64,000 nucleotides of DNA, taken from the NCBI RefSeq assembly GCF_003991155.1, contig NZ_CP031293.1; one strand, 5' to 3'. The DNA comes from Escherichia coli. Lineage in GTDB: Bacteria > Pseudomonadota > Gammaproteobacteria > Enterobacterales > Enterobacteriaceae. Positions 1-64,000 of the stretch are shown here, in pieces. Positions within the stretch are counted from its first letter, which is position 1; the number at the start of each line of letters is the position of its first letter. The notes beneath the pieces were generated by a model, which had not been told where the DNA came from, did not search any database, and saw only the letters and a list, made by a program, of their open reading frames with translations. The position numbers and the translations under genes are program-made.

Positions 1-976
1 CCATCGCCTGGAAGTCCAGCATCCCCTGAACATGTGCGACGCAGCTCTGTGCCGCTTCTTTTTGCAATCTGGCGTGTTGCTGTGGATCCTGCTGTGCAGC
101 GCGCCATTGTTCTACGCTCCAGCCCATCGGTAGGTAGCCATAAACCAGATCGTGAGCGGAAGTCTGGTCGGTCACCAGATCCGGCTTGATCGCCCCCTGA
201 CGTGCACGTTTCACCAGTTCAGGAACAATTTCCGCCGCATTGCCCAACAGCGCGATTGAAACAGCGTCTTTGCGCTCAGTATGGTATTTAATCAGCGCCA
301 GTGCATCATCGAGATCTTTCGCTTGTTTATCGACATAACGGGTACGCAGACGGAAGTCGATGCTACTTTGCTGGCACTCGATATTTAATGAACACGCCCC
401 CGCCAGAGTCGCCGCCAGCGGTTGTGCACCGCCCATACCACCTAGCCCTGCGGTCAGGATCCATTTTCCACTCAGCGAATTGTTGTAGTGCTGACGACCC
501 GCTTCAACAAAGGTTTCGAACGTTCCCTGCACAATGCCCTGACTACCGATGTAGATCCACGAGCCAGCGGTCATCTGGCCGTACATGAACAGACCTTTAC
601 GATCCAGTTCATTGAAATGATCCCAGTTGGCCCATTGCGGTACCAGGTTAGAGTTGGCAATCAATACGCGCGGCGCATCGGTATGCGTTTTAAACACGCC
701 TACGGGTTTACCGGACTGAACCAGCAGTGACTCATCAGCTTCCAGATTTTTCAGTGATTCAAGGATTTTGTCAAAACACTCCCAGTTACGTGCCGCACGA
801 CCAATACCACCATACACCACCAGATGCTGTGGATTTTCGGCAACGTCGGGATCAAGGTTGTTCTGCAACATCCGATAGGCAGCTTCGATCTGCCAGTTTT
901 TGCAGTGCAGCTGCGTACCGTGTGGCGCATGGATTACACGGCTGGTATCAATACGCGGGTCTGAAGGCTTACTCAT
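1..976 (-). CDS. hutU: Urocanate hydratase, N-terminal ~325 codons; 3' end lies beyond the window edge
   Basis: Minus-strand frame open to position 1; ATG at 974-976 preceded by GGAG; my translation [23 protein letters not shown]...[15 protein letters not shown]...[15 protein letters not shown]...[13 protein letters not shown] matches the urocanase family. Confidence 0.85.
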
Positions 977-1041
977 GAATCTTCTCCTGTTACTTGATAA
1001 AATTAAACGCTGTAATCGGTCAGAAAAAACGAACGAATGAA

Positions 1042-1060
1042 TATAGAAACGGTTTCTATA
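1042..1060. promoter_or_regulatory. Perfect 9-1-9 palindrome TATAGAAAC-G-GTTTCTATA about 70 bp upstream of the hutU start; candidate operator
   Basis: Palindrome read directly from the sequence; no match to a named operator consensus asserted. Confidence 0.3.
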
Positions 1061-1733
1061 ATTCCCGTTTATCATTTTGTATTATTAATTCATTTAGTGA
1101 ATATTGTTTGTCGTGGTATATTCACTATGAATATAAATTCAAAACCACCAACGCGTTGTATGCGAATTCAATATGCTTAATTTAACTTGTCGAAAAAGTG
1201 ATATTGTTGGCAAAATATTTTCTAATTTGAACATATGAATATGATGAGATTGCAAGATGTCAGTAATTTAATTATATGAGAAATGCGTTAATAACGACCA
1301 GATATTAGCGTAACAACAGGTGTTCCGACACCACACAGTGCGCATAACACAATGATATTTAAAATAAGATCTTCATTATTCGTCATAAAGACATGTTTTA
1401 TTATCATTAATAATCCATTTGTTTTCATCCCACTTTTGATAATTAAAAAACGGCAACAATGGATAGTTACCCGACGTAAAAACAGGCGTAAAAATAAATC
1501 TTAAAATATATCCACTGGAAATTATCATTTTTCATATTTTACAATCTGGCGTCGATAACTGACCCCTTTTATAACACCCCCGTTTGTTAATAGTCTTTTT
1601 TATCTTGTATTGATCGTCATTGCTGCATACACTACGCGCGTTTTCTTTCCCTTTTGCTGGCTGCTGACCGGAAAGACAAAATTACCCTCGCAATAAAGGG
1701 GGTTGTTTAACGTCTATATTTCAGGACAGCGTT

Positions 1734-3131
1734 ATGCATCATCTTTCAAGGCTTGATAAAGCCTTTCTGCGCAAAGGGATCCAACTTTCCCGCGCCAACA
1801 ATATTGTTTCATTATGTCGTCCATCAGGAGCCAGTGCCCACGTACTGCTGCCGGACGAACTGCCGCTGGAAGAAAAAGCAGTGACACAACTGCTTGATTT
1901 TGCAGAAGTGAAGATACCAGACCATCCAGGTTACGTACGCCAGACCTGTGCGACGCCAGATTTTCATCCCGGCAATGGCGTCCCCGTTGGCGCGGTAGTC
2001 GCCTCTACGCCGGATTTAGTCATTCCTGCGGCCATCGGCACCGATATTTCTTGTGGCATGCGGCTGCTGACGACCGGATTAACACTTGAGCAAGCCGAAG
2101 CGAATAAAGAAATAATCACTCAGCGGTTAACACAAGTGTTACTGCAAAATGAGCGCGATGTTCCGTTATCCGCACGAGCGTTCACCGCGCTTTTTGATGG
2201 CGGACCGGCAGATTGCATGTCGGCCTTGCCATCAGCAGGTCTCTGGACACGTACAAATATCCCCCGAATGACGCAAGAGATTGACCGCTGCATTGGGCTT
2301 AACGAGCATAACAGTCATTCGCGTTATGCCCCACCCGCCCTACTGGTAACGGACCGCCCATTACTCCGCGATCCTTGTCTTGGTACGCCGGGTTCAGGTA
2401 ATCATTTTATTGAACTTCAGGTGGTTGATAGCGTGGTTGATCGCCATGTTGCCTGGCAACAAGGGCTGAAAACGGGCGATATTGTGGTGATGATCCACAG
2501 TGGATCGCGAGATGTTGGCTTTTACGTCGGAAGACGCTGGATGGATCGCGCCCGTGCTGAATGGCCCACCGGACATAAACATCCACAAAGCGGGTTATAT
2601 GGCCTGGCAGGCGGACTGGCGGAGGAATATCTACAAGCGATGGGAATGGCGGCGCGTTACGCGTGGTTAAATCGCGTCACAATTGCCGAAATGGTGCGCG
2701 TATGTCTTGCCAATCTCTTTCATCAGGACAATTCGCATCTGGTGGTGGATGTGCCGCATAACATCATCCTTCGCGAGCATGAAATGAATATTCATCGCAA
2801 AGGTGCAACACCGGCACGCGCGGGCAATCTGGCGTTAATCCCCGGTTCAATGGGCGATTATTCGTGGCTTGCAGTCGGTTGCGGCAACCCGGAGTGGCTG
2901 TGGTCTTGCAGTCACGGAGCAGGACGCAGCCAGCGTCGGCAGGCCATGCACTCACGCGCGACTGAAGAGTCAACGTTGCCGTGGCAATGCGTCACATTGC
3001 GCGAAGAACGGCGTATTGAAGAAGCGCCAGCTGCTTATAAAGATATTGGTCCGGTTATCGAAGCCCAACAAGAGGCCGGATTAATTCATCCAGCGGTTAG
3101 ATTCCGACCGTGGTTAACGTTTAAGGCATAA
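1734..3131 (+). CDS. RtcB-family RNA ligase paralogue (465 aa)
   Basis: ORF translation carries RtcB-type motifs: VIPAAIGTDISCGMRL, GSGNHFIELQ, IHSGSRDVG, IPGSMGDYS, CSHGAGR, AYKDIGPV; start codon uncertain (weak RBS). Confidence 0.85.
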   Translation: MHHLSRLDKAFLRKGIQLSRANNIVSLCRPSGASAHVLLPDELPLEEKAVTQLLDFAEVKIPDHPGYVRQTCATPDFHPGNGVPVGAVVASTPDLVIPAAIGTDISCGMRLLTTGLTLEQAEANKEIITQRLTQVLLQNERDVPLSARAFTALFDGGPADCMSALPSAGLWTRTNIPRMTQEIDRCIGLNEHNSHSRYAPPALLVTDRPLLRDPCLGTPGSGNHFIELQVVDSVVDRHVAWQQGLKTGDIVVMIHSGSRDVGFYVGRRWMDRARAEWPTGHKHPQSGLYGLAGGLAEEYLQAMGMAARYAWLNRVTIAEMVRVCLANLFHQDNSHLVVDVPHNIILREHEMNIHRKGATPARAGNLALIPGSMGDYSWLAVGCGNPEWLWSCSHGAGRSQRRQAMHSRATEESTLPWQCVTLREERRIEEAPAAYKDIGPVIEAQQEAGLIHPAVRFRPWLTFKA

Positions 3132-3154
3132 AAAAAGGCCATCATATGATGGCC
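3130..3154 (-). terminator. Intrinsic terminator of the sdh-suc operon, shared by convergent genes (palindrome GGCCATCAT/ATGATGGCC plus U-run on minus strand)
   Basis: 18-bp perfect palindrome 3137-3154 flanked by a 7-A run 3130-3136, which is a U-run for the minus-strand transcript. Confidence 0.65.
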
Positions 3155-3229
3155 AACCATGTCGAAACCGACAGCCCTTCGCCATTCCTGTAGAGGGAAG
3201 CGGCGAGGGCTATTTCTTATTACAGATAT
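3130..3229 (-). ncRNA. sdhX: sucD 3'UTR-derived sRNA candidate (SdhX/RybD-like)
   Basis: About 100 nt between the sucD stop and the terminator; position corresponds to the known SdhX locus in E. coli; sequence identity not verified. Confidence 0.45.
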
Positions 3230-4099
3230 TTATTTCAGAACAGTTTTCAGTGCTTCACCGATATCCGCCAGGCTGCGAACGGTTTTCACGCCTGCGGCTT
3301 CCAGAGCAGCGAATTTCTCATCCGCAGTCCCTTTCCCACCGGCAATGATCGCACCTGCGTGACCCATACGTTTGCCTTTCGGCGCAGTCACACCAGCGAT
3401 GTAACCTACAACTGGCTTGGTAACGTGCTCTTTGATGTATGCAGCCGCTTCTTCTTCAGCGCTACCACCGATCTCACCGATCATCACGATCGCTTCGGTC
3501 TGCGGATCTTTTTCGAACATTTCGAGGATGTCGATAAAGTTAGAGCCAGGGATCGGGTCGCCGCCGATACCAACACAGGTCGACTGACCGAAACCGTAAT
3601 CCGTGGTCTGTTTAACCGCTTCATAGGTCAGTGTACCGGAACGGGAAACGATACCCACTTTACCCGGTTTGTGAATGTGACCAGGCTGGATACCGATTTT
3701 GCATTCACCCGGAGTGATAACGCCCGGGCAGTTCGGGCCGATCATGCGAACGCCCGCTTCATCCAGTTTCACCTTCACGGTCAGCATATCCAGCGTCGGG
3801 ATGCCTTCAGTGATGGTGATAATCAGTTTGATGCCTGCATCAATAGCTTCCAGAATGGAGTCTTTGCAGAACGGTGCTGGTACGTAGATAACAGAAGCGG
3901 TAGCGCCAGTAGCAGCAACAGCTTCACGCACGGTGTTGAACACCGGCAGGCCGAGGTGGGTGGTGCCGCCTTTACCTGGGGTTACGCCGCCAACCATTTT
4001 AGTGCCGTATGCAATAGCCTGTTCTGAGTGGAAAGTCCCCTGGCTACCGGTAAAGCCCTGGCAGATAACCTTGGTGTTTTTATCAATTAAAATGGACAT
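3230..4099 (-). CDS. sucD: Succinyl-CoA synthetase alpha subunit
   Basis: 289-aa ORF; translation [33 protein letters not shown]... Confidence 0.97.
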
Positions 4100-5265
4100 T
4101 ATTTCCCCTCCACTGCGGCAACAACCTGCTGAGCTGCATCCGTCAGACCTTTTGCTGCAATAATATTCAGGCCGCTGTCAGCCAGTTTCTTCGCGCCGAG
4201 TTCGGCGTTGTTACCTTCCAGACGTACCACGACCGGTACGTTAACACCCACTTCCGCTACCGCGCCGATGATACCGTCAGCGATCAGGTCGCAACGAACG
4301 ATACCGCCGAAGATGTTAACCAGAACGGCTTTCACTTTGTCGTCAGAGAGGATGATTTTGAACGCTTCGGTTACGCGCTCTTTGGTTGCGCCGCCGCCAA
4401 CGTCCAGGAAGTTAGCTGGTTCGCCGCCGTGCAGTTTAACGATGTCCATGGTGCCCATCGCCAGGCCTGCGCCGTTAACCATACAACCGATGTTACCGTC
4501 CAGCGCAACGTAGTTCAGTTCCCACTGTGCAGCCTGTGCTTCACGCGGATCTTCCTGCGACTGGTCACGCATTTCGCGCAGATCAGGCTGGCGGAACAGT
4601 GCGTTGCCATCAGCGCCCAGTTTGCCGTCGAGGCAAATCAGATCGCCCTGTTTGGTGATGACCAGCGGGTTGATTTCGATCAGCGCCAGGTCGCGCTCCA
4701 GGAAAATGGTCGCCAGGCCCATGAAGATTTTGGTGAACTGCTGAACCAGTTTACCTTCCAGACCCAGTTTGAACGCCAGCTCGCGTCCCTGATACGGCAT
4801 CGGGCCAGTCAGCGGATCAAGCGCAACTTTGTGGATCAGGTGCGGAGTTTCTTCCGCCACTTTTTCGATTTCCACGCCGCCTTCGGTGGAGGCCATAAAG
4901 ACCACGCGACGTGAACTACGGTCTACAACGGCACCGAGATACAGCTCTTTAGCGATATCGGTCGCTGCTTCAACCAGAATCTGGTTAACCGGTTGGCCAT
5001 TGGCATCTGTTTGATACGTTACCAGACGCTTGCCCAGCCAGTTTTCTGCAAAAGCACGGATGTCTTCTTTGCTGTTTACCACTTTCACACCGCCCGCTTT
5101 ACCGCGGCCACCAGCGTGAACCTGACATTTCACTACCCACGGACCGGCACCGATTTTTGAAGCGGCTTCTTCTGCTTCGCGCGGAGTAGTACAGGCATAA
5201 CCCACCGGTGCTGGTAAGCCATAGCGGGCAAAAAGTTGTTTTGCCTGATATTCATGTAAGTTCAT
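4099..5265 (-). CDS. sucC: Succinyl-CoA synthetase beta subunit
   Basis: 388-aa [21 protein letters not shown]...; stop overlaps the sucD start by 1 nt. Confidence 0.97.
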
Positions 5266-5305
5266 GTGTTCTGTCCATCCTTCAGTAATCGTTATCTTTT
5301 AAACC

Positions 5306-5336
5306 GTAGACCGACACCCTATCCACGTCGGTCTAC
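5306..5336 (-). other. Intercistronic hairpin between sucB and sucC (10-bp stem GTAGACCGAC/GTCGGTCTAC, 11-nt loop)
   Basis: Perfect inverted repeat read from the sequence; lies inside the operon transcript. Confidence 0.4.
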
Positions 5337-5358
5337 AGTGCAGGTGAAACTTAAACTA

Positions 5359-6576
5359 CTACACGTCCAGCAGCAGACGCGTCGGATCTTCCAGCAACTC
5401 TTTGATCGTTACCAGGAAGCCCACGGATTCGCGACCATCGATCAGACGGTGATCGTAGGACAGCGCCAGGTACATCATCGGCAGGATCTCAACCTGACCA
5501 TTCACCGCCATCGGACGATCTTTGATAGCGTGCATACCCAGAATTGCGCTCTGCGGCGGGTTGATGATCGGCGTAGACATCAGGGAACCGAACACACCAC
5601 CGTTGGTGATGGTGAAGTTACCACCGGTCAGATCTTCAACCGTCAGCTTGCCGTCACGGCCTTTAACTGCCAGCTCTTTAATTTTCTTCTCAATGTCTGC
5701 CATACCGAGGGTATCGACATCACGCAGTACCGGCGTCACCAGGCCGCGCGGCGTAGAAACCGCCATGCTGACGTCGAAATAGTTGTGGTAAACCACGTCA
5801 TCGCCGTCGATAGAAGCATTCACTTCCGGGTAACGTTTCAGGGCTTCAACCACCGCTTTCACGTAGAAGGACATAAAGCCCAGACGGATGCCGTGGCGTT
5901 TTTCAAACGCTTCACCGTACTGCTTACGCAGATCCATAATCGGCTTCATGTTGACTTCGTTGAACGTGGTCAGCATGGCGGTGGAGTTTTTCGCTTCCAG
6001 CAGACGCTCTGCCACACGCTTACGCAGGCGAGTCATCGGCACACGTTTTTCGCTACGTGCAGCCAGGGCCGGTTGCGCCGCCGGAGCAGCCGCTGCCGGA
6101 GCAGACTCTTTCGCCGGGGCTTTCGCCAGATGTTTTTCCACATCTTCACGGGTCAGACGACCACCTACACCGGTGCCTTTAATGGCGCTGGCATCAAGAT
6201 TGTGTTCAGCCAGCAGGCGACGGATCGCCGGGCTTAAAGCATCGTTGTTTTGCTCTTCCAGAGACGCCTGCTGGCGTTGCGCCGGAGTGGACGCTTTCTC
6301 TTCAGATTTGGCGCTGGTTTCTTTACCGGCGCTGTTGCCTTCACGCAGGCGACCAAGGATCTGACGAGACGTTACCGTTGTACCTTCATCTTCCAGAACC
6401 GCATCCAGAATGCCGTCTGCTGATGCCGGTACTTCCAGTACCACTTTGTCAGTTTCGATTTCTACCAGCACTTCATCACGTACGACTGCGTCGCCGGGTT
6501 TTTTATGCCAGGTTGCGACGGTGGCATCGGCTACGGATTCAGGCAGGTCAGGGACCAGAATATCTACGCTACTCAT
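5359..6576 (-). CDS. sucB: 2-oxoglutarate dehydrogenase E2 (dihydrolipoyllysine succinyltransferase)
   Basis: 405-aa ORF with lipoyl domain ([13 protein letters not shown]) and Ala/Pro-rich linker. Confidence 0.97.
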
Positions 6577-6590
6577 TGTGTATCCTTTAT

Positions 6591-9392
6591 TTATTCGACG
6601 TTCAGCGCGTCATTAACCAGATCTTGTTGCTGTTTCTGGTGAACGGACATATACCCTACCGCCGGAGAGGCGGAGGCCGGGCGGCCTGCATAACGCAGAG
6701 AAGCCCCAAACGGAATCACTTCACGGAAATGATGCTGGCTGCAGTACCATGCGCCCTGATTGAGCGGCTCTTCCTGGCACCAGACAAAATCCTTGACGTG
6801 AGCAAACTGCTGCAACACTTCCTGCATCGCTTTATGCGGGAACGGGTAGAGTTGCTCGATACGCACAATGGCGACATCGTGTTGATTGTTCTTACGACGC
6901 TGTTCCAGCAGGTCGTAATAAACCTTACCAGAACACATCACTACGCGCTTCACGCCCTTCGGATCAAGCTCGTCGATTTCACCGATGGCTGGCAGGAAGG
7001 TGCCGTTCGCCAGTTCTTCGAGGCTGGAAACCGCCAGCGGATGACGCAGCAGGGATTTCGGCGACATCACGACCAGCGGACGACGCATCCCGCGCAGCGC
7101 CTGACGACGCAGCATGTGGTAAACCTGTGCCGGGGTAGACGGTACGCACACCTGCATGTTTTGCTCAGCGCAAAGTTGCAGATAACGTTCCAGACGCGCG
7201 GAGGAGTGCTCCGGCCCCTGCCCTTCGTAACCGTGCGGCAGCAACATCACCAGACCACACATCCGGCCCCATTTCTGCTCGCCAGAGGAGATGAACTGGT
7301 CGATAACCACCTGAGCACCGTTGGCGAAGTCACCGAATTGCGCTTCCCAGATAGTCAGAGTGCGTGGTTCTGCGGTGGCATAACCGTATTCAAACGCCAG
7401 TACGGCTTCTTCAGACAGTACGGAGTCCCAGACACGGAACGCGCCCTGGCCGTTATGGATGTGTTGCAGCGGCGTGTAAGTGGAACCGTTAGACTGGTTG
7501 TGGATCACCGCGTGGCGGTGGAAGAAGGTACCGCGACCGGAGTCTTCACCCGACAGGCGAACCGGAATGCCTTCGTCAACCAGCGTGGCGTAAGCGAGGT
7601 TTTCCGCGCCGCCCCAGTCGAACAGTTTCTCACCAGCAGCCATCGCCTGGCGATCGCCATAAATCTTGGCAACGCGAGACTGCATTTCAACTGCTTCCGG
7701 CACCGTGCTGATGCGTTTAGCCAGTTCCTGCAGGCGCTTCATCTCAACTTTGTTCGGGTACTCTTCGTCCCATTCGTGGTTGAGGTACGGCGACCAGGTG
7801 AAAGAGTGCATGTTCATCGGACGCCACTCTGCTACAACGCAATCGCCAGCATCCAGCGCATCGCGGTACAGGTTAACCATCTCGGTGGCATCTTCCAGCG
7901 TCGCGACTTTTTCCTGCTCCAGCTTGTCAGCATAGATTTTGCGCGGCGTCGGATGTTTTTTGATTTTCTGATACATCAGCGGCTGGGTTGCGCTCGGCTC
8001 GTCGGCTTCGTTGTGGCCGTGACGGCGGTAGCACACCAGGTCGATGAAGACATCACGTTTAAAGGTGTTACGGAAATCGAGCGCCAGACGGGTCACAAAG
8101 GCAACGGCTTCCGGATCATCCGCGTTTACGTGGAAAATCGGTGCCTGAACCATCTTACCGATATCAGTACAGTACGGTGTAGAACGAGCATCCAGCGGAT
8201 TAGAGGTGGTGAAGCCAACCTGGTTGTTGATAACGATACGTACCGTACCGCCAACTTCATAACCACGCGCTTTCGACATGTTCAGGGTTTCCTGAACCAC
8301 GCCCTGCCCGGTCACTGCGGCGTCACCGTGGATGGTGATTGGCAGCACTTTGTTGCTGCTCGGCTCATCGAGTCTGTCCAGACGGGCACGAACAGAACCG
8401 ATAACTACCGGGCTGACAATCTCAAGGTGAGACGGGTTAAACGCCAGCGCCAGGTGCACCAGGCCGCCATCGGTCTGGAAGTCAGACGAGAAGCCCATGT
8501 GGTATTTCACGTCGCCCGTGCCGAGGTGTTCTTTATGTTTACCGGCAAACTCGTCGAACAAGTCTTGCGGTTTTTTACCCAGCACGTTCACCAGCACGTT
8601 CAGACGACCACGGTGCGCCATCCCGAGAACCACTTCGCGGGTGCCGCTGTTGCCAGCGTGGCGGATCATCTCTTTAAGCATCGGGATTAACGCGTCACCG
8701 CCTTCCAGCGAGAAGCGTTTTGCGCCAGGGAATTTTGCGCCGAGGTAACGTTCAAGGCCTTCAGCGGCGGTCAGTTCGCTTAAGAAGCGTTTTTTCTCTT
8801 CGCTATTGAAAGTCGCGCGACCAGACTCGATACGCTGTTGGATCCAGCGTTTTTCTTCGGTGCTGGTGATGTGCATATACTCGGCACCAATCGGGCCGCA
8901 GTAGGTTTGCTTGAGGGCTTCCAGCAGCTCGCCGAGTTTCATGGTTTCTTTGCCGCTGGCAAATGAACCGACGTTGAAGGTCTCCTGGAAGTCTGCTTCG
9001 GTCAGATCGTGGAAAGACGGATCCAGATCGGCCACTTTATCTTGCTGCCACAGTCCCAGCGGATCGAGATTCGCATGCTGGTGACCACGGAAGCGGTATG
9101 CGTTAATGAGCTGCAGGACTTTAACCTGCTTCACATTGGTGTCAGGGTCGGAGATCGTTGAAGAGTAACGTGAAGCGTCTTTCGCCAGGCGGCGGAAATA
9201 TTCACGCGTTTGAGAGTGGAATTGATCCGGTTTGACTCCCGTACCAGGTAACTGCTGGAACGTCGAACGCCAGTTAGCGTCAACCGAGTCAGGATCGGTT
9301 AAGAAGTCTTCATAGAGCTGTTCTATCCAGCTCTGGTTTGCGCCAGAGAGGTAAGAAGAGTCCAACCAGGCTTTCAAAGCGCTGTTCTGCAT
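6591..9392 (-). CDS. sucA: 2-oxoglutarate dehydrogenase E1
   Basis: 933-aa [34 protein letters not shown]... Confidence 0.97.
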
Positions 9393-9592
9393 CGTGATCC
9401 CTTAAGCATCTTTTTTATGCTTACTTCGCCGTGGATACTACCACGCACAGTGATGTGCGTGCCGGGGTTCACTTGCGAGCTCTTGTCTACGTAGTGGCTC
9501 GCGAAGGAACCTTTAAAAACTGTCTTAGTGTCAGGGGCAGTTTTTAAAGATTTCCTGAATAGCCGGGGGATTTCCCCGGCATCAACATTTAA

Positions 9593-10309
9593 TTACGCAT
9601 TACGTTGCAACAACATCGACTTGATATGGCCGATGGCGCGCGTCGGGTTCAGCCCCTTCGGACATACACTGACGCAGTTCATGATGCTGTGACAGCGGAA
9701 TACACTGAATGCATCGCTCAAACCGTCGAGGCGGCTGTCAGTCTCGGTATCACGGCTATCGATCAGGAAACGATATGCCGCTAACAAGCCTGCCGGGCCG
9801 ATAAACTTATCGGGATTCCACCAGAAAGACGGACAAGAGGTTGAACAACATGCGCAGAGAATACATTCATACAACCCGTCGAGTTTTTCGCGCTGCTCTG
9901 GCATCTGTAAATGCTCGCGAGCTGGCGGATTTTGTCCATTATTCAACAGGTAAGGCTTAATTTTCTCATATTGCGCATAGAATTGTCCCATGTCTACCAC
10001 CAAATCGCGGATCACCGGTAAACCTGGCAGCGGGCGAATCACAATCTTCTTGCCCGGCTGGTTGAGTGCCGAAATCGGGGTAATACAGGCCAGACCATTC
10101 TTGCCGTTCATGTTCAGACCGTCGGAACCGCACACACCTTCGCGGCAGGAGCGGCGGAACGACAGGCTGGGATCTTTCTCTTTCAGCTGGATAAGCGCAT
10201 CCAGCAGCATCATGTCGCGACCTTCTTCCGCTTCCAGGGTGTAATCCTGCATACGCGGAGCATCATCAACATCCGGGTTATAGCGATAAATTGAAAACTC
10301 GAGTCTCAT
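9593..10309 (-). CDS. sdhB: Succinate dehydrogenase iron-sulfur subunit
   Basis: 238-aa ORF with Cys clusters (CREGVCGSDG, CILCACCSTSCP, CHSIMNCVSVCP). Confidence 0.97.
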   Translation of the reverse strand: MRLEFSIYRYNPDVDDAPRMQDYTLEAEEGRDMMLLDALIQLKEKDPSLSFRRSCREGVCGSDGLNMNGKNGLACITPISALNQPGKKIVIRPLPGLPVIRDLVVDMGQFYAQYEKIKPYLLNNGQNPPAREHLQMPEQREKLDGLYECILCACCSTSCPSFWWNPDKFIGPAGLLAAYRFLIDSRDTETDSRLDGLSDAFSVFRCHSIMNCVSVCPKGLNPTRAIGHIKSMLLQRNA

Positions 10310-10324
10310 TTTCCTGTCTCCGCA

Positions 10325-12091
10325 TTAGTAAGTACGAATCTTCGGCGGGAATGCCGGGCGCAGTTTCGGTTCCATGTTGACGCTTCGGCGCGTCATGGAT
10401 TCCGACTCTGGCAGATACAGGGAGTGGCACAGCCAGTTTTCATCATCGCGATCCGGGAAGTCGAAGCGGCTATGCGCGCCACGGCTTTCGGTACGGAAGT
10501 TGGCAGAAACAGCCGTTGCATACGCCGTTTCCATCAGGTTATCCAGTTCCAGGCACTCAACGCGCTGGGTGTTGAACTCGCTGGAAGTGTCATCCAGACG
10601 GGCATTTTTCAGACGCTCGCGGATAACTTTCAACTGCTCAAGCCCTTTCGCCATCGCATCACCTTCACGGAAGACCGAGAAGTTATGCTGCATACATTCT
10701 TGCAGTGCTTTACGGATCGCCACCGGATCTTCACCGTTACGGTTGTTGTTCCAGCGATTCAGACGATCCAGAGACGCTTCTACATCAGACTCGCTGGCAT
10801 CGCGCAGTGCGCCCTGCTCGGCAATAGACTCTTGCAGATGCAGACCCGCTGCGCGACCAAAGACCACCAGGTCCAGCAGCGAGTTGCCGCCCAGACGGTT
10901 AGCGCCGTGTACCGATACACAAGCGATTTCACCAACGGCAAACAGCCCCGGAACAACCACATCTTCGCCTTTCTCGTTCACAGTCAGCGCCTGACCGGTC
11001 ACTTTGGTCGGAATACCGCCCATCATGTAGTGACAGGTTGGGATAACCGGAATCGGCTCTTTCACCGGATCAACGTGAGCGAAGGTACGGGAGAGTTCCA
11101 GAATACCCGGCAGACGGGATTCGAGAACTTCTTTACCCAGGTGATCGAGTTTCAGTTTCGCGTGTGGCCCCCACGGACCATCACAGCCGCGACCTTCACG
11201 GATTTCGATCATGATGGAACGCGCCACCACATCACGGCCCGCCAGGTCTTTGGCGTTCGGCGCATAACGCTCCATAAAGCGTTCGCCATGTTTGTTCAGC
11301 AGATAACCGCCTTCACCACGGCAACCTTCGGTGACCAGTACGCCCGCACCGGCAATACCGGTCGGGTGGAACTGCCACATTTCCATATCCTGTACCGGTA
11401 CGCCTGCACGGATAGCCATGCCGACACCGTCGCCAGTGTTAATGTGGGCGTTGGTGGTGGACTGATAAATACGCCCTGCCCCGCCAGTCGCCAGCACTGT
11501 CGCGCGAGCTTTAAAGTAAACCACTTCACCAGTTTCGATGCACAGTGCGGTACAACCGACCACTGCGCCATCCTGGTTTTTCACCAGATCCAGCGCATAC
11601 CACTCGGAGAAAATGGTGGTGTGGTTTTTCAGGTTCTGCTGATAAAGCGTGTGCAACAGTGCGTGACCGGTACGGTCAGCTGCCGCCGCAGTACGTGCCG
11701 CCTGCTCGCCGCCGAAGTTTTTCGACTGACCGCCAAACGGACGTTGATAGATACGACCATCATCAAGACGCGAGAACGGCAGGCCCATATGTTCCAGTTC
11801 CAGAATCGCTTCCGGCCCGGTTTTACACATATATTCAATCGCGTCCTGGTCACCGATATAGTCCGACCCTTTTACGGTGTCGTACATATGCCATTCCCAG
11901 TTATCTTCATGGGTATTACCCAGCGCAACGGTAATGCCGCCTTGCGCAGAAACGGTATGGGAACGGGTCGGGAAGACTTTAGAGAGCAGCGCACAGGTCT
12001 GACCGCTCTGGGAAATTTGCAGCGCCGCGCGCATACCTGCGCCACCGGCACCAATCACAACTGCATCAAATTCTCTGACTGGCAATTTCAT
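10325..12091 (-). CDS. sdhA: Succinate dehydrogenase flavoprotein subunit
   Basis: Start set at the internal Met ([19 protein letters not shown]...), which overlaps the sdhD stop; FAD-binding motif present. Confidence 0.95.
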
Positions 12092-12438
12092 CACACACCC
12101 CACACCACAACGAATCCATAAATCACGTAAACCACCAGAGCAACGACAATCACCAGTTGCAGCATCAGGCGCAAGGCCAGCGGTTTAACGTAGTCGGTCA
12201 ACACCTGCCACATGCCGATCCAGGCATGGATCAAGATAGAAAACAGCGCCAGCAGGGTGAACACTTTGGTGAACGCAGAGGCGAAGAAACCAATCCAGAC
12301 TTCATATGTCAGCTCGCCACTGGTAGCGAAAAAACCGACCATATAAATGATGTAGAGCGTCAGGACGATAGCGGTAGCGCGAACGAGGATGAAATCATGT
12401 ACGCCATTGCGTCCTAATGCGGAGGCGTTGCTTACCAT
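12091..12438 (-). CDS. sdhD: Succinate dehydrogenase membrane anchor subunit
   Basis: 115-aa hydrophobic [40 protein letters not shown]... Confidence 0.93.
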
Positions 12439-12821
12439 ACGAGGACTCCTGCGAGAAGTGAAAGCACGACAGTAATAACAAAGGAGATTTTGGCGGAGCG
12501 TTTACCCGCTTCGAATGTTTCTTCCAGATAGCCAAAATCCATCATCATGTGGCGAATACCTACGACGACGTGATATGCCAGAGCGGTAAGGATGCCCCAC
12601 ATGATAAATTTGACGAAGAAGCTGCCCATAATCGCAGAAGCTTGCTCGAAACCTTCAGGGGAAGAGAGGCTGGTACCCAGAAGCCACAGCAGGATGCCCA
12701 CTGCAACAAAGGTGATCACACCGGAAACGCGATGGAGAATGGACGCTATCGCCGTGACGGGGAACCGAATGGTCTGTAGGTCCAGATTAACAGGTCTTTG
12801 TTTTTTCACATTTCTTATCAT
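12432..12821 (-). CDS. sdhC: Succinate dehydrogenase cytochrome b556 subunit
   Basis: Start taken at [21 protein letters not shown]... (129 aa); the ORF track extends 5 codons upstream. Confidence 0.9.
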
Positions 12822-13529
12822 GAATAACGCCCACATGCTGTTCTTATTATTCCCTGGGGACTACGGGCACAGAGGTTAACTTTCTGTTACCTGGAGACGT
12901 CGGGATTTCCTTCCTCCGGTCTGCTTGCGGGTCAGACAGCGTCCTTTCTATAACTGCGCGTCATGCAAAACACTGCTTCCAGATGCGAAAACGACACGTT
13001 ACAACGCTGGGTGGCTCGGGATTGCAGGGTGTTCCGGAGACCTGGCGGCAGTATAGGCCGTTCACAAAATCATTACAATTAACCTACATATAGTTTGTCG
13101 GGTTTTATCCTGAACAGTGATCCAGGTCACGATAACAACATTTATTTAATTTTTAATCATCTAATTTGACAATCATTCAACAAAGTTGTTACAAACATTA
13201 CCAGGAAAAGCATATAATGCGTAAAAGTTATGAAGTCGGTATTTCACCTAAGATTAACTTATGTAACAGTGTGGAAGTATTGACCAATTCATTCGGGACA
13301 GTTATTAGTGGTAGACAAGTTTAATAATTCGGATTGCTAAGTACTTGATTCGCCATTTATTCGTCATCAATGGATCCTTTACCTGCAAGCGCCCAGAGCT
13401 CTGTACCCAGGTTTTCCCCTCTTTCACAGAGCGGCGAGCCAAATAACAAACGGGTAAAGCCAGGTTGATGTGCGAAGGCAAATTTAAGTTCCGGCAGTCT
13501 TACGCAATAAGGCGCTAAGGAGACCTTAA
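12822..13529. promoter_or_regulatory. Divergent gltA / sdhCDAB-sucABCD promoter region (708 bp, AT-rich)
   Basis: Large non-coding spacer between divergent TCA-cycle operons; individual sites not mapped. Confidence 0.6.
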
Positions 13530-14813
13530 ATGGCTGATACAAAAGCAAAACTCACCCTCAACGGGGACACAGCTGTTGAACTGGATGTGCTGAAAGGCAC
13601 GCTGGGTCAAGATGTTATTGATATCCGTACTCTCGGTTCAAAAGGTGTGTTCACCTTTGACCCAGGCTTCACTTCAACCGCATCCTGCGAATCTAAAATT
13701 ACTTTTATTGATGGTGATGAAGGTATTTTGCTGCACCGCGGTTTCCCGATCGATCAGCTGGCGACCGATTCTAACTACCTGGAAGTTTGTTACATCCTGC
13801 TGAATGGTGAAAAACCAACTCAGGAACAGTATGACGAATTTAAAACTACGGTGACCCGTCATACCATGATCCACGAGCAGATTACCCGTCTGTTCCATGC
13901 TTTCCGTCGCGACTCGCATCCAATGGCAGTCATGTGTGGTATTACCGGCGCGCTGGCGGCGTTCTATCACGACTCGCTGGATGTTAACAATCCTCGTCAT
14001 CGTGAAATTGCCGCGTTCCGCCTGCTGTCGAAAATGCCGACCATGGCCGCGATGTGTTACAAGTATTCCATTGGTCAGCCATTCGTTTACCCGCGCAACG
14101 ATCTCTCCTATGCCGGTAACTTCCTGAATATGATGTTCTCCACGCCGTGCGAACCGTATGAAGTTAATCCGATTCTGGAACGTGCTATGGACCGTATTCT
14201 GATCCTGCACGCTGACCATGAACAGAACGCCTCTACCTCCACCGTGCGTACCGCTGGCTCTTCGGGGGCGAACCCGTTTGCCTGTATCGCAGCAGGTATT
14301 GCTTCACTGTGGGGACCTGCGCACGGTGGTGCTAACGAAGCGGCGCTGAAAATGCTGGAAGAAATCAGTTCCGTTAAACACATTCCGGAATTTGTTCGTC
14401 GTGCGAAAGACAAAAATGACTCTTTCCGCCTGATGGGCTTCGGCCACCGCGTGTACAAAAATTACGACCCGCGCGCCACCGTAATGCGTGAAACCTGCCA
14501 TGAAGTTCTGAAAGAGCTGGGCACCAAAGATGACCTGCTGGAAGTGGCTATGGAGCTGGAAAACATCGCGCTGAACGACCCGTACTTTATCGAGAAAAAA
14601 CTGTACCCGAACGTCGATTTCTACTCTGGTATCATCCTGAAAGCGATGGGTATTCCGTCTTCTATGTTCACCGTGATCTTCGCGATGGCGCGTACCGTTG
14701 GCTGGATCGCCCACTGGAGCGAAATGCACAGTGACGGTATGAAGATTGCCCGTCCGCGTCAGCTTTACACCGGCTACGCGCAGCGTGATTTTAAGTCGGA
14801 TATTAAGAAGTAA
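13530..14813 (+). CDS. gltA: Citrate synthase
   Basis: 427-aa [42 protein letters not shown]... Confidence 0.97.
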
Positions 14814-14826
14814 AAATGACACCGAC

Positions 14827-14856
14827 AAAACCCTGCGTGTTCACGCAGGGTTTTTA
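14827..14856 (+). terminator. gltA intrinsic terminator (stem CCCTGCGTG/CACGCAGGG followed by TTTTT); probably bidirectional
   Basis: Hairpin and T-run read from the sequence; an A-run precedes the stem; the dctM stop is 4 nt beyond. Confidence 0.7.
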
Positions 14857-14859
14857 GTT

Positions 14860-16170
14860 CTACACCAACAGCAAAGATATTGCCGGGATATAGGTAATAA
14901 CCAACAGCAGTAAAATAAGACTAACCAGTAGTGGCACCGCTTCTCGCATAAATTGCCCGACAGAAACCTGCACGGTATTACATACCAGCAGCATCACCGT
15001 TCCGACAGGCGGTGATAACGTTCCTAACGATAAGTTGAGGATCATGATGATGCCAAAATGCACCGGATCAATGCCAAAATGAGCCACCACAGGTTTAAGT
15101 AATGGAACTAATATCAGCAGGATGGCACTACCTTCAAGAAACATGCCAAGCACCAGCAGCAATAGATTGATAATCAATAAAAAGACGTATTTATTATCAG
15201 TCAGAGATGTCACAAACTCCGCAACCGTGATACCTGCCCGCTCAAGGGAAAATATCCAGCCCAGCGCGGCACTCGCCATAATGATTAACATGACCGATGC
15301 CGTCGAACGCGCCGTCTCTGAGAGTGCTGTAAATACATGGCTGATTTTCAGTTCGCGATAAATTACAAAACCAATAAACATCACCAATAATACTGCTACG
15401 GCTCCAGCTTCCGTTGGCGTAAAGATATTTGCCCGAATACCACCGATAACCGCAACAATTAAGAACAGTGCTGGCCAGGCCTGCACCAGCGCCACTGACA
15501 CTTCTTTCGGTTTTGGCCAGTGTTCGCTGGAAGGTTTTAAACCGCGCCGAATAGCTACCAGCCATACAGTGACAATCAACATGGCGGAACACAGCAGACC
15601 GGGCAGGATCCCGGCCATAAACATGGAGCCGATGGAGACATCCGCCACCAGTCCGTAAAGGATCAGTGCAATACCCGGTGGAATAATTGGTGTAATCAGC
15701 GAACCACTTGCCGTTATCGCCGCCGCAAAGCCACGGGAATAACCTTTCTGTTCCATTTCCGGCACCATCATGCGCGATAACATCGCAGCATCCGCCAGGT
15801 TTGAGGCGCTAACGCCGCCCATCATGGTACTGACCAGAATATTAGCCCCACCCAGACCACCGCGCATTCTGCCAATCAACACGTTGGCAATTTGCAAAAT
15901 ACGCGCGGCAATACCGGTATAGCTCATTAACGTGCCTAATAAGATAAAAAATGGAATAGCTAACAGCGAAGGGGTTTGCGTCGTGGCAATCAAACGCTGA
16001 ATTGCTACCATTAACGGCACATTTGAATAGCAAAGGAAGTAGGTCAGAATGCCGCAAAACATCGCCAGCCATACCGGCATATTGATAAATAAACAGATGA
16101 ACATAAGCGGAATGATCATTAGCCAGTTATCCAGCCAGCTTCCCGCCAGTAATTCACTCAATGCTGTCAT
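14860..16170 (-). CDS. TRAP transporter large permease (DctM family)
   Basis: 436-aa polytopic membrane ORF; start overlaps the dctQ stop by 1 nt. Confidence 0.85.
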   Translation of the reverse strand: MTALSELLAGSWLDNWLMIIPLMFICLFINMPVWLAMFCGILTYFLCYSNVPLMVAIQRLIATTQTPSLLAIPFFILLGTLMSYTGIAARILQIANVLIGRMRGGLGGANILVSTMMGGVSASNLADAAMLSRMMVPEMEQKGYSRGFAAAITASGSLITPIIPPGIALILYGLVADVSIGSMFMAGILPGLLCSAMLIVTVWLVAIRRGLKPSSEHWPKPKEVSVALVQAWPALFLIVAVIGGIRANIFTPTEAGAVAVLLVMFIGFVIYRELKISHVFTALSETARSTASVMLIIMASAALGWIFSLERAGITVAEFVTSLTDNKYVFLLIINLLLLVLGMFLEGSAILLILVPLLKPVVAHFGIDPVHFGIIMILNLSLGTLSPPVGTVMLLVCNTVQVSVGQFMREAVPLLVSLILLLLVITYIPAISLLLV

Positions 16171-16631
16171 TATTCACCTTCCTTGCGTGGCGTTTTCTTG
16201 ATCAGGTGTAAGGCAGTAAAACAGGCGATACCGATTGCACCAACCGTGACCGCAATATCGATCCAAAACCAGGATATTTTTAATATTTGCGTGGTTTTAA
16301 ATGCTGTTCCGGCAGCTAATTTCCATGCTGACCAAGCCATCACACTCAGTAAAACAATAGATATCAGAGAGACAAATAACGTTAAAACACGTTGCACGCG
16401 TGGTGTCAGTGCATCAGCTAAAAATGGAATCGACAAATGGGTATTATCCCGCTCGGCAACGACCGCACCAAACATGACTACCCAAATCATTAATAAACCG
16501 GAAACCTCTTCTGTCCACTGTAATGGCATATGAAAACAGTAACGCATTATTACCGCAGCAATGGTCATGATTACCAATATAAAGAGCGTTAATACCGCAG
16601 CAACTTCAATCATTTTCCCTAAAAGACGCAT
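16170..16631 (-). CDS. TRAP transporter small permease (DctQ family)
   Basis: About 153 aa with 4 predicted TM segments; start chosen at the ATG (MRLLGKMIEV...) with AGAGG RBS rather than the upstream GTG. Confidence 0.8.
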   Translation of the reverse strand: MRLLGKMIEVAAVLTLFILVIMTIAAVIMRYCFHMPLQWTEEVSGLLMIWVVMFGAVVAERDNTHLSIPFLADALTPRVQRVLTLFVSLISIVLLSVMAWSAWKLAAGTAFKTTQILKISWFWIDIAVTVGAIGIACFTALHLIKKTPRKEGE

Positions 16632-16650
16632 AAACACCTCTGCTCTTAAC

Positions 16651-16672
16651 GGTCGGTGCCGAAACACCGACC
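16651..16672 (-). other. Intercistronic hairpin between the TRAP binding-protein and permease genes (GGTCGGTG..CACCGACC)
   Basis: 8-bp perfect inverted repeat with 6-nt loop, read from the sequence. Confidence 0.4.
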
Positions 16673-16690
16673 AGTCCTTATGCCATGAAG

Positions 16691-17659
16691 TTATTTCAGC
16701 TGTTGCTGAATAGTGTCATACAAACCAGGGGTCCATTCCGGGAATTGTTGATAGACTTTTAAGGCTTTTTCTTTGAAAGGGGCGACGTCAGGATAGATAA
16801 TTTCCACGCCCTGCTCCTGCATGGTTTTCAACATTGTCGCATCCTGCTCAGTGGTAATTTTCTGGCTATATAAACCAGCTTCATACGCTGTCTGGTGAAT
16901 AATATCTAACTGCGCAGGTGTCAGGGTACTGAAAAACGCTTCACCACCCAACCATAATGATGTATTGGTCAGATAGTTCACCATTGACAGATATTTCGCC
17001 TGCTCATGCAGTTTTTGCCCATACAGAACAGAAACCGGGTTTTCCACACCATCGATCATCCCCTGCGTCAGCGCCGGATAAACGTCTCCCAGCGGCATTG
17101 GCGTTGGGGTTGCGCCCATTGCTTCAATGGCTTTAATCTGCATAACGTTATTCGGCACGCGGATCTTCATCCCTTTCAGGTCTTCAGGTGTACGAATCGG
17201 TTTTTTAGCAATGATCTGCCTGGTACCGTACAGATAGTTGCTCATGACAATATGCACACCTTTTTCCCGTAGTTTCTGTTCTTTTTGTTTAAACCAGTCA
17301 CTGGCATAAATCGCAAACAGTTTCTGCGGATCTTCGGTTAAATAAGGCCCAAACAATATTCCCAGGTCTGCATCGTAGTCAGTTAAAAATCCCACATCAC
17401 TGATGGTGATAATATTCATCCCCATCAACGCTTGTTCAGTAATATCTTGTTTAGAACCTAACTGTGAACTTGGGTAAAGTTCGAAAACAATATCTCCATT
17501 GCTTTTTTTCTTCACAAGTTCTGCCCAGTGCTTCACTACTGTATCCGCTGGCTCGCCGGGGTTACTTTCATAGGCGATTTTGATAGTTACCGGTGCGGCA
17601 TTCAGCATCGGACTAAATAAAGCGAAAAGAAATAAAAGTGGTGTCAGTAATTTTTTCAT
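16691..17659 (-). CDS. TRAP transporter periplasmic solute-binding protein (DctP family)
   Basis: 322 aa; signal peptide MKKLLTPLLFLFALFSPMLNA; conserved KIRVP region typical of carboxylate-binding DctP proteins. Confidence 0.85.
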   Translation of the reverse strand: MKKLLTPLLFLFALFSPMLNAAPVTIKIAYESNPGEPADTVVKHWAELVKKKSNGDIVFELYPSSQLGSKQDITEQALMGMNIITISDVGFLTDYDADLGILFGPYLTEDPQKLFAIYASDWFKQKEQKLREKGVHIVMSNYLYGTRQIIAKKPIRTPEDLKGMKIRVPNNVMQIKAIEAMGATPTPMPLGDVYPALTQGMIDGVENPVSVLYGQKLHEQAKYLSMVNYLTNTSLWLGGEAFFSTLTPAQLDIIHQTAYEAGLYSQKITTEQDATMLKTMQEQGVEIIYPDVAPFKEKALKVYQQFPEWTPGLYDTIQQQLK

Positions 17660-17686
17660 TATTATTACCTGTAAGAGCTTTATCGA

Positions 17687-18883
17687 TTAACGGGGATCTG
17701 CCCGACAGACTGCACTTTTGCTGTAATCAAATGCTTTATACGTTAAAACAAACTCCTGATGTTCCAGTCGTTCTGCGGCACAATATTGACCGTTGGCGAC
17801 ATGTTCAATCACCTGCATAATATCGTCTGCAATATCGTCGAGCGTTGCGCCTTCGCTAATTACACGACCGGCATTAACGTCCATATCGTCAGATAAATGC
17901 TCCCACGTCTGCGGGTTATTACACACTTTAATAATAGGAGCGATCACTGAACCAATAACTGAACCGCGACCTGTGGTAAATAACACCATATGACAGCCAG
18001 AGGCGATAAGTTCCAGTGCTTCTGAGGAATCGTTAATATTCGGATACCCAAAACGAGGTTCACCATCAGGCACCACGTCCATCAACCAAAGCCCAGGAAA
18101 GGGCGTTTGTTGCGTCGGCAAAATAACGCCAGCAATCAGCGCATCGCCCGACTTGGTATAAGCCCCAAGGGATTTTTCTTCCTGAGTGGTTAAGCCGCCT
18201 TCAGCATTACCATTAGAAAAACTCCCCAGCCCCATCAAACTGTAATAACGTTCGGCTTTTGCCATTGCCACTTCGATGGCATCACGTGCCTGCGAACTAG
18301 CCGCGCGCGACATCATATGCTGCTCACAACCAAGCAACTCACCGCTTTCTTCAAAAATACAGGTAGCCCCTTTCTCCAGCAGTTGGTCAAAGGCACGTCC
18401 TACTGCCGGGTTACCCGTGATACCACTGGTGCCATCGGAGCCACCGCAGATAGTACCAACCACCAGGTCGCTCCAGTTCAGGATACAACGCGGTGTATCC
18501 GCAAGCTGTTCCAGCATTTCAGCGACCAACTGCTTACCCAGAGTAATGGTGTTGGTCGTGCCTTTATTTTCCTGAATGACCAGCGTATGGCACGGTCGCC
18601 CACTTTCTCGTACTTCTTGCTCCAGCCGACGGCGATCAAAATTCTCGCACCCCAGCGAAATAATCAGTACACCACCTACGTTGCTATGAATCGCCAGATT
18701 TTTTACCAGACGATAGCCATAATCGCTGGGATAACAACCTGAAAAACCAAAATACTGCACGTCGTGACAAGGAAATCCTTCGGCAATCTTTTTAGCGACA
18801 TGGCTGGCACACTCCACCATAAAGATTACCTGCACAGTATTACGAATACCCGGTCGACCATTTTGCCGTACATAACCTTCCAT
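17687..18883 (-). CDS. UxaA-family (altronate/galactarate dehydratase-like) large subunit
   Basis: 398-aa ORF MEGYVRQNGRPGIRNTVQVIFMVECASHV... resembling the C-terminal catalytic part of UxaA/GarD; start overlaps the small-subunit stop (TAATG). Confidence 0.8.
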   Translation of the reverse strand: MEGYVRQNGRPGIRNTVQVIFMVECASHVAKKIAEGFPCHDVQYFGFSGCYPSDYGYRLVKNLAIHSNVGGVLIISLGCENFDRRRLEQEVRESGRPCHTLVIQENKGTTNTITLGKQLVAEMLEQLADTPRCILNWSDLVVGTICGGSDGTSGITGNPAVGRAFDQLLEKGATCIFEESGELLGCEQHMMSRAASSQARDAIEVAMAKAERYYSLMGLGSFSNGNAEGGLTTQEEKSLGAYTKSGDALIAGVILPTQQTPFPGLWLMDVVPDGEPRFGYPNINDSSEALELIASGCHMVLFTTGRGSVIGSVIAPIIKVCNNPQTWEHLSDDMDVNAGRVISEGATLDDIADDIMQVIEHVANGQYCAAERLEHQEFVLTYKAFDYSKSAVCRADPR

Positions 18884-19194
18884 TATGCTTTTTCCTCTGG
18901 CTGATAGCCGGCATCATCATGATGAAAAATGGCGATGGCATTGCTGGCAAGATTATGGGAATGCACATGTTCACCCATGGCAATATCGCGAGTGGCGTGT
19001 CCGATAATGGCGCCGTATTTCAGAATCGAATCACCATTGTTCAGCGCTTCGCAGGCCAGTTTGTGACCCAGGGTAACGGAACTACAGGCCACCATTTCCC
19101 CCTCATCCCACCAGACAATATCGCCACTGGCGATGTCATTCAGCGCGACTACACAGTTATCTTTGGCATGTAGCTTTAACGCACGTTTGCGCAT
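18883..19194 (-). CDS. SAF-domain small subunit of the split UxaA-type dehydratase
   Basis: About 103 aa from MRKRALKLHAKDNCVVALNDIASGDIV... with GGAGG RBS; corresponds to the N-terminal domain of single-chain UxaA. Confidence 0.7.
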   Translation of the reverse strand: MRKRALKLHAKDNCVVALNDIASGDIVWWDEGEMVACSSVTLGHKLACEALNNGDSILKYGAIIGHATRDIAMGEHVHSHNLASNAIAIFHHDDAGYQPEEKA

Positions 19195-19208
19195 AATTCC
19201 TCCGTACA

Positions 19209-19964
19209 TCAGAAGCCGATCAATGCGCCGCCATCCACCACCAGCACCTGACCACTGACAAATGCCGCTGCGTCTGAAGCCAGATAAACCGCAGCCCAAC
19301 CGATATCTTCCGGCTTGCCGAATTTTTTCATCGGTGTCCGCCCCAGGATTTTGTTACGGCGTTCGTCATCACCTTCAATGGCCTTACGCAACATTGGTGT
19401 ATCGATCCAGCCTGGCGCAATACCGTTGACGCGAATCCCATGAACGGCAAGCTCCGTGGTCATACCGCGAATCATGCCGAGATAGGCTGACTTCGCTGCG
19501 CTGTAGCCAGTAACCAGAGGCTGCCCAAGAAATGAGGTCATCGATGCAGTAAAAAGCACACAGCCTTGACCGCGTTGTTTCATATGCGGCACCAGCGCTT
19601 TGGTTAACGCAAATGCGCCGACTACGTGAACGTCGAGTACTGACTCAAAATCACTGACGCTCATCTCTTCAATCGGTTTTTTGCAGTGATTGCCTGCGTT
19701 ATTGACCAGGATATCGATAGCCCCGTGTTCGCTAATAAGCGCATCAACTTTTTCCTGCGCGGCTGCGGTATCCCCGACATCCATTTGTATCCAACTGGCC
19801 TGCGACCCCAATGTTCCGGCGGTCGCTTGCGCCAGCTCGCCGTTCAGGTCAGCAATAATGACCTTCGCCCCGCTGACTATCATGCATTTCGCCATTGCCA
19901 GCCCCAGCCCACTGGCTGCACCGGTGATCAACGCGGTTTTGTTATGTAAAGAAAAAGCATTCAT
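19209..19964 (-). CDS. Short-chain dehydrogenase/reductase (KduD/IdnO-like)
   Basis: 251 aa; TGAASGLG nucleotide-binding motif, IDILVNNAG, YSAAK catalytic motif; AAGGAG RBS. Confidence 0.85.
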   Translation of the reverse strand: MNAFSLHNKTALITGAASGLGLAMAKCMIVSGAKVIIADLNGELAQATAGTLGSQASWIQMDVGDTAAAQEKVDALISEHGAIDILVNNAGNHCKKPIEEMSVSDFESVLDVHVVGAFALTKALVPHMKQRGQGCVLFTASMTSFLGQPLVTGYSAAKSAYLGMIRGMTTELAVHGIRVNGIAPGWIDTPMLRKAIEGDDERRNKILGRTPMKKFGKPEDIGWAAVYLASDAAAFVSGQVLVVDGGALIGF

Positions 19965-19975
19965 GGTGTCGCTCC

Positions 19976-20989
19976 TTAAAGGTCAATGAGGATTTTGGTA
20001 TACGCGCCGGGATCACTTGCCCAGTCGCTAAAAGCATGATCAGCCTGTTCCAGCGGGTAGTGAGCACTCACCAGATTGCTGACCGGATAACGCCCGGACT
20101 CCATCAATGCCAGCACGGCACGAAAATCCGCCACGGTGGCATTGCGCGAACCACGGATATCCAGTTCTTTCATCAGGAACTGCGCACTCTGATAACTCAC
20201 TGGCTGTTTGGCGTAACCGACATAAACCACACGACCGCTAAACGCCACCAACCCTGTAGCCTGTTCAATGGTTTGTTGATTACCCACCGCTTCAATCACC
20301 ACTTCCGGGCCGCGACCGTCATTTAACAGCACCAGTTCTGCCGCCACGTCACATTGCTGCGAATTAAGAAAACGTTGCGCACCGCATTCCAGGGCAATGT
20401 TCTGCTTGCGATCATCAATATCGATAGCAATTACGCGCGCCCCCATGGCGGATGCCGCGGCGATAGCGCCAAGGCCAATTACCCCACAACCGATAACTGC
20501 GACCCATTCACCCACATTAATTTGCGCACGTCTGGCCGCATGTAGTCCCACGGCCAGCGGTTCTACCAGCGCTAACTCATCAACACTTAAGGCATTACAG
20601 ACAATGACTTTATGTGCAGGCATCGTCAGTTGTTGCGCCATCCCCCCCTGACGTTGCACACCAAGAGTTTGGTTGTTTTTACAGGCGTTAGGACGACCGC
20701 TCAGACAGGAGCTGCACACGCCACACTCAGTGCAAGGCAGAACGACCACCCGGTCACCTGGCTTGATCGCCCCTGCCATATCGCCAGTTGCCAGCACCGT
20801 GCCGCCAATTTCATGCCCCGGAATACAGGGATAATTAACCAGCGGATTCAGTCCCCGCCATGTATTGAGGTCAGAACCACACAGTCCGACACGCTCAACA
20901 TTGATTAGCACTTCTCCTTTACCGCAGACAGGTTCGGGGATATCAACAAATCGCGCCTGACTTCCCTGCTCAATGGTTAATGCCTTCAT
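19976..20989 (-). CDS. Zinc-dependent medium-chain dehydrogenase (IdnD / sorbitol dehydrogenase-like)
   Basis: 337 aa; GLCGSDL, GHEIGG, structural-zinc Cys cluster CTECGVCSSC, GCGVIGLG NAD fold; AAGGAGA RBS. Confidence 0.85.
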   Translation of the reverse strand: MKALTIEQGSQARFVDIPEPVCGKGEVLINVERVGLCGSDLNTWRGLNPLVNYPCIPGHEIGGTVLATGDMAGAIKPGDRVVVLPCTECGVCSSCLSGRPNACKNNQTLGVQRQGGMAQQLTMPAHKVIVCNALSVDELALVEPLAVGLHAARRAQINVGEWVAVIGCGVIGLGAIAAASAMGARVIAIDIDDRKQNIALECGAQRFLNSQQCDVAAELVLLNDGRGPEVVIEAVGNQQTIEQATGLVAFSGRVVYVGYAKQPVSYQSAQFLMKELDIRGSRNATVADFRAVLALMESGRYPVSNLVSAHYPLEQADHAFSDWASDPGAYTKILIDL

Positions 20990-21001
20990 TCATTGCTCTC
21001 C

Positions 21002-21688
21002 TTACATTACGCCGAAGGTTTCAAAGGCCTGTACCGTGCTCATGCCATCACTGATGGCTTTGCGCACTTCACTTTCAGTTGCCACTTTTTCCAGGGCCTG
21101 GGTAATAACTTCTTTCTCAACAACCTGGGGAATAATCAGTAATCCATCACGATCACCAAACACGATATCGCCCGGATTCACCCGCACGCCGTGAAATTCA
21201 ATAGGTACGCCGAAGTCGATGACCTTGCCGCGCGGACCTTGATCTTGTGCGTAAGTGCCATGACAAAAGGTGGGAAATTTCAATTCAAGAATTTCAGCAG
21301 AGTCACGGGCGTAACCATCGAGTACCGCACCTGCTGCTTTCAGATGCATGGCACGGGTAGACATCAACCCGCCCCACAAGGCATAGCGCAGAGAGCTGCC
21401 CGTAGTGATGTAAACATCGTTCTCTTTGAGGGCATCCAGCGCTTCAAACATGATGCCAAACGGTTTTTCGCCAATCGCCGTCTTACCCGACGTCGATTTG
21501 GTTTCGTAAACGTCCGACTCCAGCACCGGCATTGCCCGGCCTGCCACCACCGTATTCACATCCAGCGGCTTGATTGCCGGAGAAACAAACTGGTGCATAT
21601 AGCCCAGCGTGTCGAGAATATCGCCAACCACGGCGGTAAATAGCCGGGTTTTCATCAAAGCAAAAAGTTCGTTATCACTCTTCCACAT
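21002..21688 (-). CDS. RraA-like protein, putative class II 4-hydroxy-2-oxoacid aldolase
   Basis: About 228 aa from MWKSDNELFALMKTRLFTAVVGDILD... (RraA/MenG-like fold family); first gene of the operon. Confidence 0.75.
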   Translation of the reverse strand: MWKSDNELFALMKTRLFTAVVGDILDTLGYMHQFVSPAIKPLDVNTVVAGRAMPVLESDVYETKSTSGKTAIGEKPFGIMFEALDALKENDVYITTGSSLRYALWGGLMSTRAMHLKAAGAVLDGYARDSAEILELKFPTFCHGTYAQDQGPRGKVIDFGVPIEFHGVRVNPGDIVFGDRDGLLIIPQVVEKEVITQALEKVATESEVRKAISDGMSTVQAFETFGVM

Positions 21689-21694
21689 TATTTT

Positions 21695-21728
21695 CACCCT
21701 GTAAGCCTGTTTAACAGGTTTACAGGGT
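21695..21728. promoter_or_regulatory. Nested perfect palindrome (ACCCTGTAA-G-CCTGTT-T-AACAGG-T-TTACAGGGT) at the 5' end of the operon; candidate operator or RBS-occluding RNA hairpin
   Basis: Read from the sequence; lies 7 nt upstream of the RraA-like start codon and overlaps its Shine-Dalgarno region. Confidence 0.35.
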
Positions 21729-21951
21729 AAGGAGAAAAAGCGCACAATACTGCGAAGGGCGTCACGAAAAAGTTGTGTATTTACTATTTCTTCGCCACTC
21801 TTTCACACAATATGTCTTTGATTCGCACTGCATGGCGGGCGCACAGGCGCAGTAGTCTATTGATAATCAAGGGTTCTGGAGGAAAATATGAAGGATACAG
21901 TCCCGGTATTCTGGATTTTACCGACCAGGAAAAAGTACAACAGGAGTAAAA

Positions 21952-22665
21952 ATGAGTGAGAGTGCGTTATTGACCAGCGTAACGTTATCGTCACAGGTCA
22001 AAAATCATATTCTTAATCTGATCGCCGAACAAAAATTGACACCGGGGATGCCAGTTCCCAGTGAAATTCAGTTGATTCAGAAATTGGGCGTCAGTCGGGG
22101 TATTGTGCGTGAGGCCTATCGTTCACTTGCCGCCCTGGGGATTCTGGAAACGCACAGCGGTAAAGTGCCACGGATCAAAAAATTTGATGATGAAGTGCTG
22201 CGCGTGGTGTTTGGATTTGCCCTGGCGACCGAACAAGTAACAACAGAGCAAATTCTTCAAGTACGTCGCTGGCTAGAGTTGGGCGTTGTGGAAGCTGCTG
22301 CCCGTAATGGCGGAGAAGAAGATTTTGCTAACCTACGGGCTGAAATGGCAAAAATCCGCGAACAGTTCGATGATGTCGAAAGCTTTATCACCCATGACAT
22401 CCGCTTCCATCAGTTACTCGCCGTTGCCTCAAAAAATCCGCTTTTTATGATGTTATTGCAGGCATTACATCAGCAATTGCGGCAATCCATCCAGGAGGGA
22501 TTAAACGCCCAAAGCGATCAGAAAGAGTATGGCAATCACATCATCACACTACACCAGAAAATCTGCGACGCTGTGTGTGCCAGAGATGTCGAAACGGCGA
22601 CTCAAGCCATGAAATCACACTTCGACAGCCCGGTCAGTGCACTGATCAATAATTCCTCGCCATAA
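21952..22665 (+). CDS. GntR-family transcriptional regulator (FadR-type C-terminal domain)
   Basis: 237 aa; N-terminal winged HTH (EIQLIQKLGVSRGIVREAYRSL) followed by an all-helical domain; divergent from the catabolic operon. Confidence 0.85.
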   Translation: MSESALLTSVTLSSQVKNHILNLIAEQKLTPGMPVPSEIQLIQKLGVSRGIVREAYRSLAALGILETHSGKVPRIKKFDDEVLRVVFGFALATEQVTTEQILQVRRWLELGVVEAAARNGGEEDFANLRAEMAKIREQFDDVESFITHDIRFHQLLAVASKNPLFMMLLQALHQQLRQSIQEGLNAQSDQKEYGNHIITLHQKICDAVCARDVETATQAMKSHFDSPVSALINNSSP

Positions 22666-22844
22666 GACTTATTTCAGTTCAATCGTTTACTCTTCCCTCT
22701 TTTACAAATGAGAGGGAGACAACGGTACTTAATACGCCCTTTAGCCAAAATCTGTCTTTTTCTTGATTACCGCTATTTTTTCGTTGAGGCGCATTCTTTA
22801 TGCTGTATCGATACACCAAAGGTAAGTTAAACAGGGAGTGACGG

Positions 22845-23891
22845 ATGCCAGTTTTGCAGTGGGGAATGTTATGTGTTCTGTCACTTCTCCTTTCTATTGG
22901 CTTCCTCGCTTTACATCTCCCGGCGGCACTCCTGCTTGGCCCGATGCTCGCCGGGATCATCTTCAGTATGCGCGGGGTTACCCTGCAACTCCCCCGCTCC
23001 GCTTTTCTCGCCGCGCAGGCCATTCTTGGCTGCATGATTGCGCAAAACCTGACCGGTTCGATCCTGACCACGCTAGCGGTGAACTGGCCGATAGTGTTAG
23101 CCATTTTACTGGTGACGCTGCTTTCCAGCGCCATCGTGGATTGGTTATTGGTGCGCTATAGCTCACTGCCTGGAAATACCGGTGCCTGGGGTTCTTCTCC
23201 TGGCGGCGCGGCGGCAATGGTCGCTATGGCGCAAGATTACGGCGCAGATATTCGCCTGGTGGCGTTTATGCAATATCTGCGAGTGCTGTTCGTCGCGGGG
23301 GCCGCTGTTCTGGTCACCCGCATGATGCTGGGCGATAACGCTGAAGCGGTTAACCAGCAGATCGTCTGGTTCCCGCCAGTGAGCATTAATCTCCTGCTTA
23401 CGATTTTGCTCGCGGTCGTTGCCGGTACGGCGGGATGCTTGCTACGTCTTCCTTCCGGCACGATGCTCATCCCGATGCTGGGGGGCGCAGTGCTCCAGTC
23501 TGGTCAGCTCATCACGATTGAACTCCCGGAATGGCTGCTGGCGATGGCATATATGGCAATTGGCTGGCGGATTGGTCTTGGTTTCGATAAGCAAATATTA
23601 CTGCGGGCATTGCGCCCACTGCCACAAATCCTGCTGTCGATTTTTGCTCTGCTGGCTATTTGTGCGGGTATGGCGTGGGGACTGACCCGGTTTATGCATA
23701 TTGATTTTATGACTGCCTACCTCGCCACCAGTCCCGGCGGGCTTGATACCGTGGCGGTCATCGCCGCAGGGAGCAATGCCGATATGGCGCTCATTATGGC
23801 GATGCAAACCCTGCGCCTGTTCAGTATTTTGCTGACGGGACCTGCCATTGCGCGGTTTATTTCAACCTATGCGCCGAAACGTACGGCCTAG
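22845..23891 (+). CDS. abrB: AbrB-family membrane protein (putative regulator/transporter)
   Basis: 348-aa polytopic [27 protein letters not shown]...; conserved position next to nei. Confidence 0.85.
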
Positions 23892-24679
23892 TGCTGACAG
23901 CCAGGGCACCAGTAAAACGGGCGAGATGACAGCGTGGTTTTCTCAATGATGCCGCCACAGCGTTCGCACGGTTCGCCATCACGATGAAAAACCTTAAAGC
24001 GAAACAGCGCCCCATGATATTTGTTTTCATCCACCTGCCCCCGCGTAGCGTAAGAAAGTCGCGGAATATCCAGTAACGCGTGTGCGAGTGCGTCCAGTTG
24101 CGCCGCATTGAGATCTTTCGCTTTATGATTTCCGGTCAACCCAACCTGCCAGAGGATCTCCACCCGCAAATAATTGCCAAGTCCTGCCAGAAACGCCTGA
24201 TCGAGTAGTAATCCAGCAAACTGACGGTTACGAAAGCGCGGTGACAATAATCGTTCCTTTACCACCTCTGGCGTCAGATTCGGATCCAGCACATCGGGAC
24301 CAACGCGTTGTAAAAACGGATGCGTGGTCAGTTGTTCCGGGGTCAACATCTCAATATCCGAGGCGCTATAAAGCAGAATGGTTTTGTCAACCGTTTGCAG
24401 TTTTACCCGCAATACTCGCGTGGTCTGCGGCTCTTCGCCGGTATCAACCACGCGCCAGACGCCGTAAAGCTGATTATGGCTGTAGAGCGTTAATTCGTTG
24501 GAAAAATGAGTTAACAACGCCTTACCACGCGTTTCCACATGGGTAACGTGTTGACCGATAAGTTGTGATTGATAAGATTTTAACTGCGGGAAGGCAAACC
24601 AGACATCAGTTAGTGGTTTGCCTTTGATCGCCGCCTCCAGGTTATCCGCTGCACGGCGGATCTCCGGGCCTTCAGGCAT
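23888..24679 (-). CDS. nei: Endonuclease VIII
   Basis: 263 aa; [18 protein letters not shown]-terminus and C-terminal zinc finger CERCGG...CPGCQ. Confidence 0.95.
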
Positions 24680-24714
24680 GGTGATATCCTTTTTTCATTC
24701 TTTATTAAGCGGGG

Positions 24715-25449
24715 TTATGCTGCGACAACAATCCCCTTTTCGGCAAATGTAGAGCGTAGTCGGCGGGCGAACGCCAGTGCGTGCTCGCCATCGCCATGCA
24801 GGCAGACCGTTTGCGCCGTGACCGTTGCCCATTCGCCGGTGATACTTTTGACTCTGCCGTGTTGCACCATCTCCAGCGTTTGCGCCAGCGCCTGTTCTTC
24901 GTTTTCAATCAACGCGCCTGGCTGGCTTCGCGGCACCAGCGAACCGTCTGCCTGATAACCGCGATCGGCAAACACTTCCTCGCGCGTTGTCAGGCCATAT
25001 TGCTTGCCTGCACGAATCAGCTCGCTTCCCGCCAGCCCGACGAGAATCAATGCCGGATCGCAAGCGTATACCGCTCTGGCGATGGCGTCTGCCAGTTGTG
25101 CCTCTTTCGCCGCCTGGTTGTATAACATGCCGTGCGGTTTGACATGACGCATTACACCGCCTTGCGCACGGGCAATCGCTGCCAGCGCGCCAATTTGATA
25201 CAGCGTCTGGGCGAAAGCGGTTTCTGGCGGCAGCTGCATGGCGCTGCGACCAAAATTTTCCCTGTCGGGAAAACTCGGGTGAGCGCCAATCGCGACACCA
25301 TTTTTTATTGCTTCACGCACGCAAGCCTGCATGGTTTGCGCATCGCCTGCATGAAATCCACAGGCAATATTGGCAGAGGAAACCAGCGTTAATAGCTCTG
25401 CGTCGCTGGCATAGCCTTCGCCCAGATCAGCGTTCAGGTCAATTTTCAT
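24715..25449 (-). CDS. pxpA: 5-oxoprolinase subunit A (LamB/YcsF family)
   Basis: 244-aa [23 protein letters not shown]... Confidence 0.9.
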
Positions 25450-26371
25450 TGTGCAGCCGCCACGCTAATTGTTCGAAATAACGTTGCTGATCTTGCCGTG
25501 CTTTAAGTGCCTCTTCCAGTGAACACTGGACAAAATGAATCGGCTGACCGAGCGGAATTTGCGCCAGATGGTACATATCAGCCTCGATGATACAGGCAAT
25601 ACGCGGATAACCACCGGTGGTCTGTGCGTCGTTCATCAACACAATGGGCTGCCCGTTATGCGGCACCTGCACCACGCCCGGTAACAAACCGTGAGATAAC
25701 AGTTCGCGATCGGTGGTACGTTTTAAAATTTGCCCCTGTAAGCGATAGCCCATTCGGTTACTTTGCGGGCTAAGCTGCCAGGGCGAACGCCAGAATGCAT
25801 CCTGCGAGGCGCGATCGAACTCATGATATTCCGGCCCCGGCAAGGCGCGAATGCGGTTGCCCCACAGCAGCTGTTTAACGCCCTGCGCTTCCATAAAATC
25901 ACGCTTCGATTTGCCAATCGGGAGTCGGTCACCATCCTTCAGTAAACGGCCTTCCAGCCCGCCAATCCCCACTTTGAGATCGGTGCTGCATGACCCCATT
26001 ACCGGCGGAACGTCAATACCACCCGCGACCGCCAGATAACTGCGCATCCCGTGCTGCGGGCGTTTAAGCGTTAAACGCTGGCCTGCTTTCATCGGCAATC
26101 GCCAGCCGGTCCAGACGGCGTTATCATCCAGCCGCGCTTCGCAACCGGCCCCCGTCAGAGCAAACCACCCATCAGTTTCGAACTCAACCGTTAACTGACC
26201 GAGCGTGATCTCCAGCGCGGGGGCATTGGCGTCATTACCCACCAGTAGGTTAGCAATGCGTAACGCGGGCATATCCAGTGCGCCGCAGTGGCTGATACCC
26301 GACTGGCGAAAACCGTGACGACCGCCATCCTGCACAGTGGTATACATGCCCGCACGAATAATCTTCAGCAT
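25439..26371 (-). CDS. pxpC: 5-oxoprolinase subunit C
   Basis: 310-aa ORF; position in the ybgIJKL-nei operon. Confidence 0.88.
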
Positions 26372-27021
26372 ACTCCCTCCTTTTGCGGTACAAAGCGCAC
26401 GCTGTCTCCCGGACGTAATAAGATGGGTTCGCCACGCGCCGGATCAAACAGGCTGAGTGAGGTATGACCAATCAACTGCCAGCCACCCGGCGTTGCCAGC
26501 GGATAAACACCAGTCTGCGGCCCGCCGATCCCGACAGAACCTGCCGGAACGAGCAAGCGCGGTTCAGCGCGCCGTGGCGTGTGTAGTTGTTCCGGCAAAC
26601 TCCCGAGATACGGGAAGCCCGGTTGAAAACCTAAAAACCAGACCACGTATTCCACGGAGGAGTGCAATTCAACAACCTGTTTTTCGCTCAACCCGCAATG
26701 CGCCGCGACCACCGCCAAATCCGGTCCGCCTGCACCACCGTAAACCACCGGAATTTCAATAAAGCGAGACTCCGGCTCCAGCGCCTCACTCTCCTCCCAC
26801 CAGCGTTGCAAACGCTCTATGGCATCCAGCGCCAGCGACTCAGGATTACGTAAAATCACCGTGATATTGTTCATCCCCGGTATCGCTTCAACCACATTTG
26901 GCATATCCACCAGACGCTGCGCCAGTCGCCAGATCCGTTTCTGGCTAGCCAGCGTCACCGGCGGTTCCAGCTCCAGCACTACCGCCGTTTCACCTATCAG
27001 ATAACAACGCGCTCGTTGCAC
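26365..27021 (-). CDS. pxpB: 5-oxoprolinase subunit B
   Basis: 218-aa ORF; overlaps pxpC. Confidence 0.88.
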
Positions 27022-27043
27022 TTTCGATCCCTCTGATTATTCG

Positions 27044-27787
27044 TTATGCAGGATTAGGAATATCAATAAAGGTCACATCAAGATCGGTATTTTCATTCAG
27101 CCACTCGCTCAACGCGCGAATACCACCGCGTTCAGTGGCATGGTGACCCGCAGCATAAAAATGCAATCCCTGCTCGCGGGCTGAATGAATGGTCTGTTCA
27201 GAAACTTCGCCAGTAATAAAAGCATCCACGCCAAAACGCGCGGCGCTATCGATAAAACTTTGCCCGCCCCCCGTGCACCAGGCGACGCGCTGGACCACCT
27301 CAGGTCCGGTATCGCCACACCATAACGGCTTACGTCCCAGACGCGCTTCAATCCAGGAGGCCAGTTCCAGTCCCGGCACAGGCATGGTCAGTTCGCCCCA
27401 CGGCACCAACGGCTCAATATCGCCCATGACCGTGATCCCCAGTAACGCCGCCAGCTGTGCGTTATTGCCCAGCTCAGGATGTGCGTCAAGCGGCAAATGC
27501 CAGCCATACAGGTTGATATCATTTGCCAGCAACGTTTTTAAACGGTTACGCTTCATGCCGCGAATGACCGGGGATTCACCTTTCCAGAAGTAGCCATGAT
27601 GCACAATGACCGCATCCGCGCCCAGACGCACCGCTTCATCGAGCAAAGCCTGGCTGGCGGTGACACCGGTAACAATTTTTTGCACCGTCTCTTTGCCTTC
27701 CACCTGCAAACCATTCGGCGCGTAATCACTAATCGCCGCGCTGTTCAGTTTTTCGTTAATCAGTTGTTCCAGTTCGGTGTTTTTCAT
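27044..27787 (-). CDS. ybgI: Nif3-family metal-binding protein
   Basis: 247-aa ORF MKNTELEQLINEKLNSAAISDYAPNGLQVEG... Confidence 0.9.
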   Translation of the reverse strand: MKNTELEQLINEKLNSAAISDYAPNGLQVEGKETVQKIVTGVTASQALLDEAVRLGADAVIVHHGYFWKGESPVIRGMKRNRLKTLLANDINLYGWHLPLDAHPELGNNAQLAALLGITVMGDIEPLVPWGELTMPVPGLELASWIEARLGRKPLWCGDTGPEVVQRVAWCTGGGQSFIDSAARFGVDAFITGEVSEQTIHSAREQGLHFYAAGHHATERGGIRALSEWLNENTDLDVTFIDIPNPA

Positions 27788-27874
27788 CTTCGCGCCTTCC
27801 GTATTCTGATAGCTACACCGTTAACATAGCGTTACCTCGCCTGTTCGTCGATAGCCAATCTTTTGACATATTAA

Positions 27875-29539
<1,665 letters not shown>

Positions 29540-29554
29540 CAGGCCAGCACCGAT

Positions 29555-29588
29555 GCCTGATAAGACGCTCGCTGCGTTTTATCAGGCT
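29555..29588. repeat. REP-like palindromic element between convergent dtpD and phr
   Basis: GCCTGATAAGACGC...GCGTTTTATCAGGC inverted repeat. Confidence 0.45.
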
Positions 29589-31000
29589 CCTTTCCTCGCT
29601 TCTTCGTACGCTGCCAGCGTTCGCAGCCTTGCCTCTTTGTGATCAACTATCGGTTGCGGATAATCCAGCGTCACACCTGCTTTCTGCGCCCACTTCCACG
29701 GCTCATGCACCACTTTCCCTGGCACATCGCGCAGCTCCGGGAGCCACTGGCGGATAAATTCGCCTTCGCGGTCAAATTTCTCACCCTGAGTTGTCGGGTT
29801 GAAAATACGAAAATACGGCGCTGCATCGGTTCCGGTTGAAGCGGCCCACTGCCAGCCACCGTTATTGGCTGCCAAATCACCATCAATCAGCTGCGACATG
29901 AAATATCGCTCACCTTCGCGCCAGTCGATCAATAAATCTTTCACCAAAAAACTGGCTGTAATCATCCGTAGCCGGTTATGCATCCAGCCAGTGCTGTTAA
30001 GCTGACGCATGGCAGCATCAACAATCGGGTATCCCGTTTTGCCTTCCTGCCAGGCCTTTAAATGCGCGGAATTGCTCTGCCACTGCACGCGGTCGGTCCA
30101 GACAATAAACGGACGATGTTTACACAGCGAGGGGTAATACGTTATCAGATGACGGTAAAACTCGCGCCAGATCAGCTCATTAAGCCAGATACTACCGGCC
30201 CCACCGTCCAGCGCCTGCGGCTGTTCCGCCAACAGGCGATGCAAACACTGGCGAGGCGATAACCCGCCCGTTGCCAGGCTGGCGGACAAACGGCTGGTGC
30301 CTTCTACCGCAGGGAAATCTCGCTGTTGCTCATACTCTCCGGCACCGTTCTGGCAAAACTGGCGTAATTGCGCAATCGCCGCTTTCTCTTCCACCGGGAA
30401 ATGCGCAGTATCGAAAGGCTGACGAGGATAATTCAGCGTAATGGATGGCGCGGGCTTTATCGATCCGCTACTACGAACTTTTGGTGCAGCGACGCACTCC
30501 GGCATCCCTTCCCGCAGCCGTTTCAGCCAGGCATTTTGAAAAGGCGTAAAGACTTTGTACATCTCATGATTGCCAGTCATCACCGCCCCCGGCGGCAGGA
30601 TCACGCTGTCGTCAAATCCTTCACACACCACGTTACGCAGCGTTCTCTCAACCTGCACATCCCGCGCCCGCTCATTCACCTCATACTGATAGTTATAAAA
30701 CAGATGGGTAACACGATTTTCCGCGCACACCTGTTTAACTATTTCGACGCTGGCGGCAAAGTCATCCACTTCATGAAACAGTAAAGGAATGCCTTTTTCC
30801 GCCAGCGCAATTTGTAGCCCATTCAGTTGAGCATTGATAAGTTCAGCCTGACGCGGCGACATGTTATGCGCCGCCCACTGGCGTGGTGTAGCGATATACA
30901 ACGCCAGCACGCGCGCAGACGAATTGCGGCAGGCGGCAGCCAGCGCGAGATTATCATGCTGACGTAAATCCTGGCGAAACCAGACCAGATGGGTAGTCAT
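29582..31000 (-). CDS. phr: Deoxyribodipyrimidine photolyase
   Basis: 472-aa ORF MTTHLVWFRQDLRQHDNLALAAAC... Confidence 0.93.
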   Translation of the reverse strand: MTTHLVWFRQDLRQHDNLALAAACRNSSARVLALYIATPRQWAAHNMSPRQAELINAQLNGLQIALAEKGIPLLFHEVDDFAASVEIVKQVCAENRVTHLFYNYQYEVNERARDVQVERTLRNVVCEGFDDSVILPPGAVMTGNHEMYKVFTPFQNAWLKRLREGMPECVAAPKVRSSGSIKPAPSITLNYPRQPFDTAHFPVEEKAAIAQLRQFCQNGAGEYEQQRDFPAVEGTSRLSASLATGGLSPRQCLHRLLAEQPQALDGGAGSIWLNELIWREFYRHLITYYPSLCKHRPFIVWTDRVQWQSNSAHLKAWQEGKTGYPIVDAAMRQLNSTGWMHNRLRMITASFLVKDLLIDWREGERYFMSQLIDGDLAANNGGWQWAASTGTDAAPYFRIFNPTTQGEKFDREGEFIRQWLPELRDVPGKVVHEPWKWAQKAGVTLDYPQPIVDHKEARLRTLAAYEEARKGA

Positions 31001-31506
31001 AAAACTCCTGAATGGCGCAAGTTAATCACACGCGGCCAAAGTTCGAAATAACGCTGCCCTGAAAGCCAGGCGTCAGGATAAAGCGCCATATAGTGTTTGA
31101 TACGCATCAGCGGCGCAAGAAGCGGTTGCTCGCCACCGCGATAACTGTCGATAAGCGCCGCCAGCTGCTGGCGTTCTGTGGAATCAATATGAGGGCGAAA
31201 ATAACCCTGAACGTGCATCAAAACATTGGTGTGGTCACGTCGGTTGGCGGGGTGAGAAAGCAAAACAACTACGCGTTGGCGGTACTGGTTGTAATAGTCA
31301 TCCAGATTTTGCCACTGGTGAATATCAGCCACGAACGGGCCAAGTTTGCGGTACTCGGGCTGGGAATGGGCCAGAAAGACGAGTTTATAGCGGCTGTGAT
31401 AATCGTTGAGTGCCCCGCGCGTTAGTCCTCGATCTTTGAGATTGTGTAACTCATGCAAAGCAAAAATGCGGATAAGGGTGCTGTCATCAAAAAGTTGTTG
31501 ATTCAT
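30997..31506 (-). CDS. ybgA: DUF1722-family protein
   Basis: 169-aa ORF overlapping the phr start by 4 nt. Confidence 0.85.
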   Translation of the reverse strand: MNQQLFDDSTLIRIFALHELHNLKDRGLTRGALNDYHSRYKLVFLAHSQPEYRKLGPFVADIHQWQNLDDYYNQYRQRVVVLLSHPANRRDHTNVLMHVQGYFRPHIDSTERQQLAALIDSYRGGEQPLLAPLMRIKHYMALYPDAWLSGQRYFELWPRVINLRHSGVL

Positions 31507-31544
31507 TACTGCTCCTGAACGGTTTACAGGAGTAAGTGTAGACG

Positions 31545-31584
31545 CCGAAAAAAGAAAACCGCCAGCGTTTCCACCGGCGGTTTT
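31545..31584 (-). terminator. Intrinsic terminator downstream of ybfA
   Basis: Stem AAAACCGCC/GGCGGTTTT followed by a U-run on the minus strand. Confidence 0.55.
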
Positions 31585-31606
31585 CTTTAAACGTCATGTT
31601 TGGCAA

Positions 31607-31813
31607 TCAGTAAAAATCACCGGTTGCCTTTTCGGCCTGATCCATCCACACCGGTTTATCGCTGGTTTTCGACCAGACGCGGTGCAGGTAGCTGTAAAAG
31701 CGGGCGCGGTCTTTCCAGAAAAGCATGAAAGGCAGCGCCAGAACGCCCGCTGCAACCGCATAAGTACGGCGTAAAAAGATAAGCCATGCAGGATATTCTC
31801 TGTAGAGTTCCAT
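31607..31813 (-). CDS. ybfA: Small membrane protein (DUF2517)
   Basis: 68-aa [36 protein letters not shown]... Confidence 0.8.
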
Positions 31814-32021
31814 ACTTTTCTCCCCCTTTTGTATCTACCCGGTGAATGGCACCGGAAAAATGAATTTGTTTATCTGATGAAAATAGTACCGCCTTTTGTG
31901 TAATTTTACTACTCATCCGACCACTTATTTTTGTTTATTGATGGTTTATTTACATTCACTGTGTAATTAAGTTACACAAAAGTTAAATTAATACTAAACA
32001 TTAGTTAAATCATGGCTTTTG

Positions 32022-32048
32022 CCATTTTTATACTTTTTTTACACCACG
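32022..32048 (+). promoter_or_regulatory. kdpFABC promoter with KdpE-binding region
   Basis: CATTTTTATACTTTTTTTACACCACGCCCG matches the T-rich direct-repeat KdpE site described for E. coli. Confidence 0.5.
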
Positions 32049-32125
32049 CCCGCAGATTTTTGCGAAATCTTTGCAGCCAGAATTCTACCCTTCCGATATC
32101 ACTTTTAGGCCACTGGAGGTGCACT

Positions 32126-32215
32126 GTGAGTGCAGGCGTGATAGCCGGCGTGTTGCTGGTGTTTTTATTACTGGGTTATCTGGTTTATGCCCTGATCAAT
32201 GCGGAGGCGTTCTGA
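32126..32215 (+). CDS. kdpF: K+-transporting ATPase subunit F (29 aa)
   Basis: GTG start; [29 protein letters not shown]; stop overlaps the kdpA start. Confidence 0.8.
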
Positions 32216-33888
32216 TGGCTGCGCAAGGGTTCTTACTGATTGCCACGTTTTTACTGGTGTTAATGGTGCTGGCACGTCCTTTAGGCAGCGGGCTGGCGCG
32301 GCTGATTAATGACATACCTCTTCCCGGTACAGCGGGCGTTGAACGCGTACTCTTTAGCGCGCTTGGCGTCTCTGACCGCGAGATGAACTGGAAGCAGTAT
32401 CTCTCAGCCATTCTTGGCCTGAATATGCTGGGGCTGGCGGTGCTTTTTTTTATGTTGCTCGGTCAGCACTATCTGCCGCTTAATCCACAGCAGTTGCCGG
32501 GGCTGTCGTGGGATCTGGCGCTCAATACCGCCGTCAGCTTTGTCACGAATACCAACTGGCAATCTTATAGCGGTGAAACCACGTTGAGCTATTTCAGCCA
32601 GATGGCGGGCTTAACGGTGCAAAACTTTCTTTCTGCCGCCAGCGGGATTGCGGTGATTTTTGCCCTCATCCGTGCGTTTACCCGCCAGAGCATGAGCACG
32701 CTCGGGAATGCCTGGGTCGATCTGCTACGCATCACGTTATGGGTGCTAGTCCCTGTGGCATTGTTGATCGCATTGTTTTTTATTCAACAAGGTGCGCTGC
32801 AAAACTTTCTGCCCTATCAGGCGGTGAATACCGTTGAAGGAGCGCAACAGCTGTTACCCATGGGGCCTGTAGCTTCTCAGGAAGCGATCAAGATGCTCGG
32901 TACTAACGGCGGTGGCTTCTTTAATGCCAACTCGTCGCATCCGTTTGAAAACCCAACCGCACTGACCAACTTCGTGCAAATGCTGGCGATTTTCTTGATC
33001 CCAACAGCGCTGTGCTTTGCCTTTGGTGAAGTGGCGGGCGATCGTCGCCAGGGGCGCATGTTGCTGTGGGCGATGTCAGTGATTTTTGTCATCTGCGTAG
33101 GCGTAGTGATGTGGGCAGAAGTTCAGGGTAATCCTCATCTGCTGGCGCTCGGCGCGGACAGCAGCATCAATATGGAAGGTAAAGAGAGCCGTTTCGGCGT
33201 GCTGGTCAGTAGCCTGTTTGCGGTCGTGACTACGGCGGCTTCCTGCGGCGCGGTGATTGCGATGCATGATTCGTTTACCGCTCTTGGTGGCATGGTGCCG
33301 ATGTGGTTGATGCAAATTGGTGAAGTGGTATTCGGCGGCGTCGGTTCCGGCCTTTACGGCATGATGCTGTTTGTTCTGCTGGCGGTGTTTATTGCTGGGC
33401 TGATGATTGGTCGTACACCGGAATATCTGGGTAAAAAAATCGACGTACGTGAGATGAAACTGACTGCACTGGCGATTCTGGTCACCCCGACGCTGGTGCT
33501 GATGGGCGCGGCGCTGGCAATGATGACCGACGCCGGACGTAGCGCCATGCTCAACCCTGGCCCGCATGGTTTTAGCGAAGTGCTGTACGCCGTGTCGTCC
33601 GCCGCTAACAACAACGGCAGCGCCTTTGCCGGATTAAGCGCCAACTCTCCATTCTGGAACTGTTTGCTGGCGTTGTGCATGTTTGTCGGTCGCTTCGGGG
33701 TAATTATCCCGGTGATGGCAATTGCCGGTTCGTTGGTGAGTAAAAAGAGCCAACCCGCCAGCTCCGGCACGCTGCCAACGCACGGCCCGCTGTTTGTTGG
33801 CCTGTTAATCGGCACCGTGTTGCTGGTTGGCGCACTGACCTTTATCCCTGCCCTGGCGCTTGGTCCGGTGGCGGAATATCTCTCCTGA
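32215..33888 (+). CDS. kdpA: K+-transporting ATPase subunit A
   Basis: 557 aa from [24 protein letters not shown]...; the ORF track's longer N-terminus is rejected. Confidence 0.95.
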
Positions 33889-33910
33889 TGATATTGAGTG
33901 AGCACTGAAT

Positions 33911-35959
33911 ATGAGTCGTAAACAACTGGCGCTATTCGAACCAACACTTGTCGTTCAGGCGCTGAAAGAAGCGGTGAAAAAATTAAACCCGCAGGCGCAA
34001 TGGCGCAATCCGGTGATGTTTATCGTCTGGATCGGCAGTCTGCTGACCACCTGTATTAGCATCGCGATGGCAAGCGGGGCGATGCCTGGCAATGTGCTGT
34101 TTAGCGCGGCCATTAGCGGCTGGCTGTGGGTCACCGTACTGTTCGCTAATTTCGCCGAGGCGCTGGCAGAAGGCCGCAGTAAAGCGCAGGCCAACAGTCT
34201 GAAAGGGGTGAAAAAAACTGCCTTTGCCCGCAAGCTGCGTGAGCCGAAATATGGCGCTGCGGCGGACAAAGTTCCCGCCGATCAACTGCGTAAAGGCGAT
34301 ATCGTACTGGTAGAAGCTGGCGATATTATCCCCTGCGATGGTGAAGTCATTGAAGGGGGCGCATCGGTCGATGAAAGCGCCATCACCGGAGAATCGGCAC
34401 CGGTGATCCGTGAATCCGGCGGCGATTTTGCCTCCGTCACTGGCGGCACGCGTATTCTTTCTGACTGGCTGGTGATTGAGTGCAGCGTTAACCCCGGTGA
34501 GACATTTCTGGATCGGATGATCGCAATGGTGGAAGGCGCACAGCGACGCAAAACGCCAAACGAGATTGCCCTGACCATTCTCCTGATTGCCCTGACTATC
34601 GTCTTTTTACTGGCAACCGCCACGCTGTGGCCGTTTTCCGCGTGGGGCGGTAATGCAGTCAGCGTAACGGTACTGGTGGCACTGCTGGTCTGTCTGATCC
34701 CAACCACTATTGGCGGCCTGTTGTCAGCGATTGGCGTCGCCGGGATGAGTCGGATGCTGGGCGCGAATGTGATTGCCACCAGCGGACGTGCAGTTGAAGC
34801 GGCAGGTGACGTTGACGTTCTGCTACTGGATAAAACCGGCACCATCACACTTGGTAACCGTCAGGCGTCGGAGTTTATCCCTGCGCAGGGCGTGGATGAA
34901 AAAACGCTGGCTGACGCCGCACAACTGGCTTCGCTGGCTGATGAAACGCCGGAAGGCCGCAGTATTGTGATCCTCGCCAAGCAGCGTTTTAACCTGCGCG
35001 AGCGCGATGTGCAGTCGCGCCATGCCACCTTTGTACCGTTTACTGCGCAAAGCCGGATGAGCGGGATCAACATCGACAACCGCATGATCCGTAAAGGTTC
35101 TGTCGATGCCATTCGCCGCCATGTTGAGGCTAACGGTGGTCACTTCCCTGCCGATGTTGATCAAAAAGTCGATCAGGTTGCGCGTCAGGGGGCCACGCCG
35201 CTGGTGGTGGTGGAAGGTTCACGCGTGCTGGGTGTTATTGCGCTGAAAGATATCGTCAAAGGCGGCATTAAAGAGCGTTTCGCGCAACTGCGCCAAATGG
35301 GCATTAAAACAGTGATGATTACCGGCGATAACCGTCTGACTGCCGCCGCCATTGCTGCGGAAGCGGGAGTTGATGATTTCCTCGCCGAAGCGACACCGGA
35401 GGCCAAGCTGGCATTGATTCGTCAGTATCAGGGGGAAGGCCGTTTGGTGGCGATGACCGGCGATGGCACCAACGATGCTCCGGCGCTGGCGCAGGCAGAT
35501 GTCGCGGTGGCGATGAACTCTGGTACTCAGGCGGCGAAAGAAGCGGGCAATATGGTGGATCTCGACTCTAACCCGACCAAGTTGATCGAGGTGGTGCATA
35601 TTGGCAAACAGATGCTGATGACCCGTGGCTCGCTGACCACCTTCAGCATTGCCAACGATGTGGCGAAATACTTCGCCATTATTCCGGCGGCATTCGCGGC
35701 AACATATCCGCAGTTAAATGCGCTGAACATCATGCGCCTGCATTCGCCCGACTCCGCCATTCTCAGTGCGGTCATTTTCAACGCCTTGATTATCGTCTTT
35801 TTGATTCCCCTGGCGTTAAAAGGCGTGAGTTATAAACCGCTTACCGCTTCTGCCATGTTGCGCCGTAACTTATGGATTTACGGTCTGGGTGGGCTGCTGG
35901 TGCCGTTTATTGGTATCAAAGTCATTGATTTACTGCTGACCGTTTGCGGTCTGGTGTGA
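33911..35959 (+). CDS. kdpB: K+-transporting ATPase subunit B (P-type ATPase)
   Basis: 682 aa; DKTGTIT phosphorylation motif and [10 protein letters not shown]. Confidence 0.97.
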
Positions 35960-35967
35960 GGTTTACC

Positions 35968-36540
35968 ATGAGTGGATTACGTCCGGCATTATCGACATTT
36001 CTCTTTTTGTTACTGATTACTGGCGGCGTTTACCCGCTGCTGACCACCGCGCTGGGGCAATGGTGGTTTCCCTGGCAGGCCAACGGTTCGTTGATTCGTG
36101 AAGGTGATACGGTGCGCGGTTCGGCATTAATCGGGCAGAATTTTACCGGCAACGGCTATTTTCATGGTCGCCCGTCGGCAACGGCAGAAATGCCCTATAA
36201 TTCACAGGCTTCTGGCGGGAGCAATCTGGCAGTCAGTAACCCGGAGCTGGATAAACAGATAGCCACACGCGTTGCTGCATTACGGGCCGCTAACCCGGAT
36301 GCCAGCGCGAGCGTTCCGGTTGAACTGGTGACGGCGTCGGCAAGCGGGCTGGACAATAACATCACCCCGCAAGCGGCGGCCTGGCAAATCCCACGCGTGG
36401 CGAAAGCGCGTAATCTCAGCGTTGAACAGCTCACGCAACTGATCGCAAAATACAGCCAACAACCGCTGGTGAAATATATCGGCCAGCCGGTCGTCAACAT
36501 TGTCGAACTCAATCTGGCGCTGGATAAGCTTGATGAATAA
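35968..36540 (+). CDS. kdpC: K+-transporting ATPase subunit C
   Basis: 190 aa from [25 protein letters not shown]... Confidence 0.93.
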
Positions 36541-39217
36541 CGAACCCTTACGTCCCGACCCCGATCGTCTACTGGAACAAACTGCCGCGCCGCATCGGGG
36601 GAAGCTGAAAGTTTTCTTCGGTGCCTGCGCAGGCGTCGGGAAGACCTGGGCGATGCTGGCAGAAGCCCAGCGACTGCGGGCGCAAGGGCTGGATATTGTG
36701 GTTGGCGTGGTAGAAACCCACGGGCGGAAAGATACCGCCGCAATGCTGGAAGGGCTGGCTGTTCTACCGCTAAAACGCCAGGCGTACCGTGGGCGGTACA
36801 TCAGCGAGTTTGATCTCGATGCCGCCCTCGCCCGCCGTCCGGCACTGATCTTAATGGACGAACTGGCGCACAGTAATGCGCCAGGTTCACGTCATCCTAA
36901 ACGCTGGCAGGACATCGAAGAGCTGCTGGAAGCTGGCATTGATGTTTTCACTACCGTCAACGTTCAGCATCTGGAAAGTCTGAATGATGTGGTCAGCGGC
37001 GTCACCGGAATTCAGGTACGGGAAACCGTGCCCGATCCTTTTTTTGATGCCGCCGACGACGTAGTACTGGTGGACTTGCCCCCGGACGATCTGCGCCAGC
37101 GACTGAAAGAAGGCAAAGTCTATATTGCCGGGCAGGCGGAGCGCGCCATTGAACATTTTTTCCGCAAAGGCAATCTGATCGCCCTGCGCGAACTGGCACT
37201 GCGCCGTACTGCCGATCGTGTTGATGAGCAAATGCGCGCCTGGCGGGGGCATCCTGGCGAAGAGAAAGTCTGGCACACGCGCGACGCGATCCTTTTATGC
37301 ATCGGGCATAACACCGGCAGTGAGAAACTGGTCCGCGCTGCGGCGCGGCTGGCGTCACGGCTGGGTAGTGTCTGGCACGCGGTGTATGTTGAAACCCCTG
37401 CCCTGCATCGCTTACCGGAGAAAAAACGTCGGGCAATTCTCAGCGCCTTACGTCTGGCGCAGGAGCTGGGCGCGGAGACGGCAACACTTTCTGATCCAGC
37501 GGAAGAGAAAGCGGTAGTGCGTTATGCCCGTGAACATAATCTCGGCAAGATTATTCTCGGTCGCCCGGCCTCGCGCCGCTGGTGGCGTCGGGAAACGTTT
37601 GCTGACCGACTGGCGCGTATCGCCCCCGATCTCGATCAGGTGCTGGTCGCGCTTGATGACCCACCCGCCCGCACGATTAACAACGCGCCGGATAGCCGCT
37701 CTTTTAAAGACAAGTGGCGGGTACAGATTCAGGGATGCGTGGTTGCCGCCGCGTTATGCGCCGTTATCACCTTAATTGCCATGCAGTGGCTGATGGCGTT
37801 TGATGCCGCCAACCTGGTGATGCTGTATCTGCTTGGCGTGGTGGTGGTGGCGCTATTTTATGGACGCTGGCCTTCGGTGGTCGCCACCGTCATTAATGTA
37901 GTGAGTTTCGATCTCTTTTTTATCGCCCCACGCGGCACGCTCGCCGTCTCTGATGTGCAATATCTGCTTACCTTCGCGGTGATGTTAACCGTCGGGCTGG
38001 TGATCGGGAACCTTACTGCTGGCGTGCGTTATCAGGCGCGGGTAGCCCGTTACCGCGAGCAACGCACACGGCACTTATATGAAATGTCGAAAGCTCTGGC
38101 TGTGGGCCGCAGTCCGCAGGACATCGCCGCCACCAGCGAACAATTTATTGCCTCCACGTTTCATGCCCGCAGTCAGGTGCTGTTACCCGATGACAACGGT
38201 AAATTGCAGCCGTTAACACATCCGCAAGGAATGACGCCGTGGGACGATGCCATCGCGCAGTGGAGTTTTGATAAAGGCCTGCCTGCGGGCGCGGGCACCG
38301 ACACGTTACCCGGTGTACCGTACCAGATTTTGCCGCTAAAAAGCGGCGAGAAAACCTACGGGCTGGTGGTGGTGGAACCGGGGAATCTGCGCCAGTTGAT
38401 GATCCCGGAACAGCAACGCCTGCTGGAGACGTTTACGCTGTTAGTCGCCAATGCCCTTGAGCGGCTGACACTGACCGCCAGCGAAGAACAGGCGCGGATG
38501 GCAAGCGAACGAGAACAGATCCGCAACGCCCTGCTGGCGGCACTTTCGCATGATTTACGCACGCCGCTTACGGTGCTGTTCGGTCAGGCAGAAATCTTAA
38601 CGCTCGATCTGGCAAGCGAAGGATCGCCCCACGCCCGCCAGGCCAGCGAGATTCGCCAGCATGTGCTGAACACGACCCGACTGGTGAATAATCTACTGGA
38701 TATGGCGCGAATTCAGTCCGGCGGCTTTAATTTGAAGAAAGAGTGGTTAACGCTGGAAGAAGTGGTCGGCAGCGCGCTGCAAATGCTGGAACCGGGTTTA
38801 TCGTCGCCCATCAATCTTTCTCTGCCAGAACCGCTGACCTTAATCCACGTTGACGGGCCACTGTTTGAACGGGTGCTGATTAATCTGCTGGAGAACGCGG
38901 TGAAATACGCGGGTGCGCAGGCCGAAATTGGTATCGATGCCCACGTTGAGGGCGAAAATCTACAACTGGATGTCTGGGATAATGGCCCCGGTCTTCCACC
39001 AGGCCAGGAGCAGACGATATTTGATAAGTTTGCTCGCGGGAATAAAGAGTCGGCGGTGCCGGGGGTAGGGCTTGGGTTGGCAATTTGTCGGGCGATTGTG
39101 GATGTACACGGCGGAACCATTACCGCGTTCAACCGACCGGAAGGTGGTGCCTGTTTTCGTGTTACACTTCCCCAGCAAACTGCCCCTGAACTTGAAGAAT
39201 TTCATGAGGATATGTGA
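36533..39217 (+). CDS. kdpD: Sensor histidine kinase KdpD
   Basis: 894 aa from [38 protein letters not shown]...; overlaps kdpC by 8 nt. Confidence 0.95.
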
Positions 39218-39891
39218 CAAACGTTCTGATTGTTGAAGATGAACAGGCTATTCGTCGCTTTCTGCGCACGGCGCTGGAGGGCGACGGGATGCGCGTCTTT
39301 GAGGCCGAAACGCTGCAACGCGGCTTGCTGGAAGCGGCAACCCGTAAGCCAGATTTGATTATTCTCGATCTCGGCCTGCCCGATGGTGATGGGATTGAGT
39401 TTATCCGCGACCTGCGCCAGTGGAGCGCGGTGCCGGTGATTGTGCTTTCCGCACGCAGCGAAGAGAGCGACAAAATCGCCGCGCTGGATGCCGGAGCGGA
39501 TGATTACCTGAGTAAGCCGTTTGGCATTGGCGAATTGCAGGCCCGTCTGCGCGTCGCTTTACGCCGCCACTCCGCCACCACCGCGCCCGATCCGCTGGTG
39601 AAATTTTCCGATGTGACCGTCGATTTAGCCGCCCGCGTGATTCACCGGGGTGAGGAAGAGGTGCATCTCACGCCGATTGAATTCCGCCTGCTGGCCGTGC
39701 TGCTCAACAACGCCGGAAAAGTGCTCACCCAGCGCCAGTTACTCAATCAGGTGTGGGGACCAAACGCGGTCGAACACAGTCATTATTTGCGTATTTATAT
39801 GGGGCATCTGCGACAAAAACTGGAACAGGATCCCGCCCGCCCCCGCCATTTCATTACTGAAACCGGTATTGGGTATCGGTTTATGCTTTGA
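39214..39891 (+). CDS. kdpE: Response regulator KdpE
   Basis: 225 aa OmpR-family regulator; overlaps kdpD by 4 nt. Confidence 0.95.
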   Translation: MTNVLIVEDEQAIRRFLRTALEGDGMRVFEAETLQRGLLEAATRKPDLIILDLGLPDGDGIEFIRDLRQWSAVPVIVLSARSEESDKIAALDAGADDYLSKPFGIGELQARLRVALRRHSATTAPDPLVKFSDVTVDLAARVIHRGEEEVHLTPIEFRLLAVLLNNAGKVLTQRQLLNQVWGPNAVEHSHYLRIYMGHLRQKLEQDPARPRHFITETGIGYRFML

Positions 39892-40124
39892 ATATTAATT
39901 TTAATACATCCTGCCTTTTATTAATTAAAGCCGTAATAATAAATACGGCTTTTTATCTTAAACAACACACAAAAATAACAATTCAATATTTTATATTACT
40001 GAGTAAAAAGCTCATCATTAAATAAATTAAGATTGATCATTTTTTATTGATCACCTTCACAGTTCAACCGTATTTCCTGGATAGAATACCTTCACCTTCA
40101 TTCACATCAGGAAAGGTAAATTAA

Positions 40125-40229
40125 ATGGAAAATAACAGCCGCACTATGCCCCATATAAGGCGGACAACTCATATTATGAAGTTTGCTCATCGCAATAGCT
40201 TCGACTTTCACTTCTTCAATGCCCGTTAG
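40125..40229 (+). CDS. speFL: speF leader arrest peptide (34 aa)
   Basis: Hand translation MENNSRTMPHIRRTTHIMKFAHRNSFDFHFFNAR-stop matches the described ornithine-sensing leader peptide; not in the ORF track (<60 aa). Confidence 0.85.
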   Translation: MENNSRTMPHIRRTTHIMKFAHRNSFDFHFFNAR

Positions 40230-40486
40230 TCTACCGACTAAGGGCACTTCAGCGTACAGGTCTTCCTGACTCTCTGTATTACAGGCATATGCCTGTATTC
40301 CGCAGTGCTCATTCTCTGTTAACCCTTGTATTATCAGCCACCGGACTGATAAGGGTTTCTGCATTCTGAAAAAAGCAAACTTCTGATTAATTTATCAGCG
40401 GGGTAACTTTGCTTTTTTTCCGGCACGATCGATTTCTCATTCGAGAAATTGAGGACCTGCTATTACCAAAAATAAAGAGTTGGAAA

Positions 40487-42685
40487 ATGTCAAAATTAAA
40501 AATTGCGGTTAGTGATTCTTGCCCGGACTGTTTTACCACGCAGCGAGAATGTATCTATATTAATGAAAACAGTAATATCGATGTGGCGGCAATAGTTTTA
40601 TCGCTCAACGATGTTACACGCGGAAAACTCGATGAAATCGATGCCACGGGTTATGGCATCCCGGTATTTATTGCTACTGAAAATCAAGAACGTGTACCCG
40701 CAGAGTATTTGCCCCGTATTTCGGGTGTCTTTGAGAATTGCGAATCGCGACGAGAATTTTATGGTCGTCAGTTAGAAACCGCAGCCAGCCATTATGAAAC
40801 TCAACTGCGCCCGCCCTTCTTCCGCGCACTGGTCGATTATGTCAATCAGGGTAACAGCGCGTTTGATTGCCCCGGTCATCAGGGCGGCGAATTTTTCCGT
40901 CGCCATCCGGCGGGGAATCAGTTTGTGGAATACTTTGGTGAGGCGCTGTTCCGTGCTGACTTGTGCAACGCGGATGTGGCAATGGGCGATCTGCTGATTC
41001 ACGAAGGCGCGCCATGCATTGCACAGCAACATGCGGCAAAAGTGTTTAATGCCGATAAAACATACTTCGTTCTAAATGGCACTTCATCTTCTAACAAAGT
41101 GGTTTTAAACGCCCTGTTAACACCGGGGGATCTGGTGCTGTTTGACCGTAATAACCATAAATCTAATCACCACGGAGCGTTGCTACAGGCTGGCGCAACA
41201 CCAGTTTATCTGGAAACCGCACGCAACCCGTATGGCTTTATCGGTGGTATTGATGCCCACTGCTTCGAAGAAAATTACCTGCGCGAACTGATTACAGAAG
41301 TCGCACCGCAGCGGGCAAAAGAGGCGCGTCCTTTCCGCCTCGCCGTTATTCAGCTAGGCACTTACGACGGTACGATTTATAACGCCCGTCAGGTGGTGGA
41401 TAAAATTGGTCATCTGTGTGACTACATCCTCTTTGACTCCGCATGGGTCGGCTATGAGCAGTTTATCCCGATGATGGCGGACTGTTCACCACTGTTGCTG
41501 GATCTTAATGAGAACGATCCGGGTATTCTGGTTACGCAATCTGTGCATAAACAGCAGGCTGGTTTTTCCCAGACTTCACAAATCCATAAAAAAGACAGCC
41601 ATATCAAAGGGCAACAGCGTTATGTACCGCACAAACGCATGAACAACGCCTTTATGATGCATGCCTCCACCAGCCCGTTCTATCCGCTGTTTGCCGCACT
41701 GGATATCAACGCCAAAATGCATGAAGGTGTCAGCGGTCGTAATATGTGGATGGATTGTGTAGTAAATGGCATTAATGCCCGCAAACTGATCCTCGATAAC
41801 TGTCAGCATATTCGTCCATTCGTACCTGAACTGGTGGATGGTAAACCCTGGCAGTCGTATGAAACAGCGCAAATTGCGGTTGATCTGCGCTTCTTCCAGT
41901 TTGTACCAGGTGAGCACTGGCATTCTTTTGAAGGCTATGCAGAGAATCAATACTTTGTCGATCCGTGCAAACTGTTGCTGACAACCCCAGGTATTGATGC
42001 ACGTAACGGCGAATATGAAGCGTTCGGTGTACCCGCGACGATTCTTGCTAACTTCCTGCGCGAAAATGGCGTAGTGCCGGAAAAATGCGATCTTAACTCC
42101 ATCCTCTTTCTGCTGACTCCGGCAGAAGATATGGCCAAACTTCAGCAACTTGCTGCTCTGCTGGTACGCTTCGAAAAACTGCTTGAGTCCGACGCGCCAT
42201 TATCAGAAGTACTGCCTTCCATCTACAAACAGCATGATGAGCGCTACACCGGTTATACCCTGCGTCAGTTGTGTCAGGAAATGCATGATTTGTATGCCCG
42301 TCACAACGTGAAACAACTGCAAAAAGAGATGTTTCGTAAGGAACACTTCCCACGTGTCAGCATGAATCCACAAGAAGCCAACTACGCCTATTTACGCGGT
42401 GAAGTGGAGCTGGTTCGTCTGCCGGATGCAGAAGGCCGTATCGCTGCAGAAGGTGCGCTTCCTTATCCTCCGGGTGTGCTGTGTGTTGTTCCGGGTGAAA
42501 TCTGGGGTGGTGCTGTTCTGCGTTACTTCAGCGCTCTGGAAGAAGGGATCAACCTGCTGCCAGGTTTTGCACCGGAGCTTCAGGGTGTCTATATCGAAGA
42601 ACATGATGGTCGTAAGCAAGTTTGGTGCTATGTCATCAAGCCTCGTGATGCGCAAAGCATCCTGTTGAAAGGGGAAAAATTATGA
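40487..42685 (+). CDS. speF: Inducible ornithine decarboxylase
   Basis: 732 aa from MSKLKIAVSDSCPDCFTTQRECIYINE...; the upstream extension in the ORF track is rejected. Confidence 0.95.
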   Translation: MSKLKIAVSDSCPDCFTTQRECIYINENSNIDVAAIVLSLNDVTRGKLDEIDATGYGIPVFIATENQERVPAEYLPRISGVFENCESRREFYGRQLETAASHYETQLRPPFFRALVDYVNQGNSAFDCPGHQGGEFFRRHPAGNQFVEYFGEALFRADLCNADVAMGDLLIHEGAPCIAQQHAAKVFNADKTYFVLNGTSSSNKVVLNALLTPGDLVLFDRNNHKSNHHGALLQAGATPVYLETARNPYGFIGGIDAHCFEENYLRELITEVAPQRAKEARPFRLAVIQLGTYDGTIYNARQVVDKIGHLCDYILFDSAWVGYEQFIPMMADCSPLLLDLNENDPGILVTQSVHKQQAGFSQTSQIHKKDSHIKGQQRYVPHKRMNNAFMMHASTSPFYPLFAALDINAKMHEGVSGRNMWMDCVVNGINARKLILDNCQHIRPFVPELVDGKPWQSYETAQIAVDLRFFQFVPGEHWHSFEGYAENQYFVDPCKLLLTTPGIDARNGEYEAFGVPATILANFLRENGVVPEKCDLNSILFLLTPAEDMAKLQQLAALLVRFEKLLESDAPLSEVLPSIYKQHDERYTGYTLRQLCQEMHDLYARHNVKQLQKEMFRKEHFPRVSMNPQEANYAYLRGEVELVRLPDAEGRIAAEGALPYPPGVLCVVPGEIWGGAVLRYFSALEEGINLLPGFAPELQGVYIEEHDGRKQVWCYVIKPRDAQSILLKGEKL

Positions 42686-44001
42686 GTCAGGCTAAATCGA
42701 ACAAAATGGGCGTCGTTCAGTTAACCATACTGACGATGGTCAACATGATGGGCTCCGGTATCATCATGCTGCCGACAAAGCTTGCCGAAGTTGGGACAAT
42801 CTCAATAATCTCCTGGTTGGTGACTGCCGTAGGCTCAATGGCGCTGGCATGGGCATTCGCAAAATGCGGCATGTTCAGCCGTAAATCAGGCGGTATGGGC
42901 GGTTATGCGGAGTATGCTTTCGGTAAATCAGGGAACTTTATGGCGAACTACACCTACGGTGTCTCGCTGCTGATTGCTAACGTCGCGATTGCTATTTCGG
43001 CGGTTGGTTACGGCACCGAACTGCTCGGCGCGAGTTTGTCGCCAGTGCAGATTGGTCTTGCGACCATCGGAGTGCTGTGGATTTGTACCGTGGCTAACTT
43101 TGGTGGTGCGCGCATTACCGGGCAAATCAGTAGCATTACTGTGTGGGGGGTCATTATTCCGGTCGTCGGTCTGTGCATTATCGGCTGGTTCTGGTTTAGC
43201 CCGACGCTATACGCTAACTCATGGAACCCGCACCATGTGCCGTTCTTTAGCGCTGTAGGTTCTTCCATCGCTATGACGTTGTGGGCTTTCCTTGGTCTGG
43301 AGTCAGCCTGTGCCAACGCCGAAGTAGTGGAAAACCCGGAACGTAACGTGCCAATAGCAGTCCTTGGCGGTACGTTAGGTGCGGCGGTGATTTATATCGT
43401 CTCCACCAACGTGATTGCCGGGATTGTGCCAAATATGGAGCTGGCAAATTCAACGGCACCATTTGGCCTGGCCTTCGCACAGATGTTCACACCAGAAGTG
43501 GGTAAAGTCATTATGGCGCTGATGGTGATGTCCTGCTGCGGTTCACTGCTTGGCTGGCAGTTCACCATTGCCCAGGTGTTTAAATCTTCATCTGATGAAG
43601 GCTACTTCCCTAAAATTTTCTCCCGTGTAACCAAAGTGGATGCACCGGTTCAGGGAATGTTGACCATTGTGATTATTCAGAGTGGATTGGCACTGATGAC
43701 CATTAGCCCGTCACTGAACAGCCAGTTCAACGTGCTGGTTAACCTGGCCGTGGTGACCAATATCATCCCGTATATTCTGTCGATGGCAGCATTAGTTATT
43801 ATTCAGCAGGTCGCCAATGTGCCACCGTCAAAAGCGAAAGTAGCAAACTTTGTTGCCTTTGTTGGTGCGATGTACAGTTTCTATGCGCTGTACTCATCCG
43901 GGGAAGAAGCCATGCTGTACGGTTCCATCGTGACCTTCCTTGGTTGGACACTGTATGGTCTGGTATCTCCACGCTTTGAACTGAAAAATAAACACGGTTA
44001 A
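42682..44001 (+). CDS. potE: Putrescine-ornithine antiporter
   Basis: 439-aa APC-family transporter; 4-nt overlap with speF. Confidence 0.95.
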   Translation: MSQAKSNKMGVVQLTILTMVNMMGSGIIMLPTKLAEVGTISIISWLVTAVGSMALAWAFAKCGMFSRKSGGMGGYAEYAFGKSGNFMANYTYGVSLLIANVAIAISAVGYGTELLGASLSPVQIGLATIGVLWICTVANFGGARITGQISSITVWGVIIPVVGLCIIGWFWFSPTLYANSWNPHHVPFFSAVGSSIAMTLWAFLGLESACANAEVVENPERNVPIAVLGGTLGAAVIYIVSTNVIAGIVPNMELANSTAPFGLAFAQMFTPEVGKVIMALMVMSCCGSLLGWQFTIAQVFKSSSDEGYFPKIFSRVTKVDAPVQGMLTIVIIQSGLALMTISPSLNSQFNVLVNLAVVTNIIPYILSMAALVIIQQVANVPPSKAKVANFVAFVGAMYSFYALYSSGEEAMLYGSIVTFLGWTLYGLVSPRFELKNKHG

Positions 44002-44012
44002 TAAAGCAAAGT

Positions 44013-44046
44013 AAAAAAGGGCGATCTTCTGACCGCCCTTTTTCTT
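44013..44046. terminator. Bidirectional intrinsic terminator between convergent potE and pgm
   Basis: A-run, stem AAGGGCG/CGCCCTT, T-run. Confidence 0.65.
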
Positions 44047-44057
44047 ATTAAATGTGT

Positions 44058-45698
44058 TTACGCGTTTTTCAGAACTTCGCTAACAATCTCAACCGCTTCT
44101 TTCTCGATCTGCTTGCGATGTTCTTCACCGAGGAAGCTTTCGCAGTAGATCTTATATGCGTCTTCCGTGCCTGACGGACGCGCGGCGAACCAGCCGTTGT
44201 CAGTCATCACTTTCAGACCGCCAATAGAAGCACCGTTGCCAGGCGCAGCGGTCAGGCGCGCGGTGATCGGGTCACCTGCCAGGGTGCTGGCGCTCACCAT
44301 TTCCGGAGACAGCTTAGACAGCGCCGCTTTTTGTGCGGAAGTCGCAGCTGCCTGCAAACGGTTGTAGCTCGGCGCACCAAAGCGTTTTGCCAGTTCGTTG
44401 TAGTGTTCCTGCGGGTTCTTACCGGTGACAGCGGTGATTTCCGCCGCCAGCAGACACATAATGATGCCGTCTTTGTCGGTGGACCACGGCGTGCCGTCGA
44501 AACGCAGGAAGGAAGCCCCTGCGCTCTCTTCGCCGCCAAAGCCGAAGCTGCCGTCGAACAGGCCATCAACAAACCATTTGAAGCCTACCGGCACTTCCAC
44601 CAGCCTGCGGCCCAAATCATTGACCACACGGTCGATCATCGCAGAAGAAACCAGCGTTTTACCAACGGCAACATCTTTGCCCCACTGCGGACGATGCTGG
44701 AACAGGTAATTGATCGCCACCGCCAGGTAGTGGTTCGGATTCATCAAACCTGCCGGAGTGACGATACCGTGACGGTCATAATCCGGGTCGTTAGCAAACG
44801 CCAGATCGAACTTATCACGCAGTGCCAGCAGACCCGCCATCGCACACTCGGAGGAGCAGTCCATACGGATCGCGCCGTCTTTATCGAGGTGCATAAAGCG
44901 GAAGGTTTGATCGACCTGATCGTTAACGATGGTCAGGTTAAGGTTGTAATACTCGCCAATACGCTTCCAGTATTCGATACCGGAACCGCCCAGCGGATCA
45001 ACGCCCAGCGTCAGGCCCGCTTTCTGAATCGCCGCCATATCAACGATATCGGCCAGACCTTCCACAAACGGCTGCACCAGATCCTGCTCTTTCACATGAC
45101 CGGATGCCATCGCTTCGTCGAGGGAGATACGCTTCACGCCTTTCAGGCCATCGGCCAGCAGTGCGTTGGCACGATCTTCCACCACTTTAGTGACGTTGGT
45201 ATCAGCCGGGCCACCATTTGGCGGATTGTACTTGATACCACCATCTTCCGGCGGGTTATGGGACGGTGTAATCACGATACCGTCTGCCAGTGGGCCACCT
45301 TTTTTATTGTGAACCAGGATGGCATTGGAAACGGCAGGCGTCGGAGTGAAGCCATTGTTTTCCTGCACAATAACATCAACGCCGTTCGCTGCCAGCACTT
45401 CCAGAACGGAAATGAACGCAGGTTCGGACAGGGCGTGAGTATCTTTACCCACATAGCAAGGGCCAGTGATGCCGTTTTTCGCACGTTCTTCAGCAATTGC
45501 CTGAGCGATCGCCAGAATATGCGGCTCGTTAAAGCTGTGGCGCGCTGCACTGCCACGGTGACCGGAAGTACCGAATTTCACCGCGTGCTCCGCATTCCCT
45601 GCTTCTGGTTTCAGTACATAATATTGCGCCGTCAGTTGGGCGACGTTAATCAAATCACTCTGTTGTGCAGGTTGGCCTGCACGGTTGTGGATAGCCAT
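44058..45698 (-). CDS. pgm: Phosphoglucomutase
   Basis: 546 aa from [22 protein letters not shown]...; active-site TSGHRGS motif. Confidence 0.93.
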
Positions 45699-45723
45699 TG
45701 CTTTGTCCTTTGTCTGCAACGTT

Positions 45724-46269
45724 TTAGATAGTTCCGCAAACCTTCTCAATCAATTCCGCCGGGAATTGCATCGACTGCATGATGTGTTCGATCATGCTGC
45801 ATTTACGGCCGGTGTTGGTGTTGGTGATCACCCAATACGGCGTACCAGGCACATGTTTCGGCTTGGTCTGATTACCATTTTTCAGCAGCGTTTGTTCATC
45901 TGCCGCAAAGTACACGCGTGTACGACCGTGCAACGATTCCGTTGCTTCGGCAAACGCCTGGGCGTCAAGAGAATATAGTGTAGACAACAGCAGCATAAAG
46001 CGATTGACCGCTCGCTTTTGCTCTGCGTATTCATCCGAAAGCAGAAGTTCACGCATTGCGCGAACCTTGTCTTTAATCGTTTTGACCGGCTTCGCTTCGA
46101 CGATAGCAGGTGACGCAACGCGAACCTCTTTCGTCACCGGAGCAGCAGGCTGTGATGCGGCGGAAAATTTCAACATACGCCGTAAAATGTCGGATGCGCT
46201 CTCGCCGATATGCTTAGTGTGGCTGGCAATATAGCTGTAGAGTTCATCATCAACTTCAATCGTTTTCAT
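45724..46269 (-). CDS. seqA: Replication-origin sequestration protein SeqA
   Basis: 181 aa from [35 protein letters not shown]... Confidence 0.9.
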
Positions 46270-46453
46270 CTTAATCCAGTGCAGTGTCTTAGCTGAATAC
46301 AAGTCGCCAGGAGTATATGAATAAATCCCGGCAGCGGATAGCGTCAAGCCTGGCTTGCAGAAAAACTCGGAATAAACCTTATTTGTTGCAGCCCTGTGGC
46401 ACAATGGTCAACATAATACCCTAACCCGACAACGCGAAAAAAAGAACTTTGCC

Positions 46454-47218
46454 ATGAAATTGAATATCCGCGCGCAAACTGCACAAAACCAGCACAATAA
46501 TTCTCCCATCGTTCTTGTCCATGGTCTGTTTGGCAGCCTCGACAACCTTGGCGTACTGGCTCGCGATCTGGTAAACGATCACAATATCATCCAGGTTGAT
46601 ATGCGTAACCACGGTCTTTCACCGAGAGATCCGGTAATGAATTACCCGGCGATGGCGCAGGATCTTGTTGATACCCTGGATGCACAGCAGATCGACAAAG
46701 CAACATTTATCGGTCACTCAATGGGCGGTAAAGCGGTAATGGCTCTTACTGCACTAGCCCCCGATCGCATTGACAAGCTGGTGGCGATTGATATTGCGCC
46801 GGTCGACTATCACGTACGCCGTCATGATGAGATTTTCGCGGCCATCAACGCAGTCAGTGAATCAGACGCACAAACACGCCAGCAAGCAGCGGCAATAATG
46901 CGCCAGCATCTTAATGAAGAAGGGGTGATTCAGTTTCTGTTGAAATCTTTTGTTGACGGGGAGTGGCGCTTTAACGTGCCAGTATTGTGGGATCAGTATC
47001 CGCATATTGTGGGTTGGGAGAAAATCCCGGCATGGGATCATCCTACCCTGTTTATCCCTGGCGGCAATTCTCCGTATGTTAGCGAGCAGTACCGTGATGA
47101 TTTACTGGCACAATTTCCACAGGCTCGGGCGCATGTGATTGCAGGCGCGGGTCACTGGGTCCATGCTGAAAAACCGGATGCGGTATTACGCGCTATCCGT
47201 CGCTATCTCAATGATTAA
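46454..47218 (+). CDS. ybfF: Alpha/beta-hydrolase esterase
   Basis: 254 aa; HGLFGS and GHSMGG motifs. Confidence 0.9.
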   Translation: MKLNIRAQTAQNQHNNSPIVLVHGLFGSLDNLGVLARDLVNDHNIIQVDMRNHGLSPRDPVMNYPAMAQDLVDTLDAQQIDKATFIGHSMGGKAVMALTALAPDRIDKLVAIDIAPVDYHVRRHDEIFAAINAVSESDAQTRQQAAAIMRQHLNEEGVIQFLLKSFVDGEWRFNVPVLWDQYPHIVGWEKIPAWDHPTLFIPGGNSPYVSEQYRDDLLAQFPQARAHVIAGAGHWVHAEKPDAVLRAIRRYLND

Positions 47219-47357
47219 CGCAACTGATTAAAAACCCAGCGTCCGCGTCGCTTTCCGCGCGTGGACGTTGGCGTGACTCCTCACGCTGATGTATTATGGC
47301 GCGCTATCCATCCGGGCAGAGGCCTGGCTGATTGTTTCCCCCGAAGTCACCAAGATC

Positions 47358-47651
47358 ATGGCCAAAGAACAAACGGACCGTACGACATTAGATCTGTTCG
47401 CGCACGAGCGTCGACCGGGACGACCGAAAACTAATCCGCTTTCGCGCGATGAACAGCTGCGTATTAATAAACGTAACCAACTAAAACGCGACAAAGTACG
47501 TGGCCTTAAGCGTGTCGAACTGAAGCTGAACGCGGAAGCTGTCGAGGCACTGAACGAGCTGGCGGAGTCGCGCAATATGAGCCGTAGCGAACTGATCGAA
47601 GAGATGTTAATGCAGCAACTGGCGGCGCTGCGTAGTCAGGGCATCGTTTAA
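47358..47651 (+). CDS. ybfE: Small DNA-binding protein YbfE
   Basis: 97 aa from [27 protein letters not shown]...; internal start chosen. Confidence 0.75.
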
Positions 47652-47790
47652 ATTTCCACTTTCATGTAGCACAGTGTGCAGTCCTGCTCGTTTGCTGATT
47701 CCGCAAGACTGCCTGTTCTGCTATGATTGCCTTTATCCGTGGGCAATTTTCCACCCCCATTTCAATAAGTTTCAAGAGGTTATTTCACTC

Positions 47791-48321
47791 ATGGCTATCA
47801 CTGGCATCTTTTTCGGCAGCGACACCGGTAATACCGAAAATATCGCAAAAATGATTCAAAAACAGCTTGGTAAAGACGTTGCCGATGTCCATGACATTGC
47901 AAAAAGCAGCAAAGAAGATCTGGAAGCTTATGACATTCTGCTGCTGGGCATCCCAACCTGGTATTACGGCGAAGCGCAGTGTGACTGGGATGACTTCTTC
48001 CCGACTCTCGAAGAGATTGATTTTAATGGTAAACTGGTTGCGCTGTTTGGTTGTGGCGACCAGGAAGATTACGCAGAATACTTCTGCGATGCATTGGGCA
48101 CCATCCGCGACATCATTGAACCGCGCGGCGCAACTATCGTTGGTCACTGGCCAACTGCGGGCTACCACTTCGAAGCGTCAAAAGGTCTGGCTGATGATGA
48201 CCACTTTGTCGGTCTGGCTATCGACGAAGATCGTCAGCCGGAACTGACCGCTGAACGTGTAGAAAAATGGGTTAAACAAATTTCTGAAGAGCTGCATCTC
48301 GACGAAATTCTCAATGCCTGA
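47791..48321 (+). CDS. fldA: Flavodoxin 1
   Basis: 176 aa from [27 protein letters not shown]... Confidence 0.93.
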
Positions 48322-48360
48322 TGTGATGCGGCGTAGACTCATGTCTACGCCGTATTAATA

Positions 48361-48379
48361 GATAATGCCAATCAAAATA
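48361..48379 (+). promoter_or_regulatory. Fur-box-like sequence in the fur promoter region
   Basis: GATAATGCCAATCAAAATA matches about 14 of 19 positions of GATAATGATAATCATTATC by eye; a second similar site TATAATGATACGCATTATC is at 48527-48545. Confidence 0.35.
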
Positions 48380-48530
48380 ATTGCTACAAATTTGTAACTT
48401 TTGCTGTTGTACCTGTACAATGTCCCGGTGTTCAAGTGGCCTTGCCGTTGTAAATGTAAGCTGTGCCACGTTTTTATTAACAATATTTGCCAGGGACTTG
48501 TGGTTTTCATTTAGGCGTGGCAATTCTATA

Positions 48531-48617
48531 ATGATACGCATTATCTCAAGAGCAAATTCTGTCACTTCTTCTAATGAAGTGAACCGCTTAGTAACAGGAC
48601 AGATTCCGCATGACTGA
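48531..48617 (+). CDS. uof: uof leader ORF upstream of fur (28 aa)
   Basis: MIRIISRANSVTSSNEVNRLVTGQIPHD-stop; stop overlaps the fur start, consistent with translational coupling. Confidence 0.7.
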   Translation: MIRIISRANSVTSSNEVNRLVTGQIPHD

Positions 48618-49056
48618 TAACAATACCGCCCTAAAGAAAGCTGGCCTGAAAGTAACGCTTCCTCGTTTAAAAATCCTGGAAGTTCTTCAGGAGCCGGACA
48701 ACCATCACGTCAGTGCGGAAGATTTATACAAACGTCTGATCGATATGGGTGAAGAAATTGGTCTGGCTACGGTATATCGCGTACTGAACCAGTTTGACGA
48801 CGCTGGTATCGTCACCCGCCACAATTTTGAAGGCGGTAAATCCGTATTTGAACTGACACAGCAACATCACCACGATCACCTGATCTGCCTCGACTGCGGC
48901 AAGGTAATCGAATTTAGTGATGATTCCATCGAAGCGCGTCAGCGTGAAATTGCCGCAAAACATGGCATTCGCCTGACTAACCACAGTCTCTATCTTTACG
49001 GTCACTGTGCCGAAGGCGATTGCCGCGAAGATGAGCACGCGCACGAAGGCAAATAA
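48610..49056 (+). CDS. fur: Ferric uptake regulator
   Basis: 148 aa MTDNNTALKKAGLKVTLPRLKILEVLQEPDNHHVSAEDLYKRLIDMGEEIGLATVYRVLNQF... Confidence 0.97.
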   Translation: MTDNNTALKKAGLKVTLPRLKILEVLQEPDNHHVSAEDLYKRLIDMGEEIGLATVYRVLNQFDDAGIVTRHNFEGGKSVFELTQQHHHDHLICLDCGKVIEFSDDSIEARQREIAAKHGIRLTNHSLYLYGHCAEGDCREDEHAHEGK

Positions 49057-49071
49057 GCCAGCCTGAACGAG

Positions 49072-49100
49072 AAAAGCCAACCTGCGGGTTGGCTTTTTTA
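49072..49100 (+). terminator. fur intrinsic terminator
   Basis: Stem AAGCCAACC/GGTTGGCTT followed by TTTTTT. Confidence 0.7.
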
Positions 49101-49139
49101 TGCAAGGGAAATAAGAAAAGCGAGAGTTACAGCTCTCAC

Positions 49140-49466
49140 TTATTTGTTATTACTGCGAATTTCCTGCCAGACCTTATCACAATCGGCTTTCACCGCCTGA
49201 TCATTTCCGGTTTGCGTTGCGCGCAGACACTGCTGATAATCCAGTACGCGGACACTTTCCTGGTCGGCAAACTGCTGATGTTGTTTCTCTTTCTTCAGCA
49301 CGTTTAACACGCTCTGGCAGGCTTCAATTTTTTCTGGCGAACCTTGTGCGGTGTTGATACAGGCGCTGTATGCCTCTTTCAGACGACTGTCTTCCTGTGG
49401 CGCGGTTGATTGCACACAAGCTACCAGCCCCGATGCCATTATGGCGATGAGAATCAGTTTTTTCAT
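49140..49466 (-). CDS. chiQ: Lipoprotein ChiQ
   Basis: 108 aa; signal peptide with lipobox LVAC. Confidence 0.85.
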   Translation of the reverse strand: MKKLILIAIMASGLVACVQSTAPQEDSRLKEAYSACINTAQGSPEKIEACQSVLNVLKKEKQHQQFADQESVRVLDYQQCLRATQTGNDQAVKADCDKVWQEIRSNNK

Positions 49467-49515
49467 AGCAAATTCCTCAAACGTGCGGCAGGCACAAAAC
49501 CTGCCGCGTCGGGCA

Positions 49516-50922
49516 TCAGAAGATGGTGAATGGTGCGATTACCATAAATTTCACGTCACGCTCATCCTGGAAGATGTTGCCGTAACCACCGCCCCAGCTT
49601 GGGATGTCGGAGTGGTTGTCGTATTCGGTGAAGTGCAGTTTGAACATCGTGCCTTTGGCGCGACCGTCCTGAATGGTGTACACCGCATCCAGGCTGTAGG
49701 CAGACTCTTCAATAGTCCGGTTTTTATCGTAGTACGCATCCGGATTGCTCTGCCAGGTCGCAGGTTTAGCATCCCATGCGTAAACGTAGGAAGCGCCGAT
49801 GGCGAAGCCTGGAAGATTCCAGTTTTTCAGGTCATACATCGCACCGAAGAAGATCGCTTTTTCGCCGTTGGCGTTGAAGTCGGAACGGTTATCCCACCAG
49901 ATATCCAGGCGACCGTTCGAGGAAGCGTAGGTTGGAGTCATACGTTGCAGGAAGTATCCCTGCTGACCGTCAGCCTTAACCCAGGTACCTTCGAGGCGCA
50001 AATCCACTACGTCAGCCGCCCGGTAACCAAAGGTCAACGCCTGCAGCCAGGCGGTGCCGTCATAAAGATCGTTGACGCTGCGATCGTCAACTTTATCGCG
50101 CGTACCATAGAACTGGTAGCTGGTGGTTAACGGGCTACCGGCGATATCAAATTTGTAGCTGGCTTTGGCAAAATATTGATCGATATACCCTTCGGCCTGA
50201 CCAAACGCCGCTTCCAGTACGAAGTTATTTTTGAAGTCGTACTTCGCCCCAAGGGAGTGTAGATAATCAACTTTGGTGGTTTTATCGTTCTGATAAAACT
50301 CATCCATTTCCAGATGCCACGGTGCTTTGTATTCGTTGGTCCACATGTAGGAGAAACTCAACGCACCAGCATCGCCATAATCAAAATTCGCCCCGGCTTC
50401 CGCCCCCTGATAAGTACCCGGCATAAAGCTCCAGTGCGGCGCTAACAGCGTTTGACCAGTTGGCTGAATGTAACCTGCCCTCGCCCAAACCGGACCGTAT
50501 TTAAATTTAGCCGCCGCTTTATACAGACTTATACCGCTTTTATCGCCGGACCAGTCTTCGTCATAGGCTTTATTACTTTTTGAAAACGCGATTTCGTTCG
50601 GGTGAGAGCTGTCGCCGTTTTCTGCCATTTCAATCGCTGTAAACGCGGCAATATCCAGACCGAACATATCAGCGGCATAGCCAGACTGAAAATCGAGATT
50701 AGCGTTCCAGGTGGAGTGAGAAAGGTTGGTTTTATATTTGTCGCCGTCGGTAACATCTTTACGGTCGCGTTCACGCTGCCAGTAATAGATACCGCCGGTT
50801 AAGGTTGAATCGTCGATGAATCCTTCGGCGCGAGCCTCCGGAATTGCCATAAAGCCCGACATAGCTGTAACACCGGCGATAGCCAGCGCCAGCGTACTAC
50901 GTTTGCCACTAAACGCACGCAT
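49516..50922 (-). CDS. chiP: Chitoporin (OprD-family outer-membrane porin)
   Basis: 468 aa; signal peptide; C-terminal ...FTIF beta-barrel signature. Confidence 0.93.
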
Positions 50923-51361
50923 GGGTTAATCCTCTTTGACGTATAAATTGCTGCACCAAAGGTGAACAGCGAAAAAAATAAAAATTAAAAAGTAGCGTTG
51001 AGAAAAGTCTCGCTGACTACAGGAACAGACTATTTTTCGCGACGCGAATTATCAATCTCTTTCTGTAATCAGAATGTAAGAACATGAGCAACCGCACATA
51101 TTTTGATGATTTTTGTTACAAGGCTTAAGTTGTAGTTGAAAGGTGTGTTGAAGAAAAAATGCGTGAATTTCCAGCAAGATGAAAGCGGTTACATTTTATT
51201 TAATTATGATTTGTAATTTTAAATTTGTTTTATGAATAAATTACGAAGCGGAATTAATTCGCGAAGAAAAGCAGAAAAAAACGCCGCAGAGCGCGGCGTT
51301 TGGGATTGTTTGCATATTTCTTTCCGGATGCGGCGTAAACGCTCTATCCGACAACGTAAAC

Positions 51362-53026
51362 TTACTCGCCTACTTTCGCCCAGGTATCACGCAGCCCAAC
51401 GGTGCGGTTAAATACCGGTTTTTCCGCCGTAGAATGGCGGCTGTCGAGGCAGAAATAACCTTCACGCTCAAACTGGAATGCTTTACCCGCAACCGCATCT
51501 TTCAGCGACGGTTCAGCAAAGCCCTGTTTGATCACCAGCGATTCCGGGTTAATCACCGACAGGAAATCATCCGCAGCACCAGGGTTCGGCACGCTGAACA
51601 GACGGTCATACAAACGGATTTCAACCGGCAGCGCATGTGCCGCGCTCACCCAGTGAATAACACCTTTGACTTTACGACCATCTGCCGGATCTTTGCTTAA
51701 GGTGTCGGCGTCATAAGTACAGAAGATGGTGGTGATATTGCCTTCGGCATCTTTCTCGACGCGTTCTGCCTTAATGACGTAAGCATTACGCAGACGCACT
51801 TCTTTACCCAGCACCAGACGCTTGTACTGCTTGTTAGCTTCTTCGCGGAAATCGGCGCGATCGATCCAAATCTCACCGCTAAACGGCACCTGACGGCTCC
51901 CCATTTCCGGTTTGTTCGGATGGTTCGGCATGGTAACCATTTCGCCTTCGCCCTGATAGTTTTCGATAACCAGTTTCACCGGATCGATAACCGCCATTGC
52001 GCGCGGGGCGTTTTCGTTGAGATCTTCACGGATGCAGGATTCCAGCGACGCCATTTCAATGGTGTTGTCCTGCTTGGTCACGCCGATGCGTTTGCAGAAC
52101 TCACGAATAGAAGCCGCAGTGTAACCACGACGACGCAGACCGGAAATGGTCGGCATACGCGGGTCATCCCAGCCTTCAACGTGCTTGTCTGTCACCAGCA
52201 GGTTCAGCTTACGCTTGGACATCACAGTGTATTCCAGATTCAGGCGCGAGAATTCGTACTGGCGCGGGTGAACAGGAATGGTGATGTTGTCCAGCACCCA
52301 GTCGTACAGGCGACGGTTGTCCTGGAACTCAAGCGTACACAGAGAGTGCGTAATACCTTCCAGCGCATCGCTGATGCAGTGGGTGAAGTCGTACATCGGG
52401 TAGATGCACCACTTGTTGCCAGTCTGGTGGTGTTCAGCAAACTTAATGCGGTACAGCACCGGATCGCGCATCACGATAAACGGCGAAGCCATGTCGATTT
52501 TCGCACGCAGGCAGGCTTTACCTTCTTCAAAACCGCCGGTACGCATTTTCTCGAACAGCGCCAGGTTCTCTTCAACGCTGCGATCGCGGTACGGGCTGTT
52601 TTTACCCGGCTGCGTCAAGGTGCCGCGGTATTCGCGGATCTGTTCCGGCGTCAGTTCATCAACGTACGCCAGGCCTTTATTGATCAGTTCGATCGCATAG
52701 GCGTGGAGCTGATCAAAATAATCGGAGGAGTAACGGACGTTACCAGACCAGTGAAAACCTAACCACTCAACGTCGTTTTTGATCGACTCAACATACTCGA
52801 TATCTTCTTTTACCGGGTTAGTGTCGTCGAAACGCAGGTTGCACTGGCCTTTATAGTCCTGGGCGATCCCGAAGTTCAGGCAGATAGATTTCGCATGGCC
52901 AATATGCAGATAGCCATTCGGCTCCGGCGGGAAACGGGTGTGTACTGTGGTGTGCTTACCACTGGCCAGATCTTCATCGATGATCTGACGAATAAAGTTA
53001 GTCGGGCGGGCTTCTGCCTCACTCAT
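51362..53026 (-). CDS. glnS: Glutaminyl-tRNA synthetase
   Basis: 554 aa; HIGH motif ([14 protein letters not shown]) and VMSK (KMSKS-class) motif. Confidence 0.97.
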
Positions 53027-53228
53027 CGTGGATTCCTCAAAGCGTAAACAACGTATAACGGCGTATGATCTTATAAGCGGGACAGGCTGACAACTGTTAG
53101 TTAGTGAAAATCGAAAATCTCACTGAGATTATGGGGATGATTGATGAAAAAAAAAGCGGCAGAGAAGATCTCCACCGCTTGTCATTGTTGGATGCGACGC
53201 TCAAGCGTCGCATCAGGCATAAAGAAGA

Positions 53229-55175
53229 TTACTTTTTGATTTCATACAGCGGCGTTTGACCCGCCACGACATGGCCCTGAGCTTTAATGATCAAGCCGCT
53301 GAAATCGTCGATATTGCTGCAAACCACCGGGCTAATCATCGAGCGGGCGTTTTCGTTCAGATAATCCAGATCCATTTCCAGAATCGGTTGCCCTGCGCTT
53401 ACTTTCGCGCCCTCTTCCACCAGACGTTTAAAGCCTTTACCTTCCAGCGCTACGGTGTCGATACCCATATGGACGACAATCTCCGCGCCTTTTTCAGTTT
53501 CCAGGCAGAATGCATGGTTGGTGTTGAAGATTTTCACGATAGTCCCTGCGGCTGGTGATACGACGATTTTATCTGTCGGTTTCACCGCCACACCGTCACC
53601 CACCGCTTTGCTGGCGAATGCTTCGTCAGGAACCTGATCCAGTGCCACAACATCACCGGTAACCGGCGATACCAGCTCCGCGATAGATACTGCGTTTGGT
53701 ACAGCCTGCGGTTTTGCTACAGGCGCGGCAGTTGCAGGCGCAGTTTCAGCTGTCGCAGCGGCTACCGGACCACGGGCAACAACTTTCTTCATTGCATCGC
53801 CAATGGATTCCGCTTTCGCGCCAACAATCACCTGAATAGTCTGTTTGTTCAGTTTCACTACCCCAGAAGCCCCCAGACGTTTACACATCGCATCGTTGAC
53901 GCGAGCTGAGTCAACCACGGTCAGGCGCAGACGAGTAATACAGGCGTCAATGGCTTTCAGGTTGTCAGTACCGCCAACCGCAGCAATATAGTTGGTTGCC
54001 AGTTGATTGAGACCTTCTTCAGTATTGCTGTTAGCCTCTTCAGTAACGATCTCGTCTTCTTTATCTTCACGACCTGGCGTTTTCAGGTTGAACATGCGGA
54101 TAACCAAACTGAACACCACGAAGTAGATAGCGAAGAAGACAACCCCCATCACCAGCAGCATCCAGACGTTCTGGCTGGCGGCCGGCAGGTTATACATCAA
54201 CGCGTAGTCGATAGCCCCCGCAGAGAAAGAGAAGCCGGCATGGATACCCAGCAACGTTGCCACAAACAGGCTGATACCGGTCAGCAGTGCGTGCAGGAGG
54301 TACAGCAGCGGTGCAAGGAACATGAACAGGAATTCCAGCGGCTCAGTCACACCGGTCAGGAACGCAGTAACAGCAACAGAAAGCAGCATCCCGCCAACCA
54401 TCGGACGACGCTCTTTCGGTGCTGCAAAGTACATCGCCAGCGCCGCACCCGGCAGACCGAACATCATGATCGGGAAGAAGCCGGACATGAACATCCCCGC
54501 GGTGCCGTCACCGGCATAGAAGCGGTTGATATCACCGTGGAAAACTGTACCCGCCGCGTTGGTGAATTCACCAATCTGGAACCAGGCGATGGTGTTCAGC
54601 ACCTGATGCAGACCGGTTGGGATCAGCAGACGGTTGATGAAACCAAAGATACCGGAACCCAGCGCGCCCGCAGAAACGATCCACTCGCCGCCTGCATGGA
54701 TAGCGTGCTGTACCGGCGGCCAGACGTAACCAAAAATGGCCGCCAGCACCAGGCAGAAGAAGCCGGTGGCAATCGGCACAAAGCGTTTGCCGCCGAAGAA
54801 ACTCAGGAAGTCCGGCAGTTTAATATCGGACCAACGGTTATAGGCTGCGCCACCAACCAGACCAGTAATGATACCCGCCAGTACACCCATGTTAATTTCT
54901 GGGTTGATGGTAACCATCGCTTTGGTTAACACAAAGTAACCTACCGCACCCGCCAGTGCCGCCGCACCTGCGCTGTCTTTCGACCAGCTGGATGCCACGC
55001 CGATGGCGAAGATTAATGCGAGGTTATCAAAAATCGCACCGCCCGCCTGGGCAATAAACGCAACGTTAAGTAAATCTGGCTGACCGAATCGCAGCAACAG
55101 CGCCGCCACCGGCAGCACCGCGATAGGGAGCTGTAACGCCCTACCGAGTCGCTGGAAAAAACCTAAAATATTCAT
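53229..55175 (-). CDS. nagE: PTS N-acetylglucosamine-specific EIICBA
   Basis: 648-aa ORF. Confidence 0.97.
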   Translation of the reverse strand: MNILGFFQRLGRALQLPIAVLPVAALLLRFGQPDLLNVAFIAQAGGAIFDNLALIFAIGVASSWSKDSAGAAALAGAVGYFVLTKAMVTINPEINMGVLAGIITGLVGGAAYNRWSDIKLPDFLSFFGGKRFVPIATGFFCLVLAAIFGYVWPPVQHAIHAGGEWIVSAGALGSGIFGFINRLLIPTGLHQVLNTIAWFQIGEFTNAAGTVFHGDINRFYAGDGTAGMFMSGFFPIMMFGLPGAALAMYFAAPKERRPMVGGMLLSVAVTAFLTGVTEPLEFLFMFLAPLLYLLHALLTGISLFVATLLGIHAGFSFSAGAIDYALMYNLPAASQNVWMLLVMGVVFFAIYFVVFSLVIRMFNLKTPGREDKEDEIVTEEANSNTEEGLNQLATNYIAAVGGTDNLKAIDACITRLRLTVVDSARVNDAMCKRLGASGVVKLNKQTIQVIVGAKAESIGDAMKKVVARGPVAAATAETAPATAAPVAKPQAVPNAVSIAELVSPVTGDVVALDQVPDEAFASKAVGDGVAVKPTDKIVVSPAAGTIVKIFNTNHAFCLETEKGAEIVVHMGIDTVALEGKGFKRLVEEGAKVSAGQPILEMDLDYLNENARSMISPVVCSNIDDFSGLIIKAQGHVVAGQTPLYEIKK

Positions 55176-55295
55176 CTTATTCCCCCTACGAGAACCCTAT
55201 TTGGCTCGTTTAAAGCCGTATTTTTATTTTGCTGCAAATTGTACTGCCGATGTTCTGTAATCAGATTGTTAGATCATCTGCTACAGAGTGTGTGA

Positions 55296-55415
55296 AAATT
55301 TAATTCGTATCGCAAATTAAACGCGTGTCTTTTGTGAGTTTTGTCACCAAATATCGTTATCATCACTCCCTTTTACTGGCTAAACCAGAAAACTTATTTT
55401 ATCATTCAAAAAATC
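55296..55415. promoter_or_regulatory. nagE-nagB divergent control region: two NagC operator-like sites and a CRP site
   Basis: AATTTAATTCGTATCGCAAATTAA (55296-55322), TGTGAgttttgTCACC (55333-55348), CTTATTTTATCATTCAAAAAATC (55393-55415), recognised from the known nag regulon architecture. Confidence 0.55.
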
Positions 55416-55508
55416 AGGTCGGATTGACGCCTGTCTGCGCAAATCCAGGTTACGCTTAAAGATGCCTAATCCGCCAACGGCTTACTTTTTACTTACTTGA
55501 GGTGAATA

Positions 55509-57517
<2,009 letters not shown>

Positions 57518-57525
57518 GAGAAAGT

Positions 57526-58746
57526 ATGACACCAGGCGGACAAGCTCAGATAGGTAATGTTGATCTCGTAAAACAGCTTAACAGCGCGGCGGTTTATCGC
57601 CTGATTGACCAGTACGGACCAATCTCGCGGATTCAGATTGCCGAGCAAAGTCAGCTTGCCCCCGCCAGCGTAACCAAAATTACGCGTCAGCTTATCGAAC
57701 GCGGGCTGATCAAAGAAGTTGATCAGCAGGCCTCCACCGGGGGCCGCCGCGCTATCTCTATCGTCACCGAAACCCGCAATTTCCACGCAATCGGCGTACG
57801 GCTTGGTCGTCACGACGCCACCATCACTCTGTTTGATCTTAGTAGCAAAGTGCTGGCAGAAGAACATTACCCGCTGCCGGAACGTACCCAGCAGACGCTG
57901 GAACATGCCCTGCTTAACGCCATTGCTCAGTTTATTGATAGCTACCAGCGCAAACTGCGCGAGCTGATCGCCATTTCCGTGATCCTGCCAGGACTTGTTG
58001 ACCCGGACAGCGGCAAAATTCATTACATGCCGCATATTCAGGTAGAAAACTGGGGGCTGGTAGAAGCACTGGAAGAACGTTTTAAAGTGACCTGTTTTGT
58101 CGGCCACGATATCCGCAGTCTGGCGCTGGCAGAGCACTACTTCGGTGCAAGTCAGGATTGCGAAGACTCCATTCTGGTGCGTGTCCATCGTGGAACCGGG
58201 GCCGGGATTATCTCTAACGGGCGAATTTTTATCGGGCGCAACGGCAACGTCGGTGAAATTGGCCATATTCAGGTCGAACCGCTGGGTGAACGCTGCCACT
58301 GTGGCAACTTTGGCTGCCTGGAAACTATCGCCGCCAACGCTGCCATTGAACAACGGGTGTTGAATCTGTTAAAGCAGGGCTACCAGAGCCGTGTGCCACT
58401 GGACGACTGCACCATCAAAACTATCTGCAAAGCCGCGAACAAAGGCGATAGCCTGGCCTCGGAAGTGATTGAGTATGTCGGTCGTCATCTGGGTAAAACC
58501 ATCGCCATTGCTATCAACTTATTTAATCCGCAAAAAATTGTTATTGCTGGTGAAATCACCGAAGCCGATAAAGTGCTGCTCCCTGCTATTGAAAGCTGCA
58601 TTAATACCCAGGCGCTGAAGGCGTTTCGCACTAATCTGCCGGTGGTACGTTCTGAGCTGGATCACCGCTCGGCAATCGGCGCTTTTGCGCTGGTAAAACG
58701 CGCCATGCTCAACGGTATTTTGCTCCAGCATTTGCTGGAAAATTAA
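57526..58746 (+). CDS. nagC: ROK-family repressor NagC
   Basis: 406-aa ORF. Confidence 0.97.
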   Translation: MTPGGQAQIGNVDLVKQLNSAAVYRLIDQYGPISRIQIAEQSQLAPASVTKITRQLIERGLIKEVDQQASTGGRRAISIVTETRNFHAIGVRLGRHDATITLFDLSSKVLAEEHYPLPERTQQTLEHALLNAIAQFIDSYQRKLRELIAISVILPGLVDPDSGKIHYMPHIQVENWGLVEALEERFKVTCFVGHDIRSLALAEHYFGASQDCEDSILVRVHRGTGAGIISNGRIFIGRNGNVGEIGHIQVEPLGERCHCGNFGCLETIAANAAIEQRVLNLLKQGYQSRVPLDDCTIKTICKAANKGDSLASEVIEYVGRHLGKTIAIAINLFNPQKIVIAGEITEADKVLLPAIESCINTQALKAFRTNLPVVRSELDHRSAIGAFALVKRAMLNGILLQHLLEN

Positions 58747-58793
58747 TGTGCTTTTATAGTGGCGCTTATTGTTGTCAATATTCTGGGTAGTCC

Positions 58794-59546
58794 ATGACCA
58801 TTAAAAATGTAATTTGCGATATCGACGGCGTGCTGATGCACGATAACGTCGCCGTACCGGGTGCAGCGGAATTTTTGCACGGGATTATGGATAAAGGCCT
58901 GCCGCTGGTGTTGCTGACCAACTATCCTTCGCAGACCGGGCAAGATCTGGCGAACCGCTTTGCCACTGCCGGTGTCGATGTACCTGACAGCGTGTTTTAT
59001 ACCTCTGCAATGGCGACCGCCGATTTCCTGCGTCGCCAGGAAGGCAAGAAAGCGTATGTGGTGGGCGAAGGCGCACTGATTCATGAACTGTACAAAGCCG
59101 GTTTCACTATTACCGATGTGAACCCTGATTTCGTGATTGTTGGCGAAACGCGTTCCTACAACTGGGACATGATGCATAAAGCAGCCTATTTCGTCGCTAA
59201 CGGTGCACGCTTTATCGCCACCAACCCGGACACCCACGGGCGCGGTTTTTATCCGGCCTGTGGCGCGTTGTGTGCAGGCATCGAAAAAATCTCCGGACGT
59301 AAACCGTTCTATGTTGGTAAGCCGAGTCCGTGGATCATCCGCGCGGCATTAAACAAAATGCAGGCGCATTCGGAAGAAACGGTGATTGTCGGCGATAACC
59401 TGCGTACCGATATTCTGGCGGGCTTCCAGGCGGGTCTGGAGACGATTCTGGTGCTTTCTGGTGTTTCATCGCTCGACGATATCGACAGTATGCCGTTCCG
59501 CCCAAGCTGGATTTACCCGTCGGTCGCTGAAATCGACGTTATCTGA
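58794..59546 (+). CDS. nagD: UMP phosphatase (HAD family)
   Basis: 250 aa MTIKNVICDIDGVLMHDN... Confidence 0.95.
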   Translation: MTIKNVICDIDGVLMHDNVAVPGAAEFLHGIMDKGLPLVLLTNYPSQTGQDLANRFATAGVDVPDSVFYTSAMATADFLRRQEGKKAYVVGEGALIHELYKAGFTITDVNPDFVIVGETRSYNWDMMHKAAYFVANGARFIATNPDTHGRGFYPACGALCAGIEKISGRKPFYVGKPSPWIIRAALNKMQAHSEETVIVGDNLRTDILAGFQAGLETILVLSGVSSLDDIDSMPFRPSWIYPSVAEIDVI

Positions 59547-59552
59547 ATAGCA

Positions 59553-59585
59553 ACCACGCCTCAGGGCGTGGTTTCTTATTTTTAG
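59553..59585 (+). terminator. Intrinsic terminator after nagD
   Basis: Stem ACCACGCC/GGCGTGGT followed by a T-run. Confidence 0.65.
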
Positions 59586-59802
59586 CCATCATTAAAATCA
59601 TCCTATTCAATAAAACCCGCCCAAAATTATCGATCCATCAATAAATACGTCACCACACCCTATCCTTTTTCACAAATCAGCAATCGCCATTACGTTTTTT
59701 ATTTTTCCACCGCCAAATCGCTTGCGCACAGTGCTACTTTGCGGCATTTTTTTAAACAAGCAAACACAACAAGCAACAAATACCAGGTTAACGGAGAAGG
59801 TT

Positions 59803-61467
59803 ATGTGTTCAATTTTTGGCGTATTCGATATCAAAACAGACGCAGTTGAGCTGCGGAAGAAAGCCCTCGAGCTGTCACGCCTGATGCGTCATCGTGGCCC
59901 GGACTGGTCCGGTATTTATGCCAGCGATAACGCCATTCTCGCTCACGAACGTCTGTCAATTGTTGACGTTAACGCAGGGGCGCAACCTCTCTACAACCAA
60001 CAAAAAACCCACGTACTGGCGGTAAACGGTGAAATCTACAACCACCAGGCACTGCGCGCCGAATATGGCGATCGTTATCAGTTCCAGACCGGATCTGACT
60101 GCGAAGTGATCCTCGCGCTGTATCAGGAAAAAGGGCCGGAATTTCTTGACGACTTGCAGGGCATGTTTGCCTTTGCCCTGTACGACAGCGAAAAAGATGC
60201 CTACCTGATTGGTCGCGACCATCTGGGGATCATCCCACTGTATATGGGCTATGACGAACATGGTCAGCTGTATGTGGCCTCAGAAATGAAAGCCCTGGTG
60301 CCGGTATGCCGCACGATTAAAGAGTTCCCGGCGGGGAGCTATTTGTGGAGTCAGGACGGCGAAATCCGTTCTTATTATCATCGCGACTGGTTCGACTACG
60401 ATGCGGTGAAAGATAACGTGACCGACAAAAACGAGCTGCGTCAGGCACTGGAAGATTCCGTTAAAAGCCATCTGATGTCTGATGTGCCTTACGGTGTGCT
60501 GCTATCTGGTGGCCTGGATTCCTCAATCATTTCCGCTATCACCAAGAAATACGCCGCCCGTCGCGTGGAAGATCAGGAACGCTCTGAAGCCTGGTGGCCG
60601 CAGCTGCACTCCTTTGCTGTAGGTCTGCCGGGTTCACCGGATCTGAAGGCAGCCCAGGAAGTGGCAAACCATCTGGGCACTGTGCATCATGAAATTCACT
60701 TCACTGTACAGGAAGGTCTGGACGCCATCCGCGACGTGATTTACCACATCGAAACCTATGATGTGACCACTATTCGCGCTTCAACACCGATGTATTTAAT
60801 GTCGCGTAAGATCAAGGCGATGGGCATTAAAATGGTGCTGTCCGGTGAAGGATCTGATGAAGTGTTTGGCGGTTATCTATACTTCCACAAAGCGCCGAAT
60901 GCCAAAGAACTGCATGAAGAGACGGTGCGTAAACTGCTGGCCCTGCATATGTATGACTGCGCGCGTGCCAACAAAGCGATGTCAGCCTGGGGCGTGGAAG
61001 CACGCGTTCCGTTCCTCGACAAAAAATTCCTTGATGTAGCGATGCGCATTAACCCACAGGATAAAATGTGCGGTAACGGCAAAATGGAAAAACACATCCT
61101 GCGTGAATGTTTTGAAGCGTATCTGCCTGCAAGCGTGGCCTGGCGGCAGAAAGAGCAGTTCTCCGATGGCGTCGGTTACAGTTGGATCGACACCCTGAAA
61201 GAAGTGGCGGCGCAGCAGGTTTCTGATCAACAGCTGGAAACTGCCCGCTTCCGCTTCCCGTACAACACGCCGACGTCCAAAGAAGCGTATCTGTACCGCG
61301 AGATCTTTGAAGAACTGTTCCCGCTTCCGAGCGCCGCTGAGTGCGTGCCGGGCGGTCCTTCCGTCGCGTGTTCTTCCGCTAAAGCGATCGAATGGGATGA
61401 AGCGTTCAAAAAAATGGACGATCCATCTGGTCGTGCGGTTGGTGTTCACCAGTCGGCGTATAAGTAA
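59803..61467 (+). CDS. asnB: Asparagine synthetase B (glutamine-hydrolysing)
   Basis: 554 aa from MCSIFGVFDIKTD... (N-terminal Cys nucleophile); upstream ORF extension rejected; GGAGAAGG RBS. Confidence 0.95.
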   Translation: MCSIFGVFDIKTDAVELRKKALELSRLMRHRGPDWSGIYASDNAILAHERLSIVDVNAGAQPLYNQQKTHVLAVNGEIYNHQALRAEYGDRYQFQTGSDCEVILALYQEKGPEFLDDLQGMFAFALYDSEKDAYLIGRDHLGIIPLYMGYDEHGQLYVASEMKALVPVCRTIKEFPAGSYLWSQDGEIRSYYHRDWFDYDAVKDNVTDKNELRQALEDSVKSHLMSDVPYGVLLSGGLDSSIISAITKKYAARRVEDQERSEAWWPQLHSFAVGLPGSPDLKAAQEVANHLGTVHHEIHFTVQEGLDAIRDVIYHIETYDVTTIRASTPMYLMSRKIKAMGIKMVLSGEGSDEVFGGYLYFHKAPNAKELHEETVRKLLALHMYDCARANKAMSAWGVEARVPFLDKKFLDVAMRINPQDKMCGNGKMEKHILRECFEAYLPASVAWRQKEQFSDGVGYSWIDTLKEVAAQQVSDQQLETARFRFPYNTPTSKEAYLYREIFEELFPLPSAAECVPGGPSVACSSAKAIEWDEAFKKMDDPSGRAVGVHQSAYK

Positions 61468-61475
61468 GAAATGCG

Positions 61476-61505
61476 AAACAGCCCCGGTAAAATCCGGGGC
61501 TGTTT
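61476..61505. terminator. Bidirectional terminator between asnB and the convergent 145-aa gene
   Basis: Stem AACAGCCCCGG/CCGGGGCTGTT. Confidence 0.55.
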
Positions 61506-61508
61506 CAG

Positions 61509-61946
61509 TTATTGAGGTGCTTGTTGATTCTGATATGCAGTAAGGAAATGTTCCGGGTTTGCCACATCACTGTTTGACAACTCATTACTGTAGGCCACCG
61601 ACCAGGTCGCCTGCTCATCCGGAATATGCAGGCTGCCATTCCCCTCTTTCAGGCGTAATAACTCAAAAGATTTGCCCTTAATTACGGCGGTATAGGATTT
61701 TTCACCTTCCTGTAATGCTTTCACTTTACAGCGAAAAATCTGGCCATCGATGTCATTATCAACATGCGATACCTGAATGAGGGCTTCATTAGAGGCTTTC
61801 GGCCCTATCCGCATCATCCACACCACAGCGCCTTCCTGCCCACGATAGCCAAAAACATATTTACCGATTTCCGGTTTGACCGTATCGGCAAACGCAGATT
61901 GCATAAGTAATAACGCACCCATCAGCGCCGTCATAAAACGCAGCAT
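61509..61946 (-). CDS. Hypothetical secreted protein (145 aa, cleavable signal peptide)
   Basis: ATG with GAGGGAA RBS; N-terminus MLRFMTALMGALLLMQSAFA-DTVKPE...; no family recognised. Confidence 0.65.
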   Translation of the reverse strand: MLRFMTALMGALLLMQSAFADTVKPEIGKYVFGYRGQEGAVVWMMRIGPKASNEALIQVSHVDNDIDGQIFRCKVKALQEGEKSYTAVIKGKSFELLRLKEGNGSLHIPDEQATWSVAYSNELSNSDVANPEHFLTAYQNQQAPQ

Positions 61947-62209
61947 AGTATTCCCTCAATAAATCGCCTGAAGTGGTAGCAGAGATGCAGGCGTAGCGAT
62001 CCCTGCCCTGTCCTGTTGCAACGGGCCAGTATTTCATAGATTAATTTCCCACCACTATTGTTGAATTCCGAATTTCATCCTGTATGACAAAAGAATGGCT
62101 GTAGGGTGGGGAAAAAACACAAAGTAAACAATAATTGACGAATATAGCGCCACGCTGTTCGCAACCTAACCAAACAGTCACTTTCGAGCAATTTTCCTTG
62201 AAAAAGAGG

Positions 62210-62246
62210 TTGACGCTGCAAGGCTCTATACGCATAATGCGCCCCG
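62210..62246 (+). promoter_or_regulatory. tRNA operon promoter (-35 TTGACG, 17-bp spacer, -10 CATAAT, GC-rich discriminator)
   Basis: Read from the sequence; the GCGCCCCGC discriminator is typical of stringently controlled stable-RNA promoters. Confidence 0.55.
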
Positions 62247-62278
62247 CAACGCCGATAAGGTATCGCGAAAAAAAAGAT

Positions 62279-62355
62279 GGCTACGTAGCTCAGTTGGTTA
62301 GAGCACATCACTCATAATGATGGGGTCACAGGTTCGAATCCCGTCGTAGCCACCA
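62279..62355 (+). tRNA. metT: tRNA-Met (elongator, CAU)
   Basis: GGCTACGTAGCTCAGTTGGTTAGAGC...CTCATAA...GGTTCGAATCC...CCA cloverleaf. Confidence 0.93.
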
Positions 62356-62363
62356 TCTTTTTT

Positions 62364-62448
62364 GCGGGAGTGGCGAAATTGGTAGACGCACCAGATTTAG
62401 GTTCTGGCGCCGCAAGGTGTGCGAGTTCAAGTCTCGCCTCCCGCACCA
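62364..62448 (+). tRNA. leuW: tRNA-Leu (UAG), long variable arm
   Basis: GCGGGAGTGGCGAAATTGGTAGACGC...TTTAGGT...GAGTTCAAGTCTCGCCTCCCGCACCA. Confidence 0.9.
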
Positions 62449-62471
62449 TTCACCAGAAAGCGTTGTACGGA

Positions 62472-62546
62472 TGGGGTATCGCCAAGCGGTAAGGCACCGG
62501 TTTTTGATACCGGCATTCCCTGGTTCGAATCCAGGTACCCCAGCCA
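62472..62546 (+). tRNA. glnU: tRNA-Gln (UUG)
   Basis: TGGGGTATCGCCAAGCGGTAAGGCACCGGTTTTTGATACCGG...CCA. Confidence 0.92.
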
Positions 62547-62580
62547 TATTCTTCGAGTAAGCGGTTCACCGCCCGGTTAT

Positions 62581-62655
62581 TGGGGTATCGCCAAGCGGTA
62601 AGGCACCGGTTTTTGATACCGGCATTCCCTGGTTCGAATCCAGGTACCCCAGCCA
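62581..62655 (+). tRNA. glnW: tRNA-Gln (UUG), identical copy
   Basis: Same sequence as the 62472-62546 copy. Confidence 0.92.
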
Positions 62656-62670
62656 TCGAAGAAACAATCT

Positions 62671-62747
62671 GGCTACGTAGCTCAGTTGGTTAGAGCACAT
62701 CACTCATAATGATGGGGTCACAGGTTCGAATCCCGTCGTAGCCACCA
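62671..62747 (+). tRNA. metU: tRNA-Met (elongator, CAU), second copy
   Basis: Identical to the 62279-62355 copy. Confidence 0.93.
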
Positions 62748-62795
62748 AATTCTGAATGTGTCGAATGTGTTCGGCAAATTCACAAACCAATTTGT

Positions 62796-62870
62796 TGGGG
62801 TATCGCCAAGCGGTAAGGCACCGGATTCTGATTCCGGCATTCCGAGGTTCGAATCCTCGTACCCCAGCCA
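62796..62870 (+). tRNA. glnV: tRNA-Gln (CUG)
   Basis: TGGGGTATCGCCAAGCGGTAAGGCACCGGATTCTGATTCCGG...CCA. Confidence 0.92.
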
Positions 62871-62907
62871 ATTTATTCAAGACGCTTACCTTGTAAGTGC
62901 ACCCAGT

Positions 62908-62982
62908 TGGGGTATCGCCAAGCGGTAAGGCACCGGATTCTGATTCCGGCATTCCGAGGTTCGAATCCTCGTACCCCAGCCA
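62908..62982 (+). tRNA. glnX: tRNA-Gln (CUG), second copy
   Basis: Identical to the 62796-62870 copy. Confidence 0.92.
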
Positions 62983-62985
62983 CAT

Positions 62986-63012
62986 TAAAAAAGCTCGCTT
63001 CGGCGAGCTTTT
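62986..63012 (+). terminator. Intrinsic terminator of the tRNA operon
   Basis: Stem AAAAGCTCGC/GCGAGCTTTT followed by a T-run. Confidence 0.7.
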
Positions 63013-63027
63013 TGCTTTTCTGCGTAT

Positions 63028-63110
63028 ATTCAATGTCGAATGCGATGTTGACACGTCTTATCCTTCAAAGTCGGATGCGACGCTGACGCGTCTTATCCGA
63101 CCTACGGTTG
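63028..63110. repeat. REP/BIME-like palindromic units
   Basis: CGAATGCGATGTTGACACGTCTTATCC and GTCGGATGCGACGCTGACGCGTCTTATCCGACCTAC resemble REP consensus. Confidence 0.5.
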
Positions 63111-63135
63111 GCATGCATCCGGCAATGTTGTAAGG

Positions 63136-64000
63136 CTACAACCCTAACGCATATTTCAGCGCCTGACGTTTCAACACGCCAGCACGCTCCGCCGCCATCA
63201 AACCAAGATTACGCACAAAACGCAGCGGCGGCAGATTATTACTGAATCCGGCATAAAACAGATCCATACCGCTTTGCATAATGAAGTTATCCGCCATACG
63301 CCGCATCTGGTAACGCTTGAGGACAGGATAACTGGCCCACGCTTCACCGTAGCTGCGGGCATTCACCAGAACGTCAATCAGCGCATCAACATCGCGATAA
63401 CCGAGGTTAACCCCCTGCCCCGCCAACGGATGAATGGTGTGCGCGGCATCGCCCACCAGCGCAAGCCCTGGTTGCACATACTGCAACGCATGGCGACGTG
63501 TCAGCGGAAACGCACCAGCGGCAAGCGGTGTCACGTAACCCAGACGCGACGGGAAATGCTTCGCGATTTCCGCCTGGAGCTGCGCCATATTCATATTCTG
63601 CAACTGGCGAATACGCGCCGGAGAGTCATACCACACCAGCGACGCCCAGTTATCAAACAGCGGCAAAAACGCACGCGGCCCGTCCGGAGTAAACTGCTGC
63701 CAGGTGCTGTCGCCGGGATCATTCTCGCACTGTACGCTAATCAACATACACGACTGCGCATACTGCCAGGCATGAACGCCAATTCCCGCTATCTGCCGCA
63801 CCTGCGAATTTGCGCCATCGGCACCAATCACCAGCTTCGCGCGGATCGTTTCACCGCCCTTCAGTTCCAGCTCCTGAAGATCATTATGGCGATGCAGCGC
63901 AATCAGCGAGCCTGGCACACGTAACGTTACTTTCGGATGCGCTTCCAGCGCCTGCCACAGCGCCTGTTGCAGGACAGTGTTTTCCACCATGTAGCCAAGC
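63136..64000 (-). CDS. ubiF: Ubiquinone biosynthesis FAD-dependent hydroxylase, C-terminal ~288 codons; 5' end beyond the window
   Basis: Minus-strand frame open to the window end; translation ...GADGANSQVRQIAGIG...HPLAGQGVNLGYRDVDALIDVL... Confidence 0.9.
   Translation of the reverse strand, partial: LGYMVENTVLQQALWQALEAHPKVTLRVPGSLIALHRHNDLQELELKGGETIRAKLVIGADGANSQVRQIAGIGVHAWQYAQSCMLISVQCENDPGDSTWQQFTPDGPRAFLPLFDNWASLVWYDSPARIRQLQNMNMAQLQAEIAKHFPSRLGYVTPLAAGAFPLTRRHALQYVQPGLALVGDAAHTIHPLAGQGVNLGYRDVDALIDVLVNARSYGEAWASYPVLKRYQMRRMADNFIMQSGMDLFYAGFSNNLPPLRFVRNLGLMAAERAGVLKRQALKYALGL

Follow-up and report, generated by a model that had tools for sequence, protein, structure and literature searches.

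The hut operons of Salmonella and Klebsiella lie beside bio. Among lyases acting on betaines, Swoo_3913 of Shewanella woodyi is a characterised histidine-betaine lyase, and a lysine of ergothionase is essential for its activity (10.1101/2025.08.13.670108). SO_3299, a family member that lacks this lysine, does not cleave histidine betaine and cleaves the N-pi-methyl derivative (10.64898/2026.04.22.720169). According to a 2026 paper E. coli has no known homolog of ergothionase, and the activity described there in 1962 is questionable (PMC13405746). In Pseudomonas, HutTu is a urocanate transporter (PMC12977541). The cluster encoding FumD and glutamate mutase has been characterised in O157:H7 and occurs in 26.5% of E. 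coli (Kronen and Berg 2015, PMC4682846); the same paper makes no mention of hut or lyase genes, or of relics in O157:H7. In gut anaerobes, the combination of hut with the methylaspartate pathway is recognised as an oxidative route for histidine (10.64898/2026.06.22.733842). Our literature searches found no description of a hutU-lyase cluster in E. coli, and nothing on the lineage of the strain.

The window, that is the whole stretch of 64,000 nucleotides of E. coli DNA analysed here, opens inside a urocanate hydratase gene, as the preliminary description had stated. Translation of the minus strand of positions 1-976 gives a 325-codon open frame, the 5' part of hutU (codons 1-325 of 565), with the start codon at 974-976, preceded at a short distance by GGAGAA. 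E. coli 2016C-3878 (NZ_CP029747.1) matches the window with 100% identity, and its complete gene encodes 565 amino acids and is annotated hutU. HutU scored 934 bits on the NCBIfam urocanate hydratase model TIGR01228 (cut-off 375) and remained below the cut-offs of the models for thiourocanate hydratase (670 against 930) and S-methyl-thiourocanate hydratase (672 against 880). The window gene is a canonical urocanate hydratase. It is about 90% identical across Escherichia species (blastn) and is under strong purifying selection, with a dN/dS of 0.010 against the E. albertii-labelled ortholog.

Further genes of the pathway lie upstream of the window, where the preliminary description had proposed to look for them. 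The order is hutU, an NCS1 permease gene, hutD, hutI, hutG and a HAL-family lyase gene, followed by a LysR regulator (L001 12059-20976). In the window strain all six cluster genes are undisrupted and free of pseudogene flags, and the G+C content of the hut genes (0.49-0.57) is core-like. HutI (imidazolonepropionase) reached 451 bits on TIGR01224 (cut-off 298) and the formimidoylglutamase HutG 293 bits on TIGR01227 (cut-off 229). A canonical HutH is not encoded in the cluster, its sole lyase scoring 281 bits on the hutH model TIGR01225 (cut-off 539) and lacking the MIO-forming Ala-Ser-Gly of the classical operon. Moreover, no GntR-family gene that could be HutC was found between sucD and cydA, where the sole regulator is of the LysR type. 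With hutH of Rahnella as query, only 11 E. coli genomes gave a hutH hit, in every case on a plasmid, and no enteric-type hutH was detected in the window strain, whose gal-mod-ybhA-pgl stretch is also devoid of hut genes. Since canonical HutH and HutC are both missing from the cluster, histidine utilisation, the name given to it earlier, is probably the wrong label; the cluster is not a classical hut operon.

The NCS1 permease, which we liken to the urocanate transporter of Pseudomonas, would carry urocanate, judging from its neighbourhood and from the family of PA5099, presumably also NCS1. Its gene has a dN/dS of 0.028. A further organism has the permease and lyase genes as a pair again, together with a weak remnant of hutU, and both proteins are 85% identical to their E. 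coli counterparts. The names of the permease homologs were all generic. The candidates for regulation of the cluster are the LysR protein and a conserved block of the spacer that precedes hutU.

This spacer and an RtcB-like gene had been placed beside hutU in the preliminary description, an arrangement that was confirmed, with the spacer at 977-1733, the rtcB paralog at 1734-3131 and then sucD. The spacer is divergent and AT-rich (757 bp, 32.5% G+C), and no strand is assigned to it or to the features within it. Its hutU-proximal part of about 300 bp is conserved across Escherichia species (cross-species blastn and alignment), its middle is variable and its rtcB-proximal 108 bp (1626-1733) are common to strains with rtcB and without hut, as seen in the comparison with WCHEC4533. 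A non-coding block of 108 nt (1168-1275) is nearly invariant (101 of 108 alignment columns) when loci from E. coli, of the E. marmotae type and labelled E. albertii are compared; its conservation exceeds that of the adjoining coding sequence, and it is presumed to be the control region of hutU. In addition, the repeat search found a perfect 10-nt inverted repeat, TAGTGAATAT / ATATTCACTA (1095-1127), with 13 nt between the arms, lying 119-150 bp before the start of hutU; other species retain its arms in part, and it is a candidate operator. An Rfam search of window positions 1-3400 gave no match at E <= 1. The scan of the spacer for consensus promoters is uninformative because it returned no more sites than chance (5 against 4.3 expected). 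A 21-codon ORF inside the conserved block was rejected because its few differences between species are non-synonymous.

The lyase at the other end of the cluster matches PF00221 (HAL fold), yet it has Ala-Ala and a one-residue gap where the HutH of Rahnella has Ala-Ser-Gly, reads GSIGAADI in place of GSVGASGD and shares about 30% identity with the HutH proteins of 70-odd hut loci. It is very probably not an ammonia-lyase. The catalytic Tyr77, the imidazole-binding His117 and Glu466 and the carboxylate-binding Gln308, Arg314 and Asn339 are kept as in Swoo_3913, and by its fold, the missing Ala-Ser-Gly and these residues the protein looks like a member of the family of MIO-less trimethylamine-releasing betaine lyases. 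The protein (WP_001361287.1) begins with a signal peptide, MKGLIRRVTVTVVLWSVCSIAMA with K as the next residue (Lys24), which is conserved in an 85% identical homolog, and a good Shine-Dalgarno sequence lies upstream. The Sec signal peptide predicts a periplasmic enzyme. The gene has a dN/dS of 0.034. The neutral residue at the site of the ergothionase lysine, the signal peptide and the linkage to a urocanase and a permease suggest that the protein is most likely a histidine-betaine trimethylammonia-lyase. Arguing the other way are the identity of only 39% to Swoo_3913, the 56% identity to Lys-bearing, ergothionase-like Shewanella homologs and the non-hut context of Enterococcus relatives that lack the lysine.

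Two other substrates have to be considered. The enzyme could act on another sulfur-free imidazole betaine, such as an N-methylated histidine betaine, with the hut enzymes handling a urocanate analogue or free urocanate. The inactivity of SO_3299, which has Gln at the lysine site, on histidine betaine (10.64898/2026.04.22.720169) indicates that loss of the lysine is by itself insufficient for histidine-betaine activity, and the E. coli lyase bears a His-Ile motif where the proven histidine-betaine lyase has Gln-Asn. Nevertheless, the imidazole-binding residues are kept, and the urocanase, under strong purifying selection, is 84-86% identical to those of ordinary hut operons (among the matches listed), so that such a substrate appears unlikely.

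It ranks just ahead of a second possibility, also unlikely, in which the cluster degrades ergothioneine, the lyase being an ergothionase that forms thiourocanate and trimethylamine and its gene the one behind the 1962 report. Several observations are in line with this. The best solved-structure match of the lyase is the Treponema denticola ergothionase 6s7j (E 5.5e-85, with histidine ammonia-lyase at 6.7e-50), and the Gln-Lys motif of ergothionase is present in its closest relatives (53-62% identity), including the Shewanella homologs at 56%. Gln-Lys is found in 98 of the 120 closest homologs, and His-Ile or His-Val in 17. Moreover, the 1962 activity is unexplained, and His437 might take over the binding of sulfur from the lysine. 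However, the essential lysine (Lys384 in T. denticola) aligns with Ile438 of the lyase (FGSLHIPF against TIQKTF), the urocanase is canonical and below the cut-offs of both thiourocanate-hydratase models, and no desulfhydrase or hydantoin-propionate genes are present in the cluster. E. coli W was rejected as the source of the 1962 enzyme, having the K-12 layout and no lyase gene.

On the other side of the spacer, the rtcB paralog (plus strand, 465 aa) belongs among the RtcB RNA ligases by domain and motifs. It matches Pfam PF01139 full-length (residues 63-464, E 8.6e-95), its translation contains GTDISCGMR, GSGNHF, HSGSR, HN and SHGAGR, which we take to be the catalytic motifs, and its best solved-structure matches are RtcB ligases. 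It scores below both NCBIfam RtcB equivalog cut-offs (205.6 against 407 and 169 against 271.8) and is flanked by hutU and sucD or by LysR and mngB, and not by rtcA/rtcR or prfH; it is neither of the rtcBA-operon type nor PrfH-associated. The paralog was found in 289 of the 5426 complete E. coli genomes, about half of which lack hut, and it is a module separate from hut.

The rtcB paralog ends at an old junction (3120-3154, no strand), which was delimited by comparing the window with L007, K-12, O157 and L099. Its last codons, AAG GCA TAA, run directly into the hairpin GGCCATCATATGATGGCC, which together with the T-run that follows makes up a terminator-like site on the minus strand (3154-3137) and is read as the putative terminator of sucD. 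This last gene of the sdh-suc cluster is annotated at 3230-4099 on the minus strand and belongs to the core genome (5425 of 5426). The exact fusion of the rtcB end with the sucD terminator, TTTAAGGCATAAAAAAGGCC, is also present in an E. marmotae-type contig. In genomes with the full array described below, mngB-mngA-mngR (5.6 kb) sits exactly at this junction. No target duplication was seen at the junctions compared.

The complete hutU-to-lyase cluster occurs in 143 of the 5426 complete E. coli genomes, and in 135 it is contiguous with sucD in the layout sucD / rtcB / hutU. The mutase cluster is present in 1117, and the junction of the rtcB end with the sucD terminator in 838, including O157:H7. 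Five configurations of the sucD-cydA interval were read directly, with seven E. coli loci. The preliminary description was right in that K-12 lacks hut genes and has mngR-mngAB-cydAB downstream of sucD, MG1655 reading sucD-mngR-mngA-mngB-cydA. Two E. coli genomes hold a full array, sucD-mngRAB-rtcB-hut-LysR-mutase-cydA, against which the window lacks only mngB-mngA-mngR (L007:26167-31775). In O157:H7 four collinear relics with 86-95% identity, a decayed lyase gene and rtcB among them, end in the window-type junction. The hut-less allele has, between LysR and rtcB, a 463-bp filler without similarity to the hut cluster and without a hut relic, so insertion and deletion are indistinguishable at that boundary; we take the filler to hold an ERIC-like repeat.

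Other Escherichia carry the segment as well. The E. marmotae-type contig (L099) has the same junction beside a hutU'-'lyase fusion, LysR and mutase genes, and the E. marmotae protein of 535 aa was traced via its cluster members. The context of another homolog, P0008 (68% identical), with hydroxyproline-type, Pseudomonas-like genes, was uninformative. The E. albertii-labelled locus (L100) reads sucD-hutU-NCS1-(hutD)-hutI-hutG-lyase-LysR-fumD. The best 80 matches listed in the scan of genome contigs included no other Escherichia, though look-ups showed the cluster there. Identity from species to species is 80-92% for the island genes and 93-96% for the suc genes, with dS of 0.55-1.0 for the former exceeding the 0.17-0.25 of sucCD; codon bias could explain this excess, and an old exchange of alleles is also allowed. 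Outside Escherichia the closest relatives of HutU are from Betaproteobacteria (84-86%), enterics standing at 76-77%, and those of HutI, HutG and the permease are likewise Betaproteobacteria and not enterics (in all cases among the matches listed).

These layouts bear on the suggestion of the preliminary description that the block is a lineage-specific insertion or replacement at the 3' end of the suc operon. The part that stood is the variation between strains, given by the counts above; the polarity of insertion did not. As hut genes occupy the same position in other E. coli genomes, a finding that the preliminary description had itself named as refuting, the reading as an unexpected insertion fails. 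A classical hut operon inserted in the window lineage, or replacing mngRAB, would agree with the canonical hutU, hutI and hutG, with the lack of these genes in K-12 and most E. coli, with the AT-rich spacer and with the Betaproteobacterial relatives, which point to a horizontal origin at some time. Against it stand the same junction and position in the E. marmotae-type and E. albertii-labelled genomes, the latter with the cluster beside sucD, and the relics that 838 E. coli genomes carry, O157:H7 among them. The G+C is core-like, and the integrase, tRNA and flanking repeats that mark an integrative genomic island are lacking. The annotation of the seven E. coli loci read shows neither an integrase nor a tRNA from sucD to cydA, and their single mobile element is one IS1 in the window strain. 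Furthermore, the lyase has a signal peptide and no MIO motif, the cluster has no HutC and the strain no canonical hutH. Insertion is thus largely refuted as to polarity, and this explanation is improbable. The direction of change was most likely the reverse: the window represents the older state because of the shared junction, the 838 relics, the E. albertii-labelled cluster and an island divergence at least as great as that of suc, and insertion of mngRAB together with deletion most likely gave rise to the K-12 layout.

We therefore favour, with moderate confidence, a joint model of an old modular sucD-cydA segment that was later reduced and that would serve to convert hercynine to glutamate. 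Its evolutionary part is largely shown, and its functional part is one that we infer from the genes. The segment comprises the rtcB paralog, then hutU-NCS1 permease-hutD-hutI-hutG-lyase, LysR, the cobO...glmS genes of the methylaspartate pathway with FumD and two hypothetical genes. The window layout, with rtcB abutting the sucD terminator, is the older state in Escherichia, and mngRAB entered later, in E. coli, at that junction. Most lineages subsequently lost parts of the segment through deletion, leaving K-12 with mngRAB alone, O157:H7 with the mutase part and relics, and ST405-like strains without hut; in the window strain and ST648, mngRAB was either never present or has been lost.

As to function, the Sec-exported MIO-less lyase, presumably unable to deaminate histidine, would convert histidine betaine (hercynine) in the periplasm to urocanate and trimethylamine. 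The NCS1 permease would import the urocanate, and HutU, HutI and HutG would convert it to glutamate and formamide, a route that free urocanate should share. The adjacent methylaspartate cluster could take glutamate on to mesaconate and citramalate. That the cluster is instead a decaying relic without current function in E. coli is very improbable, for in spite of its loss from 97% of genomes, the hutU frameshift in ST648, the hutD stop in L007, the disrupted genes in L100, the E. marmotae deletion fusion of hutU and lyase and the O157 relics, the window strain has all six genes in intact form, dN/dS is 0.01-0.03 for hutU, permease and lyase, all catalytic residues are kept and the presumed control region is almost invariant.

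It is possible, and we put it forward tentatively, that about 2.6% of complete E. coli genomes, including ST648, and other Escherichia have a working, undescribed pathway of hercynine (possibly ergothioneine) lyase, urocanate import and Hut enzymes beside the methylaspartate pathway. If this is true, carrier strains would produce trimethylamine from dietary histidine betaines, an additional source of this compound in Enterobacteriaceae if confirmed, and the gene so far missing for the 1962 'E. coli ergothionase' activity would be supplied. The lyase is in any case a direct candidate for testing this unexplained 60-year-old biochemical report. In hundreds of Escherichia genomes its gene bears the annotation 'HAL/PAL/TAL ammonia-lyase' or 'histidine ammonia-lyase'. 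The synteny of the window is itself ordinary, the sucD-cydA interval being a modular variable region of which K-12 has a reduced form, and the old segment explains the odd non-coding relics beside sucD in O157:H7.

Compared with known systems, the lyase resembles Swoo_3913 in its HAL fold without Ala-Ser-Gly, its Sec signal peptide and predicted periplasmic location, the active-site residues listed above, the neutral residue replacing the ergothionase lysine and a product, urocanate, that would be the substrate of neighbouring genes. It differs in having only 39% identity and in the His-Ile motif. The Shewanella enzyme is partnered by a urocanate reductase, and urocanate therefore acts there as a respiratory electron acceptor, whereas the E. 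coli partners are the permease, HutU, HutI and HutG, and urocanate would therefore be assimilated to glutamate; the betaine lyase is here apparently wired to an assimilatory pathway and the Shewanella enzymes to a respiratory reductase. With ergothionase (6s7j; SO_3057 of Shewanella oneidensis) it would share the MIO-less trimethylamine-releasing chemistry, and its closest relatives are of this type. Unlike ergothionase, it has Ile438 for the thiolate-binding Lys384 and a partner urocanase that is no thiourocanate hydratase, and the relatives checked adjoin flavocytochrome c genes.

The remaining genes recall the hut loci of Pseudomonas and Burkholderiales, where hutU also lies beside an NCS1 permease gene and hutD, and the order hutD-hutI-hutG is that of Hydrogenophaga and Rhodoferax. 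Among the matches listed, identity to these loci is 84-86% for HutU, at most 68% for HutI, at most 66% for HutG and 68-72% for the permease. Unlike those HutC-regulated loci, the E. coli cluster has no HutH, HutC or histidine transporter, has a putative betaine lyase in the place of HutH and has an E. coli-like G+C. It shares the one-step formimidoylglutamase route from urocanate to glutamate with the enteric hutUH-hutIGC of Salmonella and Klebsiella, from which it differs in its locus, in the absence of HutH and HutC and in a HutU about 76% identical to the enteric one (among the matches listed). Finally, the O157:H7 cluster of glutamate mutase, methylaspartate ammonia-lyase and FumD is the adjacent module of the same sucD-cydA segment and consumes glutamate, the end product of hut, and the two modules may be functionally coupled in E. 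coli.

The gene at the start of the window (1-976, minus strand) is an open frame of 325 codons by translation and encodes a canonical urocanase. The window is a 100% match to E. coli 2016C-3878 (NZ_CP029747.1) by genome comparison; the complete hutU encodes 565 aa and extends 722 bases past the window start. It scores 934 bits against the NCBIfam hutU equivalog (cut-off 375) and its product fails both thiourocanate-hydratase models. After a spacer of 757 bp (977-1733; 32.5% G+C) comes an RtcB-family ORF of 465 aa on the plus strand, opposite to hutU (1734-3131; Pfam RtcB, E 8.6e-95), and sucD (3230-4099, minus strand) lies 98 bp beyond it. The hairpin GGCCATCATATGATGGCC, which adjoins the rtcB stop codon and is followed by a T-run on the minus strand, is read as the sucD terminator. 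The preliminary description of this hutU-spacer-RtcB-sucD arrangement was right in every detail, as judged by translation, NCBIfam (hutU) and Pfam (RtcB). The RtcB paralog is present in 289 of 5426 complete E. coli genomes and falls outside both the rtcBA-type and the PrfH-linked RtcB models. Where hut is missing, it is divergent from a LysR gene, and a divergent pair is the classic arrangement for a LysR regulator and its target.

The suggested check for more hut genes upstream of the window found an NCS1 permease, hutD, hutI, hutG and a lyase annotated as HAL/PAL/TAL. The order in the window-strain record is thus sucD, rtcB, hutU, these five genes, a LysR gene and a mutase part composed of cobO, class I fumarase, a DAACS symporter, DUF4387, AtuA, methylaspartate ammonia-lyase, glmE, glmL and glmS. 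The part from cobO to glmS is the FumD/methylaspartate cluster known from O157:H7 (PMC4682846). IS1, two hypothetical genes and cydA follow glmS; this IS1A copy (642-1339 of L001, the window strain's locus, beyond the window) is found in the window strain only, and it truncates one of the two hypothetical genes.

The sucD-cydA interval is modular, and five layouts were found on reading other genomes. K-12 and W carry mngRAB alone, and reading the K-12 locus bore out the earlier statement that it has no hut genes and the order sucD-mngR-mngA-mngB-cydA. O157:H7 has only LysR and the mutase cluster; WCHEC4533 has mngRAB, rtcB, LysR and mutase without hut; ST648 and the window strain have rtcB, hut, LysR and mutase without mngRAB; and 2022H048 and 2015C-4136CT1 have the complete set (mngRAB, rtcB, hut, LysR, mutase). 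The complete hut-like cluster occurs in 143 of the 5426 complete genomes and is contiguous with sucD in 135; the mutase cluster occurs in 1117. None of the loci read has an annotated integrase or tRNA in this interval.

A second replacement-type variable region within the window is gltA-abrB (~14860-22665), which contains a TRAP transporter, UxaA-family hydrolases, an SDR, an alcohol dehydrogenase, an RraA-family gene and a GntR regulator. ST648 also has this TRAP/UxaA set in the part of its locus that was read; the ybgDQPO fimbrial operon is found there in K-12 and O157:H7, and at least ybgD-ybgQ in W. In addition, the sdhB-sucA intergenic region (window 9393-9592; 38212-38601 of L007, the full-array locus) shows length polymorphism, with tandem units of ~95 bp present in full-array strains and K-12 and absent from the window strain.

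The hutU-RtcB block had been taken for a lineage-specific insertion or replacement at the 3' end of the suc operon. It is indeed strain-variable, but the junction and relic evidence indicates that the window shows the ancestral state. The window strain differs from the full array exactly by the absence of mngB-mngA-mngR (L007 26167-31775), and the break sits within the last rtcB codons, which read TTTAAGG/CATAAAAAAAGGCC in the window (ending Lys-Ala-stop) and TTTAAGGGGTAA in the full array (ending Lys-Gly-stop). The 667 bp 'intergenic' gap between LysR and sucD in O157:H7 (19475-20141 of its locus, L005) is a patchwork of four collinear decayed relics: the LysR-lyase intergenic region with the final 138 bp of the lyase gene (86% identity), 62 bp internal to the lyase gene (87%), 57 bp internal to rtcB (91%) and the 3' end of rtcB together with the window-type junction (95%). 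Hence O157:H7 descended from the window-type layout. A 181-bp junction probe was at least 80% covered in 838 genomes, O145 strains among them. Moreover, an E. marmotae-type contig has sucD, an rtcB 3' relic with the window-type junction, 299 bp of spacer, a fusion of the initial 610 bp of hutU with a 490-aa lyase remnant, LysR and mutase genes. In an E. albertii-labelled genome, the order is sucD, an unrelated 258-aa ORF, hutU, permease, (hutD), hutI, hutG, lyase, LysR and fumD onwards, and (near-)identical lyase proteins carry the source names E. marmotae, E. albertii and Escherichia sp. Comparison of species gives DNA identities of 80-92% for the island genes, against 93-96% for the suc genes, which speaks against recent interspecies transfer; the G+C of the hut genes (0.49-0.57) is core-like. 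We conclude that the older state is the one in which rtcB abuts the sucD terminator, that mngRAB was inserted at this junction later, in E. coli, and that the K-12 layout is derived. The hut-less LysR-rtcB allele of WCHEC4533 (L003, its locus, 11538-12000) has 463 unrelated bp and no hut relic, which would fit insertion as well as deletion of hut at that boundary; this filler presumably contains an ERIC-like repeat. The synteny question is settled, and the answer is an ordinary one.

At some earlier time the hut module was acquired from outside. Among the matches listed, HutU shares 84-86% identity with its betaproteobacterial counterparts and only 76-77% with those of Erwinia, Rahnella and Pantoea; for HutI, HutG, HutD and the permease, too, the top hits fall in Comamonadaceae and related families.

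HutC is absent from the cluster, and its candidate regulators are the LysR gene and two elements of the hutU-rtcB spacer. A 108-nt non-coding block (window 1168-1275) has 101 of 108 columns invariant in an alignment of the E. coli, E. marmotae-type and E. albertii-labelled loci, across which hutU itself is ~90% identical; neither an Rfam match nor a consensus promoter was found in the block. A perfect 10-nt inverted repeat, TAGTGAATAT/ATATTCACTA (1095-1127, arms 13 nt apart, 119-150 bp upstream of hutU), is a possible operator.

The reading as a histidine-utilisation operon did not hold: the cluster is not a classical hut operon, and probably not a histidine operon either. hutU, hutI and hutG pass the curated NCBIfam cut-offs; the lyase falls below that of hutH (281 bits against 539) and is ~30% identical to HutH of more than 70 related hut loci. 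A Rahnella hutH probe found no hutH in the window strain. Matches to this probe occur in 11 of 5426 E. coli genomes, on plasmids only, and are of canonical enteric type, 79% identical to Rahnella hutH (e.g. NZ_CP026404.1 43736-45286). GSVGASGD of Rahnella HutH is GSIGAA-D in the E. coli lyase, and the MIO cofactor needed by ammonia-lyases cannot form; Ala-Ser-Gly is found in none of the 120 closest homologs. Among solved structures, T. denticola ergothionase matches the lyase best (E 5.5e-85, 38% identity), with histidine ammonia-lyase at E 6.7e-50. At its N-terminus the lyase carries a typical Sec signal peptide, MKGLIRRVTVTVVLWSVCSIAMA/K, predicting export; this peptide is kept in an 85% identical homolog, and a good Shine-Dalgarno sequence precedes the start. 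Within E. coli the lyase gene (L001 13235-14905 against L007) is hyper-divergent, with a dS of 0.24 against those of the adjacent lysR, hutG and hutU 0.01-0.07, which suggests an old or imported allele.

Most likely, a periplasmic betaine lyase is combined with urocanate import and Hut enzymes. In the periplasm, the exported lyase would strip off trimethylamine, its substrate being a sulfur-free histidine betaine and most probably hercynine; urocanate would be taken up by the NCS1 permease and converted via HutU, HutI and HutG to glutamate and formamide. Free urocanate would be expected to enter by the same route. This mechanism is favoured because the urocanase is canonical and three of the genes are under strong purifying selection (dN/dS: hutU 0.010, permease 0.028, lyase 0.034). 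The permease-lyase pair also recurs in a row with a weak hutU remnant in another organism (L090, an enteric-like contig of 49% G+C, 1419-5377); permease and lyase are each 85% identical to their E. coli counterparts, and hutD, hutI and hutG are missing between them. Homologous permeases adjoin hutU at three betaproteobacterial loci, which points the same way. We take HutTu to be an NCS1 family member. As a urocanate-specific transporter of Pseudomonas hut clusters (PMC12977541), it adds to the case, as does the adjacent methylaspartate cluster, a consumer of glutamate; in gut anaerobes the combination of Hut and methylaspartate is recognised as an oxidative histidine route (10.64898/2026.06.22.733842). 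Against this mechanism, decay of the cluster is visible in several lineages. From these sequences we infer that Escherichia links a trimethylammonia-lyase to an assimilatory urocanate pathway, for which no published description was found in the literature searched.

According to a 2026 paper (PMC13405746), E. coli lacks any ergothionase homolog, and the E. coli ergothionase reported in 1962 is doubtful. By sequence, the lyase of this locus is such a homolog; the locus is absent from E. coli W. The lyase retains Tyr77, His117, Gln308, Arg314, Asn339 and Glu466. It has Ile438 at the position of the essential thiolate-binding lysine of ergothionases, and this missing lysine argues against ergothionase activity; His437 might bind sulfur. 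Lys-less Enterococcus relatives neighbour a CoA-transferase, an MFS transporter and an FMN enzyme, with no hut genes, and Lys-bearing relatives have flavocytochrome c genes alongside. Two recent preprints describe the family as periplasmic trimethylammonia-lyases (10.1101/2025.08.13.670108; 10.64898/2026.04.22.720169). SO_3057 is an ergothionase and SO_3299 acts on N-pi-methyl histidine betaine (10.64898/2026.04.22.720169); because of SO_3299, loss of the lysine gives no guarantee of histidine-betaine activity. Swoo_3913, which converts histidine betaine to urocanate and trimethylamine (10.1101/2025.08.13.670108), is 39% identical to the E. coli lyase, and a Lys-bearing Shewanella homolog is 56% identical.

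What the first reader, a model, noticed from the sequence alone, without database searches (positions are those of the whole stretch)
977..1733. 757-bp AT-rich non-coding spacer with a perfect 19-bp palindrome between divergent hutU and the RtcB-like gene
The spacer is visibly far more AT-rich than the flanking genes, a common signature of horizontally acquired or H-NS-silenced DNA. It contains TATAGAAACGGTTTCTATA (1042–1060) and a second inverted repeat GTGAATAT...ATATTCAC near 1099–1127. The only ORF in the track here (994–1185) is low-complexity and lacks an RBS. The region probably carries the control elements for both divergent genes and could also hide a small RNA or small protein.
Basis: seen in the sequence. 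Interest (0 to 1): 0.5.

Follow-up and report, generated by a model that had tools for sequence, protein, structure and literature searches.

The report
Control region of Escherichia hut operon
This AT-rich gap is the control region of a rare histidine-utilisation operon in E. coli that lacks the usual HutC repressor. The eye-catching 19-bp palindrome is not conserved, whereas a 108-bp block and a 70-nt hairpin next to it are.

Summary
The spacer 977-1733 has 32.5% GC against 51.7% for the window. It holds a 9+1+9 palindrome (1042-1060) and a 10-nt inverted repeat (1095-1104/1118-1127).

The spacer has three modules:
- 977-1275 belongs to a hutU-permease-hutD-hutI-hutG-HAL operon found in 144 of 5426 complete E. 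coli genomes and in E. albertii, E. marmotae and cryptic clades.
- About 1276-1625 is fast-evolving AT-rich filler.
- 1626-1733 is the RtcB-proximal segment, shared with strains that lack hut.

No hutC gene and no HutC operator (TGTA-N2-TACA) accompany this operon. The palindrome is perfect only in E. coli, varies at about the synonymous-site rate (37% against 41%), and arises in 3.6% of shuffles. It is not a conserved operator.

Two elements are constrained. One is a 108-bp block (1168-1275, 5.6% variable sites).

Small ORFs show no coding signal, and there is no Rfam match. The promoter and the regulator remain unidentified. This is an ordinary kind of element, with a modestly interesting HutC-less variant.

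The parts
1..975 (-). 5' part of hutU (urocanate hydratase), first gene of the operon hutU-permease-hutD-hutI-hutG-HAL
   Evidence: ORF and translation. It is annotated in an identical E. coli record. The protein is 100% identical to cluster P0001.
977..1012 (-). Conserved segment next to the ribosome-binding site. AGGAG lies at 987-983, 7 nt before the ATG.
   Evidence: 5 of 36 sites vary among E. coli, E. marmotae and E. albertii. The sequence was read directly.
1020..1028 (-). UUUUUUCUG run, complementary to the ribosome-binding site CAGGAGAA. It could mask that site. Inferred only.
   Evidence: It is paired with the ribosome-binding site in the five-sequence consensus fold. It is paired instead with the upstream C(A/G)GG(A/G)A in the eleven-sequence fold. 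There are no double changes, so this is only a prediction.
1042..1060 (.). 19-bp 9+1+9 palindrome TATAGAAACGGTTTCTATA, a lineage-specific feature
   Evidence: It is perfect in E. coli and the E. coli-like MOD1-EC5189. It is degenerate in E2586 (TATATAAACCGTTTCTGTA), E. marmotae (TATATAAGCCGTTTCTGTA) and E. albertii (TAGATAATCGGTTTCAGTG). 7 of 19 sites vary, against 41% at hutU third codon positions. An equal or longer repeat arises in 3.6% of shuffles. There is no second copy in the window or the island.
1075..1144 (-). 70-nt imperfect hairpin in the hutU-sense strand. The arms are built from alternating TGAAT/ATTCA pentamers.
   Evidence: The same nested fold appears in all lineages. It has 20 pairs and 140 of 140 cells are paired. 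Two pairs show compensatory changes (A-U/G.U/G-C and G-C/A-U). Only 4 of 500 shuffles reach the observed covariation score, and slid controls pair 23-46% of cells. Unpaired positions vary far more than paired ones. A covariance model finds no other copy.
1145..1167 (-). Variable, slightly GC-richer linker ending at a U/T run
   Evidence: 13 of 23 sites vary. There is no significant hairpin, with z between -0.3 and +0.6, so it is not an intrinsic terminator.
1168..1275 (.). 108-bp highly conserved block, the most constrained part of the spacer. It probably holds the promoter and activator sites of the hut operon, or the unstructured 5' end of its leader.
   Evidence: 6 of 108 sites vary among three species, against 40.8% at hutU third codon positions and 3.5% at first positions (alignments). 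As RNA it is less structured than shuffles, z +1.5. There is no paralogue in E. coli genomes or plasmids, and no homologue in 80 related hut loci.
1276..1625 (.). Fast-evolving AT-rich filler
   Evidence: 53-58% of the aligned sites between 1276 and 1320 vary. Columns are poorly conserved and indels occur between 1280 and 1550. Within E. coli, substitutions and 4- and 12-bp indels cluster here. ORFs in it have no family match.
1626..1733 (+). RtcB-proximal segment, presumably the promoter and leader of the RtcB-family gene
   Evidence: This is the only part of the spacer shared (98-99% identity) with 151 E. coli genomes that lack the hut cluster. In those genomes it faces a LysR-type regulator gene.
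1734..3131 (+). RtcB-family gene (465 aa)
   Evidence: ORF, annotation and Pfam RtcB in relatives.

Best explanation
The spacer is a composite of three pieces.
1. **977-1275** is the cis-regulatory region of an old, patchily retained Escherichia hut operon (hutU-permease-hutD-hutI-hutG-HAL). This operon has no HutC repressor and no HutC operator.
2. **About 1276-1625** is unconstrained AT-rich filler.
3. **1626-1733** is the control region of the RtcB-family gene.

I infer that hut transcription starts in or at the edge of the conserved 108-bp block (1168-1275). The promoter would be a weak sigma-70 promoter that needs an activator, and the block would be where chromosomally encoded global regulators act. 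The mRNA would then carry a leader of about 170-290 nt that includes the conserved 70-nt hairpin (1075-1144), and possibly an element that masks the ribosome-binding site.

The perfect 19-bp palindrome arose within the E. coli lineage, in the least constrained part of that leader. It is not the ancestral control site. At most it adds an extra hairpin or a lineage-specific protein site.

**Shown:** the modularity, the absence of hutC and its operator, the conservation pattern, and the covariation in the hairpin.
**Inferred:** the position of the promoter, that the hairpin is transcribed, and what binds the block.
For: - **Distribution and modularity:** the full spacer is in 144 of 5426 genomes, and only the last 108 bp is in 151 more that lack hut. 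E. marmotae keeps the hutU-proximal part without RtcB.
- **Same locus across species:** E. albertii, E. marmotae and the cryptic clades carry the cluster next to sucD.
- **No HutC near the operon:** there is no hutC in any Escherichia locus, against 63 of 80 related loci. Enterobacterial-type hutC DNA occurs only on 13 plasmids and on no chromosome.
- **No HutC operator:** there is no TGTA-N2-TACA site in the spacer. The related loci carry it about 80-120 bp upstream of hutU. The consensus is taken from PMC12977541.
- **Graded constraint:** fraction of variable sites by segment, against 40.8% at hutU third codon positions.

| Segment | Variable sites |
|---|---|
| Block 1168-1275 | 5.6% |
| Segment next to the ribosome-binding site | 14% |
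| Hairpin | 26% |
| Palindrome | 37% |
| Linker and distal part | 53-57% |

- **Hairpin:** all pair cells are kept and two pairs show compensatory changes. The G.U pairs fit only the hutU-sense strand. In E. coli the sense strand folds better than the antisense strand, z -4.5 against -2.3.
- **Promoter signals:** a -10-like NATAAT sits exactly at the upstream edge of the block in every lineage. Several weak but invariant -35/-10 pairs lie inside the block.
Against: - No promoter candidate scores well (at most about 8 bits), and the consensus scan lists none in the block.
- Matches to CRP, NAC and ARG-box consensus sequences are weak or no more frequent than chance, and the consensus sequences came from memory.
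- The covariation rests on about six substitutions in four or five lineages.
- One Logan contig (L109) breaks a stem pair.
- The hairpin z-scores are weak outside E. coli, -1.9 and -0.8.
- A hutC of distant origin elsewhere in these genomes would escape a DNA-level search.
- No transcription data are available.
Confidence: 0.55

Rival explanations
1. The 19-bp palindrome is the operator of a dedicated dimeric repressor of hutU.
For: It is a perfect dyad centred 76 bp upstream of the ATG, about where related loci carry their HutC operator. It is invariant in all E. coli variants examined.
Against: No regulator gene lies in the island, and there is no hutC nearby or on hut-positive chromosomes. 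The dyad is degenerate in E2586, E. marmotae and E. albertii, and varies at the synonymous rate. An equal repeat arises in 3.6% of shuffles. There is no second copy in the island or the window.
Confidence: 0.1
2. The conserved block 1168-1275 is an independent small RNA gene on one of the two strands, rather than hut promoter DNA.
For: Conservation is very strong at the sequence level and starts exactly at a -10-like NATAAT. The best invariant promoter-like pair in the region points along the plus strand: TTGGCA, 16 nt, GAACAT.
Against: There is no Rfam match. There is no terminator after the block on either strand. The RNA is less structured than shuffles. The DNA downstream on the plus strand is unconstrained.
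Confidence: 0.1
3. The whole spacer is H-NS-bound, silenced filler with no specific control elements. The repeats are chance products of AT-rich DNA.
For: GC is about 30% over 650 bp. The repeats are only marginally significant. Promoter-like sites occur at the shuffled expectation, 4 found against 4.1 expected. The distal half evolves freely.
Against: The 108-bp block varies seven-fold less than synonymous sites, and the hairpin keeps every pair. That pattern requires sequence-specific selection in 977-1275.
Confidence: 0.1
4. The spacer encodes a small protein, for example ORF 1037-1180 on the plus strand (47 aa) or ORF 994-1185.
For: The frame starting at 1037 stays open for at least 30 codons in every lineage.
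Against: Variable sites are spread evenly over codon positions, 9/11/11 and 22/19/24. ORF lengths differ between lineages: 30, 47, 49 and 69 aa. No Shine-Dalgarno sequence precedes the start. There is no NCBIfam match. The open frame overlaps the constrained hairpin, which explains why it persists.
Confidence: 0.03

Closest known systems
PhutU of Pseudomonas, and the upstream regions of most proteobacterial hutU genes: HutC (GntR/HutC family) operator TGTA-N2-TACA, relieved by urocanate (PMC12977541, PMC8034625)
   Same: It is an upstream control region of a hutU-led histidine and urocanate catabolic operon. A dyad sits at a similar distance from the start codon.
   Different: There is no hutC gene and no TGTA-N2-TACA site here. 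There is no sigma-54 promoter match. The dyad has a different sequence and is not conserved.
hut(P) region of Klebsiella aerogenes and Salmonella hutUH: a weak promoter activated by CAP-cAMP or NAC, overlapped by an opposing promoter at which RNA polymerase acts as a repressor (Nieuwkoop and Bender 1988, as summarised in PMC7054387). Positions of the CAP and NAC sites are from my own knowledge.
   Same: The host is an enteric bacterium and the predicted core promoter is weak. TTGCCAA/TTGGCAA could serve as a shared -35 element for two opposing weak promoters. One ATA-N9-TAT site lies at 1058-1072.
   Different: There is no sequence similarity to any other hut locus examined. The NAC- and CRP-like matches are at chance level, and the NAC-like one is lost in E. 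albertii. hutC is absent. The gene order differs, with hutU first and a divergent 556-aa ammonia-lyase last.
AT-rich 'promoter islands' and H-NS-silenced DNA next to horizontally acquired E. coli genes (PMC7054387)
   Same: It is a long, very AT-rich intergenic tract beside accessory genes, with many weak promoter-like sites.
   Different: Promoter-like sites are not enriched over shuffles. Part of the tract is under strong sequence-specific constraint. The accessory genes are old residents of the genus.
Long structured leaders of catabolic operons controlled after initiation, for example Bacillus hut with HutP (PMC2425495) and the E. coli tna leader (own knowledge)
   Same: This is how it might work: there may be a long leader with a conserved hairpin between the promoter and the first catabolic gene, and no DNA-binding repressor gene in the operon.
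   Different: No terminator follows the hairpin. There is no leader peptide with a ribosome-binding site or a conserved frame. Whether a hutP-like gene is present was not tested.

Membership tests
HutC-operated hut promoter | A hutC (GntR/HutC) gene in or beside the hut cluster | tested here: not met
   Annotated clusters contain none. tblastn with Rahnella HutC finds only MngR (26% identity) in Escherichia loci, but finds a homologue in 63 of 80 related loci. Enterobacterial hutC DNA occurs only on 13 plasmids.
HutC-operated hut promoter | Operator TGTA-N2-TACA upstream of hutU | tested here: not met
   There is no match with at most one mismatch in 977-1733. The motif is present upstream of hutU in many related loci.
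HutC-operated hut promoter | hut catabolic genes downstream | tested here: met
   hutU, NCS1-type permease, HutD, hutI, hutG and a HAL-family lyase.
CAP/NAC-activated enteric hutUH promoter | NAC site ATA-N9-TAT and a CRP site at activating positions relative to the transcription start | tested here: inconclusive
   ATA-N9-TAT lies at 1058-1072, but three such sites occur in 800 bp, as chance would give, and it is lost in E. albertii. The best CRP-like sites have 5-6 mismatches of 16. The transcription start is unknown.
H-NS-silenced xenogeneic DNA | GC far below the genome average | tested here: met
   0.325 against 0.517.
H-NS-silenced xenogeneic DNA | Recent foreign origin of the AT-rich tract | tested here: not met
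   The cluster and spacer lie at the same site in four or more Escherichia species. The hut genes have 0.48-0.57 GC, and the hut-less allele is equally AT-rich. hutU itself is closest to betaproteobacterial genes at 84-89%, so the acquisition is old.
H-NS-silenced xenogeneic DNA | H-NS occupancy and derepression in an hns mutant | not testable with these tools
   This needs ChIP or expression data.
Described RNA family (Rfam 15) | Match to a covariance model | tested here: not met
   There is no match at E up to 1 in 700-3400. There is none in the spacers of E. marmotae, E. albertii or E2586.
Intrinsic terminator or attenuator | GC-rich hairpin followed directly by a U tract, upstream of the regulated gene | tested here: not met
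   The three terminator-like sites (1332-1319, 1471-1452, 1700-1685, all on the minus strand) lie outside the conserved part. The linker before the U run does not fold better than shuffles. The 70-nt hairpin is followed by A-rich sequence.
Structured cis-acting 5' leader RNA | Base pairs kept through compensatory changes | tested here: met
   140 of 140 cells are paired. Two pairs changed on both sides. Only 4 of 500 shuffles reach the score.
Structured cis-acting 5' leader RNA | Transcribed as part of the hutU mRNA | not testable with these tools
   No transcription-start data are available, and promoter predictions are ambiguous.
Small protein gene | Ribosome-binding site, conserved frame with third-position bias, homologues | tested here: not met

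The most novel reading that the evidence does not exclude
In Escherichia the hut operon has replaced HutC control with control on the leader RNA. The invariant, unstructured, G-poor 108-nt stretch and the covarying 70-nt hairpin would form a new cis-acting element. An RNA-binding protein, or conceivably a metabolite, would read it to couple histidine or urocanate availability to transcription elongation or translation of hutU.
Probability: 0.1. Interest if true: 0.7.

Novelty: new variant of a known kind. Interest (0 to 1): 0.3.

Why it matters
Histidine utilisation is a textbook case of catabolic gene control, and in proteobacteria it is described as HutC-based. A chromosomal hut operon has been kept at one site across the genus Escherichia, including E. 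coli IAI39 and other clinical lineages. It has no hutC and no HutC operator, yet its upstream block is under strong constraint and its hairpin covaries. That would mean the control has been rewired, and the rewiring can be tested directly. It also bears on which E. coli strains can consume histidine or urocanate in the gut, since the cluster sits beside a methylaspartate-pathway cluster for glutamate. The palindrome that prompted the finding is itself of little consequence.

Tried and rejected
- **Rfam scans** of the region and of three sister-species loci found nothing in the spacer.
- **tblastx and blastn** of the spacer against 80 related hut loci found no gene remnant and no homologous control DNA.
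- **Distant BLAST** against all complete E. coli genomes and against plasmids found no paralogue.
- **A metagenome scan** with a 25-mer from the block returned only four E. coli-like contigs.
- **Contexts of the closest non-Escherichia hutU genes** (87-89% identity) have unrelated upstream DNA, and one has an IclR-family regulator.
- **Small ORFs:** no NCBIfam match and no codon bias. I also considered a His-rich mini-ORF (MQSHHIHMFK) in the block. I dropped it because it has no ribosome-binding site and its length is not conserved.
- **Sigma-54 promoter:** no credible GG-N10-GC match.
- **Consensus scans** for CRP, NAC, ArgR, NtrC, IHF, Fur, Lrp, FNR, PurR, Cra, TyrR and MetR, all from memory. 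The only exact hit is an ARG-box-like TGAATATAAATTCA (1128-1141). It is a single box and part of the hairpin arm, so I do not claim it.
- **Terminator after the block:** rejected.
- **Structured RNA in the block:** rejected, z +1.5.
- **Covariance model of the hairpin:** no other copy in the window or in 18 loci.
- **Literature:** four searches found no paper on the Escherichia chromosomal hut cluster or its control.

Full report
**1. The observation**

- **Flanking genes.** The window starts inside hutU (minus strand, ATG at 975). An RtcB-family gene runs 1734-3131 on the plus strand, followed by sucD, sucC and the rest of the suc/sdh genes.
- **GC content.** The 757-bp spacer has 32.5% GC against 51.7% for the window. 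200-nt windows reach 28.5%. It is the longest low-GC tract in the 64 kb.
- **Repeats.** TATAGAAACGGTTTCTATA at 1042-1060 is a perfect 9+1+9 inverted repeat. The second repeat is TAGTGAATAT (1095-1104) and ATATTCACTA (1118-1127).
- **Chance.** Each repeat alone is only marginally unusual in DNA of this composition. Arms of at least 9 with a short loop arise in 36 of 1000 shuffles. Arms of at least 10 with a loop of up to 20 arise in 15 of 300.

**2. Where the DNA comes from**

- The full spacer occurs once per genome in 144 of 5426 complete E. coli genomes, at 95-100% identity.
- Another 151 genomes match only the last 108 bp, window 1626-1733.
- Those 151 lack the hut genes. In them a LysR-type regulator gene faces the RtcB gene across a different 589-bp region, 481 bp of which are unrelated and just as AT-rich at 0.31 GC.
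- In hut-positive strains the order is LysR, then 270 bp, then HAL-hutG-hutI-hutD-permease-hutU, then the spacer, then RtcB.
- The LysR protein is 99% identical in both kinds of strain, so it is not part of the hut insertion.

**3. Age and origin**

- Outside Escherichia, the closest hutU proteins are betaproteobacterial (Vogesella, Ottowia, Ralstonia, Hydrogenophaga) at 84-86%. A few metagenomic sequences reach 87-89%. Erwinia, Rahnella and Pantoea are at 76-77%.
- The cluster nevertheless sits at the same sucD-adjacent site in E. marmotae, E. albertii and several cryptic-clade isolates.
- Its genes have E. coli-like GC of 0.48-0.57, against 0.65 for Vogesella hutU.
- Synonymous divergence between the Escherichia species is ordinary: 9.7-10.2% of nucleotides, and 41% of third codon positions vary among three species.
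- The acquisition is therefore old, and most E. coli have since lost the cluster. The AT-richness of the spacer is not a sign of recent arrival.

**4. No HutC system**

- HutC binds TGTA-N2-TACA and is released by urocanate (PMC12977541, PMC8034625).
- In the 80 related loci the motif occurs 48 times, often 80-120 bp upstream of hutU. 63 of the 80 encode a HutC homologue within 10 kb.
- The Escherichia loci encode none. The only hits are MngR at 26% identity and a weak GntR-type match.
- Enterobacterial-type hutC DNA is found in 13 E. coli genomes, always on plasmids.
- The spacer has no TGTA-N2-TACA site, even with one mismatch allowed.
- Caveat: a distant hutC elsewhere on the chromosome would escape a DNA-level search.

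**5. Phylogenetic footprinting**

I aligned the hutU-proximal 360 bp from E. coli variants, E. marmotae, Escherichia sp. E2586, E. albertii and others. The table gives the fraction of sites that vary among E. coli, E. marmotae and E. albertii. For comparison, hutU codon positions 1, 2 and 3 vary at 3.5%, 0.9% and 40.8%.

| Segment | Variable sites |
|---|---|
| 977-1012 | 14% |
| 1013-1074 | 39% |
| Palindrome 1042-1060 | 37% |
| Hairpin 1075-1144 | 26% |
| Linker 1145-1167 | 57% |
| Block 1168-1275 | 5.6% |
| 1276-1320 | 53% |

- The palindrome lies in a stretch that evolves at about the neutral rate. It is perfect only in E. coli and the E. coli-like MOD1 isolate.
- The other forms are E2586 TATATAAACCGTTTCTGTA, E. 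marmotae TATATAAGCCGTTTCTGTA and E. albertii TAGATAATCGGTTTCAGTG.
- It has no second copy in the island or the window.
- It is not a conserved operator.

**6. The hairpin**

The same nested fold forms in every lineage.
- Counted on the alignment, it has 20 pairs, and 140 of 140 cells form standard pairs.
- Two pairs changed on both sides: A-U, G.U and G-C in one, G-C and A-U in the other. Two more changed by wobble.
- Only 4 of 500 column shuffles reach the observed values, and slid controls pair 23-46% of cells.
- Loop and bulge positions vary freely.
- Six cells are G.U on the hutU-sense strand. They would be A.C mismatches on the plus strand, which favours an RNA read in the hutU direction.
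- Limits: only about six substitutions in four or five lineages carry this signal, one Logan contig has a stem-breaking change, and z-scores outside E. coli are weak.
- A covariance model finds no other copy, and there is no Rfam match.
- The hairpin is followed by A-rich sequence, so it is not a terminator.

**7. The 108-bp block**

- It is nearly invariant in all lineages.
- It has no paralogue in E. coli or on plasmids and no homologue at other hut loci.
- It has no internal repeats of note.
- As RNA it is less structured than shuffles.
- It is G-poor on the hutU-sense strand, 9 G against 17 C.
- No terminator follows it.
- Its ORFs are not conserved. For example, a T/G difference makes a stop codon in the sister species.
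- Conservation begins exactly at a -10-like NATAAT (1276-1271, minus strand). Inside the block are weak but invariant promoter-like pairs:
  - TTCAAA, 17 nt, AACAAT;
  - TTGCCA, 17 nt, A(C/A)AAGT;
  - on the opposite strand, TTGGCA, 16 nt, GAACAT.
- None is strong, and the consensus scan lists none there.
- I therefore infer, but cannot show, that the block holds the hut promoter and the sites of its activators, or the 5' end of the leader.

**8. Other readings**

- Small proteins are unsupported.
- H-NS binding is plausible for the 350-bp filler but cannot be tested here.
- Matches to CRP, NAC and ARG-box consensus sequences, all taken from memory, are weak or at chance frequency.

**9. Verdict**

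The element is an ordinary kind of thing: divergent control DNA with AT-rich filler. The palindrome that drew attention is lineage-specific and probably unimportant. The moderately interesting result is a HutC-less hut operon kept across Escherichia, with a highly conserved upstream block and a covarying leader hairpin of unknown function.

Noticed in passing
L001 10140-10302 (hutU-permease gap, just outside the window's left end): The 163-bp gap is 96% identical across E. coli, E. marmotae and E2586. It holds two hairpins: ACAGGCG...CGCCTGT, and GTCGAGAGA-AATA-TCTCCCGAC, whose stem changes keep or improve pairing. This is possibly a processing or stabilising site inside the operon.
   Followed up: partly
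L001 4259-5929: The last gene is a 556-aa HAL/PAL/TAL-family lyase. It is only 26-32% identical to the histidine ammonia-lyases of all 80 related hut loci, while hutU, hutI and hutG are 45-86% identical. The cluster may be tuned to urocanate, since its permease is of the NCS1 type, or the lyase may have a different substrate.
   Followed up: no
L001 1-3988 and L002 1-7519: The hut cluster lies beside genes for methylaspartate ammonia-lyase, a class I fumarate hydratase, cobO, a dicarboxylate symporter and a LysR regulator. This is a methylaspartate route for glutamate, the end product of the Hut pathway. A 2026 preprint uses hut plus methylaspartate genes as the marker of oxidative histidine fermentation (10.64898/2026.06.22.733842).
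   Followed up: no
window 3132-3229, compared with L004 14160-19865: In the window strain the RtcB gene is followed directly by sucD. Other strains, both hut-positive and hut-negative, have mngB-mngA-mngR in between. The window strain has lost mngRAB.
   Followed up: no
L086 9218-10000; L097 4318-5094: E. marmotae has no RtcB gene between sucD and hutU. E. albertii has only a 258-aa ORF there with no Pfam match, possibly an RtcB remnant (not compared with RtcB). The RtcB gene is dispensable and is lost independently of hut.
   Followed up: partly
13 E. coli plasmids, e.g. NZ_CP026404.1 37712-38522: A separate, plasmid-borne hutC annotated as 'histidine utilization repressor', 80% identical in DNA to Rahnella hutC, occurs in 13 E. 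coli genomes. This may belong to a second, HutC-type hut system in the species; the neighbouring plasmid genes were not examined.
   Followed up: no
L002 about 7760-7830 (hut-less allele of the spacer): The stretch AGAAGCTTACATAAGTAAGTGACCTGAGTGAGCG resembles, from memory, the ERIC/IRU repeat consensus (sequence printed). I did not test this.
   Followed up: no
window 1475-1498: There is a 12-bp tandem unit CGTAAAAAYAGG. Some E. coli strains (L003) carry one extra copy. It lies in the unconstrained filler.
   Followed up: no
L001 about 4027-4050: A perfect 10-bp inverted repeat, CCATTACTTA-TTGC-TAAGTAATGG, lies about 40 bp upstream of the LysR start, between LysR and the end of the hut operon. 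It could be an autoregulatory site or part of a terminator.
   Followed up: no
L005 574-1271: One E. coli strain (EC19) has an IS1 inserted between hutU and the permease gene.
   Followed up: no

Follow-up and report, generated by a model that had tools for sequence, protein, structure and literature searches.

The 64-kb window (the whole stretch of Escherichia coli DNA analysed, 64,000 nucleotides) carries a solitary gene of the RtcB family, here termed RtcB3, which faces sucD and is annotated in RefSeq as 'RtcB family protein'. The locus raises the question whether this gene represents the canonical RNA ligase of the host, a further functional ligase or a remnant, and which role its product could play. 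The gene and its surroundings comprise the following features:

1734–3131, plus strand: RtcB3 coding sequence (ATG start, 465 aa plus stop)
1626–1733, plus strand: RtcB3-proximal upstream region (108 nt) with ribosome-binding site AGGA at 1723–1726 and a putative promoter of its own
977–1625, no strand: AT-rich intergenic DNA (30–39 % GC) between the hutU start and the RtcB3-proximal region
3132–3229, no strand: convergent-terminator spacer between RtcB3 and sucD (terminator scan and sequence)
3137–3154 followed by a T-run, minus strand: hairpin of the sucD terminator (terminator scan)
about 3174–3210 followed by TATTTCTTATT, plus strand: hairpin of a candidate terminator, putatively assigned to RtcB3

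The AGGA motif constitutes a Shine-Dalgarno sequence ahead of the ATG, and the start methionine together with the first 40 residues is conserved in an alignment of 20 members of the RtcB3 clade. The frame is not a chance ORF, since the Pfam model RtcB (PF01139) is matched in full length (residues 63–464, model positions 7–425 of 426, E = 8.6e-95). A reading made earlier from the sequence alone (the sequence-only reading) had recognized the hallmark RtcB motifs and the convergent orientation towards sucD; all motifs are indeed present, and sucD (3230–4099, minus strand) is located on the opposite strand at a distance of 98 nt. On the other side, hutU (start at 976, minus strand) is oriented divergently from RtcB3, and hut genes also form the flank just beyond the window.

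Homologues of RtcA, RtcR and PrfH were not detected by tblastn with E. coli queries in the whole 64-kb window, in agreement with the earlier reading, and neither rtcA nor rtcR was found within 20 kb beyond it. The possibility that RtcB3 is the canonical rtcB, with rtcA and rtcR situated just outside the window, was rejected, the flank consisting of hut genes and the rtcBA/rtcR locus lying far away. In the E. coli genome NZ_CP029747.1, whose sequence matches positions 1–3300 of the window at 100 % identity, rtcA-rtcB/rtcR are located about 2.9 Mb from RtcB3, and rtcB2-prfH occupy a separate locus. RtcB3 is a true third paralogue beside RtcB1 and RtcB2. The presumed divergence of the protein was substantiated by identities of 30.8 % to the canonical RtcB of the host (RtcB1) and 28.8 % to RtcB2, as well as by scores below the cut-offs of the NCBIfam RtcB equivalog NF007153 (205.6 bits, cut-off 407) and of TIGR03073 (release_rtcB; 169 bits, cut-off 271.8).

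RtcB3 belongs to the same Pfam family and fold as E. coli RtcB1, which is encoded in the rtcBA operon under control of RtcR and sigma-54, and the two share the motifs DIxCG, GxGNHF, HSGSR, HN, SCSHGAGR, AYK and the C-terminal K. They differ in length, the 465 aa of RtcB3 contrasting with 408 aa for the canonical protein of the same genome, a value that the sequence-only reading had given correctly. The N-terminal extension it had suggested amounts to only about 23 residues relative to RtcB1 and matches the N-terminal segment of archaeal or human-type 'long' RtcBs, whereas most of the extra length is due to internal insertions. Whereas rtcA, rtcR and a sigma-54 promoter adjoin the gene of RtcB1, that of RtcB3 lacks all three. 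RtcB2, like RtcB3 a paralogue coexisting with RtcB1, shares with it an insertion after the GNHF motif that is absent from RtcB1. It comprises only 379 aa, however, and forms a ribosome-repair module with PrfH, while no prfH accompanies RtcB3 in the window or at any of 84 clade loci. For RtcB2, Tian et al. (2022, PMC9304027) describe a specificity for 16S rRNA cut in the decoding centre.

The active site of RtcB3 was predicted by alignment to Pyrococcus horikoshii RtcB, with residue roles taken from PMC8051266, and comprises D76/H78, D104, C107, R212, N223, H224, H255, R259, H342, the GMP-accepting histidine H394, Y435/K436 and K464. These catalytic residues are invariant across the 20-member clade alignment, and the corresponding motifs also align in a comparison of all three E. 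coli paralogues. The loss of metal-binding or guanylylation residues, which would have spoken against a functional enzyme, was not observed. For the two-Mn2+ site of the P. horikoshii enzyme, formed by Asp95/Cys98/His203 and Cys98/His234/His329 (PMC8051266), the aligned, clade-invariant counterparts D104, C107, H224, H255 and H342 are present. The GMP-accepting histidine, His404 in P. horikoshii and His337 in E. coli, is part of an SxHGAGR motif (PMC8051266); H394 of RtcB3 is embedded in SCSHGAGR, the same motif as in E. coli RtcB1.

The fold corroborates this assignment. A phmmer search of the PDB retrieved only RtcBs, with every catalytic motif aligned, and the AlphaFold2 model of RtcB3 (pLDDT 86, pTM 0.89, with a low-confidence segment at residues 393–410 around the nucleophile) yielded significant Foldseek matches to RtcB structures only (TM 0.75–0.83; for 4dwq, TM 0.81, E = 8e-30). 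Superposition with P. horikoshii RtcB and human RTCB gave TM values of about 0.8. The best sequence matches in the PDB (E about 1e-40 to 1e-42) as well as the best structural matches are the 'long' RtcBs (P. horikoshii PH1602, Thermus thermophilus TTHA1785 and human RTCB; 481–505 aa versus 465 aa), whose N-terminal segment and internal insertions align with those of RtcB3, although structural alignments revealed an identity of only 22–27 %. An archease-like partner was absent from the conserved-neighbour clusters obtained by general ORF clustering at the 84 clade loci. E. coli is not known to possess tRNA introns or a splicing endonuclease, and tRNA splicing can therefore not be the role of RtcB3.

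From these comparisons, RtcB3 is probably an active, RtcR-independent 3'-P/5'-OH ligase, and the Mn2+/GTP-dependent three-step reaction is presumably common to RtcB1 and RtcB3. By homology with the E. coli and P. horikoshii enzymes, two Mn2+ would be held by D104/C107/H224 and C107/H255/H342, and H394 would be guanylylated by GTP. The GMP would then be moved from H394 onto an RNA 3'-phosphate, a 2',3'-cyclic phosphate first being hydrolysed to the 3'-phosphate if needed, and the 5'-OH end, placed by N223, R259 and R212, would attack and the break be resealed.

An intact active site is, however, no proof of RNA sealing, because RtcB paralogues can differ in chemistry. RtcB3 might instead chiefly cap ends or modify DNA ends (forming DNA 3'pp5'G or 5'-phosphate GppN caps). 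Reviews and reference lists ascribe capping of DNA 3'-phosphate ends to E. coli RtcB, and differing end-joining and capping activities to the paralogues of Myxococcus xanthus (RtcB1–RtcB3; Maughan and Shuman 2015), the title of the M. xanthus study highlighting 5'-phosphate capping by its RtcB3. M. xanthus provides a precedent for multiple RtcBs within one bacterium; that its protein is also called RtcB3 is due to chance in the numbering and does not indicate orthology. The identity of about 30 % to both characterised E. coli enzymes leaves room for an altered specificity, and Gln194 of P. horikoshii, a predicted contact of the 5'-OH strand, is replaced by Cys215 in RtcB3. Nevertheless, a chiefly capping enzyme is considered unlikely: N223, R259 and R212, which position the 5'-OH strand, are clade-invariant, which argues that the sealing step was kept, and DNA-repair genes do not recur in the clade neighbourhoods.

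The regulation of a sealing RtcB3 appears to differ from that of RtcB1. Only the 108 nt directly upstream of the gene (1626–1733) are common to the hut-containing and hut-lacking contexts of E. coli; a blastn match of the window to strain 222 starts at position 1626 (95.9 % identity), and the AT-rich DNA at 977–1625, specific to the hut-containing arrangement, is absent from that strain. No sigma-54 promoter (TGGCAC-N5-TTGCA) of 7/11 matching positions or better was detected in 977–1733, whereas the canonical rtcB1 promoter of the same genome, used as positive control, scored 11/11. At 83 of the 84 clade loci, likewise, no site reaches 9/11. Within 1626–1733 there is also no convincing sigma-70 match, and in 977–1625 the number of sigma-70-like hexamers (5) does not exceed chance (4.3 expected). 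Because neither promoter type was recognized there, the promoter of RtcB3 can only be placed in this segment by inference. Additionally, a non-coding RNA partner, such as the Y RNAs of Salmonella rsr-rtcBA, was considered and rejected, as no Rfam match was obtained for window positions 1–3400 at E up to 1.

RtcB3 was identified in 289–324 of 5,426 complete E. coli genomes (about 5 %), as a single-copy chromosomal gene at one site. A decaying, functionless relic, passively retained on the margin of an accessory island, could account for its absence from about 95 % of the genomes, for the fragments of 57 and 42 nt remaining in strains LS45 and CM2, for the truncated copy in isolate AF3, and for the AT-rich upstream DNA devoid of a clear promoter. 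Since the gene is deleted or truncated in some strains, its function is dispensable. The dN/dS values of six Escherichia alleles (0.12–0.27), apparently looser than expected of E. coli core genes, would at their upper end also fit decay. Yet 289 genomes, at 93.6–100 % nucleotide identity, retain all 465 codons as an uninterrupted frame, dS reaches 0.27 while dN remains at or below 0.04, and all catalytic residues are invariant over a clade of at least 39 genera, so that a relic is improbable. In the preferred reading of a functional ligase, RtcB3 has long been part of the accessory gene content of Escherichia and occupies the sucD-distal border of a metabolic island, which comprises the methylaspartate cluster and, in some strains, hut as well. 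Moderate purifying selection retains the gene in about 5 % of strains, and deletion has removed it from others. In strains 222 and A34, mngR abuts sucD, consistent with the remark in the sequence-only reading that K-12 has mngR at the position downstream of sucD.

Phylogenetic placement, which that reading had proposed, resolved RtcB3 into a tight, separate clade (members at least 57 % identical, bootstrap 59/60 in the NJ tree) present in 288 of 100,044 species genomes, mostly Burkholderiales but also Gilliamella, Xenorhabdus, Pectobacterium and Escherichia. No clade member was found in phages. Carriage on mobile elements was rejected as well, the only 'plasmid' members being an E. coli chromosome of 4.9 Mb under a wrong label and an Eleftheria replicon of 737 kb. 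Gene neighbourhoods were surveyed at 84 RtcB3 loci from 39 genera (ORFs within 6 kb, GC3-weighted calling, all-against-all clustering) and contained no conserved neighbour, the clusters consisting of shadow ORFs and one generic LysR cluster. Upstream genes on the same strand are always at least 70 nt away from RtcB3, and a convergent gene follows it at 61 of 81 loci; the clade gene is almost always monocistronic. More distant relatives (41–46 % identity) are also lone genes. RtcA and PrfH were not found at any of the 84 loci, and Tpt1/KptA occurs near a clade member in Chitinivorax only. Candidate 'RtcR' proteins in Comamonas and Delftia were discarded, since the matches concern AAA+ domains that belong to sigma-54 activators different from RtcR, which in Comamonas are response regulators of the NtrC type.

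The view of RtcB3 as an orphan accordingly holds for E. coli and most taxa, but not for Gilliamella (7 of 12 loci) and Enterobacillus, in which genuine rtcR and rtcB1 genes are located within about 6 kb of RtcB3. The Gilliamella rtcR exceeds the NCBIfam equivalog cut-off (769.6 versus 650), the rtcB1 products share about 70 % identity with E. coli RtcB1, and in three of the Gilliamella loci a gap of about 140 nt separates the end of rtcR from the codirectional RtcB3 gene downstream. Additionally, a Comamonadaceae MAG harbours an rtcB1-like gene 321 nt upstream of RtcB3. These linkages, together with binding of RtcA and RtcB to the CARF domain of RtcR as described in PMC9650030, would fit an auxiliary of the Rtc stress system, acting as second ligase or modulator of RtcR and merely unlinked in E. 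coli. Such a role has a low probability, however, given that linkage is restricted to 3 of 39 genera, that Gilliamella RtcB3 has no upstream sigma-54 promoter whereas the rtcB1 control in this genus scored 10/11, and that the E. coli loci are megabases apart.

A tie to metabolic neighbours, through control by an adjacent LysR regulator or co-regulation with hut or methylaspartate genes (e.g., pathway-linked RNA processing), is very improbable: hutU is divergent from RtcB3 in the window strain, a LysR gene takes this position in hut-lacking strains (gap about 590 nt), and in Burkholderia (where an NmrA-like gene intervenes), Chitinimonas, Acidovorax and a Burkholderiales MAG a divergent LysR gene is found within 1.7 kb on the upstream side, but only 144 of the 289 E. 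coli carriers possess the hut arrangement, both contexts share just the proximal 108 nt, LysR genes, very abundant in these taxa, occur at merely 23 of 84 loci in mixed positions and strands at a roughly chance level, and neither hut nor methylaspartate genes recur beside the clade in other genera.

Overall, it appears rather probable from sequence comparison that RtcB3 is a third, catalytically competent nucleic-acid ligase of the RtcB family, monocistronic and outside the RtcR/sigma-54 regulon. It would be separated from the stress regulon of RtcB1 and from the PrfH partnership of RtcB2, and would be expressed from its own short upstream region. As a best guess, its physiological task could be to mend RNAs of the translation machinery (tRNA or rRNA) that endoribonuclease toxins or stress have cleaved, be it as a basal activity or under a different regulation. 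A more specific proposal is put forward tentatively: the clade may constitute a distinct RtcR-independent ligase with a substrate of its own (a toxin-made cut in tRNA or rRNA) or a chemistry of its own (end capping). In the former variant, RNase toxins of the contact-dependent, colicin or T6SS type might inflict the cuts. Such toxins are common in Burkholderia, Xenorhabdus, Pectobacterium, Gilliamella and Escherichia. Were a distinct ligase to be confirmed, E. coli carriers would gain a third, non-redundant layer of immunity against RNA damage. Defence-system protein models (PADLOC) did not match RtcB3 at E up to 0.01.

Tian et al. (2022, PMC9304027) mention, but do not study, a 'third RtcB' that occurs in about 60 E. 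coli strains, and RtcB3 is hence, though uncharacterised, not unnoticed; a literature search for its WP accessions retrieved no mention. The rtcB gene studied in Pseudomonas aeruginosa, PA4583, was considered as a clade member and rejected, as it appears to be of the canonical type judging from the cloned fragment of 1,260 bp. RtcB3 is a real, tidy and ordinary case: the paralogue is already annotated, it shows nothing anomalous, and no result of this analysis points to novel chemistry or to a previously unseen kind of system. Its interest lies in the still debated physiological substrates of bacterial RtcBs: since the substrates of E. coli RtcB1 and RtcB2 were shown to exclude each other (PMC9304027), a further paralogue offers a ready test of how one fold partitions substrate specificity. 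A well-conserved, cleanly separable clade, the intact active site and the lack of RtcR control make RtcB3 useful in this respect, and small deletions separate natural E. coli with and without the gene, which therefore allow near-isogenic comparisons. The practical importance is modest; carrier lineages might owe an altered tolerance to ribotoxins or ribosome-targeting antibiotics to RtcB3.

Downstream of RtcB3, the spacer shared with sucD folds as RNA with −42.5 kcal/mol (z = −5.5 versus shuffled sequences).

Gene 1734..3131 on the + strand, here termed RtcB3, encodes a 465-aa member of the RtcB family with exactly the coordinates read from the sequence alone; residues 63-464 match Pfam RtcB (PF01139), covering the model almost end to end (E 8.6e-95). 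The gene is convergent with the TCA-cycle genes sucD-sucC-sucB-sucA across a 98-nt spacer, and homologues of RtcA, RtcR and PrfH (tblastn, E. coli queries) are absent from the whole 64-kb window, both likewise as anticipated.

Features of RtcB3 and its surroundings
1734..3131, + strand: RtcB3 ORF, ATG start, 465 codons
7 nt before the start, + strand: AGGA ribosome-binding site of RtcB3 (from sequence)
3230..4099, - strand: sucD, then sucC, sucB and sucA; convergent with RtcB3
1-976, - strand, continuing in L001 (locus from another genome) 13235-20976: hutU, in which the window begins; the complete hut cluster, just beyond the window, comprises hutU, cytosine-permease-like transporter, HutD, hutI, hutG and HAL/PAL ammonia-lyase

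The RtcB3/sucD spacer (3132-3229) is strongly folded (-42.5 kcal/mol, z = -5.5; RNA folding), and its hairpin and T-run for the - strand were predicted as sucD terminator by a terminator scan. On the + strand, a hairpin at ~3174-3210 that precedes TATTTCTTATT is a plausible terminator candidate of RtcB3. The spacer hairpins could end both transcripts, each beside the other gene's stop codon.

Window positions 1-3300 are 100% identical in about twenty complete E. coli chromosomes, e.g., NZ_CP029747.1, where RtcB3 is annotated as 'RtcB family protein' (WP_000546467.1). Since this chromosome harbours elsewhere the canonical rtcA-rtcB operon with divergent rtcR, adjoining malT, as well as rtcB2-prfH, adjoining dinB/yafP, RtcB3 represents a third paralogue. 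Nor does the host's canonical system lie just beyond the window: the left end is occupied by hutU, divergent from RtcB3, behind which follow the full hut cluster, a LysR-type regulator and a methylaspartate/mesaconate cluster. In BLASTP, RtcB3 shares 30.8% identity with canonical RtcB1 (408 aa), corroborating the proposed longer and diverged paralogue, and 28.8% with RtcB2 (379 aa); RtcB1 and RtcB2 share 27.7%. RtcB3 scores below both NCBIfam subtype cut-offs (NF007153, 205.6 vs 407; TIGR03073, 169 vs 271.8).

Searching PDB with phmmer retrieved RtcB proteins only, with all catalytic motifs aligned (T. thermophilus TTHA1785, E 2.6e-42; P. horikoshii RtcB, 1.9e-40; human RTCB, 4.5e-34). In the described RtcB active site, Mn1 is bound by Cys98/His234/His329 and Mn2 by Asp95/Cys98/His203, His404 carries the GMP adduct, Asn202 is located at the 5'-OH, and Arg238 and Arg190 on the 5'-OH strand (PMC8051266). 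The aligned counterparts in RtcB3 are C107/H255/H342, D104/C107/H224, H394, N223, and R259 and R212, respectively. None of the metal-binding or guanylylation residues is thus lost; these and the 5'-OH residues are invariant in a 20-member alignment of RtcB3 orthologues (mean column identity 72%) and align with the same motifs in RtcB1 and RtcB2. The AlphaFold2 model (pLDDT 86, pTM 0.89; loop 393-410 around H394 of low confidence) matches only RtcB structures in PDB (TM 0.75-0.83). The suspected N-terminal extension holds for ~23 residues relative to RtcB1, modelled as a small helix and sheet element, while the remaining added length resides in internal insertions. Both align with those of the 'long' archaeal and human RtcBs, and RtcB3 therefore contains no novel appended domain. 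By homology, its chemistry would be RtcB-type ligation; a function as end-capping specialist is ranked lower.

Within E. coli, RtcB3 was detected in 324 of 5,426 complete genomes (289 at >=80% coverage), always single-copy and chromosomal, with 93.6-100% nucleotide identity. The hut cluster, presumably missing from E. coli K-12, accompanies it in only about half of the carrying strains.

Arrangements of the RtcB3 locus in E. coli
hut cluster - RtcB3 - sucD: 144 genomes (arrangement of the window)
LysR - RtcB3 - mngB - mngA - mngR - sucD: without hut
LysR - sucD: RtcB3 coding fragments only, strains LS45 and CM2
Truncated RtcB3 beside an inserted TPR-protein gene: isolate AF3 (L100 3262-3597)

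Between the LysR gene and sucD, LS45 retains RtcB3 fragments of 57 nt and 42 nt (L092 3942-4042) and CM2 a 33-nt match to the RtcB3 3' terminus (L093 4001-4033). These are deletion scars, i.e., the gene was lost there rather than never acquired. Among six Escherichia alleles, dN/dS is 0.12-0.27 (dS up to 0.27). The data fit an old accessory gene of Escherichia that has been lost repeatedly and is under moderate purifying selection in its carriers; the reading as a decaying relic is ranked lower.

Homologues of ~465 aa with 58-67% identity to RtcB3 are numerous. Scanning one genome per species for the peptides [AT]CATPDFH and LIPGSMGD revealed this clade in 288 of 100,044 species, mainly Burkholderiales and Neisseriales, besides Gilliamella, Xenorhabdus, Pectobacterium, Enterobacillus, Escherichia, Thiothrix, Xanthomonadaceae, Lysobacteraceae and a few more. 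No member was found on the phages and genuine plasmids searched. Beyond the clade, the nearest full-length relatives in a 50%-identity clustered library are 39-46% identical, below which similarity shades into the general RtcB family (32-38%). An NJ tree recovers the core clade as monophyletic in 59 of 60 bootstraps, its members sharing >=57% identity mutually and ~31-32% with RtcB1 and RtcB2.

Clustering all ORFs within 6 kb at 84 clade loci (39 genera) yielded no recurrent gene family other than shadow ORFs and a generic LysR cluster (23 loci, positions mixed). By GC3-aware gene calling, the nearest same-strand upstream gene is never <70 nt away, and 61 of 81 loci have a convergent gene next downstream. 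Pfam annotation of the surroundings in P. aeruginosa, Burkholderia and Chitinivorax, and in three relatives at greater distance, shows unrelated neighbours. That RtcB3 is a client of neighbouring LysR, hut or methylaspartate genes is likewise ranked lower. In Burkholderia (L025 7887-9868 and eight other loci), an NmrA/epimerase-like gene precedes RtcB3 by ~132 nt and could form a genus-specific two-gene unit with it; it is divergent from a LysR regulator in 8 of 9 loci, the ninth contig being too short to show this. Chitinivorax sp. B (L008 8477-9714) carries genes for Tpt1/KptA RNA 2'-phosphotransferase, 73 nt 3' of RtcB3, and then a GNAT acetyltransferase. An RtcB ligase gene beside one for the other (2'-phosphate) ligation pathway is an unusual pairing, unique among the 84 loci.

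Exceptions to the stand-alone pattern occur in three genera. Enterobacillus and 7 of 12 Gilliamella loci have genuine rtcR and rtcB1 (~70% identical to E. coli RtcB1) within ~6 kb of RtcB3; in three Gilliamella loci, rtcR ends ~140 nt upstream on the same strand, and Gilliamella rtcR passes the NCBIfam equivalog cut-off (769.6 vs 650). In one Comamonadaceae MAG, an rtcB1-like gene precedes RtcB3 by 321 nt. The Gilliamella locus (L046 3153-9850; similar L051, L054) comprises rtcB1 followed by genes of 526, 255 and 353 aa, and a divergent rtcR followed by RtcB3; rtcA was not seen there, and the three genes, which may be RNA-repair accessories, have no NCBIfam match.

Scanning for sigma-54 sites (TGGCAC-N5-TTGCA, scored out of 11) revealed none >=7/11 upstream of RtcB3 in the window or in Gilliamella and, at 83 of 84 clade loci, none >=9/11 within 400 nt; the controls, rtcB1 promoters of E. 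coli and Gilliamella, scored 11/11 and 10/11. That RtcB3 is an unlinked Rtc-system auxiliary is also ranked lower. The 757-nt AT-rich upstream spacer contains sigma-70-like matches at chance level and no Rfam family. Compared with a hut-lacking strain, the upstream DNA that accompanies RtcB3 is limited to the 108 nt preceding its ATG (1626-1733); any dedicated promoter would be expected in this shared segment. The preceding 650 nt (977-1625), between hutU and RtcB3, have 30-39% GC, a composition which we presume would fit horizontally acquired, possibly H-NS-silenced DNA.

The best-supported reading is that RtcB3 would be a catalytically competent RtcB-type ligase, independent of RtcR/sigma-54 and without PrfH partner, most likely repairing broken translation-apparatus RNAs. 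It adds a new, uncharacterised member to a well-known family and shows no anomalous anatomy; RefSeq already labels it 'RtcB family', Tian et al. 2022 (PMC9304027) refer to a third RtcB present in about 60 strains of E. coli, and no paper characterising it was found. Not surprising in kind, it gives clean experimental access to how substrates are partitioned among RtcBs.

A second strain-variable metabolic insertion beside the TCA-cycle genes is located just past gltA, presumably not at that position in K-12:
14860-21745, - strand, and 21952-22665, + strand: TRAP transporter genes, UxaA-family hydrolases, SDR, zinc alcohol dehydrogenase, RraA-family protein and GntR-type regulator

Follow-up and report, generated by a model that had tools for sequence, protein, structure and literature searches.

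The minus-strand segment 3129-3229 of the window (the whole 64,000-nucleotide stretch of Escherichia coli DNA analysed here) is very probably the canonical SdhX (RybD) gene together with the Rho-independent terminator of the sdhCDAB-sucABCD operon, the RtcB-family gene that meets it from the plus strand being a mere convergent neighbour. Judged from its sequence, the element is an already known one, the SdhX sRNA with the sdh-suc terminator, and is effectively identical to that of K-12.

SdhX and the sdh-suc terminator

The last gene of the sdhCDAB-sucABCD operon, sucD, is an ORF on the minus strand (3230-4099, stop codon 3230-3232). Behind it lie sucC, sucB (odhB), sucA, sdhB, sdhA and sdhD, an order confirmed in the record of E. 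coli strain 2016C-3878, to which bases 2900-3400 of the window are 100% identical. The earlier note had placed the SdhX sRNA in the sucD 3′-UTR of about 100 nt, and this was borne out by alignment of window 3229-3129 (minus strand) with sdhX of MG1655 (b4764, 765050-765150). The result showed that 100 of 101 nucleotides are identical, the 3′-UTR (3129-3229) being the equivalent of the full 101-nt K-12 gene, and that the sole difference in the alignment is a loop base at 3147, which is G in the K-12 RNA and A here. The two copies have in common the position directly past the sucD stop, the seed, the 7-bp stem and the U-tract, and the E. coli-specific structured 5′ part of K-12 SdhX is also present in the window copy. 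They differ in that the U-tract is U6 followed by G in K-12 and U7 in the window, and in that K-12 SdhX faces mngR whereas the window copy faces the RtcB-family gene.

The SdhX seed, UUCGACAUGGU with the core CGACAU, was defined just 5′ of the terminator stem-loop by Miyakoshi et al. 2019 (PMC6393394). It is matched exactly at 3156-3166 on the minus strand (core at 3159-3164), 1 nt before the hairpin; the loss of seed conservation that the earlier note had named as a refutation was thus not found. The 101-nt RNA is predicted to fold with -40.8 kcal/mol (z = -5.0) into a structured 5′ part, a single-stranded accessible seed region and then the terminator hairpin. Scanning of positions 1-12000 with cmscan against Rfam 15 gave no match at E ≤ 1, most likely because Rfam holds no SdhX model, and the assignment is therefore based on the match to the annotated K-12 gene and on the literature rather than on a covariance model. 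SdhX at an identity of at least 95% was present in 5419 of 5426 complete E. coli records. This confirms that SdhX and its terminator are near-invariant in E. coli and is otherwise of little consequence, apart from its value for annotation, since PGAP records leave sdhX unannotated.

CpxQ, NarS and SdhX are Hfq-dependent sRNAs that derive from a 3′-UTR, share the terminator of the parental mRNA and are released by RNase E (PMC6393394, PMC7038943). The window element shows no relevant difference from this class, of which SdhX is itself a founding example. In the published work, RNase E cuts SdhX out of an operon mRNA of roughly 10 kb, Hfq binds its hairpin and U-tail, and the seed base-pairs with ackA, and in E. 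coli with fdoG and katG too, all of which are thereby repressed (PMC6393394). Given the near-identity of the two RNAs, the SdhX encoded here is likewise expected to be processed by RNase E, to bind Hfq and to repress ackA, fdoG and katG.

The terminator consists of the hairpin GGCCAUC-AUAU-GAUGGCC at 3137-3154 on the minus strand (7-bp stem, 4-nt loop, -12.7 kcal/mol predicted) and of a U7 tract at 3130-3136, which reads as A7 on the plus strand; by analogy with K-12, the 3′ end of SdhX is expected at about 3130-3131. At 3137-3154 the terminator scan made a single call, on the minus strand, with seven base pairs of which five are G-C, a loop of 4 nt and TTTTTTTATG as the tail, in agreement with the intrinsic terminator (7-bp hairpin and U7) that had been proposed for the minus-strand sucD transcript. 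On the plus strand, the sequence 3′ of the hairpin is AACCATGTCGAAACC (AACCATGTCG) and contains no T-run; the first run of at least four T past the hairpin starts at 3244, so the earlier statement that the plus strand has no U-run after the hairpin holds. The plus-strand RNA also folds into a hairpin (-13.0 kcal/mol), and nothing there resembles an intrinsic terminator. A symmetric (bidirectional) intrinsic terminator, with an A-tract and a U-tract on both strands, was not found at 3130-3154.

The hairpin sequence at 3137-3154 reads GGCCATCATATGATGGCC, a perfect palindrome of 18 nt. The 64-kb window contains two perfect palindromes of at least 18 nt, against 0.24 expected by chance, and GGCCATC-N4-GATGGCC was matched a single time in the window and never in 100 shuffled versions. 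The perfect palindrome as such is nevertheless read as incidental, because the stem comprises 7 bp and the self-complementary loop AUAU arises from a single SNP relative to GUAU in K-12. This loop SNP (3147) leaves the predicted hairpin stability unchanged, the energy being -12.7 kcal/mol for both the window and K-12.

The convergent junction in other genomes

The RtcB-family gene, a 465-aa ORF with a Pfam match on the plus strand (1734-3131), is convergent with sucD and ends in ...TFKA-TAA. The A7 run (3130-3136) begins with the two A's of its TAA stop (3129-3131), an overlap of 2 nt, and the palindrome (3137-3154) follows directly; the earlier description of the RtcB-like stop codon as running into the A-run and an 18-bp palindrome was therefore accurate. 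The K-12 junction of mngR and sdhX is tail-to-tail too, with sdhX ending at 765150 and the mngR CDS at 765153, 2 nt apart, and the mngR-sense hairpin of K-12 (-13.0 kcal/mol) likewise has no U-run. The two junctions differ in that four nucleotides (GCAC) lie between the mngR stop and the A-run in K-12, whereas the RtcB stop overlaps the A-run in the window. By this comparison, a convergent stop codon touching the SdhX terminator is the ordinary layout of the locus, and the identity of the gene alone changes.

Comparison with the 5426 complete E. coli records showed that most genomes match the window from 3131 (the A-run) onward only. An RtcB-family gene is carried by 296 genomes and adjoins SdhX directly in about 156 of the 5426. 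The gene order in STO_Bone2 is LysR, RtcB (plus), mngB (minus), mngA (minus), mngR (plus) and SdhX-sucD (minus), and O157:H7 has about 100 nt of decayed RtcB 3′ remnants beside SdhX, in two fragments that correspond to window positions 2858-2914 and 3090-3131. A Logan metagenome contig from a related organism (L010) encodes an RtcB with 86% protein and 80% DNA identity. The hut-operon linkage is conserved there as well, and a TPR gene stands between this RtcB and GCATAATAAAAAAGGCCATCATACGATGGCCAACCAT at the contig end, which is the SdhX terminator. Across the genomes compared, the DNA right past the SdhX U-tract can be described as a hotspot of gene-content change, while SdhX and its terminator are essentially invariant in E. 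coli.

The junction alignment showed the RtcB gene of the window as ...GTTTAAG-GCA-TAA followed without a gap by AAAAAGGCC. The RtcB of genomes with a cassette ends in AAG-GGG-TAA or AAG-GGA-TGA (protein end ...FKG), and a separate GCATAA (GCACAA in K-12) still stands against the A-run in the mngR-type and L010 spacers. The ...KA end of the window protein is shared by 115 of the 120 best RtcB homologs, among them those of Pseudomonas, Burkholderia and Variovorax, and 5 end in ...FKG; P0002 (whose cassette is seen in L010), P0004 and the cassette-bearing STO_Bone2 RtcB all have the ...FKG end. We consider it somewhat probable that the direct abutment of RtcB and SdhX is ancestral, that the mngBAR and TPR cassettes were inserted at the last codon, and that the GCATAA of mngR-type spacers is a relic of the last RtcB codon and stop. 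The abutment is probably ancestral because RtcB retains the family-typical ...FKA end, although this case consists of a 6-nt relic and C-terminal residues and is suggestive.

The opposite history, in which the junction is the scar of an mngBAR deletion and GCA-TAA was borrowed from the mngR spacer, is disfavoured, since 115 of the 120 best homologs end in ...KA. This count makes an ancestral abutment with later cassette insertions the likelier course, and neither direction is proven.

Transcription through the junction

The transcript ends published for K-12 bear on both strands of this locus. Adams et al. 2021 mapped such ends by Term-seq, and their curated table (PMC7815308, supplementary file 1) gives 765148(+) as the sole dominant 3′ end within 7650xx-7652xx; it was present in all three growth conditions and was labelled "antisense to mngR" by the authors' pipeline. 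This position is the last U of the SdhX U6 tract. Its values, 19,842 and 34,704, are among the highest in the portions of the table examined (PMC7815308). The K-12 Term-seq tables list no mngR-strand 3′ end within 7650xx-7652xx (PMC7815308), for which low mngR expression may be the sole cause. In addition, a Rho termination region antisense to mngR is reported at 765604(+), with a Rho score of 2.86 and a significance of 2.3e-5 (PMC7815308, supplementary file 2), about 455 nt beyond the SdhX 3′ end. The read-through documented in K-12 thus starts in the strongly expressed suc operon, enters the convergent gene and is limited by Rho, a direction opposite to the one first proposed for the window.

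For plus-strand RtcB transcripts, the hairpin would not act as a classical intrinsic terminator. We infer from the sequence that transcripts passing the hairpin would more likely be stopped by Rho in the untranslated, C-rich RNA antisense to sucD, and/or that polymerases coming from the heavily transcribed suc operon would end RtcB transcription by colliding with it head-on. The C/G ratio, a weak and heuristic predictor of Rho sites that marks plausible loading regions and decides nothing, is 1.6-1.9 in the plus-strand RNA at 3288-3521 and 1.6-2.1 in the minus-strand RNA antisense to RtcB at about 2700-2390.

The K-12 analogy also admits a doubtful alternative, in which part of the strong suc transcription passes the SdhX terminator, proceeds antisense into the 3′ part of RtcB until it is stopped by Rho, and so would dampen RtcB. 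The Rho region at 765604(+), antisense to mngR, and the C/G values of the minus-strand RNA at about 2700-2390 are both consistent with such interference. The former is an analogy with K-12 only, since the downstream sequence differs, and the window has one U more than K-12 in its U7 tract, which could lower read-through.

An arrangement in which the hairpin pauses both polymerases, and head-on and trailing collisions then determine where RtcB and suc transcripts end, the RtcB side having no U-run, is unlikely. The genes converge on a single stable hairpin, which forms in the RNA of either strand, and single-molecule work has indicated that bidirectional terminators are mainly hairpin pause sites at which collisions complete termination, more effectively for highly expressed pairs (bioRxiv 10.1101/2022.10.23.513370), a result that this arrangement would fit. 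The bidirectional terminators of convergent E. coli pairs such as ynaJ-uspE likewise place one hairpin between two stop codons. Unlike that type, however, the window element is asymmetric: one flank carries A7, and the RtcB side has no T-run. The efficiency of such termination moreover depends on traffic from both sides (bioRxiv 10.1101/2022.10.23.513370), and K-12 Term-seq showed no mngR-strand 3′ end at the corresponding hairpin.

The earlier note had raised a possible antisense interaction between the two genes. In such a model, RtcB transcripts would cross the hairpin and contain 100 nt perfectly complementary to SdhX, acting as a sponge or exposing SdhX to a double-strand-specific RNase, which would couple RNA repair to TCA and acetate control. 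Its basis is a hairpin without a T-run on the plus strand, where the RNA does fold and nothing resembles an intrinsic terminator, together with an abutment that is at least tolerated and may be ancient. We regard this interaction as highly improbable. A link specific to RNA repair and a TCA-cycle sRNA was not borne out, the identical tail-to-tail geometry with mngR in K-12 leaving nothing specific to RtcB. The K-12 Term-seq tables list neither an opposite-strand 3′ end nor an antisense species around the hairpin, and the SdhX 3′ end is so abundant there, in the portions of the tables examined, that transcripts of a weakly expressed neighbour would count for next to nothing in stoichiometric terms. 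SdhX is invariant, whereas most E. coli have lost the neighbour or carry another gene in its place, which argues against a conserved functional partnership.

The abundance of the SdhX end in K-12 Term-seq, the dispensability of the neighbour and the opposite direction of the documented read-through together disfavour the antisense idea. Untranslated antisense RNA in E. coli is, besides, usually terminated early by Rho. None of the papers examined describes a regulatory antisense effect on SdhX, and a full-text search combining mngR, sucD and terminator gave no match. Dedicated antisense regulation of SdhX is unnecessary to explain any of the observations, and, as a caution, such regulation does not follow from geometry alone where a hairpin lacks a U-run. 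The narrower proposal that, in the strains with RtcB next to SdhX (~3% of E. coli), the 3′-UTR of RtcB mRNA is a perfect antisense sponge for SdhX is scarcely credible; if it were true, induction of the RNA ligase would lift SdhX repression of ackA, katG and fdoG and create a strain-specific tie between RNA-damage repair and acetate/TCA control.

The RtcB-family protein

The gene at 1734-3131 is intact and is annotated in strain 2016C-3878 as WP_000546467.1, 'RtcB family protein'. The product of the 465-aa ORF matched Pfam RtcB (PF01139) at E = 8.6e-95 over residues 63-464. Alignment to Pyrococcus horikoshii RtcB showed that the RtcB domain is full length and that the metal-binding and guanylylation residues are present, with TDISCG, GSGNHF, MIHSGSR, VPHN and SHGAGR aligned to the corresponding P. 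horikoshii motifs in PDB RtcB chains. What we take to be the P. horikoshii catalytic set (D..C motif, NH, H, H and the HGAGR histidine) is matched in full. The scores against PRK09588 (canonical E. coli RtcB; 205.6 bits, NCBIfam cut-off 407) and TIGR03073 (release_rtcB, the PrfH-associated RtcB; 169, NCBIfam cut-off 271.8) are both below their cut-offs, and the protein of about 465 aa is therefore assigned, on these profile scores, to a distinct clade.

Of the DNA upstream of the gene, 108 nt (1626-1733) are all that recurs in strains in which the upstream neighbour is another gene. Inspection of this conserved segment by eye for a sigma-54-type promoter gave no convincing match. Homologs of the protein with 60-67% identity are present in Pseudomonas, Burkholderia and Variovorax.

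Junction between the RtcB-family gene and the SdhX terminator

The hexamer GCATAA was found to adjoin directly the A-run of the terminator of SdhX, the sRNA from the sucD 3′-UTR, also where the neighbouring gene is mngR or a TPR gene instead of the RtcB-family gene. This junction lies at 3122-3136 in the window, at 13107-13120 in L008 (a mng-carrying strain), at approximately 4996-5006 in comparison sequence L002 and at 10903-10915 in L010 (a metagenome contig from a related organism with the TPR gene); the K-12 form of the hexamer is GCACAA. GCATAA beside the A-run appears to be left over from the last codon and the stop codon of the RtcB-family gene, suggesting that cassettes were inserted at the final codon of this gene.

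The mngBAR cassette is bounded on both sides by copies of one stem, GGCCATC-N4-GATGGCC. The second hairpin, whose 7-bp stem is exactly that of the SdhX terminator, is located at the far end of the cassette, in the RtcB-mngB intergenic region of the mng-carrying strains (7592-7609 in L008 and 5570-5587 in L009). The two copies could be a coincidence or a trace of cassette movement.

Apart from that of the SdhX terminator, the only perfect palindrome of at least 18 nt within the window, TACAGGCATATGCCTGTA (40280-40297), is located in the speFL leader/speF 5′ region.

A gene remnant and an apparent sdhX disruption in other strains

In the O157:H7 strain 17B6-2 (L004), an unannotated remnant of the RtcB-family gene was found at 3942-4041, with a LysR-type gene on one side and SdhX on the other. 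This remnant consists of only two short fragments, matching window positions 2858-2914 and 3090-3131. Judging by the spread of match rows in a search of complete genomes, very roughly 15% of these may carry a remnant of this type.

In strain FDAARGOS_944 (L007, NZ_CP065613.1), an IS1 element occupies approximately 3235-4002 within the SdhX seed, at the equivalent of window 3157-3165, and is associated with a 9-bp target duplication, CCATGTCGA. Because the element comes between the terminator hairpin and the part of SdhX nearest sucD, the insertion looks like a natural disruption of sdhX.

The RtcB-family gene and its surroundings

The clade of the RtcB-family protein (1734-3131), with a length of approximately 465 aa, is separate from both K-12 RtcB and PrfH-linked RtcB, and homologues of the protein with 60-67% identity occur in Pseudomonas aeruginosa, Burkholderia and Variovorax. 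Linkage of its gene to the hut (histidine utilisation) operon is seen both in the window (1-977) and in a related organism, where the RtcB protein shows 86% identity to that of the window.

Between the divergent hutU and RtcB-family genes lies an AT-rich intergenic region of 757 nt (978-1733). An Rfam search across this region gave no match, and its last 108 nt (1626-1733) are the only part common to strains with a different upstream neighbour.

Within the sdh-suc operon, 93 nt separate sucB and sucC in the window (5266-5358), compared to 274 nt in K-12 DH5alpha; K-12 thus has approximately 180 nt of additional intergenic sequence.

Follow-up and report, generated by a model that had tools for sequence, protein, structure and literature searches.

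Escherichia coli K-12 has an L-galactonate pathway made up of LgoT/LgoR/LgoD, UxaB, UxaA, KdgK, and Eda, in which transport is by an MFS protein, UxaB belongs to the mannitol-dehydrogenase family, UxaA is a full-length protein, and 2-keto-3-deoxy-D-gluconate (KDG) is passed to a kinase and KDPG aldolase. TRAP-linked L-galactonate/L-fuconate loci are described for Chromohalobacter (Csal_1731-1738) and Halomonas (Lgo/Lfo) (Vetting 2015, as cited in PMC5507952). Routes 1 and 3 of non-phosphorylating L-fucose catabolism (PMC11199699, PMC6336799) take up the sugar and lead to pyruvate through a heteromeric UxaA/GarD-type dehydratase, with no kinase.

The E. coli island described here would follow the same chemistry as the K-12 route up to KDG and likewise has a GntR-family regulator, but none of its proteins is orthologous: a TRAP transporter stands in place of the MFS protein, the Zn-dependent dehydrogenase (Zn-ADH) is of another clade than LgoD (31-36% identity), the counterpart of UxaB is an SDR, the dehydratase is split and 33% identical to full-length UxaA, an RraA-like protein is found instead of kinase and KDPG aldolase, and all genes are in one operon. 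Proteobacterial TRAP-linked loci (including L088, L089, and L096) share with the island an orthologous or analogous TRAP solute-binding protein, an adjacent Zn-ADH, and a GntR or IclR regulator, but carry UxaB, full-length UxaA, and often KdgK, and none has the trio of SDR, split UxaA, and RraA-like protein. The heteromeric dehydratase, the lack of a kinase, and the predicted pyruvate end product recall the L-fucose pathways, whereas L-fucose dehydrogenase, lactonase, mutarotase, L-KDF 4-dehydrogenase-type SDR, FAH hydrolase, and DHDPS/HpcH-type aldolase are all missing from the island, which is predicted to import an acid.

In the window (the whole 64 kb stretch of DNA analyzed), nine genes lie between gltA and abrB where the initial annotation had placed them, with the same RefSeq/PGAP annotation in the 100%-identical genome NZ_CP029747.1. 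Eight are on the minus strand: dctM, the TRAP large permease (14860..16170; TIGR00786, 389.8 bits, cut-off 268), dctQ, the small permease (16170..16631; weak YiaM match), dctP, the periplasmic solute-binding protein (16691..17659), the large (17687..18883) and small (18883..19194) subunits of a heteromeric UxaA/GarD-type dehydratase, an SDR oxidoreductase (19209..19964), a clade I medium-chain Zn-ADH (19976..20989), and an RraA-like protein (21002..21688). A FadR-subfamily GntR regulator (21952..22665, plus strand) is divergent. The tightly packed operon first described was borne out gene by gene with the PGAP starts, the intergenic gaps being 59, 27, 14, 11, and 12 nt, with 1-nt overlaps at 16170 (dctM and dctQ) and 18883 (the dehydratase subunits); the open reading frame of dctQ reaches further than the PGAP start used here, to a GTG at 16667. 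NCBIfam profile matches and PGAP agree with the family named for every island gene, and, as also noted initially, there is no kinase gene among them. Between the convergent gltA and dctM is a hairpin read from the sequence (14826..14856; AAAA-ACCCTGCG-TGTTCA-CGCAGGGT-TTTT), a putative terminator that is potentially bidirectional because it is flanked by an A-run and a T-run.

Alignment with E. coli JCM 5491, a genome without the island, delimits an accessory segment of ~8.0 kb (14766..22757); identity is lost in the final ~48 nt of gltA and regained ~85 nt upstream of abrB, and PGAP shows no integrase, IS element, or tRNA at either end. The island is present and intact, with at least 99% identity, in 660 of the 5426 complete E. 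coli genomes, about one in eight; it is carried by EC958/ST131, a pandemic clone, is absent from CFT073 and K-12, and also occurs in E. albertii and E. whittamii. The initial annotation had placed a fimbrial operon at this position in K-12, correctly, since strain J53 has gltA-ybgD-ybgQ-ybgP-ybgO-abrB. Its description of the island as accessory stands as well, but a plain exchange for the ybg operon does not: the island does not simply replace it, as E. albertii and one E. coli hold both side by side, so that differential loss is no less probable than gain. Given its conservation across the 660 genomes and the recurrence of the same gene set plus GntR regulator in Mesorhizobium, the cluster is not a chance pattern of open reading frames. 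A literature search found no publication characterizing the cluster.

From gene content and comparative genomic context we propose, with a probability of roughly 0.45, that the island encodes everything needed to break down an aldonate of L-galacto configuration under GntR repression, with L-galactonate as the most likely substrate; 6-deoxy-L-galactonate (L-fuconate) may be a second, or even the main, substrate. The acid would be taken up by DctPQM and oxidized at C5 by the Zn-ADH, a predicted L-galactonate/L-fuconate 5-dehydrogenase, to D-tagaturonate (or its 6-deoxy analogue), and the SDR, a predicted 5-keto-aldonate (D-tagaturonate) reductase, would reduce the 5-keto group in the opposite stereochemical sense, giving D-altronate. 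The heteromeric dehydratase would then yield KDG, and the RraA-like protein, a predicted metal-dependent 2-keto-3-deoxy-hexonate (KDG-type) aldolase, would cleave it, in the manner of a class II pyruvate aldolase dependent on a divalent metal, to pyruvate and D-glyceraldehyde (lactaldehyde with the 6-deoxy substrate), thereby replacing KdgK and Eda. Import of an acidic sugar, redox interconversion, dehydration, and kinase-free cleavage had been suggested at the outset and are favored by the genomic context; the substrate, then left open beyond its being an acidic sugar, is narrowed to L-galactonate/L-fuconate by the transporter orthogroup and the Zn-ADH/SDR pair.

The transporter orthogroup is most likely tied to L-galactonate/L-fuconate. 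DctP finds its best PDB match in 4OVT (E 1e-142), O. anthropi Oant_3902, to which it is about 70% (68-73%) identical, and its next in 4O8M (E 1e-80; 43% identity), and its AF2 model (pLDDT 89.8) has 4ovt_A as top Foldseek match, with the same fold (TM 0.87-0.93). We take 4OVT to have been crystallized with L-fuconate and the ligand of 4O8M to be L-galactonate. Orthologues of Oant_3902 in Phyllobacterium (91%) and Mesorhizobium (82%) belong to clusters containing the same enzymes. DctP orthologues with 65-74% identity sit in canonical L-galactonate loci; orthologues frequently occur with UxaB, UxaA, and KdgK, or with lgoD-lgoR of the L-galactonate pathway. The DctP-orthologue locus of Pseudomonas paeninsulae encodes a Zn-ADH, a UxaB-type reductase, UxaA, and a PfkB kinase, as do those of Salipiger and Castellaniella, and E. 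coli UPEC132 has, next to lgoD-lgoR, an orthologous TRAP system at the place that lgoT occupies in K-12. In all 10 loci examined with this DctP type, a Zn-ADH adjoins the DctP gene.

Profile and structure matches relate the Zn-ADH to polyol, RspB, and IdnD-type enzymes, and it is 45-74% identical to Zn-ADHs adjoining orthologous TRAP genes, including that of Castellaniella, where an enzyme of the same clade is followed by UxaB and UxaA; its low identity to LgoD-type enzymes counts against the proposed route. The nearest solved structures of the SDR include gluconate 5-dehydrogenases as well as 4u8g and 4z9x, both presumably DhuD-type, and UxaC accompanies its orthologues in Propionivibrio and Citrobacter amalonaticus (72-77% identity) and in loci L017 and L060 (43-44%). 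The two enzymes are predicted to epimerize C5 via D-tagaturonate, much as IdnD/IdnO, also a Zn-ADH and an SDR, epimerize aldonate C5 via a 5-keto acid (L-idonate to 5-ketogluconate to D-gluconate), although the substrate differs and the island proteins stay below the NCBIfam cut-offs for IdnD (140 bits, cut-off 469) and gluconate 5-dehydrogenase (206 bits, cut-off 369). One Propionivibrio cluster combines orthologues of the SDR (72%), the UxaA large subunit (71%), and the RraA-like protein (61%) with UxaC and a TRAP solute-binding protein 25% identical to that of the island, whose best PDB matches (4n15, 4ln5, 4n8y, 4mhf, and 4ovr) we take to be hexuronate binders; entry enzyme and transporter thus swap around a constant core, and UxaC accompanies the SDR/split-UxaA/RraA-like core in four more loci.

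Cys25, Cys50, Cys79, and Cys146 of the dehydratase large subunit (whose 99%-identical counterpart P0001 carries Pfam PF04295 and PF20629) are invariant across 16 family members. The small subunit matches the first 79 residues, at the N terminus, of the galactarate dehydratase profile, and its Sodalis orthologue bears PF08666 SAF. The large subunit is nearer to the enzyme of a clear-cut Sphingomonas L-fucose oxidative cluster with AKR-SAF fusion, SDR, FAH hydrolase, and RhaM (58% identity; Rhizobiales versions 70%) than to genuine altronate dehydratases (33%), a similarity that counts against the proposed route, since direct dehydration of L-fuconate or of L-galactonate would explain it equally well, and heteromeric UxaA/GarD enzymes have been inferred to be L-fuconate dehydratases (Watanabe et al., PMC6336799). 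It is conceivable, if rather unlikely, that L-fuconate is dehydrated directly by the split UxaA to 2-keto-3-deoxy-L-fuconate, which the RraA-like aldolase would cleave to pyruvate and L-lactaldehyde, with the Zn-ADH and SDR as accessories, for example in lactaldehyde/propanediol interconversion or L-galactonate handling. The presumed ligand of the closest solved DctP relative points the same way, and the absence of a kinase would follow from the inability of a 6-deoxy acid to take phosphate at C6. However, two dedicated dehydrogenases would be left without an essential role. A Zn-ADH always accompanies this type of transporter, also where it is the sole enzyme present; moreover, the succession of Zn-ADH, UxaB, UxaA, and KdgK in several loci follows L-galactonate logic, and SDR orthologues accompany UxaC.

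Less probable still is a reversed order with the same substrate and end product, in which L-galactonate would first be dehydrated to 2-keto-3-deoxy-L-galactonate, then oxidized at C5 by the Zn-ADH to 2,5-diketo-3-deoxygluconate, and reduced to KDG by the KduD-like SDR, an order found in the 3,6-anhydro-L-galactose catabolism of agar degraders. The solved relatives of the SDR and the similarity of the dehydratase to L-fuconate/L-galactonate-type enzymes are consistent with this order, as is a Phyllobacterium locus with Zn-ADH and split UxaA only, whose product would be an ordinary KduD substrate. Against it, some loci consist of TRAP genes and Zn-ADH alone, so that the dehydrogenase would act on the imported acid, the clade I Zn-ADH of Castellaniella precedes UxaB and UxaA, and the SDR orthologues adjoin UxaC, a maker of tagaturonate or fructuronate and not of a diketo acid.

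In the preferred route, from L-galactonate through D-altronate to KDG, the last step would fall to the RraA-like protein (PF03737 on the identical P0241). It retains the metal motif G-X20-R-D-X2-E (G107-X20-R128-D129-X2-E132), with the essential Arg-Asp pair and metal-binding acidic residue common to the HMG/CHA aldolase group, and shares its fold family with HMG/CHA aldolase (P. putida 3NOJ) and active RraA-like proteins, but similarity to 3NOJ is low (33 bits) and the island protein has a genomic context of sugar-acid rather than aromatic catabolism. TtRraA and Yer010C are reportedly catalytically active RraA-like proteins (Mazurkewich 2014, reference 21 of PMC5065237). All NCBIfam scores are far under the RraA and LigK cut-offs (RraA equivalog, 42.7 against 136 bits; TIGR02798 LigK, 53.9 against 304.5). 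In many bacteria the subfamily adjoins four dehydratase families (split-UxaA, UxuA-like, enolase-superfamily, and IlvD/EDD), and within 10 kb its 69 loci hold one PfkB kinase, one Eda, one FAH hydrolase, and no aldehyde dehydrogenase. FlDet, the 2-keto-3-deoxyglucarate dehydratase/decarboxylase of Flavobacterium sp. UMI-01 and the sole RraA-family sugar-acid enzyme known, acts, as predicted for the island protein, on a 2-keto-3-deoxy sugar acid but is not an aldolase (PMC8563752), which counts against the proposed role. That the RraA-like protein is instead a FlDet-like dehydratase(/decarboxylase) leading oxidatively to alpha-ketoglutarate semialdehyde, a 2,4-diketo-3-deoxy acid hydrolase replacing the FAH enzyme, or an RNase E regulator is improbable: FlDet itself, the NCBIfam FAH-RraA fusion family PRK12764, and an adjacent SDR of some type in 43 of 71 loci speak for it, but identity to FlDet is 29% and the FlDet motif is D-X20-R-D, FlDet adjoins its alpha-ketoglutarate semialdehyde dehydrogenase (PMC8563752) whereas the island has no such gene and the 69 loci no aldehyde dehydrogenase, the Rhizobium, Izhakiella, and Atlantibacter loci have a dehydratase without an SDR, the adjacent SDRs are at most 35% identical to the L-KDF 4-dehydrogenase-type SDR, and the RraA equivalog score is low.

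The GntR regulator, whose best NCBIfam matches (NanR, LldR, and GlcC) are each under cut-off and whose Sodalis orthologue bears PF00392 and PF07729, probably binds a predicted CCTGT-N3-ACAGG operator before the operon and would be freed by a pathway intermediate. The candidate operator is a 33-bp palindrome (21696..21728; ACCCTGTAAGCCTGTT-T-AACAGGTTTACAGGGT) with 16-nt arms that are 94% complementary, located 8 nt ahead of the start codon of the RraA-like gene. Its core is present once within the window, and a conserved CCTGT-N3-ACAGG core likewise precedes the operon in E. whittamii, E. albertii, two Sodalis, Citrobacter amalonaticus, and Propionivibrio.

Because E. coli already has LgoTRD, UxaBA, KdgK, and Eda, the module looks redundant for L-galactonate, which counts against the proposed substrate. 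As read from its sequence and genomic context, the island would carry out a known pathway with non-orthologous proteins and add one new enzyme role, that predicted for the RraA-like protein.

The accessory island at 14766-22757, between gltA (13530-14813, + strand) and abrB (22845-23891, + strand), carries nine genes, and RefSeq annotates the same set in E. coli 2016C-3878, whose chromosome is 100% identical. Their PGAP names are TRAP large permease, TRAP small permease, TRAP substrate-binding protein, 'UxaA family hydrolase' (twice), SDR, zinc-binding alcohol dehydrogenase, RraA family protein and FadR/GntR regulator; NCBIfam profiles back the family assignment of each protein, and no island protein reaches the cut-off of a function-specific NCBIfam model. 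With the PGAP starts, the genes are spaced by 59, 27, 14, 11 and 12 nt, apart from two pairs with a one-base overlap, which reproduces the eight co-directional genes, divergent regulator, gaps and 1-nt overlaps described in the initial annotation, and the RefSeq annotation bears out its statement that the island has no kinase gene. For dctQ, the SAF-subunit gene and the RraA-like gene, mechanically called ORFs reach GTG or TTG codons upstream of the PGAP starts (16632-16667, 19195-19299 and 21689-21745, respectively); the RraA-like extension would cross an operator-like palindrome, and the shorter ATG starts agree with the orthologues. Promoter and terminator scans of the island region performed no better than on shuffled sequence, Rfam gave no match to a cis-regulatory RNA at E ≤ 0.1 across 13000-24000, and a literature search found no paper on the island or on its RraA-like subfamily.

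The enzyme genes of the island are present in 660 of the 5426 complete E. coli genomes, single-copy, chromosomal and at least 99% identical, and carriers include a strain labelled O25b:H4-ST131 and EC958, in which all nine genes are intact. The K-12 strain J53 has gltA-ybgD-ybgQ-ybgP-ybgO-abrB without the island, in agreement with the initial annotation's account of K-12, and CFT073 and JCM 5491 retain only a fimbrial pseudogene remnant; mapping of the gltA-abrB junction, with J53 and CFT073 lacking the island, thus agrees with its accessory status. In E. albertii, and likewise in a single E. coli genome, the island is followed by a four-gene ybgDQPO-like chaperone-usher operon and then abrB (locus L008, 3911-8835; locus L006, 3676-8576), and E. 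whittamii has another arrangement, with the fimbrial genes on the island's other side (locus L007, 17093-20579). With island, ybg operon, both or a remnant found across Escherichia, the locus has at least four states, and differential loss from an ancestor with both island and fimbrial operon is as plausible as acquisition. In L006 (E. coli SCPM-O-B-8794) ORF calling missed the small dehydratase subunit at 12495-12806, choosing an 80-aa antisense ORF there, and the subunit gene may be disrupted in that strain.

In alignments, identity with island-free genomes ends within the last ~48 nt of gltA and returns ~85 nt upstream of abrB; the stretch of gltA at 14766-14813 diverges from K-12-like genomes yet encodes a similar C-terminus. 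The position of the left junction inside the gltA 3' end suggests homologous recombination, and a border within gltA is as expected from recombination with a donor that had gltA beside the island. GC content is 0.43-0.44 over dctQ and dctP vs 0.51-0.58 in the flanks. No integrase, IS element, tRNA target or flanking direct repeats are annotated or visible at the junctions, and a mobile-element reading was rejected because mobility genes are absent from the annotation.

Our best model, to which we assign a probability of roughly 0.45 as a whole, is a kinase-free route for L-galactonate. The TRAP system would import L-galactonate, possibly also L-fuconate; the Zn-ADH and SDR would epimerise C5 via D-tagaturonate; the split UxaA would dehydrate the product to 2-keto-3-deoxy-D-gluconate (KDG); and the RraA-like protein, acting as a class II aldolase, would cleave KDG without a kinase. 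The earlier reading of acid-sugar import, redox steps, dehydration and kinase-free cleavage is thereby supported and sharpened by comparative gene context.

All three TRAP components are encoded in the island: DctM scores 389.8 bits against TIGR00786 (cut-off 268), DctP 175 bits against NF037995 (cut-off 50), and DctQ is annotated by PGAP and has a weak YiaM match. Arg167 of DctP, in the motif KIRVPNN, is invariant across 34 orthologues and may be the counterpart of SiaP Arg147, the comparison residue for the carboxylate-binding arginine of these binding proteins (PMC4646407). Among solved structures, DctP is closest to 4OVT (E 1e-142), which by its entry title is O. anthropi Oant_3902, and to 4O8M (E 1e-80), from Actinobacillus succinogenes; the AlphaFold model of DctP (pLDDT 89.8) superimposes on 4ovt_A with a TM-score of 0.87-0.93. 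We take the ligands in these entries to be L-fuconate (4OVT) and L-galactonate (4O8M). PMC5507952 credits Vetting et al. (2015) with characterising a dual L-fuconate/L-galactonate TRAP system in an L-galactonate locus.

Gene context supports L-galacto-configured aldonates independently of these solved relatives. Orthologues with 65-74% identity to the island DctP adjoin a Zn-ADH, UxaB-type reductase, full-length UxaA and PfkB kinase in Pseudomonas paeninsulae; their neighbours in Salipiger and Castellaniella are the same enzymes, and Pectobacterium and an alphaproteobacterium have only the Zn-ADH. An orthologous DctPQM of E. coli UPEC132 takes the place that lgoT has in K-12, next to lgoD and its GntR regulator. 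Taken together, the transporter points to L-galacto-configured aldonates. The variant lgo locus occurs in three complete E. coli genomes (including L086 and L093, the latter being UPEC132 NZ_CP040456.1, 4303545-4310892) and consists of lgoD, lgoR, a Na+/H+ antiporter and a DctPQM replacing lgoT; its DctP is 73% identical to that of the island, and the sodium antiporter adjoining a TRAP system is suggestive.

A Zn-ADH adjoins DctP in 10 of 10 loci with this DctP type, and these enzymes form two clades: an LgoD type (L086, Pectobacterium, Pseudomonas, Salipiger) and clade I (the island, Sodalis dw_96, Mesorhizobium, Phyllobacterium, the alphaproteobacterial contig L087, Castellaniella). The island enzyme, at 31-36% identity to the LgoD-type enzymes, belongs to the separate clade and resembles polyol, RspB and IdnD-type dehydrogenases, which oxidise the penultimate carbon. 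Since the clade-I enzyme of Castellaniella precedes UxaB and UxaA, it should supply D-tagaturonate as LgoD does, and the Zn-ADH should be the entry enzyme of the island pathway. The Lgo/Uxa pathway uses an LgoD-type L-galactonate 5-dehydrogenase, UxaB of the mannitol-dehydrogenase family, full-length UxaA and KdgK/Eda, whereas the island has a Zn-ADH that is not of LgoD type, an SDR, a split dehydratase and neither kinase nor Eda; the island lies outside this pathway by orthology yet most likely works like it. In L087 a second RraA-like gene (15542-16267, 241 aa) lies near the orthologous Zn-ADH/DctPQM unit, flanked by an IclR regulator, a thiamine-diphosphate enzyme and another TRAP binding protein, which looks like another sugar-acid context for the RraA family.

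The SDR, split UxaA and RraA-like protein recur as a core in other bacteria. Mesorhizobium sp. BAC0120 has the full island gene set (GntR, Zn-ADH, SDR, DctPQM, RraA-like, SAF subunit, UxaA large subunit), with a DctP 82% identical to 4OVT, while Sodalis has the order GntR, RraA-like, MFS, SDR, SAF subunit, UxaA large subunit. Propionivibrio has GntR, DctPQM, RraA-like, SDR, SAF subunit, UxaA large subunit and UxaC; identity to the island is 61% for the RraA-like protein, 72% for the SDR and 71% for the large subunit vs only 25% for DctP. The best solved relatives of the Propionivibrio DctP are 4n15, 4ln5, 4n8y, 4mhf and 4ovr, presumably binders of glucuronate or galacturonate. Further loci that combine the core with UxaC come from Citrobacter amalonaticus, a rumen MAG and a Bacteroidales MAG. 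On the simplest reading, the constant core converts a 5-keto-aldonate (tagaturonate/fructuronate) to KDG and beyond, and is fed by UxaC from hexuronates or by Zn-ADH from L-galactonate. An adjacent SDR is found in 43 of 71 loci, a figure that mixes two unrelated SDR subfamilies joined by single linkage and is not an orthologue count; the flavobacterial SDRs are ~27% identical to that of the island. A route through an L-KDF 4-dehydrogenase and diketo-hydrolase was discarded, as the adjacent SDRs are at most 35% identical to the classical L-fucose-cluster SDR and the RraA-like gene is also found with a dehydratase but without an SDR.

The dehydratase has the UxaA/GarD architecture on two polypeptides, with the SAF module separate from the GD_AH domains: PF04295 and PF20629 match P0001 (a protein 99% identical to the island large subunit), PF08666 matches the Sodalis small subunit, and the small and large subunits cover positions 2-79 and 180-490 of TIGR03248. 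Across 16 members, both split and full-length, Cys25, Cys50, Cys79 and Cys146 do not vary and, assuming that spacing is a guide, correspond to Cys134, Cys173, Cys208 and Cys276 of C785_RS13685; the four conserved cysteines are putative iron ligands missing only from the sulfo-lyase SuyAB (Watanabe et al., PMC6336799). With SuyAB as the classic split UxaA-type enzyme, a sulfolactate sulfo-lyase function or a dihydroxypropanesulfonate pathway was also considered; both were rejected, given that the cysteines lost in SuyB are invariant here, the binding protein falls in an aldonate-binding group and the contexts are sugar-acid throughout.

The large subunit shares 33% identity with true UxaA vs 58% with its counterpart in a Sphingomonas cluster, in which an AKR-SAF fusion, SDR, FAH hydrolase and RhaM make up the classical oxidative L-fucose pathway, and the Rhizobiales split versions are 70% identical to that Sphingomonas enzyme. 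Heteromeric UxaA/GarD members have been inferred to be L-fuconate dehydratases, and D-arabinonate, D-altronate, L-fuconate and L-galactonate share the same C2-C4 configuration (Watanabe et al., PMC6336799). Sequence alone therefore cannot separate D-altronate from L-fuconate/L-galactonate specificity of the split UxaA, and two rival step orders remain. The first, that L-fuconate is the substrate and is dehydrated directly, draws on the Sphingomonas relationship and the presumed ligand of 4OVT; set against the D-tagaturonate expected from the clade-I Zn-ADH, we regard it as doubtful. The second, dehydration before epimerisation through a 2,5-diketo acid, is unlikely beside the pairing of the core with UxaC, for which a 5-keto-aldonate entry is the simpler reading. 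In Sphingomonas phyllosphaerae (L005, 8703-10004) one polypeptide joins an aldo-keto reductase, probably L-fucose dehydrogenase, to the SAF small subunit of a split UxaA-type dehydratase (fusion residues 341-421; 44% identity with the island small subunit), so that enzymes one and three of the oxidative L-fucose route are physically linked.

For the last step of the L-galactonate model, the RraA-like protein scores well below both the RraA equivalog NF006875 (42.7 bits, cut-off 136; 228 aa vs about 161 aa) and the HMG/CHA aldolase LigK model TIGR02798 (53.9 bits, cut-off 304.5). Its motif G107-X20-R128-D129-X2-E132 has the form expected of catalytically competent RraA-like class II pyruvate lyases, a motif reportedly worded by Mazurkewich (2014) as D-X20-R-D or G-X20-R-D-X2-E/D. 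Arg-123 and Asp-124 of HMG/CHA aldolase are catalytic and metal-binding residues, and most homologues keep one of the two motifs (PMC5065237). Within the subfamily, 55 of 72 members have G-X20-R-D-X2-E and 15 of the remaining 17 have E-X20-R-D. The shifted acidic residue, E-X20-R-D-X2-G in about a fifth of the subfamily (L062, L069, L071, L072, L076, L081, L082, L084, L085 and others), occurs mostly in Clostridia loci and in loci with an enolase-superfamily dehydratase and GH2, and may mark a change of substrate.

Among 100,044 species genomes we recovered 80 loci at 54-99% identity, from Proteobacteria, Bacteroidota, Bacillota and other phyla. ORF calling and clustering of these loci place the RraA-like gene beside one of four dehydratase types: split-UxaA; UxuA-like, in Flavobacteriia with LacI, a GH38 enzyme, sugar porter and lactonase; enolase superfamily, with GH2; or IlvD/EDD. 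It is also found in KduI/GH105 pectin-type loci, and KDG is the product common to its contexts. Within 10 kb of the gene, 69 loci contain one PfkB kinase, one Eda and one FAH hydrolase, and no aldehyde dehydrogenase or UxaB. These dehydratase neighbours and the near-absence of kinase and Eda indicate that the RraA-like protein occupies the place of KdgK and Eda once the 2-keto-3-deoxy acid has formed. A different chemistry for this enzyme is improbable given its motif and these neighbours. The >7,600 database clusters matching it at E ≤ 1e-40 carry only generic names. The only related precedent, FlDet, an RraA-family 2-keto-3-deoxyglucarate dehydratase/decarboxylase, is encoded next to its partner, an alpha-ketoglutarate semialdehyde dehydrogenase (PMC8563752); with 29% identity to the island protein, a D-X20-R-D motif and no aldehyde dehydrogenase near the RraA-like gene in the 69 loci, an FlDet-like oxidative route was rejected. 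A recurrent Flavobacteriia cluster around 10001-10684 (L018, L019, L022, L038, L044, L059 and others) comprises LacI, GH38, RraA-like, an MFS sugar porter, a ~140-aa protein matching no family, SDR, lactonase and UxuA-like dehydratase, and several loci also encode a 384-aa protein together with an enoyl-CoA hydratase and a family III CoA-transferase; the cluster resembles an entire oxidative, kinase-free pathway for a GH38-released sugar, perhaps mannose.

A plausible candidate operator of the divergent regulator is the 33-bp palindrome at 21696-21728, which lies 8 nt upstream of the operon's first gene. Its core is found once in the window, and in Escherichia, Sodalis, Citrobacter and Propionivibrio the orthologous operons are preceded by CCTGT-N3-ACAGG, with TTGGTCC-N7-GGACCAA in its place in the Rhizobiales loci. 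The regulator fits the FadR subfamily of GntR proteins by its PGAP name and by the PF00392 and PF07729 domains (GntR winged helix and FCD) of its Sodalis orthologue, and the candidate site matches the palindromic GT-N-AC operator of that subfamily. In Citrobacter amalonaticus (L010, 9835-9883) a perfect 49-bp palindrome with 24-nt arms, far longer than its counterparts in other species, holds the operator-like core upstream of the RraA-like gene.

If the L-galactonate model is true, about 12% of sequenced E. coli, including multidrug-resistant ST131, a clone dominant worldwide, would gain a second, kinase-independent route for L-galacto sugar acids, and the island would be a candidate niche or colonisation trait. 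It would also be a clear example of the stepwise non-orthologous displacement of a whole pathway with transporter specificity retained. More broadly, and only as a tentative and somewhat unlikely extension, the RraA-like protein may be the founder of a subfamily, very large and unannotated, of metal-dependent 2-keto-3-deoxy-hexonate aldolases that replace KdgK and Eda in Proteobacteria, marine Flavobacteriia PULs, rumen/gut Bacteroidales and Clostridia, and that, in E. coli ST131 and relatives, would open up 6-deoxy acids such as L-fuconate, for which C6 phosphorylation is impossible, as carbon sources. What chiefly makes the island merit testing is its RraA-like step, along with the association with ST131. 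If the L-galactonate model holds, it would give a new catalytic role to a very large subfamily labelled 'RraA family protein', 'regulator of RNase E' or 'HMG aldolase', and would change the annotation of many polysaccharide-utilisation loci that appear to lack KdgK and Eda.
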